DNA of 64,000 bases, taken from a virus (lineage: Duplodnaviria > Heunggongvirae > Uroviricota > Caudoviricetes). The notes beneath the pieces are model-generated. The model was given only the letters and a program-made list of their open reading frames with translations, was not told the DNA's origin and ran no database searches. Both the position numbers and the translations under genes were made by a program. Location of the stretch: the IMG/VR virus record IMGVR_UViG_3300042914_002848. One strand, 5' to 3'. How positions within the stretch are numbered: the stretch's first letter is position 1; the number at the start of each line of letters is the position of its first letter. Shown piece after piece: positions 1 to 64,000 of the stretch.

Positions 1-3000
1 ATTACAAAAGAGTAATTTTGGTTTAGTTGTTGATTATATGAACCAATAGCATGTTGGTGTGAGGACGAAACAATTAATCCTTCTCCCTGTGCAAACCCAT
101 TTAATAAATAAACTTCGTTTAATTGACCGTGTGCAAACCCATAACTTTGCCTAAATAGAGTATTATTATTTCTTGGTGGTGAGGTAGTAGATACACCTGG
201 TCCACCATACTCATTTGGTCCTCCAAAATTACTTTCACCATATACATCTAAAGAGTATGATGGTGGTGCGCCTATACCAAGCCCAATACCCTCAAAATCA
301 CCAGGATTTTCATTTTCGTAAAATTTATTTCTTACATATATCCAATTTTTATATGCGTTAGAATCATACGGCCCATTTATAGTAAAAATAACATCACCAT
401 CAAAACTTGCAGAATGAACCTGTGCAGTTGTTATTTCATCTAAAGTAGTGTTACCTGTGGGAGCTGTGATTTTATCCGAAGAAATGTTTCCAGATATGTT
501 TGTTGCTGCTATAGTTCCTTGTACTAATAATGAGCCTGTAATTTGAACAGATGAACCTGTTAAATCTACAAACATAATATTACTTCTATTTGCAGCACTC
601 GTTCCATTACCAATTATAAATGAACCTGTCCCACCAAGAGGTATATTATATCTTCCAATTACATGTTGAAAACTTCCAGATGATATAGTTCCTTCTCCGG
701 CTACATATGAACCAATCGCAAGAGGTGATGCGAATGAACCCGAACCTGCGGTATGCGACCACTTTGCCCAAGCTTTTGTAAAATAACCTTCCGCATGCGC
801 CCCATCAGCACCTTTTACTTCACTTTCTATACCTTCTACATGAGAGTAGTTTGAGGACTGAATTAAGTTATTGTTTCCTTCAGCATGCGAACCAGTTGCA
901 CTTGTTATCGTATTAAAAGAACCCTCCGCGTGCGAACTATATGAACCACCATCAATTGTGGCATGGTCCCCCTCCGCATGAGAATATAATGAATCTTCTA
1001 TGGTATTTCTACTCCCTTCAGTATGAGAGTAATGTGAATTTTTAATTTCAGGGGAATTCGTGTCTCCTTCACCTTCACCTTCTGCATGAGAATATTCTGA
1101 ACCAGCAATTACATTTCTATAACCTTCAGCATGAGAACCATCTGAATCTTGTTTTATTAGGTTTGCAACACCTTCAGCATGCGAATATGGTGAGTTTGTT
1201 TCAATTTCATTATCATAACCTTCTGTGTGAGAAGCCACAGAATATGTTCGGGTTGATTGACCTTCTGTGTGTGCATATATTGCCGATGAATGGGCTACAG
1301 TAGCATAACCCTCTGCGTGAGAACTATCAGCATTGGCCTCACTATCATTTCCTTCCGCGTGAGAATATAATCCAGATGCTAATGTTGAAAACCCCTCTGC
1401 ATGAGAATATTCTCCCAAAGCAGTTGTAACAGCCCCTTCTGCGTGCGAACCAACACCACCTGCGTTTGTAGAACCACCTTCCGCATGAGAGTTTGAGCCT
1501 GATGCGATTGTAAGATAACCTTCGGCGTGAGAGTAATCACCATATGCTCTCGTATCACGCCCTTCAGCGTGAGAGTAATCTCCCGCAGCCCACGAAAAAT
1601 AACCTTCAGCATGAGCAGCTTGTCCAGAAGCTGTTGTATAATAACCTTCAGCGTGAGCGTAACTGCCTGATTTTGCCCATGGAAAAACATCAATTATACC
1701 CACATATGTTTTATAACCTTCCGCGTGCCCAGCTATACCCCTAACAATTGTATCGTGCCCTTCAGCATGTCCTGCTGAACCCTCAGCTTTAACAATAGAA
1801 CCACTTCCCTCTGCGTGTGAATAAAAAGCACCATTTTCGGTTATTGTATAAAATCCATGTGCATGAGATTGAGAGCCGGATGGTGAAACTCCAACACCTT
1901 GTCCAAATCCACCATTGTTATAGTCGTAAAAAAATGTTTGTGGTGCACCAGTTCCACCAAATGTACTATTAGAATTATATTGTATATCGAAATTTATACC
2001 ACCAGGAGTACCGCCACCACCAGCAACCAAAGATGATGTGGACATATAGGTGAGTTCTTTAGTACTTGCATTAAATACAACTACCTGTGTTTGAGTGGAT
2101 GATTGTAACTCAGCGGAAAATCTTCCACCAACATGCAAAAGAGTTTGGGGGTTGTTAGTTCCAATACCTATAAAGGAATTATTATTTTGAAAAATATTTG
2201 ATGATGATAAAAAGTTTGAACCACTATATAATGCAATATATGTCGGAGTCCCACTTCCAGACAATAAATTAGATGGTAGTGTTACTCCACCCCCGCCACC
2301 ATAAGAGCCGGTGAGTTTTATTTGTCCTGTTGTATTATCTCTAACCAATACTGAATTTGATACATTCCCCGCAGATGATGCGGAAAAGTACAAACTACCA
2401 CTTAAATGAACATTACTACCCGATACTAAAACATTTCGATTGCTTACTTCTATAAATGTATTAGTTGAACCCTCAACTTTTAGTAAAGATTCAGTATCAC
2501 TATTTCCTTTAACTTGTAATCTATATGTTGGTTCAGTTACATTTAATCCTACATTACCACCAAAATAAGATCTTGTAGAACCTGATGTAAATATTGCCCA
2601 ATTATTACTTCCCGAATTCAATAAATTTATGTGAACCCCATACAAATTTGATATAGCTCCCTCTGAACCAGAACTATTTAGTATGTTAATATTATATGCG
2701 TTGGTAATTACACTAGGTTGAACAGTAGAGTCAATTTTAGTTTGAATCGCTGATGCGGATACAATTGTTGTACCACTGGTATTTTCTACTCTACTAAAAA
2801 GACCAATATAAGGAGATTCGTTGGTATAAATATGTAATTTTGCTGATGGTAATGATACACCCGTACCGATACCTATTCTACTACCACTTTCATATATAGA
2901 TGATGTAGTAATTGTATTAGGACCACTCCACCTAGTTATATAATTTGTTGTTCCACTACCACCAACAAAAGATGATGTTGAAAAATAAGTGAATCTGCCT

Positions 3001-3482
3001 GATGCGGTATCATACCCTATAATATTAGGTTGAGATACATTTGGTAGTGAACTTGCGGTTATAGTTGTTGTCCATAAAGAACCACTTACTTGAAGGGTGT
3101 TTGTAGGTGTTCCTGTTCCGATGCCTACATTACCACTACCTGATACATAAATTATATTATTAACCGCAGGTGAATCTATTTCAAATAGTCCACTATTACT
3201 TGCGCCTGATATGTGTAGTTTTGCCTGAGGTGTTGCTAATCCCATCCCCGTTCTACTGCCGGAAACAATTATGGCTTCTTGGTTGAATGTTCCCATTTTA
3301 ATGGTATTGTCTGAAAAGACTTCCATAATGGGTATCCCCGAAATATCGTTTACGGAGAATAGTGAACCTGATAACGAATCGGTTATTGAGAACAATTGTC
3401 CTTGCGAACCCTGAACATCAAATATGTTAGAGCCTGAACCTTGTACTATGAGCCCTTTACGGACTTTGAATTCGTTTGCCAT
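1..3482 (-). CDS. Large tail fibre/adhesin (>=1160 aa, runs off the left edge) with GIGT-type fibre repeats and a long run of (S)HAEG beta-roll repeats
   Basis: Hand translation from ATG at 3482 (MANEFKVRKGLIVQGSGS...) stays open to position 3. It has VGIGT..P motifs and >20 HAEG/HTEG repeats (~760-1870). It is absent from the ORF track because it has no stop in the window. Confidence 0.85.
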   Translation of the reverse strand, partial: MANEFKVRKGLIVQGSGSNIFDVQGSQGQLFSITDSLSGSLFSVNDISGIPIMEVFSDNTIKMGTFNQEAIIVSGSRTGMGLATPQAKLHISGASNSGLFEIDSPAVNNIIYVSGSGNVGIGTGTPTNTLQVSGSLWTTTITASSLPNVSQPNIIGYDTASGRFTYFSTSSFVGGSGTTNYITRWSGPNTITTSSIYESGSRIGIGTGVSLPSAKLHIYTNESPYIGLFSRVENTSGTTIVSASAIQTKIDSTVQPSVITNAYNINILNSSGSEGAISNLYGVHINLLNSGSNNWAIFTSGSTRSYFGGNVGLNVTEPTYRLQVKGNSDTESLLKVEGSTNTFIEVSNRNVLVSGSNVHLSGSLYFSASSAGNVSNSVLVRDNTTGQIKLTGSYGGGGGVTLPSNLLSGSGTPTYIALYSGSNFLSSSNIFQNNNSFIGIGTNNPQTLLHVGGRFSAELQSSTQTQVVVFNASTKELTYMSTSSLVAGGGGTPGGINFDIQYNSNSTFGGTGAPQTFFYDYNNGGFGQGVGVSPSGSQSHAHGFYTITENGAFYSHAEGSGSIVKAEGSAGHAEGHDTIVRGIAGHAEGYKTYVGIIDVFPWAKSGSYAHAEGYYTTASGQAAHAEGYFSWAAGDYSHAEGRDTRAYGDYSHAEGYLTIASGSNSHAEGGSTNAGGVGSHAEGAVTTALGEYSHAEGFSTLASGLYSHAEGNDSEANADSSHAEGYATVAHSSAIYAHTEGQSTRTYSVASHTEGYDNEIETNSPYSHAEGVANLIKQDSDGSHAEGYRNVIAGSEYSHAEGEGEGDTNSPEIKNSHYSHTEGSRNTIEDSLYSHAEGDHATIDGGSYSSHAEGSFNTITSATGSHAEGNNNLIQSSNYSHVEGIESEVKGADGAHAEGYFTKAWAKWSHTAGSGSFASPLAIGSYVAGEGTISSGSFQHVIGRYNIPLGGTGSFIIGNGTSAANRSNIMFVDLTGSSVQITGSLLVQGTIAATNISGNISSDKITAPTGNTTLDEITTAQVHSASFDGDVIFTINGPYDSNAYKNWIYVRNKFYENENPGDFEGIGLGIGAPPSYSLDVYGESNFGGPNEYGGPGVSTTSPPRNNNTLFRQSYGFAHGQLNEVYLLNGFAQGEGLIVSSSHQHAIGSYNQQLNQNYSFV

Positions 3483-3553
3483 GTTTTATTTCCTTTTTTC
3501 ATTGTCCAAAAGGGATGTGTGATGTATATAAATATGTTGAAATAGTTTTTTGT

Positions 3554-4246
3554 TTATATCCCAAAACGTCCTCTCATTGCATTGAAGTTTTGTTGGATTT
3601 GTGGTAATGTTAGAGCAGCATTGTACATTTTGTAACTTGCTATACTACCAGTAAAAAATTGAGTTGAATTATTGTTATCTCTTCCTAAATTCCAAGTATT
3701 TGTGGGCCATATTGTATCCCCTAACCAAGTCAAACTTCGAGATGCTTTTAATTCACCATTTAAGTAAATGTATGAATTTGTTGGGGTAGCTTGAAATACT
3801 ATATTATTCCAAGAACCATCATCTCTAATATTAGTATTATGGGTATATGTTAAATTTTGAGATGATGATCCTGAACTTATTGAGAGTACTACACGATTAG
3901 TTAAGTCAAAGTATGCTCTAATACCATAAGTAAAACCAAATAAACCAGGTGTTGTTCCTGTTGTTGGTACAGTACCTTTACTTTGGGTCCATAAATCTAT
4001 TGTAAAACTAGTTAATGGAAAAAATGTGTTTCCTGTTCCAAATGAAATAGTATCGTTTATACCATCAAAGTTAAATACCCCACCATTTTGTGAACCGTAT
4101 GTTGCTCCTGATGTAGTTCCATTTTTGCTATTTCCACTTAAATCTCTCCAAGTAGTACCTGAGCCGGGGTATGATGTAGGATTAGCAGCATCTACTGATA
4201 TTACTAATCCTGTTTCTATTGTGTTAGGTCCACCAAAAGTTGCCAT
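3554..4246 (-). CDS. LamG/concanavalin A-like lectin domain virion protein
   Basis: GLVISVDAANPTSYPGSGTTWRDLSG N-terminus, FNFDGIND, YIYLNGEL, FFTGSIASYKMYNAALT are typical of phage LamG-like proteins. Confidence 0.8.
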   Translation of the reverse strand: MATFGGPNTIETGLVISVDAANPTSYPGSGTTWRDLSGNSKNGTTSGATYGSQNGGVFNFDGINDTISFGTGNTFFPLTSFTIDLWTQSKGTVPTTGTTPGLFGFTYGIRAYFDLTNRVVLSISSGSSSQNLTYTHNTNIRDDGSWNNIVFQATPTNSYIYLNGELKASRSLTWLGDTIWPTNTWNLGRDNNNSTQFFTGSIASYKMYNAALTLPQIQQNFNAMRGRFGI

Positions 4247-4249
4247 ATC

Positions 4250-4927
4250 TTATAATCCAAATCGGGTTTTAGTTGCATTATAGTTTTGTTGGATTTCACT
4301 TGCGGATAATAACCTATTATATTGTCTTGTAATTGAAACATCGCAATTTAGATAATAAAATTCACCACTAAAATCTCTATTTTGCCTTCCAATAGACCAA
4401 GTAGTTATCTGCCCAGAACCTATATCATTGGTTTGAAATTCGGATGTATCTAAAGCACCGTTTACATAGTAAGTACAATAATAACTGTTTCTTAATACTG
4501 TTGTAATTTGATACCATCCTCCCAATGATAATGTTGTAGATGATTGGACGGCTGAACTATCATCCCAATACCAAGAAAACTTTCCATTAGATAAAACCAT
4601 AAGAGCACCAGTGGTGTTTTTTTGTCCTGCTAATAATCCACCTTGAGTTACAGGGTAAGAGTTTATTCGTGTCCATATTTCCAATGTTCTATCGGCTGTG
4701 GGTAATAAATACAACCCAGTATTTGTTATGGTGGCGTATTGGTCAGTTCCATTAAATCCTAAATAATTACTATCAGCGGTTGGTGTATTAATTAAAGACC
4801 AATTATAAGAATTCCCACTTAAATCCTGCCAAGTAGTACTGCCACTTATATAGGATGTAGGATTAGCAGCATCCAATGCTAAAACTAACCCGTCAGTAAC
4901 TACATTTGGTCCTCTATAAAATCCCAT
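4250..4927 (-). CDS. LamG/concanavalin A-like lectin domain virion protein (paralog of 3554..4246)
   Basis: GLVLALDAANPTSY...WQDLSG, FNGTDQY, YYVNG, YNRLLSASEIQQNYNATKTRFG. Confidence 0.8.
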   Translation of the reverse strand: MGFYRGPNVVTDGLVLALDAANPTSYISGSTTWQDLSGNSYNWSLINTPTADSNYLGFNGTDQYATITNTGLYLLPTADRTLEIWTRINSYPVTQGGLLAGQKNTTGALMVLSNGKFSWYWDDSSAVQSSTTLSLGGWYQITTVLRNSYYCTYYVNGALDTSEFQTNDIGSGQITTWSIGRQNRDFSGEFYYLNCDVSITRQYNRLLSASEIQQNYNATKTRFGL

Positions 4928-4931
4928 AATA

Positions 4932-5702
4932 TTATATCATTCTTGATAATGCTTTTACAGACCAGTCGTTGGTGGATGAAGATGCATATAATATAATATT
5001 TGAACCACTTAATGCAACTGAAAGGTTTATTTCTGCGGTATTTCCTATATCGTTTGTTGATACATCGTTCCATTCCACCGAAGTTCCGTTCCAAACCGAA
5101 AATACAGTGCCCGCTCTTGCATTAGTTGATTTATTCAATACATAATCAAAGAATGCTGCCCGGTATGAACCCGTAGATACACTCATCACAGTTCTGATCG
5201 AACCACTATCTATATCGGTATTTTGTCCATAAGTGTATAGTGAGCCTGTTGATATTTGAAAATTACCTTCAACATGCAATGATGCGGATGGGGTAGTTGT
5301 GCCTATGCCTACATTACCGTTATCTAAAACTACTAAACTTGCACTTGCATTGCTGTTTTCAACTCTAAGTGCTGTCGTTGCGGATGTTGCTCCGCTGCCT
5401 CTGACCTGTAAACGCGATGTTGGGGAAGTTGTCCCAATACCTATGTTTCCACTACTTTCATATATTGATGATGTGGTGATTGTTGTACCACCACTCCAAC
5501 GAGTTATGTAATTTGCTGTTCCACTTCCACCAATAAGTGAACCACCACTTACTAACGAAGAGGTTGAAAAATAAGTGAATGTTCCTGATGTGGTGTTATA
5601 ACCTATTACATTAGGTTGAGATACATTTGGTAGTGAACTTGCGGTTATGTTTAGGACATGAACTGCACTACCAGATTGTAATATCTTTTTCCATGAAGGC
5701 AT
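4932..5702 (-). CDS. Tail fibre-associated protein
   Basis: GNIGIGTTSPTSRLQV and GNVGIGTTTPSASLHV repeats; shares a module with the 1..3482 fibre. Confidence 0.7.
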   Translation of the reverse strand: MPSWKKILQSGSAVHVLNITASSLPNVSQPNVIGYNTTSGTFTYFSTSSLVSGGSLIGGSGTANYITRWSGGTTITTSSIYESSGNIGIGTTSPTSRLQVRGSGATSATTALRVENSNASASLVVLDNGNVGIGTTTPSASLHVEGNFQISTGSLYTYGQNTDIDSGSIRTVMSVSTGSYRAAFFDYVLNKSTNARAGTVFSVWNGTSVEWNDVSTNDIGNTAEINLSVALSGSNIILYASSSTNDWSVKALSRMI

Positions 5703-5862
5703 ACACTCACTCTTTTTTTAACTATACAATATGGTTGGATACACATACTAAGTGAGTAGTATATGGGCCCACTTCCTTGTTCAGGCCAATATTGTACTTT
5801 TTGGTTTATACTCTAATATAGTATAAATATATAAAAAAAATTAATTAGTGTTTATTTCCAAA

Positions 5863-8199
5863 TTAAACATATATCCAAATTTCACCATCGGTAGTGTTTA
5901 TATGCATATTACCATATCCAAAAGAAGAACTACCAAAAGTTGGTGCGTTTGAATCGGTTGGAGATACTCCTGATGATGAAACCGTTACCATAAAATCAGT
6001 TGGGGTTACATTCATTGAAGCCGTTCCTACACCCAATGCTACACCCCATCTGTTTGCTAAACCATTCGCTCCACCACTACCACTATTGAATACGAAAGCA
6101 GAGCCACTACCAGCAGCACCTTCAATAATTATACCACCTTCGGATGCGGGTGCTTGAGAACCTGAACTTCTTCCTAAAACGATAAACTTATCTTCTATTG
6201 ATAAGGTAGATGTGTTGATTATTGTTGTTTCTCCATTTACTGTTAGGTCACCACCAACGACAACATTTCCTGTTGTGGTTATAGCAGCAGCCCCAACTGT
6301 TCCCGTAAATGTTGGTGAAGATGAGAATACCAAATTACCTGTTCCAGTTTCATCCGTTACTGCGGCTGCTAAGTTGGCTGATGATGGTATGTTTAAGAAT
6401 GTTGCTACACCCGTACCTAATGTTTGAGTTGCCACCCTATTTGAAGATGTGATAACCAGCATGGTGCTTGAAAGTGCAGTTGCGGGTAATTGGTTAGCTA
6501 ACGTAATGGTTTGTGCGTTTACAGTTACACTATCACCAATTGCATCCCCTAATGTAGTATTACCTGCTATTGCAACAGTTCCATTGGTAGCACCCATATT
6601 AATACTAGCTGCTCCACCAAAGTTAATTGTAGTTGTAGTTCCGTTTAATAAGTTAACGGTAGTGTTAGTTGATGTTATATCACCACCATTTGCTGCTAAA
6701 GTACCGCCAACAGTAGCATTCCCACTCGTTGTAAGTGCTTGACCAAATAACCCAGCAGAAGAACTTATATTAGATGATGCGGTTATATTTACTGCGGTTA
6801 TACCACCACCTACTTGAAGAGTGTTTGTTGGGGTAGCCGTATTTATACCGACTAAAGTAGCACCATTACTTGCGGATATTTTTAAATCGGGTCTATTAGA
6901 ACCACTATAACTAAATAAAATACCTCCACTTAAAACATGAGACCCTGTTGTAAAAGCTTCAAACCTTAAAGCCTGGTTATAAGCGCCTATTTGGGCCCAA
7001 CTTGCGGATAATGGTGTTGTTGTTGCACCTGTGGTATAAGAACCGAATCCAATTTTAGGTCCTTCGGTATCGGAAAATACATAAGTCCCGTATGAGTTTA
7101 CATCGGTACTTACTCTACTTCCAACAACTATACCTTCATTCCCACCCGAACCAGAAACATTTAATCTTCCCGCAAATATTGGTGATGATCCTGTATCTGT
7201 ATATCCAACTATAAATCTAGGATTAGCTTCGGTGGTCATAACAATTGAAGAGGTTGTTATTGTATTATTATCAGACCACATGGTTAAACGTTGGCCTACA
7301 CCAACACCATCTATTGTTGTTGGTAGTGCAATAGATGATGTATTGAATTTAGTGATGTTACCACTAGAATCAATACCAAGAACTTGTACTTGTGCAAGTG
7401 TTGGTAATGCACTCGCGGTTAGATTTGTTGTTGAAATACCAGTCCCGCCTACTTGAAGAGTATTTGTTGGGGTTGTTGTACCTATACCTACATTACCTGT
7501 AGATGTTATTCTCATTCGTTCAGTAACTAACGAACCACTTTGATTTGTTCCAAATGCAAGGAAAGCATCGGGAGTAGCATCTTCAGAAACGGCTTCTATA
7601 AAAGCTTTGGTTGTACCAGAGCCAGTAGTATCCGTATCATTGGAACTAAATATAATTCTTCCAATAGGTTGATCGGTAGTCGAGGTGGTGTCTGCGTCTA
7701 ATAGCTGTATAAAATTAAGAGAATCACTACCCCCAACCGAATTGTAGGTTTTTTGATTACCACCTGCACCACCGTTACTTGATCTTACAATTATAGATGC
7801 AGTAGTACCTACATTAGATGCATTAATATATAAACTGGGATTTGTTATTGTATTTGATGAATTAAGTTGGAGTAGCCCTAATGTTGGAGTTGTTGTACCT
7901 ATGCCTATAGCACCACTACTACTAATAGTCATTGCTACCGAGCCACTTGTTTCAAATTGTAAATTTTGGTTATCGTTAGTACCTAAAACAGCAGCAGCAC
8001 CAAATGAGTTGCCACCTTGTACAAATGCATTTGGGTTTACTATGGAAGATGTATTAAAATATGATAACACACCCGTTGTTGGGTCATAACCAACAATTTG
8101 CCCTGTGGGTACAGCAGTATTATTTGTTAGATTACTAGCAGTTATACCTTGTAAATGGGCCTGCGAACCAGATACTATTACTTTTTTCCATGTTGCCAT
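5863..8199 (-). CDS. Tail fibre protein
   Basis: 778 aa, S/T/G-rich; ERMRITSTGNVGIGTTTP and GDLTVNGETTIINTSTLSIEDKFI fibre motifs. Confidence 0.75.
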   Translation of the reverse strand: MATWKKVIVSGSQAHLQGITASNLTNNTAVPTGQIVGYDPTTGVLSYFNTSSIVNPNAFVQGGNSFGAAAVLGTNDNQNLQFETSGSVAMTISSSGAIGIGTTTPTLGLLQLNSSNTITNPSLYINASNVGTTASIIVRSSNGGAGGNQKTYNSVGGSDSLNFIQLLDADTTSTTDQPIGRIIFSSNDTDTTGSGTTKAFIEAVSEDATPDAFLAFGTNQSGSLVTERMRITSTGNVGIGTTTPTNTLQVGGTGISTTNLTASALPTLAQVQVLGIDSSGNITKFNTSSIALPTTIDGVGVGQRLTMWSDNNTITTSSIVMTTEANPRFIVGYTDTGSSPIFAGRLNVSGSGGNEGIVVGSRVSTDVNSYGTYVFSDTEGPKIGFGSYTTGATTTPLSASWAQIGAYNQALRFEAFTTGSHVLSGGILFSYSGSNRPDLKISASNGATLVGINTATPTNTLQVGGGITAVNITASSNISSSAGLFGQALTTSGNATVGGTLAANGGDITSTNTTVNLLNGTTTTINFGGAASINMGATNGTVAIAGNTTLGDAIGDSVTVNAQTITLANQLPATALSSTMLVITSSNRVATQTLGTGVATFLNIPSSANLAAAVTDETGTGNLVFSSSPTFTGTVGAAAITTTGNVVVGGDLTVNGETTIINTSTLSIEDKFIVLGRSSGSQAPASEGGIIIEGAAGSGSAFVFNSGSGGANGLANRWGVALGVGTASMNVTPTDFMVTVSSSGVSPTDSNAPTFGSSSFGYGNMHINTTDGEIWIYV

Positions 8200-8225
8200 A
8201 TTACTCTCCTAATGTAATTAAATTA

Positions 8226-8465
8226 TTATTTTTTTTGGTTTTGGTTTTCTTTCAGTTGTAAAAATTGGTTTTGAAGTTTAATGATTGTATTATAAACTAA
8301 TTCAACATCACCAACAGTAAAAGTTAAATCTTTTAATGATGTCAATAAAAAAGTTATTTCATCAAAATTTAAATCATTTTTATCTCCACTTTTTATATAT
8401 TCAACAGTCTCAGGTTGATTAGAATCTGGTTGTTGTTTTACTCTTAGTTTGTCAAGTATGGACAT
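8226..8465 (-). CDS. Hypothetical protein (possible fibre chaperone)
   Basis: 79-aa ORF within the fibre gene run, coiled-coil C-terminus. Confidence 0.55.
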   Translation of the reverse strand: MSILDKLRVKQQPDSNQPETVEYIKSGDKNDLNFDEITFLLTSLKDLTFTVGDVELVYNTIIKLQNQFLQLKENQNQKK

Positions 8466-8524
8466 TTTGAAACCTCATATTATAGTTTAACTTATTTATA
8501 AATAGTATTTATTTTTTTTATGTG

Positions 8525-9163
8525 TTACATTCCCAAGTAAAAATTTCCATCCGATGAATAATACATCCCACCAGTTATAGGGGTTGGTGGTGTATCAAAT
8601 TTACCCAATACCATAACACCCTCTGAATTGATTTGTGCTGCAACGAAACTTCCCGATTTAATGATAAAGAAATCAGGCATTTCCGATGATATCTTTGTTT
8701 GGATTTGATTTGATTGATTATATATTACTACACTTGATGTGTTTATTCTTACATTTCCCAATTGGATGTATTCATCTCCCCCAAAAACTTCTGCAACTAC
8801 ACCAGTACTATCTACAAAACTCAAACTCCGACTCACATAAACATCACTCCAAGCAGCGGTGGCGCTACCAACGGAGTGTATAGATGTATTTCCCGAAACA
8901 ACATGTGGAATTAAAGAACCTGAAAAGTTTACTGAGCCTGAAAATGAACTTCTACCAATTATTAGGAGATTTCCTAAAAGGTTTACCGAACCAGTTGTGG
9001 TTGTATTGGTAGTAACAGCCGCTTCAATTGATTGACCCGAACTACCTGATTTTTTTAGGAATATTTTACCATCAGCAGTATTTACAGCTAACTCACCCAA
9101 TTCTAATGAGGATGTGGTTGGTACATTTCCACTTCCAAGGTTTCTTCTAAGTAAAATTGACAT
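8525..9163 (-). CDS. Fibre/virion protein with ILLRR...GELAVNTADGKIF N-terminal motif
   Basis: The motif is typical of N-termini of T4-like distal fibre and tropism-determinant proteins. Confidence 0.65.
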   Translation of the reverse strand: MSILLRRNLGSGNVPTTSSLELGELAVNTADGKIFLKKSGSSGQSIEAAVTTNTTTTGSVNLLGNLLIIGRSSFSGSVNFSGSLIPHVVSGNTSIHSVGSATAAWSDVYVSRSLSFVDSTGVVAEVFGGDEYIQLGNVRINTSSVVIYNQSNQIQTKISSEMPDFFIIKSGSFVAAQINSEGVMVLGKFDTPPTPITGGMYYSSDGNFYLGM

Positions 9164-10617
9164 TAGTAAAATCCCCCATCAACATTTAACGCAAAGGATG
9201 CGGTTATAGAATACGAACTACTTATAGGTGTTCCATTTTCCCATACACCTGCATTATATACCAACGCCTGCCCATTTGTGGGGGATGTAATAGTTACATT
9301 TGTTAAATCATCCAAAGTAGTTACAGCGCTTCCACCACCACCAGCTGCACCAACATTATTATAGCCAGCAAGAAAAGCATCTTTTTCTTCAATAAAATAT
9401 GGCGATTCATCATTTAGTGAATTTACAAATTCTACTTTTATATCATTTAAATCATTTTCCTTTTCTGCTTGATACACAAAGGTATGTGTAGACTGTGTAA
9501 AATTTGTTGCAATGTTTGAGTAAATATCTGTTATAGATGAACTAATTCTAGAACTTAAAATTTTTGTACCAACAAATTTATATTGGTTAGTTGTCTCAAA
9601 TGATTTTGGTCTAATATAAACATTTATTTTATCAACATTACCAATTATTGGATTAACATCTTTTAAGGTGATGTGTAAAAGTGATTGTAAAAATTGTGTT
9701 TGCGAACCTGTTGTAGGAACTTCTATTGTAAAACTACCTGTTGAAAATGATGTAAATGTTTTTAATATAGATTCAAGTTTCGTTGTTACCGATGCGGTTA
9801 GTGGATTTGAAACACGCGCTGTTTTACCATCTATCAAAGATTGTACAGAAGCGGTATAATTTATAGGTTTTAATAATCCAGCCGAAGCTTCTGCGGATGT
9901 TATCGTTGGTGATAAAGTTATATTCTGTAAATTAAAATATACTTTATTTCCAGCCAAATTAGAACCAAAGTTATATGATGATGTTGTTGGTAATCTTAAA
10001 AATACATTTTCACCACTAAAATCTGAAGAATATACGATGGTTTCATTTATAGATTCACTAACCAATAATAGCTGACCGTTTTCGTCTGCGAAATTTAAAT
10101 AAGATGAAATAGATTCTGATATTGATATTGTAGGTAATTCATTATTGGAGAATAGAATAGGAGATTCCGACCTATAATTTCTAGTTATTGGTATTTTTCT
10201 TCTCCACCGTATGTTTATAGTATTTTTAAACTCATCAGGTATTTCTTCACCATTTTCAGTTCTATCCGCAATACCACATATTATTACCTCACCAACCCCA
10301 TTTGGGGTATTGTACATATCATTTCTTTGACCATACACCCACACCGAAATATAGCGTGATAAATCGCCCGGCTCATAATCAGGTATTTCATAATAAACCG
10401 ATTGACCGTTTACATCTAAAATTTCAATAAATAGTTCAGAACCTGGCTGTAGTGTTACTCTGCTTGGTTTTACCCTAACGCCATTTTTTCCTCTACCAAA
10501 AAATTTAGGAAATTCGGTTATACCAAAATATGCTTCAGAAGTTAATGAAGTATCTTCAATATAAACTGGTACTGATTCTAAATTTTGTTTAAACCGTCTT
10601 TTAAGTTCTAATGACAT
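9163..10617 (-). CDS. Virion structural protein
   Basis: 484 aa; C-terminal TLDDLTNVTITSPTNGQALVYNAGVWEN fibre-like repeat; coupled to the next gene. Confidence 0.6.
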   Translation of the reverse strand: MSLELKRRFKQNLESVPVYIEDTSLTSEAYFGITEFPKFFGRGKNGVRVKPSRVTLQPGSELFIEILDVNGQSVYYEIPDYEPGDLSRYISVWVYGQRNDMYNTPNGVGEVIICGIADRTENGEEIPDEFKNTINIRWRRKIPITRNYRSESPILFSNNELPTISISESISSYLNFADENGQLLLVSESINETIVYSSDFSGENVFLRLPTTSSYNFGSNLAGNKVYFNLQNITLSPTITSAEASAGLLKPINYTASVQSLIDGKTARVSNPLTASVTTKLESILKTFTSFSTGSFTIEVPTTGSQTQFLQSLLHITLKDVNPIIGNVDKINVYIRPKSFETTNQYKFVGTKILSSRISSSITDIYSNIATNFTQSTHTFVYQAEKENDLNDIKVEFVNSLNDESPYFIEEKDAFLAGYNNVGAAGGGGSAVTTLDDLTNVTITSPTNGQALVYNAGVWENGTPISSSYSITASFALNVDGGFY

Positions 10618-10632
10618 TCATTTCTCCCATAA

Positions 10633-13600
10633 CTATAAGTATTTTATTGAAGAAAAAGAGTTTATTTTATTTATATCAATTATCTGGTCTACCATATCCC
10701 TCGTTTTATCTATGTGGGATATCGTAATAATAAAATCAAATTGAGTTTTTAAATAATCAAATAGCAAATACAAAGAATTAAAATTATCAGTATCCAGTGA
10801 ACCAAACCCCTCATCAATAGCGATAAAGTTTGGACGGGGTAGGTTGGATATACTAATTAATGCGGTTCTGATTGCGATTGAACTCACAAACTTTTCCATA
10901 CCACTTGTCAACTCTAATGGCCAATACTTATCATCTCCATAGCAAATATATGAGTTGATGTTTTTACCATCGGTATCTAATATGATTTGGAAATCCACTA
11001 TAGGTTGAAGAATATTGTTAATTTCAATCTCCAACGTTGGTAATATTTCTGCTATCAATCCATATGGAATACCATCCCGCTTAACTGCTGATAAGTAGTG
11101 TTCGTATCCATTATACTTTAATTCCATTTGATTTAATTTTTTTACAGATTCATTTACAGACTCAATTGTATTTTTTTGAACACGTAACTCACCCAACAAA
11201 TCTATTAAATCGGTTGTAACCTTATTTAATTCGGATTGAGTTTCCAATCTTTTTTGTTTTAGTGAATTAATTTCTTCATTAAGTTTGATGTTGAATTCAA
11301 CCGATTTTTCTTGCTTTTTGGCTTTTTCAATGTTCGCAGATATTTTTTCGTATTGAGATTCGTATTGGTTATAATCGGATTTAGAATCATTTAATTCAGA
11401 TAAAAGATTGTAGTATTTGCGGTTTACCTCTTGCTCTTTTTCTTTGACCTGATTTACCTTATCCAACTCCGTTTTTACATCACACCCCTTTTGTGTTTGA
11501 ACTTTTTCTGATAGTTCGGTTTCTAATACGGATATCTTTTTAGTTAGTGTTACTATTTTAGTTTCCAATTCCAAACTTTGCTTTGCAAATGGAGTGTTTT
11601 TATTTTTAACACAATGTTCACAATTATCATCGTATGTAAAAGAACCAATACCATCCAAATGCTTTTTGGTATGTGATAGTTCAATCTGATACTTTGATAT
11701 GGTTTGTTTTATTAATGCGATATCCCGCTCTAAAACACGCCATTCATTATCTTTTGCTTTTAATTCATCTAAATCATACTCTTTATAGAACTCGCCAATT
11801 CTTTCAAGCTTTTCCTCTAATGGTTTTACTTGGGATTGTAACTCCCTTATATTGGATGATATTGTTCCTATAGAATTCCTACAATCTTTTAATTCGGCAT
11901 TTAATAACTCTAAGTTCAGATTACCATCCACCACAATTAACTTTGCAGACTTATCCTCAATTTGGTTGTGTATATTGTTAAGATTAGTTTCAAAATTTAT
12001 TTTTTTGTTTTCCAAATCAGAAATAGAACCTGTTATAGATTGAGATACTAATTCGGCCTTAGCCAACTTTGTTGGAAAATCTTGCCCCTTATAATCTTTC
12101 AGTAAGGTTGATAACTCCTTTATTTCTTCACTTGCTACTGAATACAATTGCTCAAACACATCCATATCCAAAAATTGAGCAAGTAACTCTTTTCGTTCTT
12201 TTTGTGATTTATCAATAAAACCACTATTGTTAAATTGAGTTGAGAGAGCAGTCAATATGAAATCATCATATGTTCCTACATACTGCCTAATAACTGAATT
12301 TGTATCTCTTCTTTCATCACCATTCAAACTTTCAATATCACCCATATCATTGAATGTGTAAAATTGAGTATCAACTTTTACAGTTCCCTTTTTGGTGGAT
12401 TTATTTGCGGTTCTCTCAATTACATAATCCCTGCCATTTAGTTCAAAGATAAACTTACAATAAAAATTGTTTTTAGAATAATTCATCACATCAACTGCTT
12501 TTGATGTTCGGGAGCACTTATCAAAAATACAAAAGGATAAAGCATCCCACAAAGAAGATTTACCACTTGCGTTGGGAGCAAATACACCATACGCCCCTTT
12601 CATATTTTGAAAGTTTATATAGTTATCTTCCCCATAAGAAAACATATTTGAGAATTGAAATTCTTTTGGAATCCAAACCGAACTCCGAATTGCATGAGGA
12701 TTTACAATCTTTGAGTTTATATCAGCGTTTATACCTTTGACAACTTCTAAAGCTTCTGAATCAATACCAAACTTTTGGGTCAAATAATCTTCCAATAGTT
12801 TATTTTGAAATCCAACATCCCTTACATTATGTAGAGTTATATGTTCTCGTTTTCCAACTTCGTTTGTAGATAAAACTTTCTGAATACTTAACTCTTCTAT
12901 TTCATATTTCTTTTTTAAAGAAGATACAATTTTATTCAACTGTGATGTGGTTGTATCTTTAACCCTTAATCTTAATCTTGGCTTTGGGCAAATGTAATTA
13001 TTTGATACGATTTTACCATCTTCAATATCAATAGTTCCATACCCATACGCATTCTCAATATGAACGAATGTGGAGGACTTTGTTGGTACATCCCATACCA
13101 ATATCCCATGCTCAGGATAAATTGATTCTGAGTGGTTCTGTGTAATCAGGGAGCCTGGGTACTTTATAGTATCCACACCTGATACTGAATTATTGGGAAC
13201 ATGGATATCTCCCAAAAGAACAATATCATATCCTTTAAAAGAATCCACCGTAACTTTTTTGTTATCAATCTTAAATCCATGCTCAGTTTGTATTCCATCA
13301 ACGGGTCCGTGATAAAGAGCGATTTTAAAATCCCCATCAACGCCCGAACTATTTGTAAATCCATCCGATGAATCGAATACTGATTTGTGTGCGAATACGA
13401 TGCCACCAAACTCAAAGGTTGTAGTGTTTTTGTAGTAATATAAGTTTGGGTGATTTAAAGCATCAACAATTGGTGATAACGCATCTAACCGAGAAGGGTT
13501 ATTTAGATTTGCATCGTGGTTGCCAGGAATTAAAATGGTGGGCATGATATCCGATAAATTTCTCAAAAAGTTTTGAGTCATATGTACCACCTCCGGCGTC

Positions 13601-13773
13601 ATATCGGTTTTAGCGTGAACTATATCCCCAGCTAATACAATAGCAGAGTCTTCAGTTACAACTGATTTTAAGTAATCATATAAACGATTAAAAACTAAAG
13701 AATACTCTTTATGTCTTTTTAAGTTTCGTATATGAACATCAGCAATATGATAAATCTTATTTAACTTTTTCAT
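10633..13773 (-). CDS. Fused Mre11/SbcD nuclease - Rad50/SbcC ATPase (gp47-gp46-like recombination exonuclease)
   Basis: Metallophosphoesterase motifs HIADVH, GDIVH, GNHD, GDIH, then Walker A APNASGKS, zinc hook CEHC, signature TSGME, Walker B IAIDEGFGSLD. Confidence 0.92.
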   Translation of the reverse strand: MKKLNKIYHIADVHIRNLKRHKEYSLVFNRLYDYLKSVVTEDSAIVLAGDIVHAKTDMTPEVVHMTQNFLRNLSDIMPTILIPGNHDANLNNPSRLDALSPIVDALNHPNLYYYKNTTTFEFGGIVFAHKSVFDSSDGFTNSSGVDGDFKIALYHGPVDGIQTEHGFKIDNKKVTVDSFKGYDIVLLGDIHVPNNSVSGVDTIKYPGSLITQNHSESIYPEHGILVWDVPTKSSTFVHIENAYGYGTIDIEDGKIVSNNYICPKPRLRLRVKDTTTSQLNKIVSSLKKKYEIEELSIQKVLSTNEVGKREHITLHNVRDVGFQNKLLEDYLTQKFGIDSEALEVVKGINADINSKIVNPHAIRSSVWIPKEFQFSNMFSYGEDNYINFQNMKGAYGVFAPNASGKSSLWDALSFCIFDKCSRTSKAVDVMNYSKNNFYCKFIFELNGRDYVIERTANKSTKKGTVKVDTQFYTFNDMGDIESLNGDERRDTNSVIRQYVGTYDDFILTALSTQFNNSGFIDKSQKERKELLAQFLDMDVFEQLYSVASEEIKELSTLLKDYKGQDFPTKLAKAELVSQSITGSISDLENKKINFETNLNNIHNQIEDKSAKLIVVDGNLNLELLNAELKDCRNSIGTISSNIRELQSQVKPLEEKLERIGEFYKEYDLDELKAKDNEWRVLERDIALIKQTISKYQIELSHTKKHLDGIGSFTYDDNCEHCVKNKNTPFAKQSLELETKIVTLTKKISVLETELSEKVQTQKGCDVKTELDKVNQVKEKEQEVNRKYYNLLSELNDSKSDYNQYESQYEKISANIEKAKKQEKSVEFNIKLNEEINSLKQKRLETQSELNKVTTDLIDLLGELRVQKNTIESVNESVKKLNQMELKYNGYEHYLSAVKRDGIPYGLIAEILPTLEIEINNILQPIVDFQIILDTDGKNINSYICYGDDKYWPLELTSGMEKFVSSIAIRTALISISNLPRPNFIAIDEGFGSLDTDNFNSLYLLFDYLKTQFDFIITISHIDKTRDMVDQIIDINKINSFSSIKYL

Positions 13774-14714
13774 TTTCTCCTAAACATTTTATACTCCACT
13801 AAACTTAACAAATTCAATTCAGGTGTATTGTATATTTTTGTGTTTATCTTATCGTAACCTAATTCAGATGCGTCCTCCGAACCCAACTGAACTAAGTGAA
13901 CTTTAATCCCCCAACCCATTAGTTTTTCGCATAGTTGGATAGAGTTATTAATAGCATCGGAATCTAAGCAAACATAGATACGGGACACTTTTTTATCTAA
14001 AATTTTCTTTTCTAATTTAGGTGGAATGGTTTTACCAAAAATAGGAATTGCGTTTCTACGAATTGCGATTGCATCAAAAACACCCTCACAAATAACAATT
14101 GGTTCATTCCAATTCACATACAAATCAAACCCAATAATATCTTTGGATACTTTTGGATTTTTATGCTTTTGTGGTGTATCATAAAAAGCCCTACTAACAA
14201 AGTAATTTAACATACCATCTGAATCGTATGAGGGAATAATAATTTTATTACTATATTCACCCTCAACACAATACCCCATTCCATACTTAACAATATCACC
14301 AGGTCGGATTCCCCTACCTAAAATGTAATTTAAGGCGTGCGAATAAATAACGGACTTGGATGATTCCCAAAGAGGAGTAAACTCTTTTGGTAGTTGAACA
14401 AATGTTTGTTGTTGTGTTAATTGTTCAGTCGGTTGTGTGTATTTTCCAATGTTTCTGAAAATAGAATTGTATTCATCCCATATTTGCGAAGATACATTTA
14501 GTTTTTTAAAGAGAGAACGAATCGTTTTTCCCTTTTCATCCGATATCCAACAATGCCAAGGGTTATCACCAGCAGCCGTTGTTTTTATGTTTATTTCAAG
14601 CTTTGGTTTGTAATGTTCGGCAAATGGTGAATAAAAAGCATAGTTATCCCCAGTGGTTTTTTTACTTTTACCCAAAACCCGTTCTAATAACTCAATCAAT
14701 CTTTCTTCTACCAT
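13770..14714 (-). CDS. DNA primase (DnaG-type, Toprim)
   Basis: ICEGVFDAIA and YVCLDSDA Toprim motifs; IIIPSYDSDG...YFVSR; degenerate Zn-binding N-terminus (WHCW). Confidence 0.88.
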   Translation of the reverse strand: MVEERLIELLERVLGKSKKTTGDNYAFYSPFAEHYKPKLEINIKTTAAGDNPWHCWISDEKGKTIRSLFKKLNVSSQIWDEYNSIFRNIGKYTQPTEQLTQQQTFVQLPKEFTPLWESSKSVIYSHALNYILGRGIRPGDIVKYGMGYCVEGEYSNKIIIPSYDSDGMLNYFVSRAFYDTPQKHKNPKVSKDIIGFDLYVNWNEPIVICEGVFDAIAIRRNAIPIFGKTIPPKLEKKILDKKVSRIYVCLDSDAINNSIQLCEKLMGWGIKVHLVQLGSEDASELGYDKINTKIYNTPELNLLSLVEYKMFRRK

Positions 14715-15306
14715 TTCTTAAATCGTAAGTATAAATATACTTTGGTAAGTTAGTAATTATTTTTACATTCTCATCACCCGCTTTGTATCTCCTATTTATT
14801 TCAACCCCATAAGGTCTATCCAACATAGAAAGGGTTCTAATGTGAAATGATTTACCATCCACCTCCAATGATTTTGATGGAGATGTTTCACCTAAATAAT
14901 TAAAATTAGAAGCACGATAGATAACCCCCTTATGCCCCTGATTTTGGTCTGCGTAACTTATTATATATTCCCAATCGGTATTTTTTTGTAACCACTTGAT
15001 TGTTTTAGATATAAAATAGGATTCAGCGTTTTTTGGTGTATCATCTACCAAACACAACCTCCGTAACTCCAAAACCTTATCGGGACGGGATGGGTGATAT
15101 GTCTGCCCAGCAGATGGACCTGCGGGGCGTGTGTAAATACAAACCCCAATTATTTGGGGCATACCAAAATTTCCTTCCCTAAGTAGAATAAATGCGTGTT
15201 TTGTTTGTATATTTACATAATCAGAGTAGTGCCACTTTTTCAAAAAGGCACGAATGTTCTCATTAAATGTAGTATGTTCTACTGTGTATGTTTTTACTAA
15301 ACCCAT
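14692..15306 (-). CDS. Mom-family (GNAT-like) DNA adenine modification enzyme
   Basis: ELRRLCLVDDTPKNAESYFIS...IISYADQNQGHKGVIYRASNFNYLG matches the phage Mu Mom family pattern. Confidence 0.75.
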   Translation of the reverse strand: MGLVKTYTVEHTTFNENIRAFLKKWHYSDYVNIQTKHAFILLREGNFGMPQIIGVCIYTRPAGPSAGQTYHPSRPDKVLELRRLCLVDDTPKNAESYFISKTIKWLQKNTDWEYIISYADQNQGHKGVIYRASNFNYLGETSPSKSLEVDGKSFHIRTLSMLDRPYGVEINRRYKAGDENVKIITNLPKYIYTYDLRNGRRKID

Positions 15307-15334
15307 TCTACACAATATACAACATAAAAGTTAA

Positions 15335-15754
15335 TTATCCAAATAAAAATGTTTTGGGTTCTTCATTTACCCATTCTATTGGAACTTGCTTCGTAGCCCA
15401 CTTAAAACCATTTTTATCTGCCCACATACCATATGTAGTTTTTGACCTTTTATTTAATTTTGCGTTTGGGTTCTGAAATACAATTCGTATATCCAAATCA
15501 GGCTTTTGGGCTTTTATTAGTAGATGTTTTTTTCTATCCTCTAAAGTAAACCTACCTTTTGTTTCTATGAAAATACCATTCGGTAATCTGAAATCAGGTT
15601 TGTATGTATGATTTGTTGCGGGTTTAGTGTATTGTATTTGGTGTTTTTCGTATTCACCATCAATACCTATTTGTTTTAATTCTTCCGAAACTTTATCCTC
15701 TAAACCCGAGCGATGCCCTTTGGTTCTTTGGATGTGACCCCAATTTTTTGGCAT
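15335..15754 (-). CDS. T7 endonuclease I-like Holliday junction resolvase
   Basis: RSGLEDKV, YKPDFRLPNGIFIETKGRF...DRKKHLLIK...LDIRIVF...KTTYGMWADKNGFKWA. Confidence 0.92.
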   Translation of the reverse strand: MPKNWGHIQRTKGHRSGLEDKVSEELKQIGIDGEYEKHQIQYTKPATNHTYKPDFRLPNGIFIETKGRFTLEDRKKHLLIKAQKPDLDIRIVFQNPNAKLNKRSKTTYGMWADKNGFKWATKQVPIEWVNEEPKTFLFG

Positions 15755-15756
15755 AA

Positions 15757-16641
15757 TTAATCTATATCAAATTTTACATTTATAAATAAATCCGTAATTG
15801 TACTTTTCTTTAACGGAACTCCCAACTTTGCAACAGCCATCATTTCTTCATCATCATTATATAACCCAATGGTTGTTATGTAAGGTGAAAATGTAGAAGA
15901 GGTTGTAAATCCAGCTCTCGTTCCATATGAGCCGCTGATAATTGATGTTGGGTGGATAGATACATTAAATTCATCTTTTCCAATATGACAAAGTAAGCTA
16001 ACTTCTTCTATTGCTTTAGTTGCTTTATAGTTTACAGTAAACCCTTTATTGGATGTATAATCCCAATTACCATTACCCAAAAAGGTGTGTTGATTATTAG
16101 AACCAGTATTTGTCATAACAATCAACCCCTGTTTATAAAAAACATAACCATATGTCGCAGATGATGAAACTATAGTTCCCCATTCATCTTCTACTTTTAC
16201 ATCCGTATAGTATCTATAATTTGTAGTTGAGCCTGAATAGTTTGTTATGTTTACGGATGATGGTTTTATTTCAAACCCGTATCTATAAACAGGAATAGAT
16301 AAAACTGATGCAGTATCATATAATTTTATCCTAACATCATCTGCAAAGTACAATTGATTAAGGCTTTTCCATAAACTTTTTTGATAAACACCACTTAACC
16401 CATCGTATGTAGAACTTTGTGTTAAATCGGTGGATGTAAATTCAAACGCGCCACTAACAGCAGGTTTTATCGCTCTTAATGTGGATACTCCAAATGATGT
16501 ATAATGGTTTGAATCCGTTACCTCATAGCTTTTATGGGTAATAAACTTACGTTCTTGTGAAAATAATTGGTCTATTCTTTTAAACCCAATACTAATAGTT
16601 TCGGAATCACCACCCCTTAATACAATTTTTTTTTCTGCCAT
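15757..16641 (-). CDS. Tail/baseplate protein with collar-fibre-like C-terminal domain
   Basis: C-terminal YITTIGLYNDDEEMMAVAKL...VKFD, shared with the next gene. Confidence 0.6.
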   Translation of the reverse strand: MAEKKIVLRGGDSETISIGFKRIDQLFSQERKFITHKSYEVTDSNHYTSFGVSTLRAIKPAVSGAFEFTSTDLTQSSTYDGLSGVYQKSLWKSLNQLYFADDVRIKLYDTASVLSIPVYRYGFEIKPSSVNITNYSGSTTNYRYYTDVKVEDEWGTIVSSSATYGYVFYKQGLIVMTNTGSNNQHTFLGNGNWDYTSNKGFTVNYKATKAIEEVSLLCHIGKDEFNVSIHPTSIISGSYGTRAGFTTSSTFSPYITTIGLYNDDEEMMAVAKLGVPLKKSTITDLFINVKFDID

Positions 16642-16654
16642 TAATCATTACGAT

Positions 16655-17728
16655 TTAAAAATCTAATTTTACTTTTAAAAGAATCTCATTAGCAAACGAT
16701 TTCAAAATAGGTTGCGATAGTTTTGCAACTGCTAATAATTCATTTGGGTCATTATATAATCCAATTGTAGTAATATATGATTTTGGGTCACTAACAAATG
16801 TTGGTTGAGATAATGTGTAAACACCATTTGCCGAAGATGTTACATAAGATGGGTTGTTACTAAAGTTAAACTTACTGTTTCTAACTCTTAAAAAGTAATA
16901 AGTAGATTTAACTTCTTCTTCATTTCTGGCTTTAAATGCGTTATTGGTTGAATCAACTGCCGCTGACCTACTAATAGCAGAAAATAACTTAAATGAGTTG
17001 TTCCCATTTGCATTTGATGCAGTTGCGGTAGTCATTGATGCGGATACATCTAATGCGGTACCTGATAATACAATTACACCTCGTTGTGGGTAAACACGCC
17101 CATAAGTTAAAGTAGTAGAAGGAACACTTACACCAGATGATAATGAACCTGAAACAACATTATAGTATTCTTGTTCAGCGGAATTTAATTGTGCTGTATC
17201 ATCGGAATCATCTATTAATTTTATTTGCTTACCAGAACCACTCAATGTCAATTCCCAGTTTCCTCTATCTAATTTATCCTTTAATCTACTTCTTTTGAAA
17301 TTGATAACATAAATTGAGTTTTCTTCACCCACACCTGTGAAATTGAATTTTGTGGTTGATGATGGTAAAAGTGTTTGTTGATATTGTGCATAAATTGCAC
17401 GAGATGGTGAATCGGCAAATCCAATACCCGCAGCAGTAGAACCAATAGAACCACTACCCAAAGCATGTCCATAGGCTACTGAAAACTGAACTTCTCTTGT
17501 TGAATCACTACCAACTTTATCGTAAACATCATAATAATATTGACCCGATGAAGCGCTTTGTGCGGATGATGTAAAGAATGTAGCCAATGATGCGGCATTA
17601 CCGCTAAATAAACCACGTGTTATTCTTTGTGAACTAGATGCGGTATCATCGGTTGTTATTCGTTCAAATGTAAAAAGCGAACTTATTGGGACCACCCCAC
17701 TTCCCAATTGTATTGTTTTAGTTGCCAT
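16655..17728 (-). CDS. Tail/baseplate protein with collar-fibre-like C-terminal domain
   Basis: C-terminal YITTIGLYNDPNELLAVAKLSQPILKS...VKLDF. Confidence 0.6.
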   Translation of the reverse strand: MATKTIQLGSGVVPISSLFTFERITTDDTASSSQRITRGLFSGNAASLATFFTSSAQSASSGQYYYDVYDKVGSDSTREVQFSVAYGHALGSGSIGSTAAGIGFADSPSRAIYAQYQQTLLPSSTTKFNFTGVGEENSIYVINFKRSRLKDKLDRGNWELTLSGSGKQIKLIDDSDDTAQLNSAEQEYYNVVSGSLSSGVSVPSTTLTYGRVYPQRGVIVLSGTALDVSASMTTATASNANGNNSFKLFSAISRSAAVDSTNNAFKARNEEEVKSTYYFLRVRNSKFNFSNNPSYVTSSANGVYTLSQPTFVSDPKSYITTIGLYNDPNELLAVAKLSQPILKSFANEILLKVKLDF

Positions 17729-17754
17729 CTATTTTATTCCTATTTTTTTATGTA

Positions 17755-18357
17755 TTAAAAACCTCTTACTGTTGTAGCTTGTGTTGTTGTAGTGGTTACA
17801 TTAGGTGTAACTGTTACATTGATATCTACTCTACCGCCAGTTGTATTACCAACCACAATTATTTTTGTAGATTGGGTTATTTCGGGAACTAACCCGGTTG
17901 TAGCCTCAAATTCAAAAGTGTTAGCATTGATTACATTGATTGTTCCCAATCTATCATCCAAAAGAGTTACAGTATATTGTTGTGTAGTATCACTAATTTT
18001 AAATATAACAGAACCAGCGCCCGTAGGTAACACACTTCGTTGCGGAACACTAATACTTGCAGGAGTAACAGAGAAAATTGGAACTGATGTTGTGTTTTTA
18101 GGTAAGGTTAATAATTTATACCTTAAAGCAAAATTTTCATCGGTAATAGCCTCTAAAACAGGCATATTTTCAATTATTTCACCATAATAATCTGAACCTA
18201 ATGAGTGTGCTGTGTTCCAAAGTGTGTAATCCACCTCATCATCACCCAAAGCAAATTGAGTAATTTCAAAGTTACCACGACCTGATGCTAAATACTCTCT
18301 GCCTTTTTTGGTTAAAATAGCATCAACTGTAACAGATGTATTATCTAAATATCCCAT
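17755..18357 (-). CDS. Tail/baseplate structural protein
   Basis: AILTKKGREYLA...ITQFALGD resembles tail-collar/fibre-attachment N-termini. Confidence 0.55.
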   Translation of the reverse strand: MGYLDNTSVTVDAILTKKGREYLASGRGNFEITQFALGDDEVDYTLWNTAHSLGSDYYGEIIENMPVLEAITDENFALRYKLLTLPKNTTSVPIFSVTPASISVPQRSVLPTGAGSVIFKISDTTQQYTVTLLDDRLGTINVINANTFEFEATTGLVPEITQSTKIIVVGNTTGGRVDINVTVTPNVTTTTTQATTVRGF

Positions 18358-18407
18358 ATAATTTCCTAATTTTGTTTCTTATAAATATAGATTTTTAAAA
18401 TTAAATT

Positions 18408-21400
18408 TTAAACCCGTAATCGTCCCGACGAAGCTGCCCCACTTCCAATTCGAGGAGATGTTGTTGGTGTTGATACTATTGTATCTTGAACGGATACATT
18501 TTGAGGTGCGACTCTTAATACAAATGGGTCTGCTACAAATGTTTCAACGCTTGGTAAACCATCAATTGATGTAACACCACTATTACAACCATTAAATCTC
18601 AAATTTGCTAAACTTAATGGTAATTCATCGGTTTGTGTTGCTACAGGTGTTAATGATGATGAATAGAATTTACCCAATGAAGCAGAGAGAGATGATGAAT
18701 AAAAATAATTAACTATGCTGGCATATGGTGAGAGTCTTTGACCCATAATAGAACTCGTTGGATTGTATTGCCATTGCGGGTTACTAACATTTGTGTATAA
18801 CCCCGTACTCCCACTTAAAATTGGGTAGGTATATTTGTAAATTGAACTCTCATGATAATCTTTTGTATCCACTGTAGCCAAGTAATCATTTTTTGTGGCC
18901 GTTACACTTTCGGGTAACATAGATATTGTAGTTAAATAATCCACTCTACTATAAGACCATTTATCACCCCGCTTGTATTTGTTTCTTTCCAAAATATGCG
19001 GTTCTAACAATACACCACCAACATACTCACTTCTCGCAGGTATTAATTGTTTTACTTGTTGGAATATGCTATGGTCATACAATGATAACATATCCAATAA
19101 AAGTCCAATCGCAGTTCCACGCTTTTGAGCAGAACCAGAGGGGGCTGTTAAATTAACATACTTTTGAAAATATACATTTGCCCTATATCTTAATTTAGAA
19201 TAATCTTCATTGAATCTATCGTCCGGGTCGCCAATTAAATCATCAACTTCAAAGTATCCTTCTGAATTGTATATATCATTATTTACAACATCCGTTGGTG
19301 AGAAATACAATCCAACTAAATTTGAATCGGTTTGGGTATAATCATATTGAGATACTTCAGCGGTTTTTTCAACATCCAATGAACCACTTAAAACTGAAGA
19401 TTCTATTCTTACTTTATTGTTATTTAGGTTTAACGCGCCCACCGATGGAACTCTTATAAATTGAGTATCCACTTCACCAACCAAATCGGCCGATGTGTGG
19501 TTTGGTAATGATGCGGTTAATGGTGCTCCACCCAATGTGGTTTTGAAAAATTGGTTTGGGTGAGATGATGAAATAGCTGTTGATATGGTATTAAACCCAC
19601 TATCAGGAAATATTCTATAAACCAAATCGGTATATGATGATATACTATTTAAATCAGTTGTGTTATCATCCGAAAAATACGCTTCAGTATTCAATGCGTG
19701 CTCTTTGAATATTTCTTCAGAAAGGGATGATGAATAATATCTAATCTCTTGAATTGATGCAGTTGATGAATAGTTACCAACACCATCACCAACAATGAAT
19801 TGAGTTGAACTACCAAGTATACTATTTGGTGCGGAACTTTGAGCGGATAATGAAGATAGGATATTTCCAAAATCATCTTTGAATGCCGCTCTAATTGTGG
19901 TTGAACTACCAGATATAATACCAAACGCACCATCTCTTGCTACTAAGTAGCTCATATAAGATGAACTCATAACTGTTGTAGAACCTGTCTTTGCCAATAT
20001 CCTAGCTTGTCCGCCTGAATAATTCCATTCAAAGTTTAAATCAGTTCCACCCCCCGTTAATCTACCAATAGTAAAATCACCCAATGGCATTTTACCAATT
20101 ACCTCAATGGTGTTTGGCCTACTACCATTAATAGTTCCAAAAGGGTTTCTTATTGGTTTAGAATCCGTTGTTTCTACTTTATAGATAAATCTTTCATCTT
20201 CGTATTTGTTTGGTGAATCAACGATTGTAGGCCCGCCGTATTCTCTTATTTTTAAAAATGTTTCAGGTATACCATAACAAGCCAAAAGGGCTTTGATTGA
20301 ACGAGGCGTACCTTTTGATTTATAGATATATGGTAAGTTGTTCAATACCCTACGCCAAACTTCGGCTCGTATTTTTTCTTTTGATTTAGTTTCTAATCCA
20401 CCAGTTGTTACTGACCTGTTTCCCAATGAATCAGTTCCTAAAACATACTCCCAAAGGTTTGATTCACCCCAACCATTGGATAAATTCCACCCCATTGATT
20501 TTGCTACATCGTACAACAAATCATCCGACATACCATCTTCAGGATGCTCTTCTCTTTTATTTACATCTGTCAGCCCTTTTGTATAAGTCCACAAAATATC
20601 AAAATGATGTCCTATCATATTAATGAATAATATGTAATCTTCATTAAGCGGGTCTTCTCTTAAAGCAAATGGGATTAGGTTAATTAAAGCTGATTGGTTT
20701 TGTGCATCATAAAGTGATGCCGAACTATAGACACCTTCATACCAACTTTCGGCTTGAGAGCTTGTTGTTGCATAAAATACTGTTGGATATGATGATATTT
20801 TTGGATATGGTACAATTGGATTATCAGTTGTTGAGTAATGGGTATATAAAGAACCTGTTACTTTGTTATACATCCATTGTTCAAAACCATCAAACCCACC
20901 AATTAAGGTGTCTCTTCGTGTGATTGATTGTGATATGTTTGTAAGAGCGTGCGAACCTGAAACCTGTTGTAGGGTTGCTATTCTACTATTATACCCCTCA
21001 ATTGTTTGTAATTTACTAAAGAAATTATCAACTCTTTCAGTTGCGGATGAATAGTGAACAAAGTTACTAAAATCAGAATAATCAATGTTTAATTTTATAT
21101 TTCCAAACGAACCGCTAAAATATTTATCTATAATTTGCTGAGAGGTAGATAGGTTTGCATCTAACAAATCGTTCCATGCTTTAAAATCAGTACCATCTGA
21201 TTTACCATACTTATCCAACTCAATATTAAAATTCGGCTCTAAAAGTTGTTTTGATGTAATCTCATCTAACTGATTATACGATACTATTTTTTCTATATAC
21301 GATTTTTGCAATCTACCATCAATTGATAAACTTTGCCCAACAGTCACACCACCATCTAAAGGTGATACTAATTTTATGTATAAATCAGTAATATCTACTA

Positions 21401-22370
21401 ATGAACCATTAAGTTGATTTTGTAATCTAACATTTGTAAAGTTTACACCACTTATGGGTGTGGTTGATGTAGTATCAGTTTGCGCTGGTATATATACACC
21501 CGTTCTAGTGTTGGGTGGTTGTGTACCACCATTCCATAAATAAAATGGTGCTTCTAAAAGATATGATGGAAATGCTGATGTATAACCAATTGTAAAATCG
21601 GTTTCAGTATATTTTTCTTGAACCCATTGTGGTTGGTTATTTTCATTCAGTTCTAATTTAAAGAAAGCCAGTCTTCCTGTAGTAGTGGTTTGGTTACTTG
21701 TAAAAAATTCTCTGAATAAAACACCTCTATTTGATTCTGGAAAGTTTGTAGGTTTCCATATCGTAGATTGATTATTATAATTGCCTGTTGGTAATGAAAT
21801 TGGTGTAATTCCCTCACCAACAAAATTTATATAAGATATATCGGAAATAGTATCATTCCCAAAATTTAATAAAAACTCAGGCTTATTATCTACAAATAAA
21901 GAACTGGTGTTAAAATTAAACTCTTGAATACTTTTAATTAATTGTAAATTAAAATTATTTGGATTCTCGATTCGTACTTCAGTTCTATCCGAAGATATTT
22001 CCGATATTGTTAAGTCGTACCTCGTAGGTGATTCAATTTCAGTAGAGCCTGCAAAATTATATATAGGATTATATACCATTGTATATATCCCACTATCATA
22101 ACCAAGTTGTCTTAAATCACTTTCAGGAGAAAATCCAAATTTTGTTTTTTGGTTTTGAATGAAAATTCTTTTATACGATGATTTTACTAAATTATTTTCA
22201 GAATCGTATATGTGTAATTCTAATAACGCAGGTCTAGATTTTATGGATATATCAGAATTTGATAGAGAGCCTGACTGAAATGTGTATCTATCTAATTCGG
22301 TAAAGGTTTCTCCATACACAGGCTCTGTGCTTAGTACATCGGTTATATTTGTAAATCTATCTAATGACAT
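18408..22370 (-). CDS. Large baseplate/tail protein (P2 GpI / gp7-like segment)
   Basis: 1320 aa; LPYIYKSKGTPRSIKALLACYG motif of baseplate wedge proteins; baseplate cluster context. Confidence 0.65.
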   Translation of the reverse strand: MSLDRFTNITDVLSTEPVYGETFTELDRYTFQSGSLSNSDISIKSRPALLELHIYDSENNLVKSSYKRIFIQNQKTKFGFSPESDLRQLGYDSGIYTMVYNPIYNFAGSTEIESPTRYDLTISEISSDRTEVRIENPNNFNLQLIKSIQEFNFNTSSLFVDNKPEFLLNFGNDTISDISYINFVGEGITPISLPTGNYNNQSTIWKPTNFPESNRGVLFREFFTSNQTTTTGRLAFFKLELNENNQPQWVQEKYTETDFTIGYTSAFPSYLLEAPFYLWNGGTQPPNTRTGVYIPAQTDTTSTTPISGVNFTNVRLQNQLNGSLVDITDLYIKLVSPLDGGVTVGQSLSIDGRLQKSYIEKIVSYNQLDEITSKQLLEPNFNIELDKYGKSDGTDFKAWNDLLDANLSTSQQIIDKYFSGSFGNIKLNIDYSDFSNFVHYSSATERVDNFFSKLQTIEGYNSRIATLQQVSGSHALTNISQSITRRDTLIGGFDGFEQWMYNKVTGSLYTHYSTTDNPIVPYPKISSYPTVFYATTSSQAESWYEGVYSSASLYDAQNQSALINLIPFALREDPLNEDYILFINMIGHHFDILWTYTKGLTDVNKREEHPEDGMSDDLLYDVAKSMGWNLSNGWGESNLWEYVLGTDSLGNRSVTTGGLETKSKEKIRAEVWRRVLNNLPYIYKSKGTPRSIKALLACYGIPETFLKIREYGGPTIVDSPNKYEDERFIYKVETTDSKPIRNPFGTINGSRPNTIEVIGKMPLGDFTIGRLTGGGTDLNFEWNYSGGQARILAKTGSTTVMSSSYMSYLVARDGAFGIISGSSTTIRAAFKDDFGNILSSLSAQSSAPNSILGSSTQFIVGDGVGNYSSTASIQEIRYYSSSLSEEIFKEHALNTEAYFSDDNTTDLNSISSYTDLVYRIFPDSGFNTISTAISSSHPNQFFKTTLGGAPLTASLPNHTSADLVGEVDTQFIRVPSVGALNLNNNKVRIESSVLSGSLDVEKTAEVSQYDYTQTDSNLVGLYFSPTDVVNNDIYNSEGYFEVDDLIGDPDDRFNEDYSKLRYRANVYFQKYVNLTAPSGSAQKRGTAIGLLLDMLSLYDHSIFQQVKQLIPARSEYVGGVLLEPHILERNKYKRGDKWSYSRVDYLTTISMLPESVTATKNDYLATVDTKDYHESSIYKYTYPILSGSTGLYTNVSNPQWQYNPTSSIMGQRLSPYASIVNYFYSSSLSASLGKFYSSSLTPVATQTDELPLSLANLRFNGCNSGVTSIDGLPSVETFVADPFVLRVAPQNVSVQDTIVSTPTTSPRIGSGAASSGRLRV

Positions 22371-22376
22371 ACTATT

Positions 22377-22595
22377 TTATATTACGAACCTATTAACATC
22401 GTTACTGTAACCGATTATGGTTGGTGCTTCAATTTCTAACTCAGTTATTTCGGCACTCTGATTTATATAAAAAGATTGCGATGTAAATAATTTTACATTT
22501 TTTTCCAACGCAATTACACCATAAGTATCAGTTGAATTAACAATCTCATACGATAGTATTCTTCCCTGTCTATTTCTTTTTATTTCTCTTTCCAT
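22377..22595 (-). CDS. Hypothetical protein
   Basis: 72-aa ORF tightly packed in the baseplate operon. Confidence 0.55.
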   Translation of the reverse strand: MEREIKRNRQGRILSYEIVNSTDTYGVIALEKNVKLFTSQSFYINQSAEITELEIEAPTIIGYSNDVNRFVI

Positions 22596-23689
22596 TATCT
22601 AATCACCTTAAAGTAATATTCATTATCGTAATATTTTTCAAGCCCATCAGAATCAACTCTGAATACAAATCTATAATACCTTTCAGGTTGTAGTGTATTA
22701 AACCACATATCAAAATAGTTTCCATTTGAATCACATTCTATCTTTGTATAAGTAGTGTTAAATGGTATAATTTCTAAATTAGTTTCAACATCTCTAACCG
22801 ACCAATATGATGATGTAGGTAAGTATTTAATGGTTGATAACGCCCCACTATTACTAAATGTTCTTTGCGGATATCGTTCCCTACCATACACTCTAACTCT
22901 ATCCTTTGAATTTTGTTTGTATTCCGATTTAAGATTTTTGGTGTATATCAAAATATTTTCAACCGTTAGAGCTGATAACGAACCTGTCTGAAATTGCGAA
23001 TCATCCCATCTAACTTCAAAAGTTGGTACATAAATCGTATGAGTTTCTGTTGAAAAGTATTTTGAAACTCCAAATTTAACCGAAGATGTTTCATCGGTAT
23101 TAGACCTTTTAATGATAAATCCGTTATTTGTTCTATTACCACTAAAGATATCATTTACATATTGAGTTACTTCAATGTTTATATCAGAAACATTTCTACT
23201 GAAAGATTGTGAGTAGGATACACCACTAACAGATGATGTGAACCAAGTTCCACCACCCTGATTAACTGCCCAATATGAGCCTGAGTTTATAGGTGATGCT
23301 ACACTCCAACTTACATTTGTACTTCTATAAACCCAATTTGAATCATTTTCATTATGAGGTGTATCGGGCAAAGAACCCAATCCTTCATTCCAACTTTGCG
23401 ATATTGGGTAAACATAAAGGTTGTATTCGGATGGAATTTCTCTTTCATCCGATGAAATAAGATTTAAATAGTATTTTACACTTCCTGATATTACTCCACT
23501 TGCAACCGATTGAGATATAGCAGATAAATCAAACTGAATTAATATTCTACTATTACCAATCAATGTGGTATCATCGGTATCAAAAAACTTACCTACCTCC
23601 AATACTTCATCTTTTCCAACATTTTGAAATTTTCTTGTTGAATCTTCATATATGGTAGTATCTTTTTGAGGATATATTCTATAAATCAT
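22595..23689 (-). CDS. DNRLRE/CBM96-like virion protein
   Basis: KDTTIYE, SRILIQFDLS, SWNEG, DINIEVTQYV, NNGFIIK, FSTET...PTFEV pattern. Confidence 0.6.
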   Translation of the reverse strand: MIYRIYPQKDTTIYEDSTRKFQNVGKDEVLEVGKFFDTDDTTLIGNSRILIQFDLSAISQSVASGVISGSVKYYLNLISSDEREIPSEYNLYVYPISQSWNEGLGSLPDTPHNENDSNWVYRSTNVSWSVASPINSGSYWAVNQGGGTWFTSSVSGVSYSQSFSRNVSDINIEVTQYVNDIFSGNRTNNGFIIKRSNTDETSSVKFGVSKYFSTETHTIYVPTFEVRWDDSQFQTGSLSALTVENILIYTKNLKSEYKQNSKDRVRVYGRERYPQRTFSNSGALSTIKYLPTSSYWSVRDVETNLEIIPFNTTYTKIECDSNGNYFDMWFNTLQPERYYRFVFRVDSDGLEKYYDNEYYFKVIR

Positions 23690-23698
23690 TTATTTCTC

Positions 23699-25606
23699 CT
23701 AAAATAACGGAACAACCCTGCCTCTAATATCTAAATCAGGAAACTTAACCTCAAAAATAGATGGGTCTTTTGCTGGGTATATGATACCATTTCGTGTTGC
23801 TTTTTTTATATCATAAACATTTGATGAGTATATACCATTATACTTATTAACTATTTGTAATCCACCCTTACCATTTAAATCGGGTCTAACAACAGTCTGA
23901 ACACCATCTATTCTATCTAATAAAACATATATATCCGATAATAATATAGGTCTATTTATTTGGCTGTTTTGTTTATTGAAATATGTTTTTAATTCATTTA
24001 TACATTTTAATAAAACTTCGTTTGAATTATAGTTTGGTAATACAACTATTTCAAAATCAATACCAATGTTTATAATATACGCATCTTTGATGTACACCGC
24101 ATCGGTCAACATTCTATAATATGAAATGTAATTTTTAAGATTTTGTTTGGTTGCCGAATTTAATTGTGATATATTTCCACTACCATCATACCCAAGAACA
24201 TATAAATTTATTGCGAGTGGATTTGGAACTTGGAGAGTTTCAGCCGATGAAGATTTTATTTGATAATCAGGCGCCACATATGCTTTTGCTACTGCACCAA
24301 ATTGTGGTGGCATTGCGTACGCCCTTACAACATAATCTTCAGCAGTAACAGTTCGGTTTTGTGCTGCAAAAAATGCCATAGCACTATTTCTGATATCATC
24401 AACCTCTTCGTTTGATTTACCACCCGATGCGGCCTCTTCATTCGTAACTGCAACAGAATTTCTGACTGTATTTAATTGTTGGGTATTAGACGGGGTTGTT
24501 TGATTTTCAAATTCTATATTTGTAATTTGAGTTAAGTCTTTAGATATTACATTATCAATCACACCCTGCCCAACTCTATAGGTTACAGTTAAGGTTGTAT
24601 TTGCAGGCGCTACCCCATATGTTTTTGTATATAAAAAGTTTGAAGGGTCTATTGTTTGTGATAAATCACCTGTTGCTTTGTATAAATTAGAACCAACATT
24701 GTCTGGGTTGGGTAGTATCTCTTCATCAGCATTTGATGATACACCTGCTCCAAATTGAATTGTTATAGAACCATCTTCATCAGTTCGTGTAATATATCTT
24801 TTAGGAACTTTTTTTAATCTTAAAAGGTATGGTGTTTCCGAACCATATTGATTTAAGTTAAGTGTATAATCGGATGTATTTTGGATTTGTTCAAAAACAG
24901 TATCTTGTGCTAAATAATCTACCTTTGTCCAAACATCTCCATCGGAATCAACTATTTTTACAACATCAATAATACCAACATCCTCAATCTTAATTTTATT
25001 GTATGGTGTTGGTGAACCAAATATAAATTCAGATGTTTTATCTTCACCACTAACCACAGGAACGCTCTTTTTGAAAAGATAATAAACAGGTTCATCGGTA
25101 TTTTCGTTTATTTGATATACTGATATTTCGGTGGGGTCAAAAGATGATGAATATGCAAAATCAACTTTTCTAGTTGTAGAAAATACCACATTTGGGTTTT
25201 GTGTTGATGATACCTGCATACCCTCTTTAATTTTTAGAGTGTAATCCAAGTCGGGTCTAACATTATTGCCGGAGCCAATAGCAGGGACTAATTGATATAC
25301 TATTAAATTAGTTGTAGCCGGTGAGTATAATTTTGGGTTATATCCAAGCGATTGTGCTAACTGAAATAAGTTTGAATTTTCTTTTACTTGAGTAATAATT
25401 GATTCTCTTAACTGAGTATCCGTATAATAGGATAGAACATCCCCAACATACGATGCCATTTCTATAAACATCATTCCAGGAGATGATTCGTTAAAATCAT
25501 TATAGGTATTTGGGTAATATTGTTTAGCAAAATCTACAAGATTTTTTCTGAAGCCAGAAAAATCTCTGCCAATTAAACTAACGTCTTTTTTTTCATCATT
25601 TAACAT
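23699..25606 (-). CDS. Baseplate wedge subunit (T4 gp6 / baseplate J-like)
   Basis: DFSGFRKNL...MFIEMASYVGDVLSYY, FGAGV, YRVGQG, ASGG...QNRTVTAEDY. Confidence 0.88.
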   Translation of the reverse strand: MLNDEKKDVSLIGRDFSGFRKNLVDFAKQYYPNTYNDFNESSPGMMFIEMASYVGDVLSYYTDTQLRESIITQVKENSNLFQLAQSLGYNPKLYSPATTNLIVYQLVPAIGSGNNVRPDLDYTLKIKEGMQVSSTQNPNVVFSTTRKVDFAYSSSFDPTEISVYQINENTDEPVYYLFKKSVPVVSGEDKTSEFIFGSPTPYNKIKIEDVGIIDVVKIVDSDGDVWTKVDYLAQDTVFEQIQNTSDYTLNLNQYGSETPYLLRLKKVPKRYITRTDEDGSITIQFGAGVSSNADEEILPNPDNVGSNLYKATGDLSQTIDPSNFLYTKTYGVAPANTTLTVTYRVGQGVIDNVISKDLTQITNIEFENQTTPSNTQQLNTVRNSVAVTNEEAASGGKSNEEVDDIRNSAMAFFAAQNRTVTAEDYVVRAYAMPPQFGAVAKAYVAPDYQIKSSSAETLQVPNPLAINLYVLGYDGSGNISQLNSATKQNLKNYISYYRMLTDAVYIKDAYIINIGIDFEIVVLPNYNSNEVLLKCINELKTYFNKQNSQINRPILLSDIYVLLDRIDGVQTVVRPDLNGKGGLQIVNKYNGIYSSNVYDIKKATRNGIIYPAKDPSIFEVKFPDLDIRGRVVPLF

Positions 25607-25615
25607 TTACTACTC

Positions 25616-26050
25616 CTAAACTATTGATAATCCACCCTGATTATCAACTTCTAAAATTATTGTTTGGTTAGCACCTTGAGATGTAACTCTAAAATTTATT
25701 TTTATACTAACTTTATTAAAATCCGGCTCCGAATTGACTTCTATCGCATTTAATAAAATATAAGGTAGCCAAAAACTAATATCGTTTGTAAGGGATTCTT
25801 CCAATAAAGAATCTAACTCCGATTGAATATTTTCAAATAGTAATGAATAAATATCCGAACCAAAAAGTGGTTGAAAAGGCCTTTCACCTTTTGTTGTTAA
25901 TAATAGGTTTTTAAGATTAGATATAGCCTGTTGTTCGGTTGTGTAACTTGATTTAAACATAGGACTACCACCCAATGGCAGCATTACACCAACCGCTTTA
26001 TTTGGTTTTAAATCAATTGGATTAATCCTATATTGTAATCTCTGAGCCAT
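25616..26050 (-). CDS. Baseplate wedge subunit gp25 (GPW/gp25 family)
   Basis: NLKNLLLTTKGERPFQPLFGSDIYSLLFE. Confidence 0.9.
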   Translation of the reverse strand: MAQRLQYRINPIDLKPNKAVGVMLPLGGSPMFKSSYTTEQQAISNLKNLLLTTKGERPFQPLFGSDIYSLLFENIQSELDSLLEESLTNDISFWLPYILLNAIEVNSEPDFNKVSIKINFRVTSQGANQTIILEVDNQGGLSIV

Positions 26051-26053
26051 TCA

Positions 26054-26551
26054 TTACCTTTTCTTTTTATTATTCATTACCTGCATTAACGCAGAATAAT
26101 CTTTTGTAAGTGCATCTACAACTGCCGCACCTGCATCAGTTTTTGCTAAAGTTTCCATCGGTATTGCTCTGCCCTCTGAATCTTGAACAACGGATTCTTC
26201 CATCATTCCCATTCCCTTCATAGAACCAAATGATTGTGCCATATCAGATGTAAAAGACCTTCCACTATTTATATCTCTCCACTCACCGCTTTGATAAGTT
26301 TCATTAAGTATAGAAGATATTGGCGAACTATTGTTAAATAGTTTTTTTTGAGTCTGTGGTTTCTTTGTTTCAAATAAGTGTTCTACATCCAATGGGTCTT
26401 TTTCCATCAGTTTTGTAGATTGCTTTATTGGTTGTTGTTTTAGTTCTTTAATAATAGATTCTTTTAAAAACTTCTTTTCTTCAGCGAATTTTCTTTTAAC
26501 CTCGCTTTCAACCAACAGTTTAATAGCCTGAATTAGTTTTTTTGTATCCAT
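26054..26551 (-). CDS. Hypothetical protein
   Basis: 165-aa ORF. Confidence 0.65.
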   Translation of the reverse strand: MDTKKLIQAIKLLVESEVKRKFAEEKKFLKESIIKELKQQPIKQSTKLMEKDPLDVEHLFETKKPQTQKKLFNNSSPISSILNETYQSGEWRDINSGRSFTSDMAQSFGSMKGMGMMEESVVQDSEGRAIPMETLAKTDAGAAVVDALTKDYSALMQVMNNKKKR

Positions 26552-26578
26552 AGTAATAAATATAATGTTTTGTAATAA

Positions 26579-27520
26579 TTAACCAATACCATTTTTAAGC
26601 TTTGATAGTATTGTAGCTAGTTGTGGATGTGGTCCGGTTGGCCCAACCGCAGTTGGAAATGTTCCCTGTGCTAAAGTTTCTATAGCAGAAATAATTAAAT
26701 TAATTGTAGTTGTATATTGTGATGTAGATATCGCTACATCCTTTTTTGATGATAGGATAATATTATCAGATTTACTATTAAATATTAACCTATCTGAGTT
26801 AATAATAACTTGTGGTTTATTAAATTGTGATATGTTAGGTATAGATACCCTATTTGCGGTTTTTAAAGATACCCGCTGTTTTGTAGTCATCCAAATAGAT
26901 GAATCATCATCATTTACATTTTCAACTACAAATTTATCGTATCCCTTTTTATTAGTATCGTTTTGAGTATTTCTTATAATTGTTATTGGTGCGCCAGAAT
27001 CAGATGCGTTCCAAGTTGGTAATTTCTGAGCATCGGTTTGTTTGGGTGTATAACCAAATCTAATAGATTGACCAAACCTACCTTCAAGTATTGTATCGCC
27101 AATATAAGGTTGTAATTGTGATAAAGTGTTTACTTCAGAAAACCCTTTACCAAAATTATTGTTTTTATCATTTGTAGATGAAGCATTCGGTATTGGGTTC
27201 AAATAAGAACTTACCTCAAATGATTGTGCAGTATTTGTAATTCCTTTTGGAAGGGGGTTGTTATTTAGCGACCTTTGTAAAAAAGTAGGTGAAATATAAT
27301 AAAAAGAAAATCCGCCACCAAGAGGAGCGGATATAGAACTTAACGCACTAATTAAATAAACTTGCTCCCCAATAGTGGGGATTGATTTAATATACGGATT
27401 TAAGGGATACGCAAAATCATTTGATGCACCACCAGTAGAGCGTTTAACCGAAACCCCAATTTTGTAAATATCATTGGGATTACCATCTTTTAAAAATACT
27501 TCAGTTACCTCACCAAGCAT
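26579..27520 (-). CDS. Putative baseplate hub/central spike (gp5/gpV-like)
   Basis: IPTIGEQV OB-like motif, GDTILEGRFGQSIRF, beta-rich C-terminus ending PTAVGPTGP; adjacent to gp25. Confidence 0.55.
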   Translation of the reverse strand: MLGEVTEVFLKDGNPNDIYKIGVSVKRSTGGASNDFAYPLNPYIKSIPTIGEQVYLISALSSISAPLGGGFSFYYISPTFLQRSLNNNPLPKGITNTAQSFEVSSYLNPIPNASSTNDKNNNFGKGFSEVNTLSQLQPYIGDTILEGRFGQSIRFGYTPKQTDAQKLPTWNASDSGAPITIIRNTQNDTNKKGYDKFVVENVNDDDSSIWMTTKQRVSLKTANRVSIPNISQFNKPQVIINSDRLIFNSKSDNIILSSKKDVAISTSQYTTTINLIISAIETLAQGTFPTAVGPTGPHPQLATILSKLKNGIG

Positions 27521-27879
27521 TATTCATCCTCATCCTGTTTTAGGGATTCCAATTTTTCATCTACATCTCTACTAGCTTCTAACAACTGCTTCTTTTCTTC
27601 TTCTGATAATAACAACCCATCATCAGAACCACCCTTATCTAAAAGTTTTTGTGCGATAGCAGCCAACCTTACCAATTGGTCATCATTCTTTACTGATACT
27701 TCTAAATATTCCTTAATCAAAGGAACTACTACAGATGCATCATTCAAATTTTTAACCAATGGTTCTAACTGAGCAATTAGTAATTTTATTTGTCGGTCTT
27801 TTTTACGGGAATTATCATAAACATCTTTTAATAAAGATGAAAATGTCGTCCCTTTAAATATATCATCATCCTTCGTCAT
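27520..27879 (-). CDS. Hypothetical helical protein
   Basis: 119-aa ORF coupled to neighbours. Confidence 0.65.
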   Translation of the reverse strand: MTKDDDIFKGTTFSSLLKDVYDNSRKKDRQIKLLIAQLEPLVKNLNDASVVVPLIKEYLEVSVKNDDQLVRLAAIAQKLLDKGGSDDGLLLSEEEKKQLLEASRDVDEKLESLKQDEDE

Positions 27880-28597
27880 AATACCTCTCTATGTTATGAT
27901 TTAATTTTAAAATACCCTTTTTAGTATATTCAGTATTTAATTCTACAAATATTACTTTCATTTTTCCTATAACTCTTGTAATATATTGCGTATTTACTCC
28001 TGTCCTATCTCTAATAAGTATATAAAGAGCCTTTTTATTGTAAGAGTATAAATCCTTCCGATTACGGAATAGTTCATTAACCGAATCAGCTATTCTTCTA
28101 TCCCTTTCCTTTACAAAAAGTTTATTTAAATTTGAATCTATATAATCCACAAAGAAATCCATAAAATCTGATTTTTCTTCTACTGCTTCATACTCCGCAA
28201 CTTCGTTGGGAACATTCCTACCAATATCAACAGCATCCAAATCTTCTTGGATTTTCATTTTTGCGTAATTGGCATTATTCTCATTAAATAAAAAATTTCT
28301 TGCAATTACAGTGAAATAAGAAAATGCTTTTCCTTTATCACCCTTAAACTTATGCATCTTTTCATTTAGAAACGCAACCACCGATGCTTTTACATCTTCA
28401 TACGAATCATCAAAGTAATAGGTTTTATATGTATGTATTACATTTTCTGCTAACTTATCAAACGGATATTGTATAAATCTATTGTAGATACGATTTTTTT
28501 TATCAATATCATCCAAATTATTATATACATTTATAGCCATTTCAGTTATAGCTGTAAAATACCTATTGCTCTTCGGTGATTTCGCTTTTCTGCCCAT
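27866..28597 (-). CDS. Phage sigma factor, T4 gp55-like (late transcription)
   Basis: KLAENVI...EDVK..VV.FL...KF...KGKAFSYFTVIARNFL resembles sigma region 2 of gp55-like proteins. Confidence 0.6.
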   Translation of the reverse strand: MGRKAKSPKSNRYFTAITEMAINVYNNLDDIDKKNRIYNRFIQYPFDKLAENVIHTYKTYYFDDSYEDVKASVVAFLNEKMHKFKGDKGKAFSYFTVIARNFLFNENNANYAKMKIQEDLDAVDIGRNVPNEVAEYEAVEEKSDFMDFFVDYIDSNLNKLFVKERDRRIADSVNELFRNRKDLYSYNKKALYILIRDRTGVNTQYITRVIGKMKVIFVELNTEYTKKGILKLNHNIERYYDEG

Positions 28598-28877
28598 AAT
28601 ATCCGTCTAATTCTTCTATTATACTATACATTTCTCTAAATACATAACCCGTCTCATCATCGGCTTCAAACGAACCAATTCTATCTATGGATTTCATTCT
28701 ATCCATTGCGTTTTGAATTCTCTCTTGCATTGAATCCAAAAGTGTATCTGCCTGAGTGTATTCTTTTTCTAACTCATCCAAATTTTCTTCAACTGCTTCT
28801 AACTTCCGTAATAGATTCCATACAAAGAAACCTAACACTATATCAGTTAAAAACAATATTACTAAAAGCGTTACCAT
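28563..28877 (-). CDS. Membrane-anchored coiled-coil protein
   Basis: N-terminal TM helix followed by coiled coil. Confidence 0.6.
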   Translation of the reverse strand: MVTLLVILFLTDIVLGFFVWNLLRKLEAVEENLDELEKEYTQADTLLDSMQERIQNAMDRMKSIDRIGSFEADDETGYVFREMYSIIEELDGYYGQKSEITEEQ

Positions 28878-28878
28878 A

Positions 28879-29685
28879 TTAATCCTCCATTATATCTTTA
28901 AACGCATCAAACACCATATCAACTTTTGGTTTATCATCCTCTGATTTTTCAGACACAATTTTTTCAAATTTAGATAACCCCGATGGTTTTCCATTTGTAC
29001 CAATAGTTCCTCTTGTACCTTTTAACTTTTTACCTTCAATTACCCAACGAGTGTATTCATACTTTGATGCCATAAAATCTGCCTGGTGTAGAATATGGGG
29101 TAAAAATGTTTTTAATTGGTTTTCAGCCTGAAAAGTTTTATAGTAACTTTCGGTGGATGAATCATACAACCCATCTGTCAGTCGGATAGCAAGATATTCT
29201 TCTTCAGTACATTTTACGCCAAAATGATTTAGTAGAAAGAATGTACGGTCTTGAATTTCCATCCAATGTAAATTTGGGTTTGATTTATAAATCTTACCCT
29301 GATTCTTTACATGCCATTCCGAATCATTCTTTTTATACCAATCATCTTCAACCGAACCCACCTTACCTAAATCGTGATGTAGTGCTGCAAAGACAACCGA
29401 TTCTCTTGTAATATCATCAGTAACCATATCCAACTCTTTCCAAAGTTCAAATACCTTTAGAGCATTGCGAGTTACCCTCATTATATGGTCAATATATCCG
29501 CCGGGAAAAGCATTATGAAAATGCTCAAAGGATGAGGCGGGTGTATAGATAATCCTTTCTTCAAAATGGTCATACATTTTGTTTAGGGCATCTAATCGTT
29601 CACCACTAAATTCTTGACTGATAAATTTTCTGAACTTTTTATAATTTTCCAGTAGTTCTTCTGGAGAGAAAAAATCAAAATACAT
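28879..29685 (-). CDS. HD-domain phosphohydrolase
   Basis: PASS..HFHNAFPGGYIDH...LHHDLGKVG...HQAD. Confidence 0.85.
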   Translation of the reverse strand: MYFDFFSPEELLENYKKFRKFISQEFSGERLDALNKMYDHFEERIIYTPASSFEHFHNAFPGGYIDHIMRVTRNALKVFELWKELDMVTDDITRESVVFAALHHDLGKVGSVEDDWYKKNDSEWHVKNQGKIYKSNPNLHWMEIQDRTFFLLNHFGVKCTEEEYLAIRLTDGLYDSSTESYYKTFQAENQLKTFLPHILHQADFMASKYEYTRWVIEGKKLKGTRGTIGTNGKPSGLSKFEKIVSEKSEDDKPKVDMVFDAFKDIMED

Positions 29686-29687
29686 AA

Positions 29688-30311
29688 TTAAATAATTTTA
29701 TCAATAATACCCAATTCAAGTGCTTCTGCAGCGGATAAAAATAAATCACTTTGTTGATTTGACTGCCACCACTCTTTTGGTTTATTTGTGAATTCAGCCA
29801 TCATACTATTACACTCATCTTCCAACCTATCCGCAAATTTGGCGTTTGATTTTACATCGCTTAATTTACCTGCTGCAAAGGTTGATAGTTGGTGAACCAT
29901 AATCTTTGAATGCTTTGATGCTGCTCTAACCCCAGTACCTGCTGCGAGTAGAAGAGCCGCTGCTGACATTGCGATGCCCCTACAAATGATATTAAATTTC
30001 ATATCTTTGTTTCCTCTGATATAATCAATAATACCAAGAGTTTCTACAACATCACCTCCGCCCGAATTTAATAGGATGTTGATTGTGGTTGTTTCGGTAT
30101 TTACTTTTTTTAGTAGCCGTACTTTAGCAATAAATTCAGGCAGTAATCCCATCTGAATTTCATCGCAGATTACAATTACATTATCGGTTAAATCAATACC
30201 GTAATCAAACTCCCTAAAAAAATGTTTGTGCGGGTCAGTATCATCACCACTTTCATTTTTGTAATCAAATTTTACATTTGAAGGATTGGTATTATAAAGT
30301 TCATCTATCAT
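29688..30311 (-). CDS. clpP: ClpP-like serine protease
   Basis: NSGGGDV, GIAMSAAALLLAAG (Ser), IMVHQ (His), DLFLSAAEALELGIIDKI (Asp). Confidence 0.88.
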   Translation of the reverse strand: MIDELYNTNPSNVKFDYKNESGDDTDPHKHFFREFDYGIDLTDNVIVICDEIQMGLLPEFIAKVRLLKKVNTETTTINILLNSGGGDVVETLGIIDYIRGNKDMKFNIICRGIAMSAAALLLAAGTGVRAASKHSKIMVHQLSTFAAGKLSDVKSNAKFADRLEDECNSMMAEFTNKPKEWWQSNQQSDLFLSAAEALELGIIDKII

Positions 30312-30381
30312 AAATTATCGTTTAAATTTTATACAATATACAACAAAAAATGTATATTACCAAATATATTTTTAATTATTT

Positions 30382-31389
30382 TTATCTATATCTATCAGCG
30401 CCGGTTTTTGCATAAGTGTGTGTTGGTGTTGGTGTTGGTGTTTTTGATTCTTCACTATATAGATTTAATGCTTCTTCAGTAGTTGGTTCAAATACTACAT
30501 CAGGTCTTTCTTCTTTAGTTTCTACAACCGGTTCTTTAATTTCTTCTTTAGAATTGATAACTATTTCTTCTTTGATTGGTATTTCTTCAATAGGTTTAAT
30601 TTCCACTATCTTAACTTCTTTTATAAGTTTATTTAGGGCTATAACCATAGAAATTGCTAATGGGTCAAATACCAATACAATTAATAATGTAAACCAATTT
30701 ACAATTCTATCCATACCCCACCCAGTTAATTTATCCAAGTATCTTAACGGACCTATTTCAGCAGCTACATCATTGTTTGACTCCTTATCTAATATTTGTA
30801 AATCCAAAGAAGTCAACGAATCATTCAATGATTCTATTTTTAAACTTAAAATATCTCTTTGCTGAACCGCCATTTTTAATTCACTACTTAAAACCTTTCG
30901 TTGGGAGGCAGCACCCCTTTCAGTCTGAGAGTTATTGGTTGCTAACCCACCTCTTAATGATGATATGGATGTTTCCAATAATTTTTTTTCAGCGTTTAAA
31001 TCCACCAATTGCTCTTTGAATCTATTTCGTTTTACATCAACAACACTAACCTCTTTATTAAGGATAGTAAACTTATCACTCGTTGTTTGGTATGCCGAAG
31101 TCAAAAAACCATATATACCCAAAGATGTAATCATCATTAGAATTACAACCGCTGAAACTAAATACCATTTTAACCACCCAATTACTTTCCAATAGTTATG
31201 AAGGTATGACGCAAGAATTATTTTTGCAAATTCTAATGCCCCCGCCATTATAATAACTTCAGTTCTTGCTCCAGCGAAAAGTGAACTAAGACCGAATACG
31301 GAATAGTATGCAGCTGAACCAGCAAGTGTAAATGTGGATAATATCATTAAGATTATGAAACCATTTTTTCTCGTAAAAAAATTTTTCAT
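30382..31389 (-). CDS. Multi-pass membrane protein with coiled coil
   Basis: Three N-terminal TM segments, coiled coil, AEIGPLRYL...LIVLVFDPLAI. Confidence 0.7.
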   Translation of the reverse strand: MKNFFTRKNGFIILMILSTFTLAGSAAYYSVFGLSSLFAGARTEVIIMAGALEFAKIILASYLHNYWKVIGWLKWYLVSAVVILMMITSLGIYGFLTSAYQTTSDKFTILNKEVSVVDVKRNRFKEQLVDLNAEKKLLETSISSLRGGLATNNSQTERGAASQRKVLSSELKMAVQQRDILSLKIESLNDSLTSLDLQILDKESNNDVAAEIGPLRYLDKLTGWGMDRIVNWFTLLIVLVFDPLAISMVIALNKLIKEVKIVEIKPIEEIPIKEEIVINSKEEIKEPVVETKEERPDVVFEPTTEEALNLYSEESKTPTPTPTHTYAKTGADRYR

Positions 31390-31543
31390 ATGTTATTCCA
31401 TTTTTTTAACTTTATTAACTTCCTCAGTTGTATTTATTATCAAATCTTTTGATATCAAGCTTGATTGTAAACAACAAGTAATAACAAGACAAACTTGAAA
31501 ATATAAAATAAATATCCAAAAATAGATAATAACCTTAAACAGG

Positions 31544-32437
31544 TTAATTCTGCCCATACTGATTTAAGTAATTAAGAACCGCTAATTCTTTCATTTTAGC
31601 TTCTACTTCAATATCCAAATCGTAACCATAAGTTTCAATTTTGTTTGAAATAAAATCTGAATGTGCTTGAGGGATTTTACCTGGTGCTGATTCTGAATAG
31701 TGAACTACGGGTTTGATTCCATCGGGCCAAGTTGTCATTGCTAACTCCAAAGCTTCCTGCTCTGATAAACCACCTGTACAAAATTTGTGGTGGTGGTAAT
31801 CAAATACAATTGGGATACCAGTTCTTTGGTGGATATACATCAGGTCTTTTACTGAATACATACTTGCCTTATCATCGTTTTCTACCGTCAGCCTGGTTTT
31901 AACCGATTCAGGCAACCTTTCAAAGTTCCGACAGAATCTATCCATCGCTGATTCTTTATCCCCATAGACACCATTACAATGGATATTAATGACATTGTAG
32001 GGGGTTCTACTCAACCCCATCAGGTCAAAGACCTCCCCATGCAACGATAAATCGGTTATGGTGTTGTTTACCACCTTTTCATTGGGTGAAACGAGTACAT
32101 TAAAGGGGCCAGGATGAGATGTAATCCTTTGTCCATAGTTGGATACCAATACCCCAGCACCCTTCAGGAGATTGGATATATGAGCAAAATGAGGCATATC
32201 TGATAGTGGGTACTCAGATGACCAGGGGAATAGATTGGAGGTGATTCTAAAGAGTTTTATACCCATATTTTCATTCCATTTGATAATCTCTATCAGGTCA
32301 CGAGTGTTTTGCAACCCAAGCTCCGAAGCCCTGCTAATACCTTCCTTTAAAAAGGTTTTTCTAATCATACCCCTATTGGTGGTAATCTTTTTCTTGCCCA
32401 AAGTCATATTGATGCAAGCGTATCCTAAGTTTGACAT
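31544..32437 (-). CDS. uvsE: UV DNA damage endonuclease
   Basis: LGYACIN, LFRITSNLFP, HPGPFNVLVSP, INIH, RLTVENDD, FDYHHH, HYSES, HSD, EAKMKE; likely start at 32437. Confidence 0.93.
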   Translation of the reverse strand: MSNLGYACINMTLGKKKITTNRGMIRKTFLKEGISRASELGLQNTRDLIEIIKWNENMGIKLFRITSNLFPWSSEYPLSDMPHFAHISNLLKGAGVLVSNYGQRITSHPGPFNVLVSPNEKVVNNTITDLSLHGEVFDLMGLSRTPYNVINIHCNGVYGDKESAMDRFCRNFERLPESVKTRLTVENDDKASMYSVKDLMYIHQRTGIPIVFDYHHHKFCTGGLSEQEALELAMTTWPDGIKPVVHYSESAPGKIPQAHSDFISNKIETYGYDLDIEVEAKMKELAVLNYLNQYGQN

Positions 32438-32518
32438 AGTTTTTGGTTTAGATACTACAAATATAATAAAAAAGGGGGATTTTTCCAAACCCCCCATATT
32501 AAATTTTCGTTAATTTTT

Positions 32519-33520
32519 TTAAATTGAATGTGGTGAATAACTGAAAATAATATTTTGAACAGATTGACACTTCACTCTGATGATAGATTCTATCTCCGAT
32601 TTAAATGAATCTGAATTTTCAAAATACATTGGTTTACCATAGTAAATAAAACAAAGTGTACCTGCCTCTTCCAATACATCAATTTTGTTGAACACCATAT
32701 CGGTTACACCATTTAAATTTATTGCTTTGATAAGTAAGTCCATATCCAACCAATTAACTTGTCTACTCCTACCAGTGGTAGCACCATATTCATTACCCAA
32801 CAATCGAATCTTACTAAAGATTTCATTATCCCCCTCAAATTGCTTTGCTCCTACATAGGTACGATATCCTTTTGCTACCCCATACACCTTTCGTATCTTT
32901 TGTGGTGGAACACCATTCATAATAGCAGAACCAACTGTACAATGTGATGATGTTACATAAGGGTAATCACCCCAATCAATATCTAACTCAAATCCTTGAG
33001 CACCTTCAAATAAGATTTTTACAGATGTACTACCATAAAACTCTTCGTAGATATCAATAATGTTTTTTAATTTGAATGTATCACCCACTCTAATACCTGT
33101 TCGGGCATACTTATCCCGATACGCAGGCCCATTGCCTGTTTTGGTAGTTCCTATTTTTGTATCTTTGGAATCTTCCATCAAATGTTCGGACCTTATCATA
33201 TGAACCCTCTTATCTATGAAAAGATAATCAGATACATTAATACCCTTATCCTCTAATTCTTTCCATTCCTTATAAAGGTCTGAAATGTTTACTACACATC
33301 CAGGCCCGATGATAGATTTAATACCATAGAATACACCAACGGGAATATAGTGGGTTACAAATTTTTCTCCATTGTGATAAACGGTATGGCCGGCATTTCC
33401 CCCTCCATTATAACGAACCACATGAGTGTATTCTTTATCTTTGGATAGGAAATGCGCAACCTTACCTTTACCAGTATCACCGGCTTGTAAATCTACAATA
33501 ATATCAGCGTACTGAATCAT
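32519..33520 (-). CDS. purA: Adenylosuccinate synthetase (short form)
   Basis: GDTGKGK, GGGNAGHT, IGTTKTGNGPAY, EGAQG..LDID.G.YPYVTSS, GATTGRSR, NKID. Confidence 0.88.
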   Translation of the reverse strand: MIQYADIIVDLQAGDTGKGKVAHFLSKDKEYTHVVRYNGGGNAGHTVYHNGEKFVTHYIPVGVFYGIKSIIGPGCVVNISDLYKEWKELEDKGINVSDYLFIDKRVHMIRSEHLMEDSKDTKIGTTKTGNGPAYRDKYARTGIRVGDTFKLKNIIDIYEEFYGSTSVKILFEGAQGFELDIDWGDYPYVTSSHCTVGSAIMNGVPPQKIRKVYGVAKGYRTYVGAKQFEGDNEIFSKIRLLGNEYGATTGRSRQVNWLDMDLLIKAINLNGVTDMVFNKIDVLEEAGTLCFIYYGKPMYFENSDSFKSEIESIIRVKCQSVQNIIFSYSPHSI

Positions 33521-33568
33521 ACATAACTTTTTAAAAGATTATAACCCAAAGGCGCGGGTTTTATTTGA

Positions 33569-33985
33569 TTACTTAATTTTTAGTGATTTTGGTTTTGATT
33601 CTTCAGCAAATGGAATACTGATTTTGAGTAAACCATCTTTCATAGATGCTTCTGCTGAATTCAAATCATATTTACGGGCAATCTTATATCCTAAATTAAA
33701 AGAGCGCTTTGCGATTCCTTTGTGAATATAGTTTACACCTTCTTTGGTTTCATCTTTTTTGGTATAAGAAACCCTCAACAAATCGCCTTCAATATTGATA
33801 TCAATATCTTCTTTGGTTAAACCGGTGCCAGCGATTTCAAAACATAACCCTTCTTTAGTTTCGTAGATATCTACGGGATGACCGATTTTTACATCCATCG
33901 CTGGTGCGAAAAATGAATCGGTTGTGAAAAAGTTTTTCACCAAAATATCAAATGGTGAAGCAGGTAATTCTCTAATGTGTGTCAT
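33569..33985 (-). CDS. Small heat-shock protein (Hsp20)
   Basis: PVDIYET, EIAGTGL.KEDIDI, YIHKGIAKRSF, ASMKDGLLKISIP. Confidence 0.93.
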   Translation of the reverse strand: MTHIRELPASPFDILVKNFFTTDSFFAPAMDVKIGHPVDIYETKEGLCFEIAGTGLTKEDIDINIEGDLLRVSYTKKDETKEGVNYIHKGIAKRSFNLGYKIARKYDLNSAEASMKDGLLKISIPFAEESKPKSLKIK

Positions 33986-34101
33986 AATAGTCCTTAAATC
34001 TATTTTAATTGTTAAACATAATTTTAATTTTGACCCCTTACGGTAGTCGGTTGCGCCCTTAGGTTATACTCTTTTAATATATATCAAAAATCATACCAAA
34101 G

Positions 34102-34320
34102 TTATTTGTGTCTTGAATTATGTAATTGGAACAAATAAGCCTTTGCTTCGGATTGAGTTGGTGTGGATGTTAAATAAACTTCTCTCCCATTTGATGAATT
34201 AACTAAATAGCATCTGAACTCATCTTCCATAAACAATTTATTGAAAAAAATTTTTGTATCTTTTTTATACCGAATCTGACCAAATATTCCATTATCAAAA
34301 TCAAACTCATCAAGTATCAT
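34102..34320 (-). CDS. Hypothetical protein
   Basis: 72-aa ORF. Confidence 0.55.
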   Translation of the reverse strand: MILDEFDFDNGIFGQIRYKKDTKIFFNKLFMEDEFRCYLVNSSNGREVYLTSTPTQSEAKAYLFQLHNSRHK

Positions 34321-34323
34321 AAA

Positions 34324-34707
34324 TTAATTTAATGATGTTGGTGGTACTTGTCCTATTACAATAAATCTATGCGTATCCCCATTTGGGGAACGAACTACAT
34401 CAGATTTTTTAAGTATAAATCCATCACAAATCAATTTAAGTAGTACGGGTGTAATATCTTCGTTTTGTAGACATTGAATTTTTATGAACTTTTTATTTTT
34501 ATCTTCAGTATCATAATCGGAAAATAAACTTTCCAATCTGTCCGCATCTAAACTATCCTCATCAGAAAATTCTATAATATCTTCTTCATCGCCCAGCTTT
34601 TCAAAAAAGCCTGAATACATATCGGAAAAATATATCAACTTATCTCTTGGTGAGAGAGATTTATAGAAATCATACTCCTGCTCATTCCAGAAAACTTCCA
34701 TATCCAT
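34324..34707 (-). CDS. Hypothetical acidic protein
   Basis: 127-aa ORF. Confidence 0.6.
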   Translation of the reverse strand: MDMEVFWNEQEYDFYKSLSPRDKLIYFSDMYSGFFEKLGDEEDIIEFSDEDSLDADRLESLFSDYDTEDKNKKFIKIQCLQNEDITPVLLKLICDGFILKKSDVVRSPNGDTHRFIVIGQVPPTSLN

Positions 34708-34719
34708 AGTAATAAATAG

Positions 34720-35208
34720 TTAATCTTTTTTATATTGTTCGTTTAACCAAACTAAAATTTCTTTGGATAATGCGTAACCACTTTCAGCAATATACTCATC
34801 AATTATCCACACAACCTCTTCCAATATTTCGTTTTTATTATAATATGTTTTATTCAAAATAAGTTGCAGTCTTTCCCGCATTTTAGTTTTATAAACATCA
34901 TCTACCTCTACATCGGTAGAAAAGAAAACTGTTTTAAGATTATTTTTTACTAAAGTATAATATGGTTCTTTTTTCTTTTTTATTATATCAGCACAATTGG
35001 AAATATAATTATCAAAAGTTTCTTTGTTTAAAAGAATTGATTCTCTATCTGTTGCGTTATGTATATGCGTTATTGGCCCAGTAGTCGGTGCGTTTGAGCT
35101 AATAGCAAATGAATGTGATGTGTGTGGGTCTGGCTTAAATCCATATCCACCAAACAAAGCATCTTTTAATTTTTCAAATTCAGTAGTGCTTTGATTGTTT
35201 GAACCCAT
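34720..35208 (-). CDS. Hypothetical protein
   Basis: 162-aa ORF. Confidence 0.6.
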   Translation of the reverse strand: MGSNNQSTTEFEKLKDALFGGYGFKPDPHTSHSFAISSNAPTTGPITHIHNATDRESILLNKETFDNYISNCADIIKKKKEPYYTLVKNNLKTVFFSTDVEVDDVYKTKMRERLQLILNKTYYNKNEILEEVVWIIDEYIAESGYALSKEILVWLNEQYKKD

Positions 35209-35217
35209 TGTGTTTTA

Positions 35218-35523
35218 TTAGTTAAATATATTTAACCTATACTTTTTTTCTACTGTTAGTAAAGCATCATTAAGAGTATCAATAATTCGTTCTGCTTCCG
35301 CTTTTGTAATTACCATTTCATTATTCCCTATCTTTAAACTACCAATTTCGGTAAATGGTTTTACGGGATAATCGGATGGCTTTAGTTCGGGATTAATTTG
35401 TAAATCAATATCAGTATAGTTTTTTCCAGCGTATTTCTGAAACTTAGCTTCCTGTTTTTGAGTTATTCCAAACGAATTATTTACATAACTCTTAATCGGT
35501 GCGTTTTTATATTTACTATTCAT
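35218..35523 (-). CDS. Hypothetical protein
   Basis: 101-aa ORF. Confidence 0.6.
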   Translation of the reverse strand: MNSKYKNAPIKSYVNNSFGITQKQEAKFQKYAGKNYTDIDLQINPELKPSDYPVKPFTEIGSLKIGNNEMVITKAEAERIIDTLNDALLTVEKKYRLNIFN

Positions 35524-35569
35524 AACTTTTTTGTTTAATTGTTATACAATAATAAATATAGAAAAAGAA

Positions 35570-35920
35570 TTAATTATTATCTATTTTTGACTTTTTGTTT
35601 TTCCTAAAATTACGGGATGATACCCTATTGAATTTTCTTTCATCAAAATCCATTATACTTTTATCGGGATGTGTGCGATTAATATTCTGAATCGTTTTCA
35701 AACATTCATTAGCCCAATACCAAGCATCCATAATAGTTGGTTGAGAGGGTAAATAAACCTCATCACCAATATACCCACCATATCCATTAGATACTTTGTA
35801 TCTGCCCTCTGGAGTCATAGTGGTTTTAGCATCAGGAAACTTTTTAAGTACACGCCGTTTAATCCTATCAAACTGCGGATTCACCGATACTACCTTCGGC
35901 TGCGTCATTTTCTTTTTCAT
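35570..35920 (-). CDS. Hypothetical basic protein
   Basis: 116-aa ORF. Confidence 0.6.
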   Translation of the reverse strand: MKKKMTQPKVVSVNPQFDRIKRRVLKKFPDAKTTMTPEGRYKVSNGYGGYIGDEVYLPSQPTIMDAWYWANECLKTIQNINRTHPDKSIMDFDERKFNRVSSRNFRKNKKSKIDNN

Positions 35921-36122
35921 TGAATAATTGGGTTAATCGTTTATTGATTAAAAAGCCATTAGCTATTTCTTTATTAAGTGAACAATTTTCTATCAATCTA
36001 CCATCTTCTAATTTTACATCGTAAGCATTGCTGTTTCTGATTTTTGTTTTTGAAACAACCTTACCCACCATAAAATTAGTATATACACTAACTACTACTC
36101 TGTCTCCTATGCTATAAACCAT
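35868..36122 (-). CDS. Small SH3/KOW-like protein
   Basis: YSIGDRVVV...GKVV...YDVKLEDG. Confidence 0.5.
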   Translation of the reverse strand: MVYSIGDRVVVSVYTNFMVGKVVSKTKIRNSNAYDVKLEDGRLIENCSLNKEIANGFLINKRLTQLFNEKENDAAEGSIGESAV

Positions 36123-36124
36123 AC

Positions 36125-36328
36125 TTAATTTCCAATCACATTTAGAATTTTTGTTTGTGTAACGGAACTAACTTCAAACTCCAATGGAGAATTTTGTAGA
36201 AACGCGGTGATATGTGCTTCTGCATCTGTAACCGATACTGCTTTTATCAAATACTGTTCCGTGTTCTTTTTGATTTTACCATTACCATTATCGGTCTCAA
36301 CTTTTACTTTTACTAAATAGTACATCAT
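36125..36328 (-). CDS. DUF4494-like protein (Bacteroidota family)
   Basis: YYLVKVKVE...KIKKNTEQYLIKAVSVTDAEA pattern. Confidence 0.65.
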   Translation of the reverse strand: MMYYLVKVKVETDNGNGKIKKNTEQYLIKAVSVTDAEAHITAFLQNSPLEFEVSSVTQTKILNVIGN

Positions 36329-36335
36329 AATTTTT

Positions 36336-36602
36336 TTACTTTAATTTATTTTTAACGATTTCACAAGTTTTATGAAAATTTTCTTTACCCCATTTACCTA
36401 ATTGTTCGTGATGAGAATGGGATATTACCTCACCACTAACAGCAGCAGTTCCATAAGCAAACCTCTTCAGTTTATAACCTGATAGTGGGGTTGAAAACCT
36501 TTTTAGGTATTCTGCTTTACTATCTAAATATTCAAAGAATTCATCTCTGGATAAAGATTCCAATTCTTCGTTACTCAATGGTTTGTTCGGGTCATACATC
36601 AT
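36336..36602 (-). CDS. Hypothetical protein
   Basis: 88-aa ORF with upstream promoter-like sequence. Confidence 0.6.
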   Translation of the reverse strand: MMYDPNKPLSNEELESLSRDEFFEYLDSKAEYLKRFSTPLSGYKLKRFAYGTAAVSGEVISHSHHEQLGKWGKENFHKTCEIVKNKLK

Positions 36603-36630
36603 ATCAAATATACAAAAGAAATTTTAAATA

Positions 36631-36933
36631 TCAAAATATTGGTGATACATTTTTTTGAGAATAACTATCTTTCTCACAAATTTCAAATCTATAATTACCA
36701 TTACCATTATCCCACATTGTAATAATGAATGTATCCGCCGTTCCAATTGCTTGACAGACTCCTCTGAAAGCAGGTGCTTCTTTAATAACAATACCGCCAT
36801 GCCTGTTAAGCGCTTTAATCCTACCCAATGCTCTGATAGGTCCCACAAAATCGGATTGCTTATATCTAGTATAATGATTTTTTTTATACTCTTTTAATGC
36901 GTTTAAGGTTTTCATCTTGGGTTTCATCTTCAT
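36631..36933 (-). CDS. Hypothetical protein
   Basis: 100-aa ORF. Confidence 0.55.
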   Translation of the reverse strand: MKMKPKMKTLNALKEYKKNHYTRYKQSDFVGPIRALGRIKALNRHGGIVIKEAPAFRGVCQAIGTADTFIITMWDNGNGNYRFEICEKDSYSQKNVSPIF

Positions 36934-37352
36934 TATTTATTAATTGATTTTTGATAGTAATAATTATATAACTCATCTAAATCCATTGGGGATTCATTCA
37001 TCATTTCATCCCACACATCAATACCAAACTTTTTTTGTAGTTCACTCCGAAGCGAATTCAATATACGAATCTCATCTAACTCACCTTCAAATTCAAGCTT
37101 CAAAGCACGAACCCTATCCATCCTACTCGCATCCCGTGCAGATTCACACCTATCAAAGTCTGAACTGCCACCATACTTTTTATAGGCAAGTTCATATGCA
37201 CGATTTGCTTTTTTCCTAGCCTCAAAAGCCTGTTTGAAAAAATCGGATAAATCAAAATCACCATTTACAATCTTATCATAAAGATGCGCATTAAAAGAAA
37301 GGGGCTCTTTACGAGCCCCATTTCTCCACCATTTGAACTTATTATACCCCAT
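36933..37352 (-). CDS. Hypothetical protein
   Basis: 139-aa ORF. Confidence 0.6.
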   Translation of the reverse strand: MGYNKFKWWRNGARKEPLSFNAHLYDKIVNGDFDLSDFFKQAFEARKKANRAYELAYKKYGGSSDFDRCESARDASRMDRVRALKLEFEGELDEIRILNSLRSELQKKFGIDVWDEMMNESPMDLDELYNYYYQKSINK

Positions 37353-37357
37353 ATAAA

Positions 37358-38644
37358 TTAAAACGGATTATTAACAGCAGTATCTTCGGTATTGAAGAGG
37401 TTTTCTTCACCAGTTTTTACAAACTTTTGAACGAACTGCTTCATAAACACACGCTCCGATTGAGCCCCACCACTACTATCAAAGAAGGGATAGATAGCAA
37501 TCTCAGCGGCCTCAGTCAAACTAAATCCATCGTAGAGTAGCGAACCAATTTCCACCGCAGTACGAGTAGATAGCGAGTTAGTCAGTTTGGGTGATTCACT
37601 ACGAATCTCATCACGAGTCATCGCCGTAATTTCAGCCACATTGCCCAACAGTTCCGAAGATACTGAAGGATACATCATCCCAAGCAAAGTTGATTCTTCA
37701 TCCTTAGTCAACGAATCCATTTCAATAATCGTAAATCGGTCTAAGATAGCACGGTCAAGCATTCGGGTGGCGGTATATTCATTACCAATGTTAGCGGAAG
37801 CGATGAACGAAACACCATCGGCCACATTGATAGTGGGAGCATCAGCGGCTTCATCCAAACGAAGGTAGCGTTGGCCAGGGTCAAGAACCGTCATCAAAAT
37901 GTTCCACGCTTCAGGATGCGCCCTCGTAATCTCGTCCAACACAACCACAGTGTTTGGTGTTTGGATTGCCTTTACAAAAGGTGATTGATTAAACACAGTA
38001 CCTTTGGCCGTGTCATATTGAGTATTACCAATCAAAGTAGTTCGCGGGTCCTGCGTAGCACCCAAGTTGATGATGAAAGTAGAATACCCATCAATTGAAG
38101 AAGCCGCAGCTTTAGCAGCCATCGTCTTACCACATCCAGCCGCACCGGTCATCATAATGTTCTTACCACGAAGAATATTACGAATTAAATATTTCCATTT
38201 AAGTTCTGGCATAAACAACATCTTCGGCTTCAACTCCGCAGCTTCGCAGTGAATAAAGTTCAAAACATTTTCAGGCATAACCACCGGAGCGGTGGTTTGA
38301 GCTGGGGTTGATACCACAGTCACAGTAGGTTTGTGAACCGAATCCACAGCGTACTGCCCCAACCCACCATTTGGTTTATTGAAGTTCATAACAGGAGTGG
38401 TATCGGTTGCTTTAGAAGCGGGAACACGGCCAAAACAAAGTTCACCAGATGTGAACGAACCCTTTACCCTAATTTTGAATCGGAATTTATCAGGTCGCTT
38501 AGAAGCCTGAAGAGCCCTGCTGTAGAGGGAAGTCCCTTTCTCATTAAGAGCTGGGATGTTGAACATTGCTCCATTTGAATCTTGGAACATTAGTACGCCG
38601 TTACTTTGAACGATAGTACCGAAAACGAATCTTTGGTTTTTCAT
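37358..38644 (-). CDS. MoxR/CobS-like AAA+ ATPase
   Basis: Walker A GAAGCGKT, Walker B VVVLDEITRA, ASAN, LDRAILDRF, LSTR. Confidence 0.9.
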   Translation of the reverse strand: MKNQRFVFGTIVQSNGVLMFQDSNGAMFNIPALNEKGTSLYSRALQASKRPDKFRFKIRVKGSFTSGELCFGRVPASKATDTTPVMNFNKPNGGLGQYAVDSVHKPTVTVVSTPAQTTAPVVMPENVLNFIHCEAAELKPKMLFMPELKWKYLIRNILRGKNIMMTGAAGCGKTMAAKAAASSIDGYSTFIINLGATQDPRTTLIGNTQYDTAKGTVFNQSPFVKAIQTPNTVVVLDEITRAHPEAWNILMTVLDPGQRYLRLDEAADAPTINVADGVSFIASANIGNEYTATRMLDRAILDRFTIIEMDSLTKDEESTLLGMMYPSVSSELLGNVAEITAMTRDEIRSESPKLTNSLSTRTAVEIGSLLYDGFSLTEAAEIAIYPFFDSSGGAQSERVFMKQFVQKFVKTGEENLFNTEDTAVNNPF

Positions 38645-38657
38645 ATATAGGGGTTTA

Positions 38658-38777
38658 ACTTACAATATAAAGATACTACAAAAGTAGCAATTATCCAAAC
38701 TTTTTATGTTAAATTTGCGTTAAATTTATCCACAGCGTATCCACATTTGAGGGAAAAGTGTCCATTTTATTGGACAC
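38658..38777 (-). promoter_or_regulatory. Early promoter module (promoter, TTAA repeats, DnaA box, palindrome)
   Basis: TTTGG-N19-TATCTTTA; TTATCCACA 38726; GTGTCCA-N6-TGGACAC 38758. Confidence 0.7.
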
Positions 38778-40941
38778 CCACCTCAAACTTACCATTTAAT
38801 GTCTTAGCCAGGTCCATAACCTCTTTTACATTAATGAACCTCGCGTCCTTACCATACATCCGATTAAAATCATCGGCGTAGGAGGTATTATGCATTCGTT
38901 GCGAACTATATTCACTAATAAAGTAAGATAGAACACTAACACCACCCATCCTCATTTTATTGACCTGGTCAGCGGTGTGTTTAATAGCAGAGTCGCCCTC
39001 ATAACTCATTTCCTTATTTTCAAAGGTAGGCATACCATCCGAAAAGTTAATTAGGTATTTATCGGAATTATCTTTGGAATTCAAAATTTCTCCCATAATC
39101 GCCTCATAACACAATCCTTCAGGTGTTGTACCATTTGGAATTAAATGTTTGAACATACTTTTAATCTTTGAGAAATTATCAACCCTACTATCATAAGCAA
39201 TTACAATCATCGGAACTGATGTGCCATTATCATATGTGCTTCGGTAACTAATAACCACATTGATATTTGATATCATTGAAGCGGCCTTAGCGATAGCAAC
39301 CACAGCAGTTTGTGTGTTATCCCATTTCTTTCCACCCATTGAACCACTAGCATCAACTGAAATGTGAAGAGTAACCGGCTTTACCGAATTAGTTTGAATC
39401 TTTTCAAAGATATTGAAATTACCAAACCCAACCTCGTGTAACATTCGGGATGATATTTTACCCGATTTAAGACGGGGTGTAACCAAACTACGATTCTCAT
39501 CACGCGTTTTCAGCTTCTTACCCAATAAAACACCTAATGCGATACCATTATCAATGTGGGTTTGATTATAATCAGTTCTACCATTGTAGTTTGTAGTAAT
39601 ACCAAATGCCTGAGATTCAATCAGCGATTTAGTCAGCTTCCTAACTAAATAACACGATGTTTTCTGAACACCACGCCATTGAATTTCAGCGGATACATTC
39701 TTCAAATCTACATCAGATTCTTCTAAAGCGTTTACTACAGAGGATTCATTTTTACCAATCTTCCTTTTAGCAATATCACCATTCAAAAAATCTTTCTGCT
39801 TTTTTATAGCGTTATTAAGTCTGTTTCTAAGAGAAGGTGAAAGTTTATCTCCAGAACCACCAGAACTATTGTTAGAAGAATCACCATCAGAAGAATCACC
39901 ATCAGAAGAATCACCATCAGAAGAATCACCATCAGAAGAATTACTCATATCCAAATTACCATCACCATTAGATTCCATAGAATCGTTACCTGTTTGGGGT
40001 GAATCAGTATCACCTGTCATTGGTGAATTACCGTTAGAATCACCTGAAGATGATTCATTACCATCACCATCAGATGAAGAAGATGATTCTTTACTTTGTG
40101 CGGGGTTATTAGTATAAACTGCATCAAAGATAGTTAAGAAAATATTAGAAGCCAACTCCAAACTATCAGTAGTAGTTTTTAACCTACCAATGTTTTTTAA
40201 ATCCATCAAAGCCCAAATCGTTGGAAAAGATTTTAGAGCACCCAACCTACGATTTTTGTTTGTAATGTTGATGAGTCGGAACATATAAGATTCCCAATCT
40301 TCGGTGGTATATTCATCAGATACCAAAGCCTTATCAATAACACTATCATTAAAGTATTTATCATACATAGAGTGATAGTACCCACGATAACCAGGGGCTG
40401 TGTTATAAATGTAATTATCAATTCGCCTATCCTCAACAATATTAAGGATATCTTTTAGATAAGTATATGCATCCTGCCTCAATGCACGAACAGCCAATAT
40501 ATCAGATTCAAATACCGTCGGCATTTCAGCAATACGATTAGCAATAACGGGTGGTATCACTGTAGAGCTTGGTGCGAAATATTTTTGAAGAATACTAAAT
40601 TCGGTAAGTTTAATGTGCGAACCTTCGTGGAGAGCCAAACCTACCGTCGGGTCAAATTCAGCATCATCCAATTTTGAAGAAATTACCACAGTACTACCAT
40701 CAGTATAAGATTGGTTGCCTGTAGAAAATTTGACAGGAATTTGTTTGTTTGTTACAATTCTAACAAAGTTAGAAATGGCCCGTTTATAAGAGGCCAACTT
40801 AATAAGGTCATTAGTTTTGACCTCATACGCATCAGTTTTAGTAGAACCACCAAAACCACCACGATATATGGTAGGGGTAAAGAGCGACTTATCCAACCAA
40901 TAGTCGGAATAGTAGGACTTGCTTTTTTTGTATTTTTTCAT
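38767..40941 (-). CDS. VWA-domain protein with N-terminal HExxH metallopeptidase-like domain (CobT-like partner of the AAA ATPase)
   Basis: LHEGSH, NIVEDRRID, acidic S/D/G linker, MIDAS DASGSM, GTTPEG, NFSDGMP. Confidence 0.87.
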   Translation of the reverse strand: MKKYKKSKSYYSDYWLDKSLFTPTIYRGGFGGSTKTDAYEVKTNDLIKLASYKRAISNFVRIVTNKQIPVKFSTGNQSYTDGSTVVISSKLDDAEFDPTVGLALHEGSHIKLTEFSILQKYFAPSSTVIPPVIANRIAEMPTVFESDILAVRALRQDAYTYLKDILNIVEDRRIDNYIYNTAPGYRGYYHSMYDKYFNDSVIDKALVSDEYTTEDWESYMFRLINITNKNRRLGALKSFPTIWALMDLKNIGRLKTTTDSLELASNIFLTIFDAVYTNNPAQSKESSSSSDGDGNESSSGDSNGNSPMTGDTDSPQTGNDSMESNGDGNLDMSNSSDGDSSDGDSSDGDSSDGDSSNNSSGGSGDKLSPSLRNRLNNAIKKQKDFLNGDIAKRKIGKNESSVVNALEESDVDLKNVSAEIQWRGVQKTSCYLVRKLTKSLIESQAFGITTNYNGRTDYNQTHIDNGIALGVLLGKKLKTRDENRSLVTPRLKSGKISSRMLHEVGFGNFNIFEKIQTNSVKPVTLHISVDASGSMGGKKWDNTQTAVVAIAKAASMISNINVVISYRSTYDNGTSVPMIVIAYDSRVDNFSKIKSMFKHLIPNGTTPEGLCYEAIMGEILNSKDNSDKYLINFSDGMPTFENKEMSYEGDSAIKHTADQVNKMRMGGVSVLSYFISEYSSQRMHNTSYADDFNRMYGKDARFINVKEVMDLAKTLNGKFEVGVQ
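39874..39940. repeat. 15-bp tandem repeat AGAAGAATCACCATC x4 (encodes SSDGD in the VWA linker)
   Basis: Read directly. Confidence 0.9.
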
Positions 40942-40955
40942 ATAGGAGGAATTAA

Positions 40956-41025
40956 CTTACAAAGTAAAGATAATACAGAAATAGGGAATATCCAAACTTT
41001 CAATATTAAATTTGCGTTAAATCTT
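40956..41025 (-). promoter_or_regulatory. Early promoter module
   Basis: TTTGG-N19-TATCTTTACTTTGTAA with upstream TTAA-N7-TTAA. Confidence 0.7.
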
Positions 41026-41193
41026 TTAACCAAGATTTGTTCTTTCTTGAATAAGATTTAGGTGACTTGACCACCTGTTCTGTCATTTTTTTACTGATAT
41101 GGTGTGCAGCCTCTCCTGAACTCCAATTGCCGTTAAAATCAAGCAATTTCCTGTCTCTTTTGGTTTTACTCATATCAATAACTATTTAATACC

Positions 41194-41292
41194 CAAAGAT
41201 AAGTATAAAAGAGCAAAAATCCAAACTTTTGAGATTAAAATTCCATTAAAGTTATCCACATTCGTGTGGAAAAGTGTCCAATTTATTGGACA
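41194..41292 (-). promoter_or_regulatory. Early promoter module with DnaA box and palindrome
   Basis: TATCTTTG; TTATCCACA 41252; TGTCCAATTTATTGGACA 41275. Confidence 0.7.
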
Positions 41293-41299
41293 GTTGGTT

Positions 41300-41728
41300 T
41301 TAATTCGTAAATAGGGTATTATCCCTGTCAATCGGGTCAATTTTAAACCCATATTTTTTCTTAACCCGCTCTGAAATAGGAATCGGGTTTCCATCCTCAT
41401 CAATTCTCACAAAGGTAATATAGGTAGATACAACGGTGGTTTGGTTGCCTGTATATACATTATGCGCTCTTGCTTCAATGTATAGTTTAACCGATGTATT
41501 TCCAATATGATTTACACTACCATATACCTTTAATAGTTGCCCTTCTTTTGCGGGCTTCTTAAATAGACACTCATCTATTTTAATAGTTACTACACGGGGG
41601 GTATCACATACCTGCATTGCGTACGCAGCTGCGGAAGCATCAATCCACGCCAATGCTTTTCCTCCGAAAAGATTTCCGTGAAAACCTAAATCTGATTTTT
41701 TGACGGGATATGTATTAATCAGTTCCAT
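41300..41728 (-). CDS. Acyl-CoA thioesterase (hotdog fold, YciA-like)
   Basis: DLGFHGNLFGGKALAWID, VVT, FKKPAKEG, GNTS, TFVRIDEDGNP. Confidence 0.88.
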   Translation of the reverse strand: MELINTYPVKKSDLGFHGNLFGGKALAWIDASAAAYAMQVCDTPRVVTIKIDECLFKKPAKEGQLLKVYGSVNHIGNTSVKLYIEARAHNVYTGNQTTVVSTYITFVRIDEDGNPIPISERVKKKYGFKIDPIDRDNTLFTN

Positions 41729-41918
41729 CAGTAATTTCTTCAAATGGTATAGATACTATTTCTCTACAAAAAAATAACAAACCATCCTTTTTAAAGGTAT
41801 GGCTACATTCCCAATATTGTTTTATGAAATCTACATTTAGATTTGGTTCTTCTTTCATTGTACGATAGACTTGAAACATACCATCGTTTATATAAATAAC
41901 CTGTCCTAAATAACTCAT
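41715..41918 (-). CDS. Hypothetical protein
   Basis: 67-aa ORF. Confidence 0.55.
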   Translation of the reverse strand: MSYLGQVIYINDGMFQVYRTMKEEPNLNVDFIKQYWECSHTFKKDGLLFFCREIVSIPFEEITDGTD

Positions 41919-41932
41919 AATTTATTTTGTTG

Positions 41933-42003
41933 AGCGGGTAGATGGAATCGAACCACCGTCATAGGCTTGGAAAGCGAATGTAATACCATTATACGATACC
42001 CGC
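41933..42003 (-). tRNA. tRNA-Gly(TCC), anticodon stem with two mismatches
   Basis: GCGGGTA...TTCGC TTTCCAA GCCTA...GGTGG TTCGATT CCATC TACCCGC. Confidence 0.8.
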
Positions 42004-42007
42004 AAGT

Positions 42008-42026
42008 ATCCCCACTAAGGGGGATG
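42008..42026 (-). terminator. Hairpin after lipoprotein gene (possible terminator or processing stem)
   Basis: ATCCCC...GGGGAT inverted repeat. Confidence 0.35.
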
Positions 42027-42041
42027 TAATCTGAAAAACTA

Positions 42042-42209
42042 TTATTGAGCAGCTGCTGTGCTATCTACAACAGGATACAACTCCTCAGTAGAATCTACAA
42101 CAGCAGAATCAACTGGTTCGGCAACCAATTCAGTTTGTTCAGCGTTGTTGGTACAAGCCGTAAATGATACAGCCATAACTACCATTGCGATAAAAAAGAT
42201 GTTTTTCAT
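42042..42209 (-). CDS. Small lipoprotein (55 aa)
   Basis: Hand translation MKNIFFIAMVVMAVSFTA|CTNNAEQ...VDSAVVDSTEELYPVVDSTAAAQ; signal peptide and lipobox; below ORF-track cutoff. Confidence 0.8.
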   Translation of the reverse strand: MKNIFFIAMVVMAVSFTACTNNAEQTELVAEPVDSAVVDSTEELYPVVDSTAAAQ

Positions 42210-42285
42210 AATTAATTTGTTTTAAATTTTACACAATATACAAAAGAAATTTCATATTTCCAAATTTTTTCTTAAATAAATACAA

Positions 42286-42669
42286 TTATTTTTTTGATAA
42301 AATATCATTAAGCATGTTTATTTCAGTTTTAAACATTTCTTCTTCCATTTTCCCACGCTCTTTCTCAATTGCTTTTTGTACTAACCCAATCAATTCATTT
42401 GATAAGAATGAACTAATGGTAAACTCAAATGTATAGTAGTGGTTGGAAACTTTAACCATATTATTTTGCAATATCAAAGTGTATTGTTTATCATCTGTCT
42501 GAACATAGTATCTACCCGATGGTGTCATCAAGTAGTGGGTTTTTGGATTTGACATCAATCGGATTAAAACCCTCTTTGTTAAAATCTCTCTTTCGGTATA
42601 GGGCTCGTGTCTAACCAGCCCCTGCCTAAACCAAACCTGCAATTTTTTAAATTTGTATTTTATATTCAT
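42286..42669 (-). CDS. Hypothetical protein
   Basis: 127-aa ORF. Confidence 0.65.
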   Translation of the reverse strand: MNIKYKFKKLQVWFRQGLVRHEPYTEREILTKRVLIRLMSNPKTHYLMTPSGRYYVQTDDKQYTLILQNNMVKVSNHYYTFEFTISSFLSNELIGLVQKAIEKERGKMEEEMFKTEINMLNDILSKK

Positions 42670-42686
42670 TATTTTTTATTTTTTTG

Positions 42687-42759
42687 TACGGTTAATAGGG
42701 TTCGAACCTATACGGAAACTTTAGAAGAGTTTAATGCTATCCAATTACATCATAACCGC
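42687..42759 (-). tRNA. tRNA-Arg(TCT)
   Basis: Cloverleaf; AAACT CTTCTAA AGTTT; TTCGAAC T-loop. Confidence 0.88.
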
Positions 42760-42777
42760 AAATTATATAAATATACT

Positions 42778-42803
42778 ACTCTATCCAACTGAGCTACGGG
42801 CGC
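42778..42803 (-). pseudogene. 5' fragment of a tRNA (Arg-like), acceptor 5' strand and D-arm only
   Basis: GCGCCCGTAGCTCAGTTGGATAGAGT followed by AT-rich non-tRNA sequence. Confidence 0.7.
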
Positions 42804-42817
42804 ATATTCATTTTTTG

Positions 42818-42902
42818 TACCTCGGACCGGAATCGAACCGGTACAGCTTCATCAGCTACAGGATTTTAAGTCCTGCGTGGCTACCTATTTCACCACCGAG
42901 GC
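42818..42902 (-). tRNA. tRNA-Leu(TAA)
   Basis: CAGGA CTTAAAA TCCTG, long variable arm. Confidence 0.92.
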
Positions 42903-42909
42903 ATTATCA

Positions 42910-43104
42910 TTATTTATCAACTACTTTTTTCCTCACCGCTTCAGATACACTAAACAGTTCACTAAATTGGTCTTTCTTCATTTTTTTTGTTTCACAAAAT
43001 AACTCAATAGCATCTTCTAAAGAACTTGCTTTTGTTTTACTAAGTGCTTCTTTTGTAGTGTCCGATTTAAAATAAAAGTAGTATTCTTTCATGTTCTTTC
43101 CCAT
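42910..43104 (-). CDS. Hypothetical protein
   Basis: 64-aa ORF. Confidence 0.55.
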   Translation of the reverse strand: MGKNMKEYYFYFKSDTTKEALSKTKASSLEDAIELFCETKKMKKDQFSELFSVSEAVRKKVVDK

Positions 43105-43133
43105 TTAACTTTACACAATATACAAATAATTAT

Positions 43134-43589
43134 TTAATTATCCAAACTTTTTGTGTAATAAAAAACACCTACCCCCGCTTCCTCAAACATTTTGATACTT
43201 CGTTCAGCGCTTTCTTCCCATTTGGGCCCTTTAGCTCCACTATTTGTTCTACATATTATTTCAGATATGCCGGAATTTATTATATTACGAGCACAATCCG
43301 CACAAGGTATTCCACAAGTCATATACATTTTAGTATTTAGTGTAGATACTCCAATTCTTGCACAATTTATTATAGAATTAGTTTCCGCATGTGAGAACCA
43401 AAAGTATTTCTCTGGTCTTTCTTGTCTTTCATTAACATTATCATTAATCCCTCGTGGAAATGAGTTATAGCCGGTAGAAACAATTTCGTTATCTTTACCA
43501 ACTATAACCACTCCGATTTGAGTTTTTTCATCTTTAGATTTTAACTTAACTTGTTCGGCTATGTTAATAAAATATTCATCCCATTTCAT
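43134..43589 (-). CDS. dCMP deaminase
   Basis: STGYNSFPRG, HAETN, PCADC. Confidence 0.92.
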   Translation of the reverse strand: MKWDEYFINIAEQVKLKSKDEKTQIGVVIVGKDNEIVSTGYNSFPRGINDNVNERQERPEKYFWFSHAETNSIINCARIGVSTLNTKMYMTCGIPCADCARNIINSGISEIICRTNSGAKGPKWEESAERSIKMFEEAGVGVFYYTKSLDN

Positions 43590-43634
43590 ATTTTATATAT
43601 TTGATAGTAATTATAAGTAAAGCGTCTATTTTCA

Positions 43635-43916
43635 TCAAAATTTAAAAGATAGTTTGTATTCCTTATCACCTTCAGTTTTGAAATGAATATTTTTACCCTT
43701 CCAATTTACAATTTCGGTTATCTTATCAGAGCAAAAAGAATAGAATGAACCCATACCATCTGAATACTCAAAATCAAGAACAAGCATATTACCAACATGC
43801 GGTCCACCATCTTCCCAATTTTTGATTCCACCTCGTAAATCTCTTTGGGCCCATTTAACGGATTCGGCTTCCCAAATCCGTCCGCTGTTTACATCTTCTA
43901 ATTTATACATTTTCAT
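43635..43916 (-). CDS. Hypothetical protein
   Basis: 93-aa ORF. Confidence 0.6.
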   Translation of the reverse strand: MKMYKLEDVNSGRIWEAESVKWAQRDLRGGIKNWEDGGPHVGNMLVLDFEYSDGMGSFYSFCSDKITEIVNWKGKNIHFKTEGDKEYKLSFKF

Positions 43917-44334
43917 TTATATTAATTGCCATCATTCTTTTAATATGCCTATCTCCCTCAAAATCGGTTTCTAAAAAAGTGTTAAGGATATCAATTGCAT
44001 CATCAATACAAAGAAACCTTGCGGGTAAACAAATAATATTTGCATTATTATGTGCCCTTGCTAATCGTGCTATATCAACATCCCAACAAAGTGCCGCACG
44101 AATACCTGGCCATTTGTTTGCTGTCATACACACCCCATTACCGCTACCGCATATAAGAATACCAAATTGCGATTTAAAGTTTGAACACATTTTGTGTGCG
44201 TAGTCCGGGTAATCAACGGACTCGGGAGTATTTGTTCCCAAGTCCGTTAATTCCATTCCACACTTATCCATATACTCAATCAGTTGAGTTTTTAATTCCC
44301 ATCCTGCGTGGTCTGATGCGATTAGTATTGACAT
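43903..44334 (-). CDS. rpiB: Ribose-5-phosphate isomerase B
   Basis: ASDHAG, SVDYPDYA, GILICGSGNG, ANK, RAHNNAN, FEGDRH. Confidence 0.95.
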   Translation of the reverse strand: MSILIASDHAGWELKTQLIEYMDKCGMELTDLGTNTPESVDYPDYAHKMCSNFKSQFGILICGSGNGVCMTANKWPGIRAALCWDVDIARLARAHNNANIICLPARFLCIDDAIDILNTFLETDFEGDRHIKRMMAININENV

Positions 44335-44347
44335 TTTTTACCTTATC

Positions 44348-45916
44348 CTAATTTTTTATAATACGCGTTGTGTAATTTCCCGATGGTGTTGTGATATTAA
44401 CAAAAAGAATACCACTTACATTATCTACGATAGTAACCATTGAATGGTTTTCATTGTATGTAATATCCGATTGAACATTAGAACCCATAATATTAAATAC
44501 TGAAATATTTGTAATTCGTTCACCGCATTCTACCATAAATTCATTTTTAATTGGATTGGGATAAACATTCATTCGGTTTGAAATCTCCATATAACGAACC
44601 GATGTCCTAATTGTATCTGGGTTGAAATTAGACCAACCACTCGTCCAGTCAGATTGACCAAACGCACCACGATGGGTAACGGGCGTAAAGAAATTATTTG
44701 AAATTCGGGGATTTGAAAAAGAAGCACCTGTTAATAGAATACTATTTTGTTGTGGTAATAGCTGTGGGTTTGTTAGGCTATTATAACCCGAAGATAATCC
44801 GATTTGGGATGTACTATCAAATATCTCATTTCCTCTCAAAGTATCACCAAAATAATTCAACATCCCAGCCCAAGTATTCGTACCTTGTGTTTGTTCAAAC
44901 TTATTAGTCATATTAGCAAATACCACTCTTTCAATTTGGAGTGAATCATTAGTCGCATTTAATTGAGCCGATGAACCATCAATATGCAATCCAGTCGGAT
45001 ATCCCATAAAAAGGGAATTGTAGACCGATGTACGGGTGTTCCTACGAAGATGTAACGCCCTACGATAAAGAGAAGCAGGTCCACCATTTTCTTTTGGGCC
45101 GATGATAGTTACATTAGAAAATATCGGAGCAGTTTGTGGTGTGTTTGAAGTCCCTGTTCCATCGTTATCGGATTCAAATCCGTTTGATTGAGATTGGTCT
45201 GCAATCTGCGGGTCACGCATTGAAAGAGCAAATTGAACTTTTCCTCTATAACCAAAATCAGTATCAAAATCATCATCCCATCCACGATGGGCAATCAAGT
45301 ACTTACAATTGACTGTACCACCAAACCATTCATAGGAATCATCACCAGAATAGGATACTTGAACATTCTCAACCACAGTCTTACTACCAACCCCACCAAA
45401 TGTCAATCCATTGATTTCACTATTGGGTTGATATGCTATGCCGGGAAATTCAATGCGGACATATCTAAATACACCCGAACTATCTTCATCATCAGTTCCA
45501 CCATAAGTAGCATCTTGTCCTAAGAGCCCACCTTCAATAATACCAACTCCACCAGGAATGTTTGTTGTAGCGTTTCCTAATATTACAACCCCACCCCAAT
45601 CACCATAAGTACGCTGCCCTACAGTTTGATTGGATGTAAAGATAATTGGTTGAGCCGCCGTTCCGTTTGCATAGATGCGGCCGTTTTTTGTAATAATAAG
45701 CGTTCCCTTTGATGCTTTATCACCTCTGATAATTGTACCAGGTTCAATTGTTAGTGTTGCGCCATTCTTTACAAACCGATTACCTTCTAATAAATAAATT
45801 GTTCCACTATTCCAAGTGGTGTTTGTTGTAATATCTGTTCGGATGGTATCAACTGTAGTTTGCGCTTGTGCGAAACTAAACATGCTCAAAAGAGCGAGAA
45901 TAAAACTTTTTTTCAT
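44348..45916 (-). CDS. Secreted beta-helix protein with type IX secretion (T9SS type A) C-terminal sorting domain
   Basis: Signal peptide MKKSFILALL..AQA; LTIEPGT, DSSGVFRYVRIEF, DDSYEWFGG, DDDFDTD; C-terminal VYPNP...VFNIMG...GILFV...RIIKN. Confidence 0.85.
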   Translation of the reverse strand: MKKSFILALLSMFSFAQAQTTVDTIRTDITTNTTWNSGTIYLLEGNRFVKNGATLTIEPGTIIRGDKASKGTLIITKNGRIYANGTAAQPIIFTSNQTVGQRTYGDWGGVVILGNATTNIPGGVGIIEGGLLGQDATYGGTDDEDSSGVFRYVRIEFPGIAYQPNSEINGLTFGGVGSKTVVENVQVSYSGDDSYEWFGGTVNCKYLIAHRGWDDDFDTDFGYRGKVQFALSMRDPQIADQSQSNGFESDNDGTGTSNTPQTAPIFSNVTIIGPKENGGPASLYRRALHLRRNTRTSVYNSLFMGYPTGLHIDGSSAQLNATNDSLQIERVVFANMTNKFEQTQGTNTWAGMLNYFGDTLRGNEIFDSTSQIGLSSGYNSLTNPQLLPQQNSILLTGASFSNPRISNNFFTPVTHRGAFGQSDWTSGWSNFNPDTIRTSVRYMEISNRMNVYPNPIKNEFMVECGERITNISVFNIMGSNVQSDITYNENHSMVTIVDNVSGILFVNITTPSGNYTTRIIKN

Positions 45917-45967
45917 AGATTGTTTTTTTAAATTGTTTAATTGTTTATATAAATAAATATTGATTTT

Positions 45968-46306
45968 TTACTTCCAAAATATTTGTATCAGTATAATAAC
46001 TCCTGAAAGGATTAAACATACCATTGTTTTTGTGGTTAGGTTTTCTCCAAAAACTAATTGTGAAAGTATAGCAAAAACCACTACCCCAATACCAAACCCA
46101 ATAAGACGAGATGGCCAAAGTAATCCACCATAATGAGTGATGATTTGACGAACCGATTCCATATACATCATTGATATAGGAATACCCATCAATACAATAA
46201 CCCAATAGTTATCTTTGAACCATTGGTATTTTAACTGACCCTGGAGTTGATAGAAAGTAAGTATCTGCGCCAAAAGCATCAGTAACATTCCGATTAAAAG
46301 TGCCAT
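45968..46306 (-). CDS. Small four-TM membrane protein (DMT/SMR-like size)
   Basis: 112 aa, four hydrophobic segments, FGE motif. Confidence 0.6.
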   Translation of the reverse strand: MALLIGMLLMLLAQILTFYQLQGQLKYQWFKDNYWVIVLMGIPISMMYMESVRQIITHYGGLLWPSRLIGFGIGVVVFAILSQLVFGENLTTKTMVCLILSGVIILIQIFWK

Positions 46307-46325
46307 TTTTTATTTTTTAAGTTAG

Positions 46326-46399
46326 TAGGGGAAGCGGGACTCGAACCCACAACCTCGTGCTCCCAAAGCACGTAATCTAACCAATTGATATATTCCCCT
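46326..46399 (-). tRNA. tRNA-Pro(TGG)
   Basis: CGTGC TTTGGGA GCACG. Confidence 0.9.
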
Positions 46400-46402
46400 A
46401 TG

Positions 46403-46610
46403 TTTCCCCACCCTGAGATTTGGGGTGAGTAGTCATTCTGGTTTTTTCCTATTGATAAAACCTACAGGGCATCCCCTATTAAAACAGTCACACTACGAAG
46501 GAGGAGCTGTGAGTGGCACCTTTAACCCTAAGAACCGGCATTCCGCTGTCCGATTTAAGCGAGCCCATTGTTTAAGTCTTGAACTAAAGACTCTGAGTAT
46601 CTCTTACTCA
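46403..46610 (-). ncRNA. Unknown structured RNA (~210 nt) between tRNA-Asp and tRNA-Pro
   Basis: GC-enriched with several hairpins (TGAGTA/TACTCA, AGTCT/AGACT, TCAC/GTGA, CACCC/GGGTG); no credible minus-strand ORF. Confidence 0.5.
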
Positions 46611-46613
46611 TTG

Positions 46614-46684
46614 CGGTTCATAGGGGTTATGCTCCCCTGCCTCGGCAGTGACAGTGCCGTATTCTACTATTATACTAATGAACC
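46614..46684 (-). tRNA. tRNA-Asp(GTC) with non-canonical T-loop (AGCATAA)
   Basis: GGTTCAT/ATGAACC acceptor, CGGCA CTGTCAC TGCCG, AGGGG AGCATAA CCCCT. Confidence 0.75.
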
Positions 46685-46688
46685 ATTG

Positions 46689-46761
46689 AGCGGCAAACTG
46701 GATTCGAACCAGCGACCCTAACCTTGGCAAGGTTATGCTCTACCAACTGAGCTACTGCCGC
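46689..46761 (-). tRNA. tRNA-Gly(GCC)
   Basis: TAACC TTGCCAA GGTTA. Confidence 0.93.
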
Positions 46762-46767
46762 AAAGTG

Positions 46768-46840
46768 AGCTTCTTATCGGATTCGAACCAATGACCATCC
46801 GCTTACAAGGCGGGAGCTCTACCAACTGAGCTAAAGAAGC
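46768..46840 (-). tRNA. tRNA-Thr(TGT)
   Basis: CCGC CTTGTAA GCGG. Confidence 0.92.
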
Positions 46841-46846
46841 ATTTTG

Positions 46847-46920
46847 TGGACCGTACCGGAGTCGAACCGATGACCTTCTGAATGCAAATCAGACGTTCTA
46901 GCCAACTGAACTAACAGCCC
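46847..46920 (-). tRNA. tRNA-Ala(TGC)
   Basis: TCTGA TTTGCAT TCAGA. Confidence 0.9.
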
Positions 46921-46925
46921 TTTTG

Positions 46926-46999
46926 TAGCGGGTGAGGGATTCGAACCCCCGATTCCTGGCTTATGAGACCTGGCGGATAGACCACTTCCATAACCCGCA
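46926..46999 (-). tRNA. tRNA-Met(CAT), initiator-like (1:72 mismatch)
   Basis: CTCATAA loop, unpaired first acceptor position; anticodon stem lacks the three G-C pairs of canonical fMet. Confidence 0.75.
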
Positions 47000-47012
47000 A
47001 TATATTTCAATT

Positions 47013-47435
47013 TTAAAAAATCCTTTTACCTTCAGGATTGAAATGCATAAATTGATGTGTTTCCATATCCGATTGCCATTTGTAGTGAACAACAAGCCCG
47101 TTATTATTTTTATAATGATTATCACCTAAATTGTGGTGGGTTTCTATTATTCTTGTTAGCATTTCCCTTGCCACATCATCGGATTTAGTTGATTGGGCAC
47201 ACATAATATTTTCAGTTCCACCCCACTTAAAAAAGTACATAGTCATTAAATCAAATTTAGGATGGACTGTATATATAACCCAATAATCAGATTGATTTAA
47301 TCTTTCCCAATTTGTTGTACCAAATTCAAGACGATTTCTTTCTTTGATTTCAGTAACAGTAAATCCAACCATTGGCTTTTGTGCAAACGCAGTTGAACTA
47401 AGTAATACAAATAGGGTAATAAGTAGTTTTTTCAT
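47013..47435 (-). CDS. Secreted hypothetical protein
   Basis: Signal peptide MKKLLITLFVLLSSTAFA|Q. Confidence 0.7.
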   Translation of the reverse strand: MKKLLITLFVLLSSTAFAQKPMVGFTVTEIKERNRLEFGTTNWERLNQSDYWVIYTVHPKFDLMTMYFFKWGGTENIMCAQSTKSDDVAREMLTRIIETHHNLGDNHYKNNNGLVVHYKWQSDMETHQFMHFNPEGKRIF

Positions 47436-47450
47436 AGTTTTTGTTTTTTG

Positions 47451-47524
47451 TACTCCGTACGGGACTCGAACCCGTAAGCTTTCCCGTGAAAGGGGAATGT
47501 CCTAACCAATTAGACGAACGGAGC
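47451..47524 (-). tRNA. tRNA-Glu(TTC)
   Basis: TTCCC CTTTCAC GGGAA. Confidence 0.92.
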
Positions 47525-47534
47525 GTATTGATTG

Positions 47535-47606
47535 CGTCCTGAGTAGGAGTCGAACCTACGACCAACGGATTAACAGTCCGTCGCTCTACCTCTGAGCTAT
47601 CAAGAC
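47535..47606 (-). tRNA. tRNA-Asn(GTT)
   Basis: ACGGA CTGTTAA TCCGT. Confidence 0.92.
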
Positions 47607-47611
47607 AATTG

Positions 47612-47694
47612 TACCGAAGGCGAGACTCGAACTCGCAATGCTATAAAGCGCTGGTTTCTAAAACCAGTGTGACTGCCAATTCCACCACTTCGGT
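47612..47694 (-). tRNA. tRNA-Leu(TAG)
   Basis: CTGGT TTTAGAA ACCAG, variable arm. Confidence 0.9.
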
Positions 47695-47738
47695 ATAAAT
47701 ATACAAAATAAATTTTAATTATCCAAATTTATTTTTTG

Positions 47739-47825
47739 CGGAAGATATTGGATTTGAACCAATGAACCAGTTACCCGATTAACACCTTAGCAGGGTGCCG
47801 CTTTAGACCACTCAGCCAATCTTCC
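47739..47825 (-). tRNA. tRNA-Ser(GCT)
   Basis: GCACC CTGCTAA GGTGT, long variable arm. Confidence 0.9.
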
Positions 47826-47827
47826 TT

Positions 47828-47904
47828 TGGGGCGACCGATGGGAATCGAACCCACCCGCACTAGAACCACAATCTAGCGCTCTACCAACTGAGCTACAGC
47901 CGCC
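47828..47904 (-). tRNA. tRNA-His(GTG)
   Basis: CTAGA TTGTGGT TCTAG, G-1, encoded CCA. Confidence 0.92.
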
Positions 47905-47906
47905 AT

Positions 47907-48356
47907 TTAACGGCAGTGATAATCTGCCGCTTTTGTAGCAATTTGAATATCAGGTTTGACATTCACTTTGTATCCCAACGATAAGGCCCAACCACGAGTT
48001 GCTCCTATAAGTTTGTGGCTAGGTGCAATTTCGTCTTGGTTATAGTCCATATCAATTTCAACATTTATGTTGATTTGTTGGGTAAACCATTCTGCCACTT
48101 CCAATGTACGAGCGCATTCATCAAATAATCTTGTGAACATATCACGCACCAATGGAACTTTTTCTTTTGTGTAAATATAGTGAACACCTCTGATACCAAA
48201 ACGATATGCTATTGCAGTTACATACGATGTTTCCAATCCTACATTTTGAGAATCAGTACCAATATGAACTTTTAGATTAGGATACCGTTTCATTATATCC
48301 AAGGTATGTTCAACAACATCTACCACTCTGTTGTCTACTGATTTAAACCTTTTCAT
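47907..48356 (-). CDS. RNase H-like YkuK (DUF458) family protein
   Basis: VHIGTDSQ, RLFDE...LEVA, EIDMDYN, VKPD..IATKAAD. Confidence 0.8.
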   Translation of the reverse strand: MKRFKSVDNRVVDVVEHTLDIMKRYPNLKVHIGTDSQNVGLETSYVTAIAYRFGIRGVHYIYTKEKVPLVRDMFTRLFDECARTLEVAEWFTQQININVEIDMDYNQDEIAPSHKLIGATRGWALSLGYKVNVKPDIQIATKAADYHCR

Positions 48357-48374
48357 CTTCTTTCTTTTTTTTAG

Positions 48375-48448
48375 TAGCGAAAAGCAGAATCGAACTGCTA
48401 ACCTCAGGATTATGAGACCTGCGCTCTAACCAATTGAGCTATTTCGCC
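48375..48448 (-). tRNA. tRNA-Met(CAT), elongator-like
   Basis: CAGG..CTCATAA..CCTG. Confidence 0.85.
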
Positions 48449-48455
48449 ATTCACG

Positions 48456-48528
48456 CACGGGTGGAGAGACTCGAACTCCCAGCCTATGATTTTGGAGATT
48501 ATTGCTCTGCCAATTGAGCTACACCCGT
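48456..48528 (-). tRNA. tRNA-Trp(CCA)
   Basis: CTCCAAA loop. Confidence 0.88.
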
Positions 48529-48536
48529 ATTTTTTG

Positions 48537-48607
48537 AGGTACTGATTGGAATTGAACCAATATAAAGGCTTTTGCAGAGCCCCACCTTGCCAGTCGGACA
48601 CAGTACC
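48537..48607 (-). tRNA. tRNA-Cys(GCA)
   Basis: GGGCT CTGCAAA AGCCT, U73. Confidence 0.88.
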
Positions 48608-48613
48608 AAATTG

Positions 48614-48685
48614 TAGCTCCTAAACGATTCGAACGTTTAACACTTCGTCCGTAGCGAAGCAGTTTATCCATTAGCCTAAGGAGCC
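48614..48685 (-). tRNA. tRNA-Arg(ACG)
   Basis: CTTCG CTACGGA CGAAG. Confidence 0.88.
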
Positions 48686-48690
48686 TTGTG

Positions 48691-48764
48691 TTGGAATAGC
48701 CGGATTCGAACCAGCGACCTTTTGAATATCAGTCAAATGCTCTAACCAACTGAGCTATATTCCA
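48691..48764 (-). tRNA. tRNA-Ile(GAT)
   Basis: TTTGA CTGATAT TCAAA. Confidence 0.92.
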
Positions 48765-48769
48765 ATGTG

Positions 48770-48851
48770 TGCCTGCAGAAGGACTCGAACCTTCGGACTC
48801 AAACGAGAACTGATTTACAGTCAGTTGCAATTGCCGCTATGCGATACAGGC
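48770..48851 (-). tRNA. tRNA-Tyr(GTA)
   Basis: ACTGA CTGTAAA TCAGT, variable arm. Confidence 0.92.
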
Positions 48852-48860
48852 ATATTTGTG

Positions 48861-48934
48861 TGGTGAATGGTTGGATTCGAACCAACGACGCGAGGCTCTT
48901 CAGGCCTCCGCTCTACCAACTGAGCTACATCACC
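48861..48934 (-). tRNA. tRNA-Phe(GAA), one-nt bulge in acceptor stem
   Basis: GAGGC CTGAAGA GCCTC; GGTGATG vs CATTCACC. Confidence 0.88.
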
Positions 48935-48939
48935 AAATG

Positions 48940-49074
48940 AACACAATGTTGGAGTACCCATCTCGCTCCAATCTTAACTGCTTATTCGTAGTTTTACGAG
49001 GCCTCGGCAGAGGGTGCTAACTCCATATAGAGACCTGCGCTGGTCTTTGTTCTATACTTCTGTTCATTGTGTTT
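48940..49074 (-). ncRNA. Unknown structured RNA (~135 nt), closed multibranch fold
   Basis: Terminal stem AACACAATG/CATTGTGTT; internal AGACC/GGTCT, TGGAGT/ACTCCA, TCGTA/TACGA. Confidence 0.6.
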
Positions 49075-49076
49075 TG

Positions 49077-49208
49077 TAGTCAGGACAGGATTCGAACCTG
49101 TATGTGGTAATCCTTCCAGATATTTCTCACTTACGTTTTTGCCGTATTAGCGTCTACCATATCCAGCACATACTATTACTCTTTGTGCTTTCATTCCGCC
49201 ACCTGACT
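49077..49208 (-). ncRNA. tRNA-scaffold RNA copy 1 (acceptor stem and T-arm, expanded interior)
   Basis: AGTCAGG...ACAGGTTCGAATCCTGTCCTGACT; no canonical anticodon arm. Confidence 0.75.
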
Positions 49209-49213
49209 ATATT

Positions 49214-49288
49214 GTCCACTCTGTTGGATTCGAACCAACTTACTCGCTCTGTGTTCGGATACCGCAGTACCAGGCGACATAGAGGTCA
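49214..49288 (-). ncRNA. tRNA-like element lacking canonical D/anticodon arms
   Basis: GTTGG TTCGAAT CCAAC T-arm, partial acceptor CTCT/AGAG, internal TCGC/GCGA stem. Confidence 0.5.
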
Positions 49289-49319
49289 AAGTGTTTTACC
49301 ACATAACACTAAGAGTGAG

Positions 49320-49394
49320 TACACCTTGCTAGATTCGAACTAGCGACCCTTTGCTTGTAAAACAAATGCTCTGAACCAACTGAGCTAAAGGTGT
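49320..49394 (-). tRNA. tRNA-Val(TAC)
   Basis: TTTGT TTTACAA GCAAA. Confidence 0.9.
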
Positions 49395-49399
49395 AAATG

Positions 49400-49472
49400 T
49401 GACCCCGAACGGAATCGAACCGTTACTCCCCTGGTTAAAAGCCAGGTGCTTTACCAATTAAGCTACGAAGTC
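49400..49472 (-). tRNA. tRNA-Lys(TTT)
   Basis: CCTGG CTTTTAA CCAGG. Confidence 0.9.
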
Positions 49473-49477
49473 TTTTG

Positions 49478-49551
49478 TACTCCCGACAGGACTTGAACCT
49501 GTAACCTCGATGGTATAAGCATCTTGCGCTAACCAATTGCGCCACGAGAGC
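49478..49551 (-). tRNA. tRNA-Ile(TAT)
   Basis: GATG CTTATAC CATC; complete cloverleaf. Confidence 0.85.
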
Positions 49552-49560
49552 ATAATTATG

Positions 49561-49646
49561 AGGAAGAGGTGAGATTCGAACTCACGGAGCTTTAACACCC
49601 TCCGGTTTTCAAGACCGGTGCAATAGACCAACTCTGCCACCCTTCC
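49561..49646 (-). tRNA. tRNA-Ser(TGA)
   Basis: CCGGT CTTGAAA ACCGG, long variable arm. Confidence 0.92.
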
Positions 49647-49652
49647 ATTATG

Positions 49653-49780
49653 TAGTCAGGACAGGATTCGAACCTGTACGCAGGGCTTTCTAAGTCTTTG
49701 CCTCCTGCATCCCTCTTGAGTGTCCTTCTGTATTGCTACATTTCCTCCGTTGGATTGCGTCTACATTCCGCCACCTGACT
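49653..49780 (-). ncRNA. tRNA-scaffold RNA copy 2
   Basis: AGTCAGGTGGCGGAATGTAGACGC...ACAGGTTCGAATCCTGTCCTGACT. Confidence 0.75.
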
Positions 49781-49786
49781 ATATTT

Positions 49787-49938
49787 AAAGTAACCCAACT
49801 CAGAAGGGTATTTGTTACATTATCACAGCTTTTGCAATGTACTCTGGTTAATTATTCCGTCTGTACCCAACCGCTTTATGTTGGCTTATAGCTGGCTATT
49901 TTAATGCAACTCACAACTTTATTTGTTGGAATTACTTT
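49787..49938 (-). ncRNA. Unknown structured RNA (~150 nt)
   Basis: Terminal stem AAAGTAA(TT)CCAAC/GTTGG(G)TTACTTT, internal CCAAC/GTTGG and TACATT/AATGTA. Confidence 0.45.
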
Positions 49939-49941
49939 TTG

Positions 49942-50063
49942 CAGTCAGGACAGGATTCGAACCTGTGACATTGCAACCCTTATACTTCTCGCGTCCAAAT
50001 GATTTTGAATCGTGGTGTTTTTGGGATGTGATAAACCTCTTTCACATTACGCAATACCTGACT
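49942..50063 (-). ncRNA. tRNA-scaffold RNA copy 3
   Basis: AGTCAGG...ACAGGTTCGAATCCTGTCCTGACT with an unrelated structured interior. Confidence 0.75.
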
Positions 50064-50068
50064 ATATG

Positions 50069-50139
50069 TTGCCCCCCAAGGATTCGAACCTCGATAAACA
50101 GAATCAAAGTCTGCTGTCCTGCCGTTAGACGAGGGGGCA
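50069..50139 (-). tRNA. tRNA-Gln(TTG)
   Basis: GCAGA CTTTGAT TCTGT. Confidence 0.9.
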
Positions 50140-50152
50140 GTGGTTTTCCAAG

Positions 50153-50164
50153 ATGTCAAAGAAC
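50153..50164 (-). promoter_or_regulatory. rrn-type boxA antitermination element
   Basis: GTTCTTTGACAT about 14 nt before the first tRNA; resembles boxA GCTCTTTAACA. Confidence 0.65.
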
Positions 50165-50200
50165 GATGGTTTTTTAGTGAGAACCAACTCAAGAACTAAA

Positions 50201-50256
50201 CAAATATACGAATAAATTTTTAAATTTCCAAGCTTTCAATATTAAATTTGCGTTAA
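50201..50256 (-). promoter_or_regulatory. Bacteroidota-type promoter of the tRNA array
   Basis: TTGG-N19-TATATTTG plus the upstream TTAA-N7-TTAA motif shared with early promoters. Confidence 0.7.
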
Positions 50257-50260
50257 TAAT

Positions 50261-50290
50261 AAAAAAGCCCGAATTTTGTGGTTCGGGCTT
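50261..50290 (-). terminator. Intrinsic terminator (attenuator) downstream of the leader peptide
   Basis: AAGCCCGAA-N8-TTCGGGCTT followed by a T-tract. Confidence 0.85.
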
Positions 50291-50314
50291 GCTCTTTTAG
50301 ATTTGTATTCTTTA

Positions 50315-50416
50315 TTAGATACACATCCACGGAACAACCCCATAGGTATAATCTACCTTAATGGCTGTAAACCAATGCTGATTTGAGAGATTACGTGGGT
50401 GTGTTATTGAATGCAT
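50315..50416 (-). CDS. 33-aa leader peptide MHSITHPRNLSNQHWFTAIKVDYTYGVVPWMCI (putative attenuator uORF)
   Basis: Hand translation; A-rich upstream region, tandem TAA TAA stops, 19 of 20 amino acids, 3' end overlaps the antiterminator arm. Confidence 0.75.
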   Translation of the reverse strand: MHSITHPRNLSNQHWFTAIKVDYTYGVVPWMCI

Positions 50417-50484
50417 GATATTTTTGTTTTTTCCGAATATAAATATACAAAAAATAAATAAAAACTATTAATTTAATTTTTTTG

Positions 50485-50558
50485 TGTTCCTGGTAGGGTT
50501 CGAACCTACGACCACCTGATTATGAGTCAGACGCTCTAACCTGCTGAGCTACGGGAAC
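50485..50558 (-). tRNA. tRNA with CAT anticodon (Ile2/lysidine-type or Met)
   Basis: CTGA CTCATAA TCAG. Confidence 0.85.
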
Positions 50559-50565
50559 GATTTTT

Positions 50566-50685
50566 TTAGATTAATGATGTTAAAATATTACCAACAATAG
50601 CAAAGGCCCAAGCTATAATTACTAAAGTTGAAAAACCTACTGCTAAATAGTAAAATACATCATCCGGTGTGGTTTTTAGTTTCAT
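50566..50685 (-). CDS. Small membrane peptide (39 aa)
   Basis: MKLKTTPDDVFYYLAVGFSTLVIIAWAFAIVGNILTSLI. Confidence 0.5.
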   Translation of the reverse strand: MKLKTTPDDVFYYLAVGFSTLVIIAWAFAIVGNILTSLI

Positions 50686-50700
50686 ACCTATTACTTTTTA

Positions 50701-50916
50701 TTAGCGATATAATGTAACAATACTACCAAACTCTTCATCAAAGATTTTAAGTAAGTTTTCATAATCACCACTCATCATCCTATTGGTAATTTCTTTTGAA
50801 TCCTTACCAAGTTGTTTGGCCAAATTTCGTGCAGTTCCTATAAGAAAGAATGCGTTTCCTTGAGGACCAGTCAAATCAATTTCTAAATTGCGGTTGGTTG
50901 GTTTTTTCTTTATCAT
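50701..50916 (-). CDS. Hypothetical phage protein
   Basis: IDLTGPQGNAFFLIG...MMSGDYENLL. Confidence 0.7.
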   Translation of the reverse strand: MIKKKPTNRNLEIDLTGPQGNAFFLIGTARNLAKQLGKDSKEITNRMMSGDYENLLKIFDEEFGSIVTLYR

Positions 50917-50921
50917 AATTT

Positions 50922-51248
50922 TTATTTTAAATAATTTGGTCCGTATGGGGTATAATTACAACCTTCAATAACATTTCCACGACTAATTGCGGCGGGTTGA
51001 CGGTGGGTTGCTGCTTTCAATAAATCACCTCTAAGATAAGGTTTACCTTTTAATACACCATTATTACGGGCGATAAATCCCCACGCACAATTGTTTACTG
51101 TGATTTTGTGAAATTTACTTCCGGTGTTTAACTTTATATCAACTACCGCCCTACCGAATTGAGCATTGTAATACTCATTCAGTTGGGATGTTAATACATT
51201 CATAAAATCCTCAATAGTGGAGCAGGGGGGGCAATTCAATTGTTTCAT
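50922..51248 (-). CDS. Hypothetical phage protein
   Basis: GDLLKAA...PA...RGN motif seen in small early phage proteins. Confidence 0.65.
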   Translation of the reverse strand: MKQLNCPPCSTIEDFMNVLTSQLNEYYNAQFGRAVVDIKLNTGSKFHKITVNNCAWGFIARNNGVLKGKPYLRGDLLKAATHRQPAAISRGNVIEGCNYTPYGPNYLK

Positions 51249-51268
51249 ATAAAATTTAGGTTAAATCT

Positions 51269-51439
51269 TTAATTTATAAAATCTGATGTGTTGACAATAA
51301 AATCTTCTTCTTTGCCTGTATGAAAATTCTTAACAACTACAATGAATGAGTTTTCATTGAATTTACCGTGAACCATACCTTCACGAATAACTCCATTATC
51401 ATTGAATTTACGAATTTCTGAAATCTTTATTTTGTTCAT
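51269..51439 (-). CDS. Small hypothetical protein (56 aa)
   Basis: Hand translation MNKIKISEIRKF...TSDFIN. Confidence 0.5.
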   Translation of the reverse strand: MNKIKISEIRKFNDNGVIREGMVHGKFNENSFIVVVKNFHTGKEEDFIVNTSDFIN

Positions 51440-51447
51440 AATATTAA

Positions 51448-52005
51448 TTAAGCTGTGATACCACTCATATATGGTAATAACTCAACCTTAGCTTTTTCAG
51501 CTATCTTAGCATCTACATACTTTACAGTATCGTTAAAGGTTCTCCCACTACGGACCTCATTCACAACCCACTCTACAGTACCAAAGCGGGGTTGGTTTTC
51601 AGTAAATGCGTATTTAACACCGGCCTCCAACTCCAATCCATTATCGGAAATAGTACCACTATTTTCATAACTTTCATACATATCAATCATTCCATTGAAT
51701 TTACCATACTCCCACATATCCACAAAATCAGAAATCGTTTTGAAGGATTGAGAGTCAATTGGAGCACCTAATTTGGTGGATACATACACACGGAGGGAGT
51801 TACCACCCGAAAAAGAATCGGATGCCACACGGCACAGCACATTTGGGAAATTTCGTTTAACAAACTGCTTCACCAAAAGACCGGCGGTGGGGGGATTCAC
51901 ATACACATACTTACTACCCTTATTAGGGCCGTAGTTTTTAGTACGAATTGCTTTCAACGGGAGTTCGTAAGAAGAACCGTGGATACTAACTGAAAATTTT
52001 GTCAT
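51448..52005 (-). CDS. Hypothetical protein, LPD29-like domain
   Basis: VKQFVKRNFPNVLCRVASDSFSGGNSLRV...FNGMIDMYE. Confidence 0.5.
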   Translation of the reverse strand: MTKFSVSIHGSSYELPLKAIRTKNYGPNKGSKYVYVNPPTAGLLVKQFVKRNFPNVLCRVASDSFSGGNSLRVYVSTKLGAPIDSQSFKTISDFVDMWEYGKFNGMIDMYESYENSGTISDNGLELEAGVKYAFTENQPRFGTVEWVVNEVRSGRTFNDTVKYVDAKIAEKAKVELLPYMSGITA

Positions 52006-52027
52006 AATATAGGGGGTTTAATTTTTT

Positions 52028-52144
52028 TTAGGATGCTAATTCGGTATCAAATCTTTGAACAGGCTCTTTAAGCAGGTTTACCCTACAAGGTTCATCAACG
52101 ATGAAAAGGTAAACAAGCAATAAACTCATTAGGTTCGTTTTCAT
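52028..52144 (-). CDS. Small hypothetical peptide
   Basis: Likely start at 52144, directly after the repeated promoter/leader. Confidence 0.35.
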   Translation of the reverse strand: MKTNLMSLLLVYLFIVDEPCRVNLLKEPVQRFDTELAS

Positions 52145-52156
52145 ATCTCTCATTAA

Positions 52157-52280
52157 CTTACAAAGTAAAGATACTACAGAAAACCTATATTTCCAAGCTT
52201 TCAATATTAAATTATCGTTAAATTTATCCACATTTTGCTCTAAATCCACGAAATAGTGTCCACTAAATTGGACACTATTT
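52157..52280 (-). promoter_or_regulatory. Early promoter module with DnaA box and palindrome
   Basis: TTATCCACA 52224; GTGTCCA-N6-TGGACAC 52256. Confidence 0.7.
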
Positions 52281-52291
52281 TATATGGGTGG

Positions 52292-52540
52292 TTAATTCCA
52301 CCTTTTTTCGTGCCGTTCCTTTAATTCATTTACCTCTGATTTAACTTCCGACCAATATGCATATCCTCTATCTGCCCCCATATCACCCAACACCTCATTA
52401 CAGGTTATTAATGCGCATTGGATTGCTTCACTCCACCTGCTACTACAACAATTAATTCCTGTGTTTAGGCTACCATTGTTGGGGAATGAGTAATAAAATT
52501 TATCCACCAAAAATTTTGCTTTTTCTTTTGCAGTCATCAT
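52292..52540 (-). CDS. Hypothetical protein
   Basis: MTAKEKAKFLVDKF...AIQCALITCNEVL...YWSEVKSEV. Confidence 0.65.
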   Translation of the reverse strand: MMTAKEKAKFLVDKFYYSFPNNGSLNTGINCCSSRWSEAIQCALITCNEVLGDMGADRGYAYWSEVKSEVNELKERHEKRWN

Positions 52541-52674
52541 AGCATTTACAATTTTTTATCATTATTCTTTTTATACAAATGCGTTGTAATGATGAATATC
52601 GCAAAAATAACCATCATTATAAATGATAGTATTGTAAAATCTATTTTAATCATAACTTTATTTTTTTATTAATT

Positions 52675-52980
52675 TTATGATATCATCCAATTAATATCCT
52701 GTTTGTATGTAATACTTTCATACCCATAATACTCATTAATTGTAAATTCGGTATCAACGGGTATTAAACATACTGATAAACCGGATATACCTCCAAGATG
52801 TATGCCTGGATAAGTTTTTTCTACATATGATATGGTGGCATCGTAATTACCTGATTCAACCAACTCAATTAATTTTGGGTCAAAAACTGCGTTTGGTGGT
52901 GCTCCATAGGTATAAAACCCTGAACCATACCCTTCAGATATTAAGACCTTGGTCATACCATCAACAACTACTTTTTCCAT
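52675..52980 (-). CDS. Hypothetical phage protein
   Basis: VLISEGYGSGF...FDPKLIELVE...FTINEYYGYESI. Confidence 0.65.
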   Translation of the reverse strand: MEKVVVDGMTKVLISEGYGSGFYTYGAPPNAVFDPKLIELVESGNYDATISYVEKTYPGIHLGGISGLSVCLIPVDTEFTINEYYGYESITYKQDINWMIS

Positions 52981-53170
52981 AATGTATATTATTTAATTTA
53001 AGCCAAAATAATTATCACCATCCGTAACACCATTATAATATTCTAAAAGAATAAGTTCTGCTGTTTCCTCGTCAACCCATTGGTGATATTGTGTAAATTC
53101 ACCAACCCAAAATTTACCATATTGATAAGGTAAATCCCATACTGATAATTTTGTATTTTTCATATCTTAA

Positions 53171-53569
53171 TTAAAGTTTAATTTCAAAACGATTACGCAT
53201 TTGTTCAATCTTTTCTTCGGGTACTCCATGCTCATTGACACCATTATGGCGATTTTCAACAATGATAGAAAATACTTGATATCCATATTTAGCAGCCAAT
53301 TGATAGTATGCTTCCATCTCCCACTCTTGGGTGAAAGTGTTGGAAACCACAATCCGATTTACATTGATTTGTGGGTCATTACATCTCATCCATATTTGTG
53401 TTTGTGATTGGCAGTAATTATGTGCTAATTTAAGTTTAGAAGCATCAAAATTATATTTACCATCCACCATAAAGTATTGGTCGGCTTCAATATTAATACC
53501 ACCAAGCGCTTTAGCAAGGGTTGATTTACCCGAACCTGGCAGGCCACGAACTAAAAATAACTTTTTCAT
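53171..53569 (-). CDS. P-loop kinase (polynucleotide kinase-like, AAA_33)
   Basis: RGLPGSGKST, EADQYF, VVSNTFT, HGVPEEKIEQMRNRF. Confidence 0.88.
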   Translation of the reverse strand: MKKLFLVRGLPGSGKSTLAKALGGINIEADQYFMVDGKYNFDASKLKLAHNYCQSQTQIWMRCNDPQINVNRIVVSNTFTQEWEMEAYYQLAAKYGYQVFSIIVENRHNGVNEHGVPEEKIEQMRNRFEIKL

Positions 53570-53762
53570 TTTGTTAAACCTCTTTTTTTAAAGTAACCCA
53601 AAGTATTAGATATATCCAAAATGCGTATGGGAATATAAATAAAAATCCTATTCTCCAAAGGATTGGTGGTATTCCACTCCATTTACCAAGTCCATCACAT
53701 ACCCCACCAATATAACCACCATTACCTAAAAATAACTTATCCATTATTCTATATGCTTTCTA

Positions 53763-54221
53763 TTAGAATTCGCCATAATTTACCTGAAAGCATGCAATTC
53801 CCCTATCCCGCCACATCTTTACTACCTTATCCCTATCATCAAAAACGCAGAGGATTTTATTACCATCATTAAGTAATTCATCCAACCACCCGGATTTCAG
53901 TACATCATCGGGAGTGTAATCTTTTTGAGGTCGCATATGAAGAAAATCGTAATCTACTCCATTGGATTTCAACCAAGCTTCAGTTTCGGTTTTGGATATT
54001 GAATCCCTACCCGAAAAAATACCTACAGTATATCCGGCCGATTTCATTGCGGAAAAGGCCGAGATAACAGGCAGATTCGGTTTATCCAACTGAATGTTTT
54101 GTGGGTCAAAAAATACACCCCAATTTAATTTACCATTCTGCTTTGTTGCTTTTTCTCGCCTAGCATCAATTAAGGCAAGAGTACCATCCAAATCAAATAT
54201 AACTATAGTTTTCATATACAA
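53763..54221 (-). CDS. HAD-family phosphatase (T4 PseT 3'-phosphatase domain-like)
   Basis: IFDLDGTLA, FSGR, LHMRP..DYTPD...K, VFDDRDKVVKMWR..G. Confidence 0.88.
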   Translation of the reverse strand: MYMKTIVIFDLDGTLALIDARREKATKQNGKLNWGVFFDPQNIQLDKPNLPVISAFSAMKSAGYTVGIFSGRDSISKTETEAWLKSNGVDYDFLHMRPQKDYTPDDVLKSGWLDELLNDGNKILCVFDDRDKVVKMWRDRGIACFQVNYGEF

Positions 54222-54250
54222 ATATACAAATTAAATTTTAAATATCCAAA

Positions 54251-55294
54251 TTAAAGTTTAGAAAATTTAGGTTGGATTATTTTCCATATCAACCTCGAAT
54301 AATCTTTATAATCATACATCTTAAATAAGATTGCCGGGTACTTATGCTTTTTAGCAAGTTCAGCGAACCTGGCACGATTTTCAAATTCATCGGATTTACT
54401 AAGAATCCTAAATATCCAAATATATTCATCCTCTATTTTATTGTATTTATCCACCAACTTATTTGAGTATTGGCGAATCTTATCATAAAATTCATCGGGA
54501 ACATCGGTTAGGGTTGATAGAATATCACCACCATTAGAAAGAACTTCCCATACTGCGGTAGTAGAAAGGTGGGTCATTATTCGGTGAAGTCTTAAATATT
54601 CTTCACCTTTTATTTTAACCCTATCACCATTTGAAAAACGAACTACGAATCCTTCCTGATTGTTTTTTACCATACCTTTTAATAGGTTGTAGTTAGATAT
54701 AGTATCGTATTTCTTTACTAAATCCCAACCTTTAAAAGTAGCTGGTTCACCCCAATAAATTTCAAAAGTAGATGAATCATCTCGCAAAATTTCTTCACCG
54801 GTATCGGTTTTAATAGCAGCAAGTAAAACAAGTCGGCTCACTCCACCATAATCAACAACTATCCTATTTTCGGGATAGATTATCTCAAACAGGTAGGTGT
54901 AACCATCTACTAAAATTTCAGAAAAATTATACCTATCACCCCAATTAGCCATCCATATAGCTTGTTCGGATGTGAACGAACCACGAGTAGCATAAACAGC
55001 CCGGCCTTCCCACATAAAAACGATTCCTAAAGAACCATCCATTTTTTCAAAAACCTCAAACTTTTGGGTTGGTGTATGCTTTTTCTCTTCAATATTAAAA
55101 AACTTTTGGAATGGACGAGCAACTATTTGACCACTACCATCAGTAACAAGACCTCTACATTGTAAAGTAATCTCATCCCACAAACCTTCATATTGAACCT
55201 TTTCGGTATAGTTCCATATAGTAAGTGGTAAGGTTGGGTGAATCTGCGAATATAACAATCCCCTCTCCTTATAATCATTTAATATATCTAACAT
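54251..55294 (-). CDS. RNA ligase 1 (T4 RnlA-like)
   Basis: CRGLV, RPFQKFFN, EKMDGSLG, ATRGSF, FEII.PENRIVV.Y, EGFVV, VKIK. Confidence 0.92.
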   Translation of the reverse strand: MLDILNDYKERGLLYSQIHPTLPLTIWNYTEKVQYEGLWDEITLQCRGLVTDGSGQIVARPFQKFFNIEEKKHTPTQKFEVFEKMDGSLGIVFMWEGRAVYATRGSFTSEQAIWMANWGDRYNFSEILVDGYTYLFEIIYPENRIVVDYGGVSRLVLLAAIKTDTGEEILRDDSSTFEIYWGEPATFKGWDLVKKYDTISNYNLLKGMVKNNQEGFVVRFSNGDRVKIKGEEYLRLHRIMTHLSTTAVWEVLSNGGDILSTLTDVPDEFYDKIRQYSNKLVDKYNKIEDEYIWIFRILSKSDEFENRARFAELAKKHKYPAILFKMYDYKDYSRLIWKIIQPKFSKL

Positions 55295-55310
55295 ACTAAA
55301 TTTTATCTTA

Positions 55311-55565
55311 CTAATTATAGAATAATCCTTCAGATAACTTAATGCTTAATGTATGGTCCATATAATCCCACGCGTGCATTCCTGCTATTTCCCTTAGTTT
55401 ACTATCTCTAGCTAACCACATAACACTATCATATTGTAATTCCCCAATATAATTGGAGGATTTCATTTGTTCCAAAATTGCGGAAACCGATAAGGGATAC
55501 TTATCAGCCTGTCCTTCAATTACTGCTTTAGCTTCCTGCTTCAATCGCTCAAATAGATTTTTCAT
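55311..55565 (-). CDS. Hypothetical protein
   Basis: 84-aa ORF behind an early promoter. Confidence 0.6.
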   Translation of the reverse strand: MKNLFERLKQEAKAVIEGQADKYPLSVSAILEQMKSSNYIGELQYDSVMWLARDSKLREIAGMHAWDYMDHTLSIKLSEGLFYN

Positions 55566-55582
55566 AATTTTTATTTTTTAAT

Positions 55583-55648
55583 TTACAATGTAAAGATATT
55601 ACAGAAAGAGCAATTTTCCAAGCTTTCAATATTAAATTATCGTTAAGT
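55583..55648 (-). promoter_or_regulatory. Early promoter module
   Basis: Same TTGG...TATCTTTA repeat. Confidence 0.65.
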
Positions 55649-55847
55649 TTTTCTCAATAATGAGACGAACCCGTTCCCTATCAACGGAATCAAATTCAAT
55701 GTCGCTTAATGGCATGCTTTCCAAATACTCATTACAGGCGGCAATAATCCCCTTTTTTGTAGTAAGTGGGTAAATACCATTACGCAACTCATAAAAAGTT
55801 ATACAATATTTGTAAAACTCTTTGATTAAAACTGAATATTTTTTCAT
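55632..55847 (-). CDS. Hypothetical protein
   Basis: 71-aa ORF behind an early promoter. Confidence 0.6.
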   Translation of the reverse strand: MKKYSVLIKEFYKYCITFYELRNGIYPLTTKKGIIAACNEYLESMPLSDIEFDSVDRERVRLIIEKNLTII

Positions 55848-55858
55848 ATCTTTTTTTG

Positions 55859-55956
55859 TTACATAGTAAAGATACTACTAAAACCCCATATTTCCAAGCT
55901 TTTTTCCCAAAAGTTATCCACATTTTAGGGTTAAAAAGTGTCCAATATATTGGACA
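55859..55956 (-). promoter_or_regulatory. Early promoter module with DnaA box and palindrome
   Basis: TTATCCACA 55914; TGTCCAATATATTGGACA 55939. Confidence 0.7.
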
Positions 55957-56043
55957 GTTCTTATTGACCTTGGGTCTGTGAATCTACAATCCCAAAAACC
56001 TCACTTATAACCGAAACAATTCGATATGGGATTATTTTATTTA

Positions 56044-56439
56044 TTATCTACTCAAAAATGATAGTTGAACTTCTTTTAAAAGTTTCCTGCCCAATTTTTT
56101 ATCAGTACGCAAGGTAGATTTGTTTTTTACACTCAATAATGTATTAGCCCTCACCAACTTTTCTATTTCAGTTTCGTTGTAACCCATACTTTTCCACGTC
56201 TCAATTAATTTACTTTCGATACCCCTAAGTTGTTCACTAATCTCATTTTCCATATGAGATTGGTTTATCTTAAAAAAGATATTACCACGCCTTATTTTAT
56301 CCAAAAAAGAATAACCCATACGGGACATGCAAAAGTGTTGGTAAATCTGCCTACGTTGGTTATAATCCATACCTACCATCTTTTTTTCCATAATTTCTAC
56401 CGTTTCTTTGAAACGGTACCTTTTATTATTTGCACACAT
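56044..56439 (-). CDS. Hypothetical protein
   Basis: 131-aa ORF. Confidence 0.6.
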   Translation of the reverse strand: MCANNKRYRFKETVEIMEKKMVGMDYNQRRQIYQHFCMSRMGYSFLDKIRRGNIFFKINQSHMENEISEQLRGIESKLIETWKSMGYNETEIEKLVRANTLLSVKNKSTLRTDKKLGRKLLKEVQLSFLSR

Positions 56440-56547
56440 AGTTTTATTGTTTAATATTTTTTATTTAGTTAGTTATTACAAATATACGAAGTAAATTTTA
56501 ATTTTCCAAATCTCAATAGAAAAATTTACTACTCATATTTGAGGACG

Positions 56548-56709
56548 TTAGTGTTCAGTTTGTTTTCCGCCACATAATAAACATAATGATATTGCGTTAT
56601 TACTACTTATATAACCAGTTCCTTTACAATTAGGACAAACCGAAACACTAACAACAGATATATTCAATTGTTTTCGTCTTTTAAATAAGTTTTTAATAAA
56701 TTTTATCAT
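56548..56709 (-). CDS. Small CxxC...CxxC zinc-finger protein (53 aa), cassette gene
   Basis: MIKFIKNLFKRRKQLNISVVSVSVCPNCKGTGY...CLLCGGKQTEH. Confidence 0.6.
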   Translation of the reverse strand: MIKFIKNLFKRRKQLNISVVSVSVCPNCKGTGYISSNNAISLCLLCGGKQTEH

Positions 56710-56774
56710 TTGTTTTTCATTTTTAAGTTTGTATTCAACTGAATATATCTGAAATATGTTAGTGATAATAAAAA

Positions 56775-57020
56775 TTAAATCAATCCTTGTTTCTTTAACA
56801 TATTTACGATTGCCTCTGCTGCTGCCTTAACTGAATCAGGGTCTTTTTCCATATCACCATCTTTCATAGAATAAGGCACATATCGTAAATATACTTCATC
56901 ATCAATTATATCTTTAATCATATCAATAAGTTCTTGCTCATTTTTACTATCACTAACATCAGATATATTCAAGTTTTCTTGATGTTCGTTGAAACTTTGT
57001 ATGTGTCCTTTACCTTTCAT
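56775..57020 (-). CDS. Hypothetical cassette protein
   Basis: 81 aa, starts inside attC loop (…LNISDVSDS crosses the site). Confidence 0.6.
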   Translation of the reverse strand: MKGKGHIQSFNEHQENLNISDVSDSKNEQELIDMIKDIIDDEVYLRYVPYSMKDGDMEKDPDSVKAAAEAIVNMLKKQGLI

Positions 57021-57091
57021 CTTCGTATTTTATTTTAGTGTATATATTAAAAAAGAAAACCTAAATATATCTGTGGTCGTTATACACAATA

Positions 57092-57307
57092 TTACTTGCT
57101 ATTATTTATGTCGTCTAGGATTTTGTGAAGTCGCTCAACTTCTTCCTTTGTAAAAACAAGCATCCTAAGATTTGTCTTTTCACCATTTACATAAGTATCA
57201 CAAAATCCATTTTCATCTCGTTCACCGCAAGTAATACTATGTATAACAGCAGGTTTAGTTAATTGCTTATCTCTGCTTCTAAATAAGTTTTTAATCCAAT
57301 TAATCAT
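57092..57307 (-). CDS. Hypothetical cassette protein
   Basis: 71 aa, starts inside attC loop (…LTKPAVIHS crosses the site). Confidence 0.6.
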   Translation of the reverse strand: MINWIKNLFRSRDKQLTKPAVIHSITCGERDENGFCDTYVNGEKTNLRMLVFTKEEVERLHKILDDINNSK

Positions 57308-57481
57308 TTGTATTTCAATTTAAGTTTTTTACTAATTTTACGCAACTAACCAAACCTGCGTAACGTTAGAAACAATTATGTCTAACTATTTCTAACAGCA
57401 AATATAAGTAATAAATTTTGATTTTCCGAATCTCCAAAGAAAAATTTACCACTCATATTTGATGGCGTTATGTGTAATAAA

Positions 57482-57658
57482 TTAAAACTTTAACAGCAGT
57501 GCCATTATAGTTAAACTTATTACGCCAATTAATATCATTTTTTTGGCGTGTTTAGCACCAATCATTTTACTTTCAACAAAATCATCTGTTGTCCATAATA
57601 CAAACCCTGCTGATAAAAATAAACACCCAAAAACTAAAAAGAAATTTTGTATAAACAT
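57482..57658 (-). CDS. Small two-TM protein (58 aa)
   Basis: Hand translation MFIQNFFLVFGCLFLSAGFVLW... Confidence 0.5.
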   Translation of the reverse strand: MFIQNFFLVFGCLFLSAGFVLWTTDDFVESKMIGAKHAKKMILIGVISLTIMALLLKF

Positions 57659-57668
57659 ATCGTAAGTT

Positions 57669-57965
57669 TTAATTTAATCGTTCAAAGATATGACCTACAA
57701 ATTCACCCCTCTGGTACTGATAGGTCCCAATGTATTTTCTTTCAATTCCCATATCCTCGTGAATAGTGTGTCCAGTTCCATAAAGCTCAAAGAATCGGTC
57801 CTCCATCTCAGCTTGTGGATTAACTAATGCCCAAATTGTCGGATGGTTATTTTTTTCGTCAGTCTGGATGGTTAAAATCTCTGCGCCCTTTGGCATTTGC
57901 AAAGTAAACTTTTCCTTGAACCCTTCTATAAGGGTTGAAAATTTCCAAATTGTTTTCATATTCAT
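57669..57965 (-). CDS. Hypothetical phage protein
   Basis: MKTIWKF...MPKGAEILTIQ...IWALVNP...GTGH...YIGT...HIFE. Confidence 0.7.
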   Translation of the reverse strand: MNMKTIWKFSTLIEGFKEKFTLQMPKGAEILTIQTDEKNNHPTIWALVNPQAEMEDRFFELYGTGHTIHEDMGIERKYIGTYQYQRGEFVGHIFERLN

Positions 57966-57973
57966 TTTTTTAA

Positions 57974-58050
57974 CTTACATAGTAAAGATACAACAGAAAA
58001 CCCATATTTCCAAGCTTTCAATATTAAATTATCGTTAAGTTTAGGTTAAA
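57974..58050 (-). promoter_or_regulatory. Early promoter module
   Basis: Same repeat. Confidence 0.65.
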
Positions 58051-58051
58051 G

Positions 58052-58549
58052 TTATTCACAAACAAGGTGATTTTTTACCCGTTTTTTAACCACACTACCT
58101 ATCAGTATTTCACCCCGGTCCAACACCTGGTCTAACTCAATCGTTGTCGCATAATAGGATGTAGAACCTGAAGATACCCAGTCACCCTTCTTTAAATTCA
58201 CAAAGAAAACAAACCATTTCATATCCTCCCCACTATCATCATACGAAACTAATAAATAATCCGATTCCCTTTTGGAATATTCTCCCCCCCTCCATACCCC
58301 AACCGTCTTAGCTGTTTTAATCTCCAACGGAACATCCCCTACCCATAAATCAGGTTCACCATCCGTAAAAGGAGAACGGATATTTGGAACGATATCCGAA
58401 AATGTTGCCTCTAAAATATTTGATATGATTTCAGACCGTAATTTCGTAGATAAATGATTGTAATGAACTACGGACTTGAATACCTTTAACCGATTGTTCG
58501 CTTCGGTAAGTACGGCGGGCAGGTGAACCCTAATGTAATCTATTATCAT
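58052..58549 (-). CDS. PD-(D/E)xK restriction-like nuclease
   Basis: ISNILE...GEPDLWVGDVPLEIKT...YLLV. Confidence 0.6.
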   Translation of the reverse strand: MIIDYIRVHLPAVLTEANNRLKVFKSVVHYNHLSTKLRSEIISNILEATFSDIVPNIRSPFTDGEPDLWVGDVPLEIKTAKTVGVWRGGEYSKRESDYLLVSYDDSGEDMKWFVFFVNLKKGDWVSSGSTSYYATTIELDQVLDRGEILIGSVVKKRVKNHLVCE

Positions 58550-58585
58550 ATTGTTTTGTGTATTAATAGAACTATTAGTAAAAGG

Positions 58586-58629
58586 GCTGAGCTAAAAGGA
58601 AAGGAGCTGAGCTAAAAGGAAAAGAGCTG
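58586..58629. repeat. 20-bp tandem repeat (GCTGAGCTAAAAGGAAA(A/G)GA x2)
   Basis: Read directly. Confidence 0.8.
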
Positions 58630-58786
58630 TATTGTATATTATACAAGCTTTTAGGGGAGTATTTCCACAGCCAAAAAAATGACCTCTGCATGAAAACAGG
58701 TACCCCAGCCTATAACACATTAAATTTTTTTTGGGTTTACATTGAAATGCTACCCCCCCCCTGTCATAACACAGCGCTTCCTGCTC

Positions 58787-59098
58787 TTACCGCACTCGCT
58801 TGGATAGCGATTTCCAATCGAATGGTACACCATGAATGGATTCTTCAAAAAACCGTCTTGCTTTTTCTGCTTTTTCTTCATCAGAAAAATGAGTTACAGC
58901 GCTTAGTTTGCTATCTACCACCATCAGTTCAGCAATGGATACTATCTCACCCCCATATTCTTGTTGGTGTTTTTTCTTAAAGTAGTTGATTTTATTAATC
59001 GCTTTAATCTGCTTTAATGGAGTGGATGCTTTAATCAGCTCACCTGTCCAGTATTGGATTTTAGGGATGTACCCTTCCTTATACTTAGTATTTTTCAT
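58787..59098 (-). CDS. Hypothetical protein
   Basis: 103-aa ORF. Confidence 0.6.
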   Translation of the reverse strand: MKNTKYKEGYIPKIQYWTGELIKASTPLKQIKAINKINYFKKKHQQEYGGEIVSIAELMVVDSKLSAVTHFSDEEKAEKARRFFEESIHGVPFDWKSLSKRVR

Positions 59099-59111
59099 TT
59101 CTGATATGTTT

Positions 59112-59354
59112 TTAAATTCCTTTCCACTTTTTTCCTACCATCGTATTAGCGAATCGTTTGTGTTCTTCTACACACCATTGGGTTGATGTGATAGGTGGTT
59201 CGGTAACAGATTTAATGTTAGGGCTGTGTTCTAATCCTAATTTTTTTGGATTTGAGTTTATAGGGTTGTATTTAAAGTCCATTGGTCTTACTATAGTATT
59301 ACTACTACTATATACTCGTTTTCTATTGAATAGGGATTGGATTAGCTTTTTCAT
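59112..59354 (-). CDS. Hypothetical protein
   Basis: 80-aa ORF. Confidence 0.55.
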   Translation of the reverse strand: MKKLIQSLFNRKRVYSSSNTIVRPMDFKYNPINSNPKKLGLEHSPNIKSVTEPPITSTQWCVEEHKRFANTMVGKKWKGI

Positions 59355-59372
59355 TGCTGTTTTTATTTTTGT

Positions 59373-60320
59373 TTAATTCACCTTTTTAGTTGGGATTAGT
59401 ATCATAGCTGCGTCATCTTTGACTAATTCCCAATTATAGTCATTATGAAGGTAGAATGAACGATCACTATTTTCTGTATCACAACCCCTAACTTGAATAA
59501 AATTCTTACATAACCCAAGCGAAACAGCTACATTGTTTGAAACAATGCTATCACATCCATATTGGCGTGTATGCTTTGAGAAATCAAAGTACTTGCTTTC
59601 TTCCGGAAAGCATTCAGAGTGGTTTGCTTTGATTATTGATTTCCATTTATTACAAGCCAATTCATACAACCCACGAATTGCTTCATCGGTAGTTGTCCCA
59701 TCCAACTTAAAGTGTTTGGTGAGATAGTCTTTTTGTGGTGTGGTGGCCGCCTCGTAATATTCATTGAGTAATGTACGATGGATTTGAATTGTTTTTACTT
59801 CGGGGTTTGACATAGGTTTTGTATTTGTAATTTGACGGAATTGTTCTAAGGTAATTTCTTGATAATTTTTGTAATTAGGGTCGTCCCTAACGGCGGCGGC
59901 ATCATCGCTGTAATAACAACTATTATCTGATTGATGCTCTGAGAGCAGCGTATGACCGACCGAGAAGTGGTATCTTAGAAGATATTGAGTAGCGTTTTTT
60001 AGCCTCCAAGCATTGAGTTCTTCGCGGTTTTCTTCGGTGGCTTGGATGTACCATTTTGTGGGGAGTGTGTTCATGTTTTTGGGGTTAGTGATTTGGCGGA
60101 ATTGTTCGAGTGTGATTGGTTGGTGATTAGGGTACTGTTCAATGCAGTCTTCTATGCAGTCTGAAAAGTAGTAACTGCCGTCTGGATGCGAGGACATTAG
60201 GGTAAATCCAATCGTGAATATCTTCCAAGATTTGTCCGCATTTGCCCTCCACCAAGGGTAGAGTTCTGCAAAGTTCTGTTCGGTGGCTTGGATGCACCAA
60301 TGTTCGGGATGTGTGTTCAT
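59373..60320 (-). CDS. Hypothetical protein with two tandem ~85-aa repeats
   Basis: MNT.P..W.IQATE.N..EL..W...ITLEQFRQITN twice. Confidence 0.7.
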   Translation of the reverse strand: MNTHPEHWCIQATEQNFAELYPWWRANADKSWKIFTIGFTLMSSHPDGSYYFSDCIEDCIEQYPNHQPITLEQFRQITNPKNMNTLPTKWYIQATEENREELNAWRLKNATQYLLRYHFSVGHTLLSEHQSDNSCYYSDDAAAVRDDPNYKNYQEITLEQFRQITNTKPMSNPEVKTIQIHRTLLNEYYEAATTPQKDYLTKHFKLDGTTTDEAIRGLYELACNKWKSIIKANHSECFPEESKYFDFSKHTRQYGCDSIVSNNVAVSLGLCKNFIQVRGCDTENSDRSFYLHNDYNWELVKDDAAMILIPTKKVN

Positions 60321-60325
60321 AAGTT

Positions 60326-60493
60326 TTATTTTGCAATTATTACCTGAAGTTTTTCAATACATTTAACACGTGTTGCAACATCGTCAAATTCTTTCACAGC
60401 TTTCTTGGCAGCCATAACCCCACTTGCAACTACATGGTAATTACCGATTCCTCCTCCTGAGGAATTATATGCTTTTATAAGGTAAAGTTTCAT
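60326..60493 (-). CDS. Small hypothetical protein (55 aa)
   Basis: Hand translation MKLYLIKAYNSSGGGIG... Confidence 0.5.
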   Translation of the reverse strand: MKLYLIKAYNSSGGGIGNYHVVASGVMAAKKAVKEFDDVATRVKCIEKLQVIIAK

Positions 60494-60510
60494 AACCTTT
60501 TTATTTTTGT

Positions 60511-61029
60511 TTAATTCTTCTCATGCGAATAGTAGTTATTTCTTTCTAAGAACTCCGACGGAAAATAATCAGACCATTTAAGTCCCATATAATCATACTT
60601 ACTACAAGTATATTGTAGTTTAGGGCAGTGTTCCCCATTCGGGAAAATTATCATCTCTATAGGAACTTTATAAGTACGGGTTGAACCAATTGGACGAACC
60701 ATAACTAATACCCGGCCCATCGCTCGTAGACGGGGTTTTTTAATAACCTCCAAATCTTGTCCAACCAACTTTGGTTCGGTACAAGTAACTATAGTACCCA
60801 CTTTGAGGGTAAATTCCTCACGCCTTTTTTCCATTTCTAGTTTGTATTTCATAGCTGAAATAGTTATATTATGCAAACTAAGAAGTTTATCACTTAAAAA
60901 ATCAAGCTCTTCAGAATCCAGATATTTCAATTTTTCTACGGGTGGTTTATCAGACAGTATGTAATCATACAGAAAATTAGTCTCAGTTAGTACACTTACC
61001 ATCAATGGGAATTTTTCGAATTTGTTCAT
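60511..61029 (-). CDS. Hypothetical protein with SH3/KOW-like domain
   Basis: LKVGTIVTCTEPKL...YKVPIEMI; paralog of 61834..62121. Confidence 0.6.
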   Translation of the reverse strand: MNKFEKFPLMVSVLTETNFLYDYILSDKPPVEKLKYLDSEELDFLSDKLLSLHNITISAMKYKLEMEKRREEFTLKVGTIVTCTEPKLVGQDLEVIKKPRLRAMGRVLVMVRPIGSTRTYKVPIEMIIFPNGEHCPKLQYTCSKYDYMGLKWSDYFPSEFLERNNYYSHEKN

Positions 61030-61035
61030 AATTGT

Positions 61036-61245
61036 TTATTTTGTTACCATTAAAGTTGCTACTACACATTCCATATCGCGAAACATTTTTACGGGCATTA
61101 TAGCCTTCAAATCGTTAGTATCGTAATAGCCCAAATAATTATGATAGTGGGTTGGGAGTTTGATATTTGCGTTCTTACCTGTAATGCGTTCTACATAATT
61201 TACCACCTCTTTGATAATCATGTAATTTCCTTTTTTTAATAACAT
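61036..61245 (-). CDS. Hypothetical protein
   Basis: 69-aa ORF. Confidence 0.5.
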   Translation of the reverse strand: MLLKKGNYMIIKEVVNYVERITGKNANIKLPTHYHNYLGYYDTNDLKAIMPVKMFRDMECVVATLMVTK

Positions 61246-61419
61246 ATCTTTTATTTTATTCTCCGAAAATTAGTAGTAAATAGTAAAACAAAGTGTACCC
61301 ACCAAGCAGAAATAGGTAGCCATATATAACCTCTTTGGGTTCATTTTTCCACATATCCCTTATTTCTTTAAACATCTCTTTCATATCTCTCATTAACTCT
61401 TTCATATCTCTCATTTAAC

Positions 61420-61494
61420 TTACAAAGTAAAGATAGTACATAAAGGGTAAAGTTCCAAGCTTTCTATGTTAAATTTAGGTTAAATTTTTCCACA
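61420..61494 (-). promoter_or_regulatory. Early promoter module (near-identical to 63295)
   Basis: About 70 bp nearly identical to 63295..63369; TTTTCCACA. Confidence 0.7.
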
Positions 61495-61673
61495 TCCTCC
61501 AAAATAAGGCGTTCTAAGGGGTTGGTGTGGTATAATTGAGGGAATGGGATGTACCAATCAAAGTGCGTCCCATCATCATTCCAAAAAGTTATATAAAACT
61601 TACCATTTTTGGGGTTAAAACTGGGTTCTTTGGTGTGATGTTTGGTCTGTAAATTTTCAATAATCAGTTCCAT
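61464..61673 (-). CDS. Hypothetical protein
   Basis: 69-aa ORF, end overlaps a promoter module. Confidence 0.45.
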   Translation of the reverse strand: MELIIENLQTKHHTKEPSFNPKNGKFYITFWNDDGTHFDWYIPFPQLYHTNPLERLILEDVEKFNLNLT

Positions 61674-61833
61674 ACCACTTAACTAACCACAATCTTAATA
61701 GTATCCTTCTTTTTTCGGGACATGGTGTTGGCTAACGCTCGTACACCTGCAAGGGTTGATTTCAACCGATATTGCGAACATTTAAGGGATTTAACAACCT
61801 TACCATTCTGCATCAAATGAACCTCTATCATAA

Positions 61834-62121
61834 TTATTTGGATAAAATTAACATACTCATAGGAACATTATAGCCGGAGAAAGCGCCGTCAGGCCTAACC
61901 GTTGCTTTGGTTCGGCTGATTTTAGTAACCCGCAGGGATTTCCCGGCCAACTTTGGGTGGTTACAAGTAACCATATCACCTACTTTCAACTGCGCACCAA
62001 CCAACTTACTCTCTAGCGCTCGTTTGGATTTCAAAACTGAAATAACCATACTATTTAGGGAACGAAGCTCTTCAGAACTCAATTGGGGGAGGAGGGGGGT
62101 AATCGAACTTAATTTAGTCAT
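61834..62121 (-). CDS. Small SH3/KOW-like early protein
   Basis: LKVGDMVTCNHPKL...VTKISRTKATV...YNVPMSML. Confidence 0.65.
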   Translation of the reverse strand: MTKLSSITPLLPQLSSEELRSLNSMVISVLKSKRALESKLVGAQLKVGDMVTCNHPKLAGKSLRVTKISRTKATVRPDGAFSGYNVPMSMLILSK

Positions 62122-62148
62122 TTTTTAGGGGGTTTATTTCTCAATCAC

Positions 62149-62216
62149 TTACAAAGTAAAGATAGTACATAAAGGCTAATCTTCCAAGCTTTTTATGTTA
62201 AATTATCGTTAAATTT
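62149..62216 (-). promoter_or_regulatory. Early promoter module
   Basis: Same repeat. Confidence 0.65.
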
Positions 62217-62355
62217 ATCATTTGAATAGGGGGGTCAAAAATTGAGCGATTCCCAAAGCGGAGAGGATATTGCCCGCTATGATTAGCAACCAACCGACAA
62301 TCCGCCCAACGAAAAGCAGGATGTCAAAGAGGGATTCTCTGTTCATAACTTATTT

Positions 62356-62499
62356 TTAATCTTCCTCTTCGTCATCATACACTTCCGGAAAGAGTTCTCC
62401 GCAATTTGAACATTCTGTTTCTTCGTGCATACCATGACCGACATGGTCATCTACCATTCCAAATTTTACTTCTGCATCACAGCATTTGCTTAGTATCAT
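62356..62499 (-). CDS. Small zinc-ribbon protein
   Basis: MILSKCCDAEV...ECSNCGE; likely start at 62499. Confidence 0.6.
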   Translation of the reverse strand: MILSKCCDAEVKFGMVDDHVGHGMHEETECSNCGELFPEVYDDEEED

Positions 62500-62518
62500 A
62501 ACTTTTACTTTAAGAATT

Positions 62519-62743
62519 TTAAAAATACCTGATTTCATAGGAATAAAGAGTTCCAAACTCATCATCCTCCATTGTATCCTCCACCACAACCATCGGTTTA
62601 GGTAGGATGTTTTGAAGCTCATACACATTAACCCTGTTCCAATACCCAAAACGGATATATAGGTTACCTTTCCAGTCCCTACAAAGGGCAAACTCACCGA
62701 ATTTCTCTTCTATCTTACGGATATCTGATGATGTAATTCTCAT
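62519..62743 (-). CDS. Hypothetical protein
   Basis: 74-aa ORF. Confidence 0.6.
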   Translation of the reverse strand: MRITSSDIRKIEEKFGEFALCRDWKGNLYIRFGYWNRVNVYELQNILPKPMVVVEDTMEDDEFGTLYSYEIRYF

Positions 62744-62758
62744 ATATAATAGGGGGGT

Positions 62759-62944
62759 TTAGTTTTCGCTGGTGTACCTTATCTGATACACTTGATTAAA
62801 TTTACTGTCAAATGACTTATATACATTGGCCACAGTTAATCCGTTGATTTTTGCTGTATATAGTAGGTTAGCGCAATCAGTTGCTTGAAAAAAATCTACT
62901 TTTTTGTTCAATTTTGTTTCAATAGTGCTCTTCAGGTCTTTCAT
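62759..62944 (-). CDS. Hypothetical protein
   Basis: Likely start MKDLKSTIE at 62944. Confidence 0.5.
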   Translation of the reverse strand: MKDLKSTIETKLNKKVDFFQATDCANLLYTAKINGLTVANVYKSFDSKFNQVYQIRYTSEN

Positions 62945-62954
62945 ACTTTGGGGT

Positions 62955-63281
62955 TTAGAAATTATAATCGTAGTACTTTCGGGGTGAATCACCGATTCTC
63001 CAACCCCTACCTTTAAGGGATGAATTAGATATGGCGGCTTCAAAGGGTTCACCCACTTCAGCGTAGTCATACTCCTGTTCATTCTGATTATAACAGTGTC
63101 CGACAAATCCGCCAGGGATGTACTCCATCTTAGCCTTATTAGGGCCGGCCTCCACAGGCTGAATAATCACTTTCGTTTTACCTTTAATACCGATAATCTT
63201 ACCCACAGGGTTCACATCCGTATAAAGGACCTGATTAATATACTTACCAATCAGAGCGGGGGTTACTTCAAATTTTTTCAT
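62955..63281 (-). CDS. Hypothetical early protein
   Basis: MKKFEVTP...YIPGGFVGHCYNQNEQ...PRKYYDYNF behind an early promoter. Confidence 0.65.
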   Translation of the reverse strand: MKKFEVTPALIGKYINQVLYTDVNPVGKIIGIKGKTKVIIQPVEAGPNKAKMEYIPGGFVGHCYNQNEQEYDYAEVGEPFEAAISNSSLKGRGWRIGDSPRKYYDYNF

Positions 63282-63294
63282 ATCTCTCATTAAC

Positions 63295-63393
63295 TTACAA
63301 AGTAAAGATAGTACATAAAGGGTAAAGTTCCAAGCTTTCTATGTTAAATTTAGGTTAAATTTATCCACATTCTACTGTCCAATTTATTGGACA
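63295..63393 (-). promoter_or_regulatory. Early promoter module with DnaA box and palindrome
   Basis: TTATCCACA 63361; TGTCCAATTTATTGGACA 63376. Confidence 0.7.
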
Positions 63394-63484
63394 CTTTTTT
63401 TATATACACCCCCCCCCATAAAGATACAACAGAAAATCCATATTTCCAAACTTTTTTCAAAAAAAATTTGCCCCCCATTGGGGT

Positions 63485-63900
63485 ACTCTATCTCTTGTAC
63501 TATATAGTACTAGTAGTAGTATATAGGAGATAGAACCCCCCACCCCTTTTTAGCGCCGGAGTTCTTATAGTATATACTATATAGTAGTAGTATATAGTAG
63601 TAGCGCTGGAGTTGATTGGTTGATAATCATCGGATGTGGAGTTCTCTCTCTCTTGTACTATATAGTACTAGTAGTAGTATATAGACACACACACACACAT
63701 ACACATACTAAGCGCTCTCTTAAAGTTCTCTTAACCCTTCTCTTAACCCCTCTCTTATCTATATACTATATAGTAGTAGTATATAGTAGTAGTAGCGCTG
63801 AGAAATAAACCAAAAATAAATTCACCATTGTTATAACACCCCACAACTATATAATAACATTGTATAGTATATACTATATAGTAGTAGTAGTATATAGAGA
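63485..63900. repeat. Low-complexity palindromic repeats (TACTATATAGTA, TAG runs, CA/CT runs)
   Basis: Several copies of (G)TACTATATAGTA(C) followed by (TAG)n; non-coding. Confidence 0.8.
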
Positions 63901-64000
63901 GACAGAGTAATCGCTTCTCTATATAGGATACATCATAACAATTTTTTATATTCCCCCCTCGCCACGCCTTACATTGGTTGTGATATGTTAGGTATGATGT

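Follow-up and report, generated by a model that had tools for sequence, protein, structure and literature searches.

Candidate RNA genes combining a tRNA-Leu-like frame with unrelated interiors in uncultured phages

Introduction

A tRNA cluster of an uncultured lake phage contains three sequences whose ends can be folded into the same part of a tRNA, while their interiors do not resemble each other. Are these damaged or interrupted tRNA genes, or do they represent RNAs of a different kind that make use of a tRNA frame? A preliminary description, made from the DNA alone, favored a constant tRNA "top half" with variable payloads, and suggested that the RNAs might act as decoys, aptamers or guides. 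Here, we analyze these elements in the window (the whole 64,000-nt stretch of phage DNA), and compare them with related loci in other viral contigs, with databases of cultured phages and RNA families, and with known tRNA-like RNAs.

Results and Discussion

Three elements with a common frame

The three elements (copies 1–3, Table 1) begin with AGUCAGGU (AGUCAGG) and end with an identical 24-mer, ACAGGUUCGAAUCCUGUCCUGACU, which comprises the T-arm and the 3′ strand of the acceptor stem. The 24-mer has three exact matches in the window, compared to none in 100 shuffles; allowing up to three mismatches reveals no additional copy there. These results confirm the positions, the shared start and the identical end reported in the preliminary description. 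Its statement that the interiors differ also holds, since they measure 100, 96 and 90 nt in copies 1, 2 and 3, respectively, and are mutually unrelated.

A 7-bp acceptor stem, a 5-bp T-stem with a GUUCGAAUC-type loop, and a discriminator (the final base of each range in Table 1) can be read from the sequence of all three copies. A D-arm with G18G19, as well as the core tertiary bases U8, A14 and U48, is present in copies 1 and 2, whereas copy 3 has no D-arm. A canonical anticodon arm, with a 5-bp stem, a 7-nt loop, U33 and a readable anticodon, is absent from all three, as described previously: none is called as a tRNA, and the 7-nt loop of copy 1, GCAAAAA, sits on a stem of only 4 bp. Taken singly, the sequences have weak minimum-free-energy z-scores, between −0.9 and −2.0. 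It is covariation, and not thermodynamics, that supports the structures of these RNAs.

ARAGORN and the Rfam tRNA model identify 26 and 27 tRNAs in the window, respectively. These include all neighbors of the elements, but copies 1–3 are missed by both. All tRNAs and elements are located on the minus strand, separated by spacers of 4–10 nt, including those to tRNA-Gln and tRNA-Ser. A terminator and a promoter-like site upstream of tRNA-Gln, both from consensus scans, likely mark where the transcription unit of the elements begins (50203..50290), and a search of the minus strand from 50200 to 48600 yielded no strong terminator. The phage, whose host is likely a member of the Bacteroidota, also encodes a T4-type tRNA repair set, consisting of polynucleotide kinase and phosphatase domains (Pnkp) and RNA ligase 1 (Rnl1).

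Table 1. Coordinates of the elements, their parts and neighboring features in the window.
Feature	Position	Strand	Remarks
Copy 1	49077..49208	−	131 nt + discriminator A at 49077
Copy 1, acceptor 5′ strand	49202–49208	−	
Copy 1, D-loop hairpin module	about 49160–49192	−	33 nt, splits the Leu-type D-arm
Copy 1, cargo	about 49102–49149	−	4-bp stem with 7-nt loop GCAAAAA, then long variable-arm hairpin
Copy 1, T-arm and acceptor 3′ strand	49078–49101	−	24-mer
Fourth tRNA-shaped element	49212–49318	−	Different frame; acceptor UCACUCU/AGAGUGG, D-like arm, T-arm GUUGG/CCAAC (fold)
Copy 2	49653..49780	−	127 nt + discriminator A at 49653
Copy 2, Leu-type D-arm	49757–49771	−	
Copy 2, cargo module	49678–49757	−	P2 AUCC/GGAU, inner GAG/CUC, GNRA-capped hairpin, P4 hairpin with loop AAAGACUUAGAAA
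Copy 2, T-arm and acceptor 3′ strand	49654–49677	−	24-mer
Copy 3	49942..50063	−	121 nt + discriminator G at 49942
Copy 3, T-arm and acceptor 3′ strand	49943–49966	−	24-mer
tRNA-Gln	50139–50068	−	4 nt from copy 3
Promoter-like site	50231–50203	−	Consensus scan only
Intrinsic terminator	50290–50265	−	Consensus scan only
Polynucleotide kinase and phosphatase domains	53171–54221		tRNA repair
RNA ligase 1	54251–55294		tRNA repair

The interiors as structured modules

The interior of copy 2 provides the clearest case of a module that exists apart from the frame. Copy 2 scores 99.5 bits with a covariance model of this module (R1), of which about 25 distinct copies are found elsewhere. Thirteen of them are free-standing and closed by a helix of their own, and the remainder reside inside tRNA frames of at least four kinds, among them a frame with discriminator C (L158) and one without the Leu-type D-arm (L162). 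Both the closing helix of the free-standing copies and the P4 hairpin covary, and, in the framed set, compensatory changes affect 6 of the 7 pairs in the acceptor stem and 3 of the 5 in the T-stem. The branched anticodon-side domain and long variable-arm hairpin first noted for copy 2 are both supported by this covariation. The free-standing module of contig L141 matches no Rfam family at permissive E-values, and loci with the module have only spurious open reading frames (ORFs) in common, which overlap the RNA itself. R1 has no match in five metagenome-assembled genomes (MAGs) carrying the 24-mer or in 151 sampled genomes from the phylum of one of them. Exact-word scans with the 5′ junction of copy 2 gave no match, and a 19-mer match in L140 was discarded as a chance occurrence inside a coding sequence. 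The loop CUUAGAA of copy 2 may be reminiscent of the L11-binding region of 23S rRNA, a likeness on which we base no claim.

In copy 3, the acceptor stem and T-arm enclose a cargo that is closed by AUUGC/GCAAU and contains two hairpins. The same cargo is found in 10 other contigs, in three variants of the frame (AGUCAGG, AGUCAAG/CUUGACU and GGUCAGG/CCUGGCC). In the alignment of this family (A3), pairing is preserved through double changes at 13 of 30 pairs, which span the acceptor stem, T-stem, closing helix and both hairpins, while the single strands AAAAACACCACG and GCGAGAAG are invariant. The helix-closed domain and missing D-arm originally seen in this copy are, thus, features of a covarying family. 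Matches to the cargo in L153 and L156 lie in coding sequence and were rejected as chance.

Copy 1 differs from its relatives in L138, L139 and L166 by a hairpin. Their elements are 98 nt long and lack the D-loop insert, so that copy 1 can be described, on the basis of these comparisons, as the 98-nt element with a portable hairpin module added in its D-loop. This agrees with the Leu-like D-arm with a hairpin in its loop that had been proposed. The module recurs in L239, L262, L267 and L286, where both the cargos and the acceptor stems are different; its loop, AAAGAGUAAUAGUAU, is invariant, and compensatory changes are observed in 3 of 6 stem pairs. These occurrences come from a scan with a 15-mer, in which 4 of at least 119 matches are real and most of the others are chance matches to AT-rich sequence. 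For the main cargo of copy 1, no relative was found beyond near-identical phages.

Distribution and exchange

The exact 24-mer is present in at least 119 uncultured viral contigs of IMG/VR, with diverse interiors and with up to six copies per contig among the matches listed. It is absent from the cultured phages searched, where a probe for the frame detects only tRNAs of Enterococcus phages (93%). Among 185,579 species genomes, the 24-mer occurs in 14 MAG contigs and in no isolate; these contigs, assigned to mixed phyla, are probably phage DNA in the bins.

The frame is strongly conserved. In 124 unique members, U-1 is present in 110, U8 in 120, U48 in 106 and A73 in 112. Members with a Leu-type D-arm (n = 101) have A14A15 in 94, A73 in 93 and U48 in 92 cases, and the frame aligns with genuine tRNA-Leu at the leucine identity positions. 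Acceptor and T stems vary by compensatory substitutions. By contrast, 118 cargos fall into 101 unrelated clusters. A constant tRNA frame with variable payloads, as envisaged in the preliminary description, is, thus, supported by compensatory changes in the helices and by conserved, portable modules. The notion of an identical top half applies to copies 1–3 of this phage, but not to the family, where the same cargo also occurs in several frames or without any. L009 contains a free-standing cargo of a second family, directly after a tRNA. The commonest frame is nearly invariant by nucleotide, beyond the needs of folding, which hints at a sequence-specific partner or at recombinational homogenization.

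The sequence context for processing is that of the adjoining genuine tRNAs: a U at position −1, no encoded CCA, and an N73-C-A-rich trailer. At the loci of the family, CCA is encoded by none of 233 tRNAs and is not among the commonest trailers of 150 elements; the elements have the same trailer as the genuine tRNAs beside them. Wherever tRNAs neighbor family members, they are on the same strand as the elements. However, no ordinary tRNA lies within 1.5 kb of 94 of the 150 members, and release from a tRNA polycistron is, therefore, not the whole reason for the frame.

All-against-all clustering of the ORFs within 4 kb of 150 members identified no conserved protein partner, as no family is found at more than 13 loci. 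The top clusters are terminase, a homing-endonuclease-like ORF, a phosphoesterase and proteins of unknown function.

Close relatives of the phage differ in their cargos. In L138, a 93%-identical relative, the flanks of the elements are 99.1% identical, compared to 34–46% for the interiors, and the breakpoints coincide with the frames. Two elements in L138 occupy the position of copy 2 in the window, and L163 and L166 contain other combinations of the same cargos. Based on these alignments, the pattern is best read as an exchange of modules between phages by recombination within the conserved frame sequences.

Comparison with known RNAs

Copies 1–3 have no Rfam hit at the gathering score in the window, or at E≤1 when the region is searched. 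The best score to the Rfam tRNA model is 14.7 bits (copy 2), compared to a threshold of 29. At permissive E-values, only the tRNA model matches some family members at 15 related loci. Comparison with Rfam, thus, assigns copies 1–3 to none of the tRNA, tmRNA and YrlA families. Group I introns in tRNA-Leu are self-splicing elements of roughly 200 nt or more in the anticodon loop, whose excision leaves an intact anticodon arm. The interiors of 90–100 nt match neither a group I intron nor another Rfam family, and an intact leucine anticodon arm cannot be reconstituted for copies 1 and 3; an intron-interrupted tRNA-Leu was, thus, rejected.

The closest parallels in design are small stable RNAs of coliphages T5 and T4, compared here on the basis of the annotations of their records (NC_005859 and NC_000866). 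T5 RNA1 and RNA2, annotated as "tRNA-like stable RNA with unknown functions", lie in a tRNA cluster on the strand of the tRNAs. In RNA1 (144 nt), an acceptor-like stem and a T-arm are accompanied by a D-arm of Leu type (CCGGAAUUGGUAGACGG) and by an enlarged interior that bears a long extra arm. The T-arm of RNA2 (125 nt), GCAGG UUCGAAU CCUGU, is nearly identical to that of the family. Since both are recorded as stable RNAs, they may serve, by analogy, as a precedent for expression and processing. However, blastn detects no homology to the family in the interiors or acceptor stems, and the T5 RNAs are single fixed genes of one cultured coliphage. To our knowledge, based on the literature searched, a shared invariant frame, swappable cargo, a D-loop module or free-standing cargo has not been described for them.

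T4 species 1 and 2 RNAs (rnaC and rnaD) are likewise small, stable and of unknown function, and adjoin tRNA-Arg in a tRNA cluster. The design of rnaC (139 nt) is similar to that of copy 3, with a T-arm (CCGGG UUCGAAU CCCGG), a partly paired acceptor-like stem and a large interior. It differs in the imperfect acceptor stem, with two U-U mismatches, and has no Leu-type D-arm; rnaD has no clear tRNA frame. Neither T4 RNA has sequence similarity to the family or evidence of modular exchange. The elements, thus, have in common with the coliphage RNAs the placement and spacing in a tRNA cluster, and an acceptor-like stem and T-arm around an enlarged interior with a total length of about 120–145 nt. 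When region 48900–50200 was compared with 50,697 phage records by blastn, all matches were to ordinary tRNAs and copies 1–3 were left uncovered. Since no hit covers the elements, the likeness is one of design and not of demonstrable descent.

The engineered tRNA scaffold for recombinant RNA, reportedly introduced by Ponchon and Dardel and used in PMC3753655, follows the same logic. In such a scaffold, the RNA of interest replaces the anticodon arm, and tRNA-like processing and nuclease resistance are gained. The scaffold is a laboratory design that uses other tRNAs and one insertion site, whereas the present family is natural, derived from tRNA-Leu, and has two sites and hundreds of variants.

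YrlA and the predicted b7a-tRNA (Band-7-associated) combine a tRNA-like domain that has genuine tertiary contacts with another module, and some RNAs of this type are encoded by phages and linked to RNA repair genes (bioRxiv 10.1101/312249). The phage analyzed here also carries Pnkp and Rnl1. In YrlA, however, the acceptor is a closed loop and the RNA ends form the Ro60-binding stem, whereas in the family members the ends pair as an open acceptor stem, followed by a discriminator. A gene for Rsr/Ro60 was not observed. The sole Rfam match to YrlA (26 bits, threshold 69) extends across two ordinary tRNAs and is spurious, and this identity was rejected.

In tmRNA, too, the two ends of a larger RNA form an acceptor stem and T-arm around an interior that is not tRNA, and the molecule is processed by RNase P and charged. 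The elements have neither a tag reading frame nor a series of pseudoknots, and U3-A70 replaces G3:U70; ARAGORN and Rfam call no tmRNA in the window. Identity with tmRNA was, thus, also rejected.

Functional implications

The conservation and mobility of the modules suggest that copies 1–3 are probably genes for stable, non-decoding RNAs, in which a chassis derived from tRNA-Leu displays autonomous modules. The chassis would retain the acceptor stem, usually a Leu-type D-arm with G18G19, the T-arm and discriminator A. One or two folded modules would occupy slots tolerated by class II tRNAs, namely the D-loop and the region of the anticodon and variable arms. The elements would be co-transcribed with the neighboring tRNAs and cut by RNase P at A1, after U-1; the 3′ trailer would be trimmed and CCA added by the host enzyme. 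The compact L-shape could shield the module, so that the frame would act as built-in punctuation and as a stabilizer. The modules would be the working parts, mountable on different frames or, behind a plain helix, on none. In these modules, the unpaired nucleotides are strongly conserved, which suggests that a specific protein or ligand is the partner. The existence of free-standing copies indicates that the module does not need the frame, which speaks against this reading.

Several further readings concern what the frame is for. It may be charged: the host LeuRS could attach leucine to copies 1 and 2, although they have no anticodon, and EF-Tu could perhaps bind them. The charged state could itself be functional, by protecting the 3′ end, by occupying or redirecting LeuRS or EF-Tu, or by tethering proteins that handle tRNA to the targets of the cargo, in the manner in which Y RNAs tether Ro60 to PNPase. 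We consider this proposal tentative and rather unlikely. The frame retains the leucine identity set reported for E. coli (A73, A15-U48, G18G19 and the D/T-loop contacts), which may not be that of the likely Bacteroidota host, in line with the conservation of A73, A14A15 and U48 among the Leu-type members and the alignment to genuine tRNA-Leu described above. The anticodon arm and long variable arm of tRNA-Leu are reportedly dispensable, and a truncated tRNA-Leu without both is still charged (PMC9976931); these are the very parts that are replaced in the elements. In L099, L064 and L070, ARAGORN also assigns the same frame to a tRNA-Leu(UAA), the loop of which is CUUAAGU. However, copy 3 and its family have no D-arm, and the discriminator of copy 3 is G. 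The copy 2 module is found with discriminator C, on a frame without the Leu-type D-arm, and with no frame; charging is, therefore, not essential to the function of this module.

A more elaborate version, which we regard as quite unlikely, is that of an RNA display and adaptor system. Hundreds of aptamer-like modules on a processed, CCA-tailed and perhaps leucylated chassis would tether the host tRNA machinery (LeuRS, EF-Tu, CCA enzyme or RNase P) to the targets of the modules, or hide the modules among tRNAs, and the cassettes would be traded between phages.

The RNAs could also be decoys or sponges for host anti-phage factors, such as nucleases that attack the CCA end or acceptor stem, nucleotidyltransferase or pyrophosphokinase toxins, or anticodon nucleases, with cargo diversity reflecting an arms race. 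The T4-type repair set makes tRNA-directed defense plausibly relevant to this phage, and the extreme diversity of the cargos and their quick turnover between near-identical phages resemble the outcome of a conflict. A decoy of the acceptor end, however, would not require elaborate cargos that are individually conserved and covarying, free-standing copies have no tRNA part at all, and no defense or counter-defense gene consistently adjoins the elements. A decoy role, thus, appears very unlikely; the lack of a conserved anticodon-loop mimic weighs against decoys of anticodon nucleases in particular, one of the roles suggested previously. The guide role suggested at the same time finds no support, as the longest antisense matches of the cargos to the 105-kb phage record are 11–13 nt, no better than for shuffled sequence. 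The interiors may, as in the third suggestion, be aptamer-like modules.

It is highly improbable that the frame is selected mainly as DNA, i.e. as homology arms or a recombination site for integron-like trade of cassettes, with its tRNA-likeness being a relic of tRNA-Leu. The breakpoints of exchange lie precisely within the frames, relatives carry reshuffled sets of cassettes, and the commonest frame is invariant by nucleotide across contigs with unrelated gene neighborhoods, all as expected for this scenario. Divergent frames, on the other hand, differ by the compensatory changes noted above for the framed copy 2 set, and by more in A3, and they keep the tertiary bases U8, A14, A15, G18G19 and U48 as well as the U-1 favored by RNase P, which indicates selection on RNA. 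Nor is a recombinase or homing nuclease consistently adjacent, the homing-endonuclease-like ORF being found at only 9 loci. Selection on DNA is best seen as complementary to the displayed-module explanation, not exclusive of it.

Decaying tRNA-Leu pseudogenes or intron-interrupted ordinary tRNA genes are hardly credible and largely refuted: the frame does derive from tRNA-Leu, CUCAAGA adjoins the 3′ strand of an anticodon-like stem in copy 2, copy 1 has its 7-nt loop on a 4-bp stem, and 32 of 150 members receive some ARAGORN call, but the anticodons called are scattered and some are impossible, the cargos are conserved and covary across phages and frames, the known group I introns in tRNA-Leu of bacteria exceed the 90–100 nt of the cargos, simple excision would leave most members without an anticodon arm, and the same cargo occurs with no surrounding tRNA.

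Stable RNAs displaying modules on a tRNA-Leu frame would form a modular family that has no entry in Rfam and for which no description was found in the literature searched. The tRNA-like stable RNA design of T4 and T5 would then not be an oddity of two coliphages, but widespread and modular in environmental phages. The system comprises one near-invariant tRNA-Leu frame, two slots, at least 100 unrelated cargos, and exchange between close relatives. It offers natural comparisons of the same cargo on different carriers and of different cargos on the same carrier, and the frameless modules separate the question of the role of the frame from that of the cargo. The copy 2, copy 3 and D-loop modules are new, well-supported structured RNA motifs without an Rfam entry. 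If the frames were charged, they would represent a new, non-translational viral use of aminoacyl-tRNA-like molecules; if the display and adaptor reading were true, the system would be an RNA counterpart of the swappable protein domains used in host takeover. The failure of tRNA finders to call copies 1–3 suggests that such programs systematically overlook a class of phage RNA genes.

A fourth tRNA-shaped element

The window contains another tRNA-shaped element of this kind between copies 1 and 2, built on a different frame (Table 1), which the preliminary description did not mention. About 51 nt take the place of the anticodon and variable region, and neither ARAGORN nor the Rfam tRNA model calls it as a tRNA. 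The element is conserved at 97% in L138, L139, L163 and L166, and at 80% in L010.

Three elements in a minus-strand tRNA cluster

The three tRNA-shaped elements, copies 1, 2 and 3, sit among 26 (ARAGORN) to 27 (Rfam) tRNA genes clustered on the minus strand and measure 131, 127 and 121 nt, with discriminators A, A and G, respectively. On the minus strand, all start with AGUCAGGU and end with the same 24-mer, comprising the T-arm ACAGG UUCGAAU CCUGU and the acceptor 3' strand CCUGACU. The window contains three exact 24-mers (0 in 100 shuffles) and no extra copy with up to three mismatches, and the interiors have no relation to one another. The preliminary description of three elements with a common start, an identical 24-mer and differing interiors is thus confirmed as written. 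None of the three scored significantly against the tRNA model or any other Rfam model.

Features of the window
Feature	Position	Strand	Remark
PHROG family match	32519-33520	minus	phrog_1211, E 1.6e-74
522-aa ORF	44348-45916	minus	C-terminal type IX secretion sorting domain
tRNA	46614-46684	minus	Rfam, 47.8 bits; missed by ARAGORN
149-aa ORF	47907-48356	minus	RNase H-like (PF04308), within tRNA cluster
Structured RNA	48937-49075	minus	about 139 nt, between copy 1 and tRNA-Phe
24-mer, copy 1	49078-49101	minus	exact match
24-mer, copy 2	49654-49677	minus	exact match
24-mer, copy 3	49943-49966	minus	exact match
Terminator	50265-50290		promoter-like site downstream
AAA_33 kinase ORF	53171-53569	minus
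PNKP phosphatase-domain ORF	53763-54221	minus
RNA ligase 1/gp63-like ORF	54251-55294	minus

A common frame with unrelated cargos

On the comparative sequence evidence, these elements belong to a real, functional, modular RNA family, which is large and specific to phages. At least 119 viral contigs carry the exact 24-mer, and a single contig can hold up to six. The upstream AGUCAGG expected from the preliminary description is found 53-181 nt before it in 129 of 150 copies (one doubtful case at 278 nt). Among 185,579 species genomes, the 24-mer was detected in only 14 MAG contigs and in no isolate; it was not found in cultured phages, where the nearest sequences are ordinary Enterococcus-phage tRNAs (93%). 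In most copies, the D-arm of bacterial tRNA-Leu follows AGUCAGG, as UG GCGGAAU(U)GGUAGACGC. Among 124 unique members, U-1 is present in 110, U8 in 120, U48 in 106 and A73 in 112 (tRNA numbering), while 94 of the 101 with a Leu-type D-arm have A14A15. The alignments show a frame conserved as a structure, with flanking signals of tRNA type. Clustering of the 118 cargos gave 101 unrelated groups, of which 89 have a single member.

The commonest element trailers are not CCA, which is encoded in 0/233 ordinary tRNAs of the same loci; a discriminator-C-A-rich trailer is common to both. Neighbouring tRNAs always share the strand of the family member, although 94 of the 150 are solitary, without a tRNA inside 1.5 kb. 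No consistent protein partner emerged from the gene neighbourhoods.

An 89-nt gene on the AGUCAGG frame (L099:4390-4479, also in contigs L064 and L070) combines a CUUAAGU loop with a variable arm capped by GAAA; ARAGORN calls it tRNA-Leu(UAA). Its anticodon stem appears over-long, with one mismatch. This gene is possibly a functional tRNA-Leu built on the frame of the family, and could then represent the ancestral state.

Contigs L138, L139 and L166 have a 98-nt element that matches copy 1 except for a 33-nt hairpin, which in copy 1 separates GGAAU from UGGUAGA in the D-loop; absence of the insert from the 98-nt elements corroborates the D-loop insertion proposed earlier. The hairpin has an invariant loop, AAAGAGUAAUAGUAU, and compensatory changes at three of six stem pairs. 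Since it recurs at the same position in L239, L262, L267 and L286 with other cargos and at least three different acceptor stems, the D-loop is a second cargo slot. Different inserts occupy the D-loop in L092, L044, L060, L022, L146, L158 and L174.

Copy 3 has no D-arm, and its closing helix is stacked directly beneath the acceptor/T-arm minihelix. The cargo is conserved in ten other contigs, keeps AAAAACACCACG and GCGAGAAG invariant and has good covariation support, bearing out the D-arm-less, helix-closed domain first described.

Selection on the RNA and cassette exchange

In the copy 3 family, acceptor stems (AGUCAGG/CCUGACU, AGUCAAG/CUUGACU, GGUCAGG/CCUGGCC) and T stems (ACAGG, ACAAG, GUGGG, UCGG-type) vary, with pairing kept through double changes in 13 of 30 pairs overall. 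Framed copies of the copy 2 module are compensatory at six of seven acceptor pairs and three of five T pairs, with a nearly invariant cargo. These compensatory differences indicate that selection acts on the RNA, and argue against a purely DNA-level role of the frame. Decaying pseudogenes, considered in the preliminary description, are ruled out by the same changes in the acceptor and T stems.

Over ~3 kb of the cluster, the window shares 93% identity with L138 and L139. In the pairwise comparison with L138, the segment from the copy 3 3' frame through a 161-nt spacer to the copy 2 5' frame is 99.1% identical, whereas identity drops to 46% and 34% in the interiors, which are in effect unrelated. 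L138 carries two elements at the place of copy 2, and L163 and L166 combine and order the same cargos in still other ways. Comparison across contigs shows cargos to be conserved and portable, with the frames as the exchange breakpoints.

Modules with and without a frame

The interior of copy 2 is a conserved module of three parts: AAUCCAACGGAGGAAA; a variable hairpin capped by GNRA, with GAAGGACACUCAARAGGGAU after it; and a hairpin with the loop AAAGUCUUAGAAA. About 25 distinct copies were found, from which a covariance model (R1) was built; in the second hairpin, both the outer and the inner pairs covary. Thirteen copies are free-standing, each with its own closing helix, whose sequence covaries between contigs. 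At least four kinds of tRNA frame hold the remainder (AGUCAGG; GGCUGUA/UACAGCC with discriminator C; T-stem GCUCG/CGGGC; without Leu D-arm). The module had no match in Rfam and was not found in 151 sampled genomes from the phylum of one 24-mer-holding MAG. A second cargo family is free-standing in L009, with a 12-bp closing helix, 7 nt after an ordinary tRNA. Since both occur free-standing, the modules are autonomous units and the tRNA frame an optional carrier.

The structured RNA next to copy 1 lacks a tRNA frame and has a 9-bp closing helix (z-score -2.6). The core of this RNA (positions about 57-136) recurs with 78-95% conservation in L010, L149-L151, L155, L157, L054, L067 and L011, and the RNA appears to be a free-standing module of the same kind as the framed cargos. 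In L144, a 1.6-kb region (10431-12003) holds a Band-7/SPFH gene together with a tmRNA predicted by ARAGORN (11670-12003) and a free-standing copy 2 module (11451-11555), recalling predicted Band-7-associated tRNA-like RNAs; this is a single instance, possibly coincidental.

Possible roles of the frame

The best-supported mechanism, which we consider rather probable from these sequence patterns, is that the frame serves as a processing and stability chassis. The elements would be co-transcribed from the promoter-like site downstream of the terminator, cut by RNase P after U-1, trimmed at the 3' end and given CCA, yielding a stable RNA.

Charging by LeuRS could be a rival or an addition to this chassis, rather than its core. 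The family frame retains the leucine identity set published for E. coli (A73, A15-U48, G18G19 and D/T-loop contacts), and the parts replaced are those that LeuRS reportedly does not need (PMC9976931); LeuRS is therefore predicted to accept copies 1 and 2 as substrates. However, copy 3, the discriminator-C frames, the D-arm-less frames and the free-standing copies show that module function cannot depend on charging. Of the roles proposed earlier, an anticodon-nuclease decoy lacks the needed mimic, and a guide found no support.

In design, the closest known relatives are phage RNAs. T5 RNA1, an annotated tRNA-like stable RNA, likewise combines a Leu-type D-arm and a T-arm with an enlarged interior; the T-arm of T5 RNA2 is nearly identical to that of the family, and T4 rnaC has a T-arm and an imperfect acceptor stem. 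No sequence homology of the family to these RNAs was detected. They are precedents showing that RNAs of this design are able to build up during infection. Two other modular tRNA-like RNAs, YrlA and b7a-tRNA, have links to RNA repair but a topology unlike that of the family. We found no description in the literature of a shared frame with swappable cargo; the family adds this newly described design to the tRNA-like stable RNAs of phages, a class that is still poorly understood.

The phage and its host

The window belongs to a 105-kb IMG/VR virus record, estimated to be 58% complete, from a phage of ~34% G+C with myovirus-type baseplate genes. A T4-type RNA repair set (53171-55294) comprises kinase and phosphatase domains and RNA ligase 1; the kinase and phosphatase, fused in T4 Pnkp, are here encoded by two ORFs. 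We infer a Bacteroidota host from the ORF with the type IX secretion sorting domain and the MAG matches of the 24-mer.

At the apparently corresponding position to the Rfam-only tRNA, ARAGORN gives tRNA-Asp and tRNA-Gly in L138. The phrog_1211 match is to an adenylosuccinate-synthetase-like family, labelled '2-aminooxy adenylosuccinate synthetase' in PHROGs. This ORF is a candidate PurZ-like gene, although it may be an ordinary PurA, and the phage DNA might carry 2-aminoadenine in place of adenine.

Follow-up and report, generated by a model that had tools for sequence, protein, structure and literature searches.

A putative leader-peptide attenuator at the head of a phage tRNA array

How phages regulate their tRNA genes is largely unknown. 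The genes are mostly regarded as constitutive passengers, there to correct for codon usage or to make up for tRNAs lost through host defence. Here, we examined a locus of a lake-water phage in which a short ORF written in nearly all amino acids, followed by an intrinsic terminator, stands between a promoter and an array of tRNA genes, and asked what this arrangement does. The window, by which we mean the whole 64,000-nt stretch of DNA that was analysed, belongs to a 105-kb IMG/VR virus record; the minus strand carries all of its genes, it has Bacteroidota-type promoters, and one of its ORFs has a C-terminal sorting domain for type IX secretion. From its structure, its conservation and the composition of related leaders, we consider it likely that the element, standing at the head of the array, acts as a ribosome-mediated (leader-peptide) attenuator of transcription.

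The leader region and the tRNA array

Read along the minus strand, a hydrophobic ORF of 39 codons is followed by tRNA-Met, a -7-type promoter box (P1), the 33-codon leader ORF, a 24-nt spacer, the terminator, a second promoter (P2), a boxA-like leader and finally tRNA-Gln with the remainder of the array (Table 1). The hydrophobic ORF (MKLK..., one predicted membrane helix; 50566-50685, minus strand) lies immediately before tRNA-Met, is conserved and is also found in several relatives (L011, L253, L254, L258). Separately, a gene for an Rnl1-type RNA ligase (PF09511; 54251-55294, minus strand) lies 4 kb upstream of the tRNA array and may relate to tRNA repair.

Table 1. Coordinates of features at the putative attenuator locus (positions in the window; structures are as predicted by folding)
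Feature	Position	Strand	Remarks
tRNA-Met(CAT)	50484..50558	-	upstream of leader ORF, not part of the attenuated unit
Promoter P1, -7-type box GTATATTTA	50440..50448	-	23 nt upstream of leader ATG
Leader ORF, 33 codons + stop	50315..50416	-	second TAA at 50314-50312 (TAA TAA)
Region 1 (codons 5-8)	50394..50404	-	pairs with region 2 (50331-50321) in full-length minimum-energy fold
Region 2, antiterminator 5' strand (last 8 ORF codons)	50319..50341	-	truncated-transcript fold; ribosome-mask model
Region 3, antiterminator 3' strand (spacer + terminator 5' arm)	50285..50308	-	truncated-transcript fold
Intrinsic terminator (9-bp stem, 8-nt loop, U-tract)	50259..50290	-	-13.4 kcal/mol
Promoter P2	50201..50256	-	upstream module TTAACGCAAATTTAATATTGAAAGCTTGGAAA and -7 box GTATATTTG at 50209-50201; between attenuator and array
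boxA-like element GTTCTTTGACAT	50153..50164	-	leader of tRNA-Gln; only exact copy in window
tRNA array, 23 genes, all 20 amino acids	46325..50139	-	22 ARAGORN tRNAs + tRNA-Asp (Rfam only)

The P1 box belongs to a motif, GTATATTTR, that occurs 11 times in the window where 4.1 occurrences are expected (none of 100 shuffles reached 11), nine of them on the coding strand, and a P1-like box is found 8-26 nt before the leader ATG in other phages. The assignment of this promoter to a "late" class by the first-pass annotation of the locus remains untested. Contigs of RNA libraries from two studies have ends near P1, at 50439 and 50433, which is a weak hint only. Metatranscriptome contigs from three studies extend from about 50433-50454 across the terminator as far as the end of tRNA-Gln; by bridging the terminator they are compatible with read-through, again as a weak hint, and DNA carry-over is not excluded. 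These metatranscriptomes were available as assembled contigs only, giving no strand, end or level information, and the parts they leave uncovered are uninformative.

As the first-pass annotation had it, the leader ORF ends in a double stop and uses 19 of the 20 amino acids, Glu alone being missing; its other sequence details likewise proved correct. It contains two Trp, three His, two Met and one Cys codon and all three Ile codons (ATA, ATT and ATC), without a run of any single codon. A-rich sequence 5' of the ATG provides a translatable context; translation itself is inferred and not demonstrated. The amino-acid diversity to which that annotation had drawn attention is indeed unusual but not extreme: 19 amino acids in 33 codons has P = 0.004 against a proteome null, P = 0.008-0.024 against other small ORFs of the same genome and P = 0.019 when the null keeps the base composition of the leader. 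Anticodons of the window's array can read 28 of the 33 leader codons.

The downstream array agrees with the count of 23 tRNAs given previously, one of which, tRNA-Asp(GTC) (46614-46684, minus strand), was missed by ARAGORN and found as an Rfam match of 47.8 bits; it is required for coverage of all 20 amino acids. Its first gene is tRNA-Gln (50139-50068, minus strand), and three additional tRNAs lie at 42902-41932. Two ORFs and RNAs built on a tRNA scaffold break the array. The ORFs, both on the minus strand, are an RNase H-like ORF (PF04308; 47907-48356) and one of 140 aa without a Pfam match (47013-47435). The RNAs, three in number and of about 125 nt each (about 50063-49942, 49780-49653 and 49208-49077, minus strand), have a tRNA-like acceptor stem and T-arm (AGTCAGG...CAGGTTCGAATCCTGTCCTGACT) around unrelated interiors and were called by neither ARAGORN nor Rfam; similar RNAs are present in the relatives L013 (about 1260-1363) and L017 (about 3776-3897).

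Alternative RNA structures in the leader transcript

The terminator has the arms AAGCCCGAA and TTCGGGCTT around its 8-nt loop, followed by a T-run, and begins 24 nt after the leader stop, in keeping with the earlier proposal of an intrinsic terminator shortly after the ORF. In the fold of the full leader, the terminator is accompanied by a hairpin closing the ORF, in which 50404-50394 pairs with 50331-50321. When the transcript is cut before the terminator 3' arm, the minimum-energy fold becomes the antiterminator, including both alternative pairings that had been proposed from the sequence (50341-50332 with 50294-50285, and 50329-50319 with 50308-50298). Its helices are formed by GGG 50341-50339 with CCC 50287-50285, UUGUUC 50337-50332 with GAGCAA 50294-50289, UGGAU 50329-50325 with AUCUA 50302-50298, and UGUAU 50323-50319 with AUACA 50308-50304. 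The comparison with trp and his attenuators made in the first-pass annotation is thereby upheld at the level of geometry: ORF, 1:2 hairpin, 2:3 antiterminator and 3:4 terminator are all present.

The antiterminator segment is more stable than expected from its composition, with z = -4.65 against 400 dinucleotide shuffles, none of which reached its value, and z = -4.9 to -5.2 against matched terminator contexts. As the matched control, we used 77 distinct IMG/VR contexts with identical terminator arms (AAGCCCGAA...TTCGGGCTTTTTT); the median z-score of all 77 is -0.4, and members of the family described below take the six strongest values (-4.1 to -6.2). Among the clean terminators of this genome, only that of the window has a strong upstream alternative (z = -5.2; others -0.7 to +1.0). 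For the 1:2 hairpin, the fold of the leader alone has z = -2.70 (family mean -2.14, with 14 of 29 leaders below -2). The probability that the terminator 5' arm is paired upstream did not discriminate as a statistic, with shuffles averaging about 0.5 because the terminator arm is GC-rich, and minimum-free-energy z-scores with matched controls were used in its place. No match to the Rfam leader families (Trp, His, Leu, Thr and others) was found in 50140-50483, even at E <= 1, and none to the T-box covariance model in 40000-53000.

To model the effect of translation, a 28-nt ribosome footprint was moved codon by codon along the leader. With the A site at codons 1-21 the antiterminator is predicted to pre-form (P >= 0.91), and at codons 22-33 it is lost (P <= 0.06), which reproduces the earlier caveat that stalls after about codon 22 would themselves mask the antiterminator. 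The productive stall window, codons 1-21, holds 15 amino-acid types; Asp, Tyr, Gly and Cys are confined to codons 22-33. In the full-length RNA at equilibrium the terminator wins at every ribosome position (P = 1.00), so that any switch must be kinetic, as in trp, and equilibrium folding is uninformative about it. Without a ribosome, the truncated transcript also favours the antiterminator at equilibrium; on this model, the termination of untranslated transcripts would depend on a kinetic trap by the 1:2 pairing, which is likewise untested.

Related loci and the composition of their leaders

Related loci were fetched via the neighbouring RNase H-like gene, the terminator and the junction of the boxA-like element with tRNA-Gln. 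In every relative, a short ATG-started ORF and a terminator head the tRNA array. The complete module of promoter, short ORF, antiterminator and terminator heads the tRNA arrays of at least nine related lineages and of unrelated large phages (WIN, which is the window, with L254; L058; L011/L017; L250; L248; L024; L038; L139; L141; L152; L157; and further L173; L190; L207; L213; L221; L064/L266/L267/L268). The comparison that the first-pass annotation had suggested, with relatives searched for a conserved ORF and covarying antiterminator pairs before their tRNA arrays, thus came out in its favour. The ORF is intact in every copy found, starts with ATG and has 21-51 codons in each lineage. In close clades, homologous peptides occupy the same position and indels come in multiples of three; these, and the bias of the L011-L017 substitutions to the third codon position (five of seven), are signs of coding.

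Terminators differ between lineages, and in each the 3' end of the ORF complements the terminator 5' arm of its own phage, for example CUCGAGGUUU with AAACCUCGAG in L250 and CCGAGGUU with AACCUCGG in L024. Distant lineages have unrelated sequence and the same design, namely a 7-18-nt complement of the terminator arm and an inner hairpin around the stop codon. At the level of single pairs, a U-A pair in L011 is a C-G pair in L017, by a synonymous GTT>GTC change in the ORF and an A>G change in the spacer, and a C-G pair of the window's antiterminator corresponds to U-A in L011. These compensatory changes were read from single-sequence folds, because the antiterminator strands came out misaligned when clades A, B and C were aligned with MAFFT. 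An exception is L252, for which the minimum-energy fold contains no antiterminator.

Comparison of the window with L058 shows nucleotide-level conservation in the 3' part of the ORF, in the spacer and in the terminator, and region 3, which is non-coding, is nevertheless identical in the window, L254 and L058. The window and its nearest relative, L254, differ in codons 5-14 at 9 of 10 residues (17 of 30 nt), the rest of the leader and the terminator being identical; this hypervariable block (50404-50375; 1595-1624 in L254) is still able to pair with region 2. Across the family, the distance from stop to terminator is mostly 21-31 nt. In nine loci (L250, L248, L152, L268, L252, L139, L190, L207 and L221), the first tRNA begins only 6-32 nt after the U-tract, which leaves no room for a promoter, so the tRNAs there would be made only by read-through. 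In L074, an unrelated large phage, a tRNA-like gene interrupted by about 70 nt of inserted sequence, probably an intron, lies just after a leader-terminator module (about 5265-5400 of the reverse complement).

Nucleotide searches missed the leader because its conservation resides in peptide and structure: blastn of the region against GenBank phages gave tRNA matches only, an exact 26-mer from the leader ORF had no match in IMG/VR, and blastn against the first set of related loci did not detect the leader. Within clades, dN/dS was not informative, there being too few substitutions.

Since the window's array covers all 20 amino acids, a match between leader and tRNA pool is not informative on the window alone, and the family had to supply it. 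A scan of 270 loci for ORF-terminator-tRNA modules gave about 40 leaders. In two unrelated large phages, found only because they have the window's terminator arms, leaders rich in Leu, Gln, Phe, Val and Arg stand before clusters of just those tRNAs. One 195-kb phage has four leader modules: a leader with seven consecutive Gln codons (MKTVININVQQQQQQQ...; L268 5026-5106) precedes four tRNA-Gln genes, and leaders rich in Asn/Thr/Ile/Lys/Cys, in Pro/Met/Gly/Tyr/Asp and in Leu/Phe/Val/Arg each precede the corresponding tRNAs. Similarly, the leader TTINNTICNKK lies ahead of Asn/Thr/Lys/Ile/Met/Cys tRNAs, and TAVATTTPVTGGRPVG ahead of Pro/Ala/Thr/Gly/Val tRNAs. In a permutation test on 21 non-redundant pairs of leader and partial cluster, with cluster boundaries set by our own rule (gaps <= 1000 nt, or the next leader), the in-set excess was 2.29 against 0.03 +/- 0.41 in permuted pairs, a value reached in none of 20,000 permutations.

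The match is found only in the middle of the leaders (43% versus 24% expected, P = 9e-16); the first 5 and last 8 leader codons show no enrichment for the amino acids of the downstream tRNAs. This mid-leader position, upstream of the antiterminator strand, is the one expected for regulatory codons. A preference for the codons of the isoacceptors encoded downstream was not significant (63% versus 54% for Leu/Ser/Arg, P = 0.14). Leader diversity increases with the breadth of the cluster (Spearman rho 0.56, P = 0.025), and the window's relatives, which were not picked for diversity, also score high: their leaders of 27-40 residues contain 17-19 different ones (Fisher P = 4e-4, with the null matched to their own base composition). 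The window's leader of 19 amino acids before an array for 20 is the broad end of this composition rule. The earlier idea that the leader samples the decoding pool accordingly gains support from the composition match of the family, but "pan-amino-acid" overstated it, only 15 types lying where a stall is predicted to be productive.

Proposed mechanism, rival readings and known systems

In the mechanism that we propose, transcripts from P1 would carry the 33-codon ORF, and their region 2 could pair with either region 1 or region 3. A fast ribosome that has reached the stop codon would cover region 2, allowing the terminator (3:4) to form and transcription to end at 50259. A ribosome that lags or stalls in codons 1-21 would let 2:3 pair before the 3' arm is made, and RNA polymerase would continue into tRNA-Gln and the array. 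Slow decoding would then mean more read-through, and hence negative feedback on tRNA supply; because the leader uses nearly all amino acids and the array serves all 20, this response would be expected at every slowing of decoding. That stalling leads to read-through in vivo, and that the signal is the supply of aminoacyl-tRNA, are inferences for which there are no experimental data. With less assurance, we lean towards the broader reading that demand governs the tRNA genes of phages with Bacteroidota-type hosts, with each leader spelled in the amino acids of the tRNAs behind it and the window's leader of 19 amino acids serving as a general gauge of decoding capacity, so that the pool is topped up only when that of the host fails. 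Such failure would arise from codon-usage mismatch, starvation or a tRNA-cleaving defence; a link to anticodon-nuclease defence, which the first-pass annotation had raised, is speculation.

The array has several inputs, of which the attenuator is only one, governing only P1-started transcripts, since P2 with the boxA-like leader and internal promoters also drive tRNA genes. The second promoter below the terminator had been anticipated, and its -7 box belongs to a repeated promoter family; its upstream module has nine copies in the genome. The promoter module TTAACGMWAAATTTAAYATWGAAAGYTTGGAA is found at 50256-50221 and at 8 other places in the genome; TGTGGATAA and a palindrome, TGTCCA...TGGACA, stand before several of its copies, and several P2 copies follow hairpins. 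Further -7-type boxes GTATATTTA at 47696-47704 and 42768-42776 (minus strand) lie directly before tRNA-Leu(TAG) and tRNA-Arg(TCT) and are likely internal promoters of the tRNA region. Through P2 and these two promoters, much tRNA expression may bypass the attenuator. Despite P2, the leader ORF and helices have stayed intact in all copies found, which speaks against decay.

Following P2, the boxA-like element, as GTTCTTTGACAT(N)TTGGAAAA, stands 13 nt before tRNA-Gln and is seen in loci L139-L247. The same 21-mer precedes tRNAs and unidentified RNAs, one of which starts GTGTAAAGTCGAATAGTG, in more than 114 IMG/VR contigs. Set against the boxA consensus sequences UGCUCUUUAACA of E. coli and AUGAUCUUUGAAA of B. 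subtilis (PMC13753749), it has the core UCUUUGA in common with the latter and matches the former at 9 of 12 positions, as counted by hand. It could act as a Nus-type antitermination site in stable-RNA operons of phages, a role for which there are no NusB/S10 binding data.

The rival that survives best retains the leader attenuator and changes its signal. The leader would sense general translation capacity or coupling (ribosome availability, initiation rate or a Trp nascent-peptide arrest), not aminoacyl-tRNA, and in this clade might be largely redundant with P2. Several features sit comfortably with it: the absence of a single-codon run, a start codon inside region 1 in L058, L011 and L254, Trp in all close relatives, the non-significant isoacceptor preference, and the bypass of the attenuator by P2 and the internal promoters. 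We nevertheless think it unlikely. Leader amino acids track the cluster tRNAs across the family, a match that a pure coupling sensor does not need, and the distance from Trp to stop varies (13-30 codons by our own count), unlike that of known arrest peptides.

Slightly less probable still is that the ORF is a small independent micro-protein gene (27-51 aa) with a promoter of its own and an ordinary terminator, the latter also shielding P2 from transcription that arrives from upstream, the hairpins serving mRNA stability or being incidental. Close relatives share a Trp-centred motif (C..SP..WF, and DY), which hints, from comparison of the peptides, at some constraint on the peptide itself; five of the seven substitutions between L011 and L017 fall at codon position 3; and a full promoter does follow the terminator in the window. 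A micro-protein would, however, not explain why leader composition matches the tRNAs in unrelated phages, and only in mid-ORF, why seven Gln codons precede four tRNA-Gln genes, why the ORF 3' end covaries with its own terminator arm or why tRNAs begin 6-32 nt past the terminator in many lineages, and it fits poorly with the replacement of nearly all residues of codons 5-14 between the window and L254 alongside identical RNA elements.

It is, in our view, very improbable that the element is a non-coding small RNA under a promoter and terminator of its own, the ORF being incidental: nucleotide-level conservation of the ORF 3' part, spacer and terminator between the window and L058 and the folding of the whole leader region (z = -3.74) would suit it, against which stand the ATG-started ORF of 21-51 codons kept in every lineage with in-frame indels, an amino-acid match to downstream tRNAs that has no reading at the RNA level, and the lack of an Rfam family match. 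A chance ORF at a plain terminator-promoter junction, conceivable in that P2 is repeated with copies after hairpins, is rejected in view of the homologous ORFs and covarying antiterminators of the relatives.

How, then, does the proposed attenuator compare with known systems? Multivalent leader-peptide attenuators are known from ilvGMEDA and ilvBN (Ile/Leu/Val) and thr (Thr/Ile), alongside the trp and his leaders. Like these, the phage element has a short ORF, translated in the known leaders and presumed to be so here, 1:2, 2:3 and 3:4 helices and an intrinsic terminator; its regulatory codons would precede the antiterminator strand, termination would be favoured by a ribosome at the stop, and the terminator is more stable than the antiterminator, hence a kinetic choice. 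Unlike them, it would control tRNA genes and not biosynthetic enzymes, so that its product feeds back on decoding; it is phage-borne, and the window's leader has 19 amino acids, no codon run and no Rfam leader match. In the attenuator of E. coli pheST (phenylalanyl-tRNA synthetase), a leader with a run of Phe codons senses one amino acid. There too, leader-peptide attenuation acts on the translation apparatus and not on amino-acid synthesis, but pheST is a cellular gene, and its attenuator controls a synthetase and reads a single amino acid through the Phe run. T-box riboswitches likewise use a terminator/antiterminator switch to report the state of the tRNA pool; they bind uncharged tRNA directly and need no ORF, whereas the sensor of the phage element would be the ribosome. 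As in boxA/Nus antitermination of rRNA operons (PMC13753749), a boxA-like sequence, GTTCTTTGACAT, lies in the leader of a stable-RNA operon, but in the phage it is separate, downstream of the attenuator and not a component of the switch.

A full-text literature search found no account of attenuators before tRNA genes, and to our knowledge the logic that links decoding to supply by attenuation is on record only from amino-acid biosynthesis and from a single synthetase operon. If the attenuator before tRNA genes is real, it provides a direct feedback from decoding speed to tRNA supply, with the testable rule that leader composition predicts cluster content. The family also forms a natural series from single-amino-acid to near-universal leaders, useful for studying how ribosome stalling is read out, and its leader modules might serve as compact sensors of tRNA availability. 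Set beside the known systems, the mechanism, leader-peptide attenuation, is classical; new are the target, namely tRNA genes, the feedback that this implies, and a leader without codon runs.

Follow-up and report, generated by a model that had tools for sequence, protein, structure and literature searches.

Organisation of the hairpin array

The window (the whole stretch of 64,000 nucleotides that was analysed) is part of a 105-kb IMG/VR virus record, the completeness of which was judged to be 58%. By reading both strands over 56000-58000 and scanning for repeats, we have found an array at 56479-57469 composed of five hairpin sites (A-E) with four small cassettes between them. All the genes around it lie on the minus strand; one of them encodes an RNA ligase, and many are small ORFs that match no family. 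The features of the array are:

56479-56553, minus strand: site A, arms 56479-56499 and 56521-56541, GTTAGTG core 56547-56553, without a TAAC core on its left (plus-strand) side
56548-56758: cassette 1, 211 bp, ORF53 (56548-56709, minus strand) and site B
56650-56760, minus strand: site B, 16-bp stem and 65-nt loop with the ATG (56709) and leader of ORF53
56759-57079: cassette 2, 321 bp, ORF81 (56775-57020, minus strand) and site C
56955-57081, minus strand: site C, 21-bp stem (19 Watson-Crick and 2 G:T pairs) and 72-nt loop with the ATG (57020) and leader of ORF81
57080-57365: cassette 3, 286 bp, ORF71 (57092-57307, minus strand) and site D
57245-57367, minus strand: site D, 21-bp stem and 69-nt loop with the ATG (57307) and leader of ORF71
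57366-57467: cassette 4, 102 bp, no ORF, a 14-bp mini-hairpin (57365-57396) and site E
57394-57469, minus strand: site E, 21-bp stem (18 Watson-Crick and 3 G:T pairs), 21-nt loop and no ORF

On the plus strand the sites follow the plan TAAC-N1-2-stem-loop-stem-N5-GTTA. The minus strand reads ATTnnnnnTAAC, a spacer of 5-6 nt, a stem arm of 16-21 bp, the loop, the opposite arm, a spacer of 1-2 nt and GTTAnnnnnAGT, and every non-Watson-Crick pair in the stems of the window is G:T on this strand. Only A and E resemble each other. The arm sequences differ among B-D, and a promoter-like box is restricted to A and E, where TATATTTG is found in an arm of site A and in the 3' arm of site E (both on the minus strand). 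In site E it matches the -7 promoter motif of Bacteroidota and points to ORF71, ORF81 and ORF53; a promoter role is inferred from this motif only. Site A forms the boundary of the array and could be either attI-like or a truncated attC.

In ORF53, ORF81 and ORF71, the ATG and the 20-27 codons that open the reading frame fall within sites B, C and D, respectively, and the GTT core is always an in-frame Val codon. Pfam and PHROGs searches with the cassette proteins gave a single result, a weak zinc-ribbon hint in ORF53. Outside the array, ORF80 (59112-59354, minus strand) starts with a leader of the ORF53/ORF71 kind, MKKLIQSLFNRKR, and has no recognisable site.

A first-pass annotation of this DNA, which had read the locus as an integron-like array, listed four complete hairpins and a degenerate fifth site ending at 56553. 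All of them were recovered, the former as AAC..GTT spans at 56650-56760, 56955-57081, 57245-57367 and 57394-57469 with stems of 16-21 bp, and the latter at 56479-56553 with one core absent. The cassette lengths given there (211, 321, 286 and 102 bp) were reproduced with a G|TT crossover at 56547, 56758, 57079, 57365 and 57467. It also claimed that the bases after each GTT are complementary to the TAAC side of the next site rather than to that of their own site, and this offset pairing proved to be longer than described: 9 nt for GTTAGTGTT/AACACTAAC, 20 nt at 95% between 56756-56775 and 56940-56959 (18-20 nt depending on how the pairing is counted), 21 nt at 90% between 57079-57099 and 57227-57247, and 14 nt for GTTAGAAATAGTTA/TAATTGTTTCTAAC.

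A different repeated element of ~95 nt was observed in intergenic regions, at 57950-58042, 55839-55902 and 55558-55653 of the window and at 594-689, 6790-6885, 9047-9130, 10313-10413, 10764-10862 and 11496-11592 of the phage locus L008. It precedes many genes both in this phage and in its relative G002, with 75-87% identity, and probably represents a promoter module of the phage that is distinct from the hairpin sites.

Cassette boundaries and the site family in phages

In an all-against-all comparison, homology between unrelated phages begins and ends at the AAC/GTT cores, with the breakpoints within 1-2 nt of the AAC core. The backbone of G002 is 91.5% identical to the window and this similarity stops at 56552, in site A, beyond which the arrays differ: at the same locus, G002 contains a 3.8-kb array with other cassettes. 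The comparison of cassette order in related phages, which the annotation had proposed as a check, gave different cassettes at the locus between 91%-identical flanks and breakpoints at the predicted crossover. Cassette 2 (the ORF81 unit) is present in G002 at another position, with 94.6% identity against only 71% for the flanking gene. Its homology ends at 56758, and the 5' arm of the G002 copy is degraded.

Cassette 3 (the ORF71 unit) is 88-91% identical to sequences in two other phage loci, L045 and L046, from about 57377 to 57078, ending at the predicted boundaries. The homologous stretch lies between the AAC preceding site D and the AAC preceding site C, and past it a different site is found in each phage. 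Both stems show compensatory G-C to A-T changes in these copies; GGT replaces GTT in L046, and 12 nt of the outer stem are deleted in L045. The module of site C is found with 81-94% identity in many contigs of unrelated phages, where the ORF body attached to it varies, and hairpin modules may occur twice within one array. The N-terminal leader of ORF53 recurs in a homologue from a 642-kb uncultured phage (LR756502.1, locus L027, 6001-6230), together with the GTT junction and a 9-bp end pairing but without the upstream hairpin arm; its leader DNA is 87% identical to that of the window. Methyltransferases recur as cassettes in phage arrays, fused in frame behind a leader. Phages with this site family range from 39 to 266 kb.

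In L008, a second conserved element of ~75 nt (TCGYTTATTTGTGAAGTTTRCAYCCACTTATA...) follows the TAAC core at 1776-1850, 2105-2170, 3045-3125 and 5177-5245. It is at the place expected for a hairpin site, and no obvious stem was seen in it. In another relative, G004 (L011, 4220-4460), a homologue of the region around 58703 of the window is joined directly to an ORF131 homologue. This genome lacks ORF165, ORF98, ORF58 and the whole array, so the locus is hyperplastic beyond the cassette traffic.

The family was sampled from ~40 IMG/VR loci reached via flanking and cassette proteins, which gave roughly a hundred sites with the same architecture on the gene strand and widely different stems. The architecture of attC (inverse AAC/GTT cores, inner stem and variable loop) is met, with invariant cores, stems of 16-26 bp and loops from 9 to ~190 nt. 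When 21 short-loop sites were aligned, a consensus hairpin was obtained with compensatory changes in 17 of its 25 pairs and three positions fixed as G:U-type wobbles. Paired cells reach 97.5% in this alignment (69.7% in shuffles, 37-49% in slid registers), and double changes number 139, against 36.6 in shuffles. A strand-symmetric detector applied to the phage sites counted 133 G:T and 16 A:C mismatches on the gene strand of the inner stems. In the outer stems the mismatches were 73 G:T and 2 A:C. The strong covariation of the stems and the concentration of G:T mismatches on one strand indicate that a single DNA strand folds. The flank of GTT pairs with the neighbouring site over a median of 14 bp, compared to 5 bp for the own flank or random partners. 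Among the sites with long loops, 30 of 45 have an ATG in the loop in frame with GTT and open for at least 25 codons, while the other two frames give 2 each.

We used a covariance model (R1) trained on 21 sites from other phages, none of them from the window. It matched four of the sites, all on the minus strand: site D (57236-57376, E 9e-8), site E (57385-57478, E 2e-7), site C (56946-57090, E 1.5e-6) and site B (56641-56769, E 0.017). Beyond these, R1 had no match on either strand of the 64-kb window; a strand-symmetric scan of the 105-kb record gave no other long-armed sites of the form seen in the array, and Rfam families searched over 54000-60000 gave nothing relevant at E up to 10. Folding of the bottom strands had been proposed beforehand as a check. 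The minus strand as single-stranded DNA has a more stable fold than the plus strand at all five sites of the window, and the strand asymmetry is strong, but the classical extrahelical bases were not seen, and an asymmetric spacer and fixed G:T wobbles stand in their place. The weight of the evidence is comparative, since folding energies of single sequences are only modestly better than those of shuffles (z from -1.1 to -3.3).

Bacterial arrays and the linked recombinase

In bacteria, the family of Flavobacterium cheonanense was sampled with 151 species, of which 94 (~60%) have arrays of R1 matches. An exact-pattern scan of bacterial genomes returned about as many matches as expected by chance; the minority of true sites among them led to the bacterial arrays. 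Flavobacterium cheonanense itself has nine sites within 21 kb, and further arrays are found in a Flavobacteriaceae isolate, Polaribacter glomeratus and Nitritalea. Two chromosomal arrays lie beside an Xer/IntI-like recombinase:

G006 contig 3, 253324-276762 (L202, L203): array of Flavobacterium cheonanense
G007:C6:620-10848 (L204): second chromosomal array

Their cargo includes a C-5 DNA methylase and a protein of the 2'-5' RNA ligase family. In the arrays of the four genomes named above the order is each time ORF then site, and the rule of pairing with the neighbouring site holds. The folding (modelled) strand is antisense to the cassette ORFs in these arrays, as is the bottom strand in canonical integrons.

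An Xer/IntI-like tyrosine recombinase is found near the site clusters in 9 of 9 bacterial genomes inspected, within about 1-17 kb. It adjoins the array in the first four, where it is the best match to the integron-integrase model. In the other five, the top homologue is on the contig of the site cluster, with the closest of the listed sites ~4-17 kb away; its orientation is consistent and its identity is 40-51%, far above XerC/D. Over the 151 species, sites are present in 94 and the recombinase in 105 (82 with both, 12 with sites only, 23 with the recombinase only and 34 with neither; odds ratio 10, p 3e-9, without correction for phylogeny).

The array-linked recombinase passes the NF040815 model ("tyrosine recombinase/integron integrase") with 226.5 bits. 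Against TIGR02249, linked recombinases align in two stretches that leave model positions 177-237 unmatched, with 204.5 and 160 bits where the cut-off is 265. Their alignment to XerA, which is also the best PDB match, is continuous, and the IntI-specific insertion is absent; we therefore call the enzyme IntI-like and not a canonical IntI.

A search of IMG/VR with the Flavobacterium recombinase protein retrieved one 6.8-kb contig only. The phage-encoded copies were found by a PF00589 search of the array-bearing records, three of which have a recombinase homologue of 269 aa, 46% identical, directly after the arrays:

L208:4234-5043 (G163): phage recombinase
L209, about 2735-3166, minus strand: phage recombinase
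L210, about 4997-5443, minus strand, with L211 288-5808: phage recombinase

One of these records, a genome of 266 kb, is complete; it has terminal repeats and 25 sites or more. The final cassette of G163 terminates in ..CACTAAC ~30 nt before the start codon of the recombinase, which we interpret as an attI-like G|TT junction beside a divergent recombinase gene, as in canonical integrons. The three records look like complete integron-like platforms on phages.

No tyrosine recombinase (PF00589) was found in the 105-kb record, which is 58% complete, nor any IS200/IS605-type Y1 transposase or serine recombinase/resolvase. No recombinase was found in five related records or in the complete genome of Polaribacter phage P12002L. 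As to the IntI-like recombinase that the annotation had inferred elsewhere in the phage or in the host, such an enzyme is near arrays of the same family in Flavobacteriaceae and in three phage records, but none was found in this incomplete record and the linked enzyme does not have the IntI-specific insertion.

Interpretation, alternatives and known systems

We consider it likely that the window contains an integron-type cassette array without an integrase of its own. It is CALIN-like since no recombinase was found in the 105-kb record, and it meets the criterion of at least two clustered attC with no integrase nearby, having four R1 matches and site A within 1 kb. This supports the integron-like reading of the first-pass annotation, although recombination itself remains to be shown. 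The observations it starts from are the anatomy of the sites, the strand asymmetry, the covariation, the cassette boundaries and the genetic linkage of the site family to a recombinase. In the mechanism that we propose, each site would fold as single-stranded DNA on the minus strand of the window, the recombinogenic "bottom" strand, into a hairpin whose AAC/GTT core is conserved. An Xer/IntI-like tyrosine recombinase from the host or from a related or co-infecting phage is the likely enzyme; an outside source is assumed because the search of this record gave none. Cleavage and rejoining by this enzyme would take place at G|TT (plus strand), with excision and insertion of units of one small gene and one site, while site A, beside a conserved backbone gene, may be the fixed insertion point. 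The chemistry, the position of the crossover to the nucleotide, the pairing of enzyme and site, and activity in this phage are all inferred, since no recombination event was observed directly. In the phage layout the genes are on the folding strand, with the start codon and ~20-27 leader codons in the loop of their own site and GTT as Val, so each cassette brings its own translation start.

The family is best filed under Flavobacteriaceae, a few other Bacteroidota, and their phages. It looks like a gene-capture platform common to Flavobacteriaceae and phages, since the same site arrays stand beside the recombinase in both. A broader proposal, which to us could go either way, is that Flavobacteriaceae and their phages share a distinct integron-like class, with long-R-box hairpins and a short Xer-like recombinase that lacks the IntI insertion, and with complete versions in jumbo phages (recombinase and at least 25 cassettes). 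In this class the site loop would serve as a portable translation start and N-terminal leader, and phages would run or borrow their own gene capture for small accessory genes and methyltransferases.

The array could instead be an inert relic, assembled in an ancestor or captured from a host and no longer recombining, with the hairpins kept by inertia or for expression. The lack of a recombinase in this record and its five relatives fits such a history, as does the visible decay of site A (one core absent), of the ORF81 arm in G002, of the core in L046 (GGT) and of the outer stem in L045 (12-nt deletion). We find it unlikely, however, because four sites keep near-perfect stems of 16-21 bp interrupted by G:T wobbles only, close homologues differ by compensatory changes, and cassette content differs between relatives with 91%-identical flanks. 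The record is, moreover, only 58% complete, and the enzyme is common in host genomes. Homologous recombination between conserved regulatory modules, without a dedicated recombinase, would resemble the PeSL-mediated shuffling documented in T4-like phages (PMC2839356, PMC4122927). The likeness extends to small unknown ORFs in a hyperplastic region of a large phage, bounds formed by stem-loops, some of them with promoter-like boxes (here in sites E and A), and modules common to several phages; whole hairpin modules are indeed 81-94% identical across unrelated phages and sometimes present twice per array. PeSLs work by sequence homology, whereas here the stems covary freely, the cores have 4 nt, the folding is strand-specific and a recombinase is linked. 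Neighbouring sites share only the 4-nt cores and short box motifs, which leaves little homology to recombine, and the array of the window does not meet the PeSL criterion of a conserved promoter-plus-terminator repeat between ORFs. This explanation seems improbable to us, as it accounts neither for the strand-specific G:T pattern and conserved wobble positions nor for the cassette-specific complementary ends and the tight linkage to a recombinase gene.

It might also be argued that the hairpins are mRNA structures involved in stability, processing or control of translation, the offset pairing being second stems around the ORF bodies. In favour of this, the strand that folds in phages is also the sense strand, the loops with the start codons are open, and the outer stems show compensatory changes. 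In the bacterial arrays, however, the same asymmetry is seen on the strand antisense to the cassette ORFs, which speaks against an mRNA role and points to single-stranded DNA, not mRNA, as the target of selection. Considering also the presence of the site family near a recombinase gene and the absence of Rfam matches, we regard this explanation as very improbable. An added role at the RNA level cannot be excluded in the case of phages, since the folding strand is also the mRNA strand.

Other readings were discarded. For an invertible-segment (shufflon-like) organisation of the inverted repeats around the ORF bodies, the reverse frames close after 6-24 codons. For translational bypass and intron-like elements, there are no matching take-off/landing codons or conserved cores.

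In the usual view, integrons are above all devices by which bacteria capture genes, and IntI is what defines them. As canonical examples we take class 1 and the Vibrio superintegron, with 2a3v as the structure of IntI4. The arrays described here share with canonical integrons the folded single-strand sites, the complementarity of the first cassette bases to the own site, the ORF-then-site order in the bacterial relatives and the homogeneity of sites across unrelated cassettes. In the recombinase-bearing phages, the array is also divergent from the recombinase gene, with a G|TT junction near its start. They differ in that the linked recombinase is co-oriented with the cassettes in most bacterial arrays inspected and lacks the IntI-specific insertion, and in that the one tested site of the family was not recombined by IntI1. 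Since this recombinase would fail the usual test for IntI, standard tools would call the arrays orphan clusters or miss them. According to a review, Bacteroidota are among the phyla with detected integrons (PMC8618304). In the literature searched, we found neither this site family nor its insertion-less recombinase described.

Qi et al. 2023 (PMC9892861) reported CALINs from virulent phages, one of which is Polaribacter phage P12002L, with cassettes for methyltransferases. These CALINs resemble the array of the window in their small cassettes, imperfect AAC/GTT hairpins and absence of a phage integrase, and DNA methyltransferases are cargo in both. On the other hand, the family described here has a long R box of ~12-21 bp (against 7) and an asymmetric spacer of 4-6 nt (against 1-2 nt), conserved G:T wobbles rather than classical extrahelical bases, and ORFs that are on the folding strand and start in the loop of the site. 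P12002L_attC1 (NC_028924, 30005-30058, minus strand) is a member of the window's family. In the IntI1 assay it was the only one of six phage sites that was not recombined (PMC9892861), which is consistent with a different cognate enzyme; yet it is the only experimental datum, and it is negative. Two sites were called in P12002L in that study, while R1 gives seven matches, all co-oriented with the genes, and with a looser hairpin scan the number may be about a dozen.

Should the recombinase act on these sites, phages of these bacteria would trade accessory genes with hosts and with each other by site-specific cassette traffic, including methyltransferases able to counter restriction, and folded-site recombination would not depend on the IntI insertion. 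The layout with the start codon and leader within the site is also relevant to the formation and expression of cassettes, a question that is still open. With Polaribacter phage P12002L and its host, a cultured system is available.

Two other regions of the window caught our attention. At 53171-55294 (minus strand) there is an RNA-repair-like cluster composed of an RNA ligase of 347 aa, whose matches in other phages are annotated as RNA ligase, and of two ORFs judged by motif only, one P-loop kinase-like and the other HAD-phosphatase-like. At 63498-63881, dense inverted and direct repeats of TACTATATAGTACTA / TAGTAGTATATAGTA are found with a spacing of 56-105 nt.
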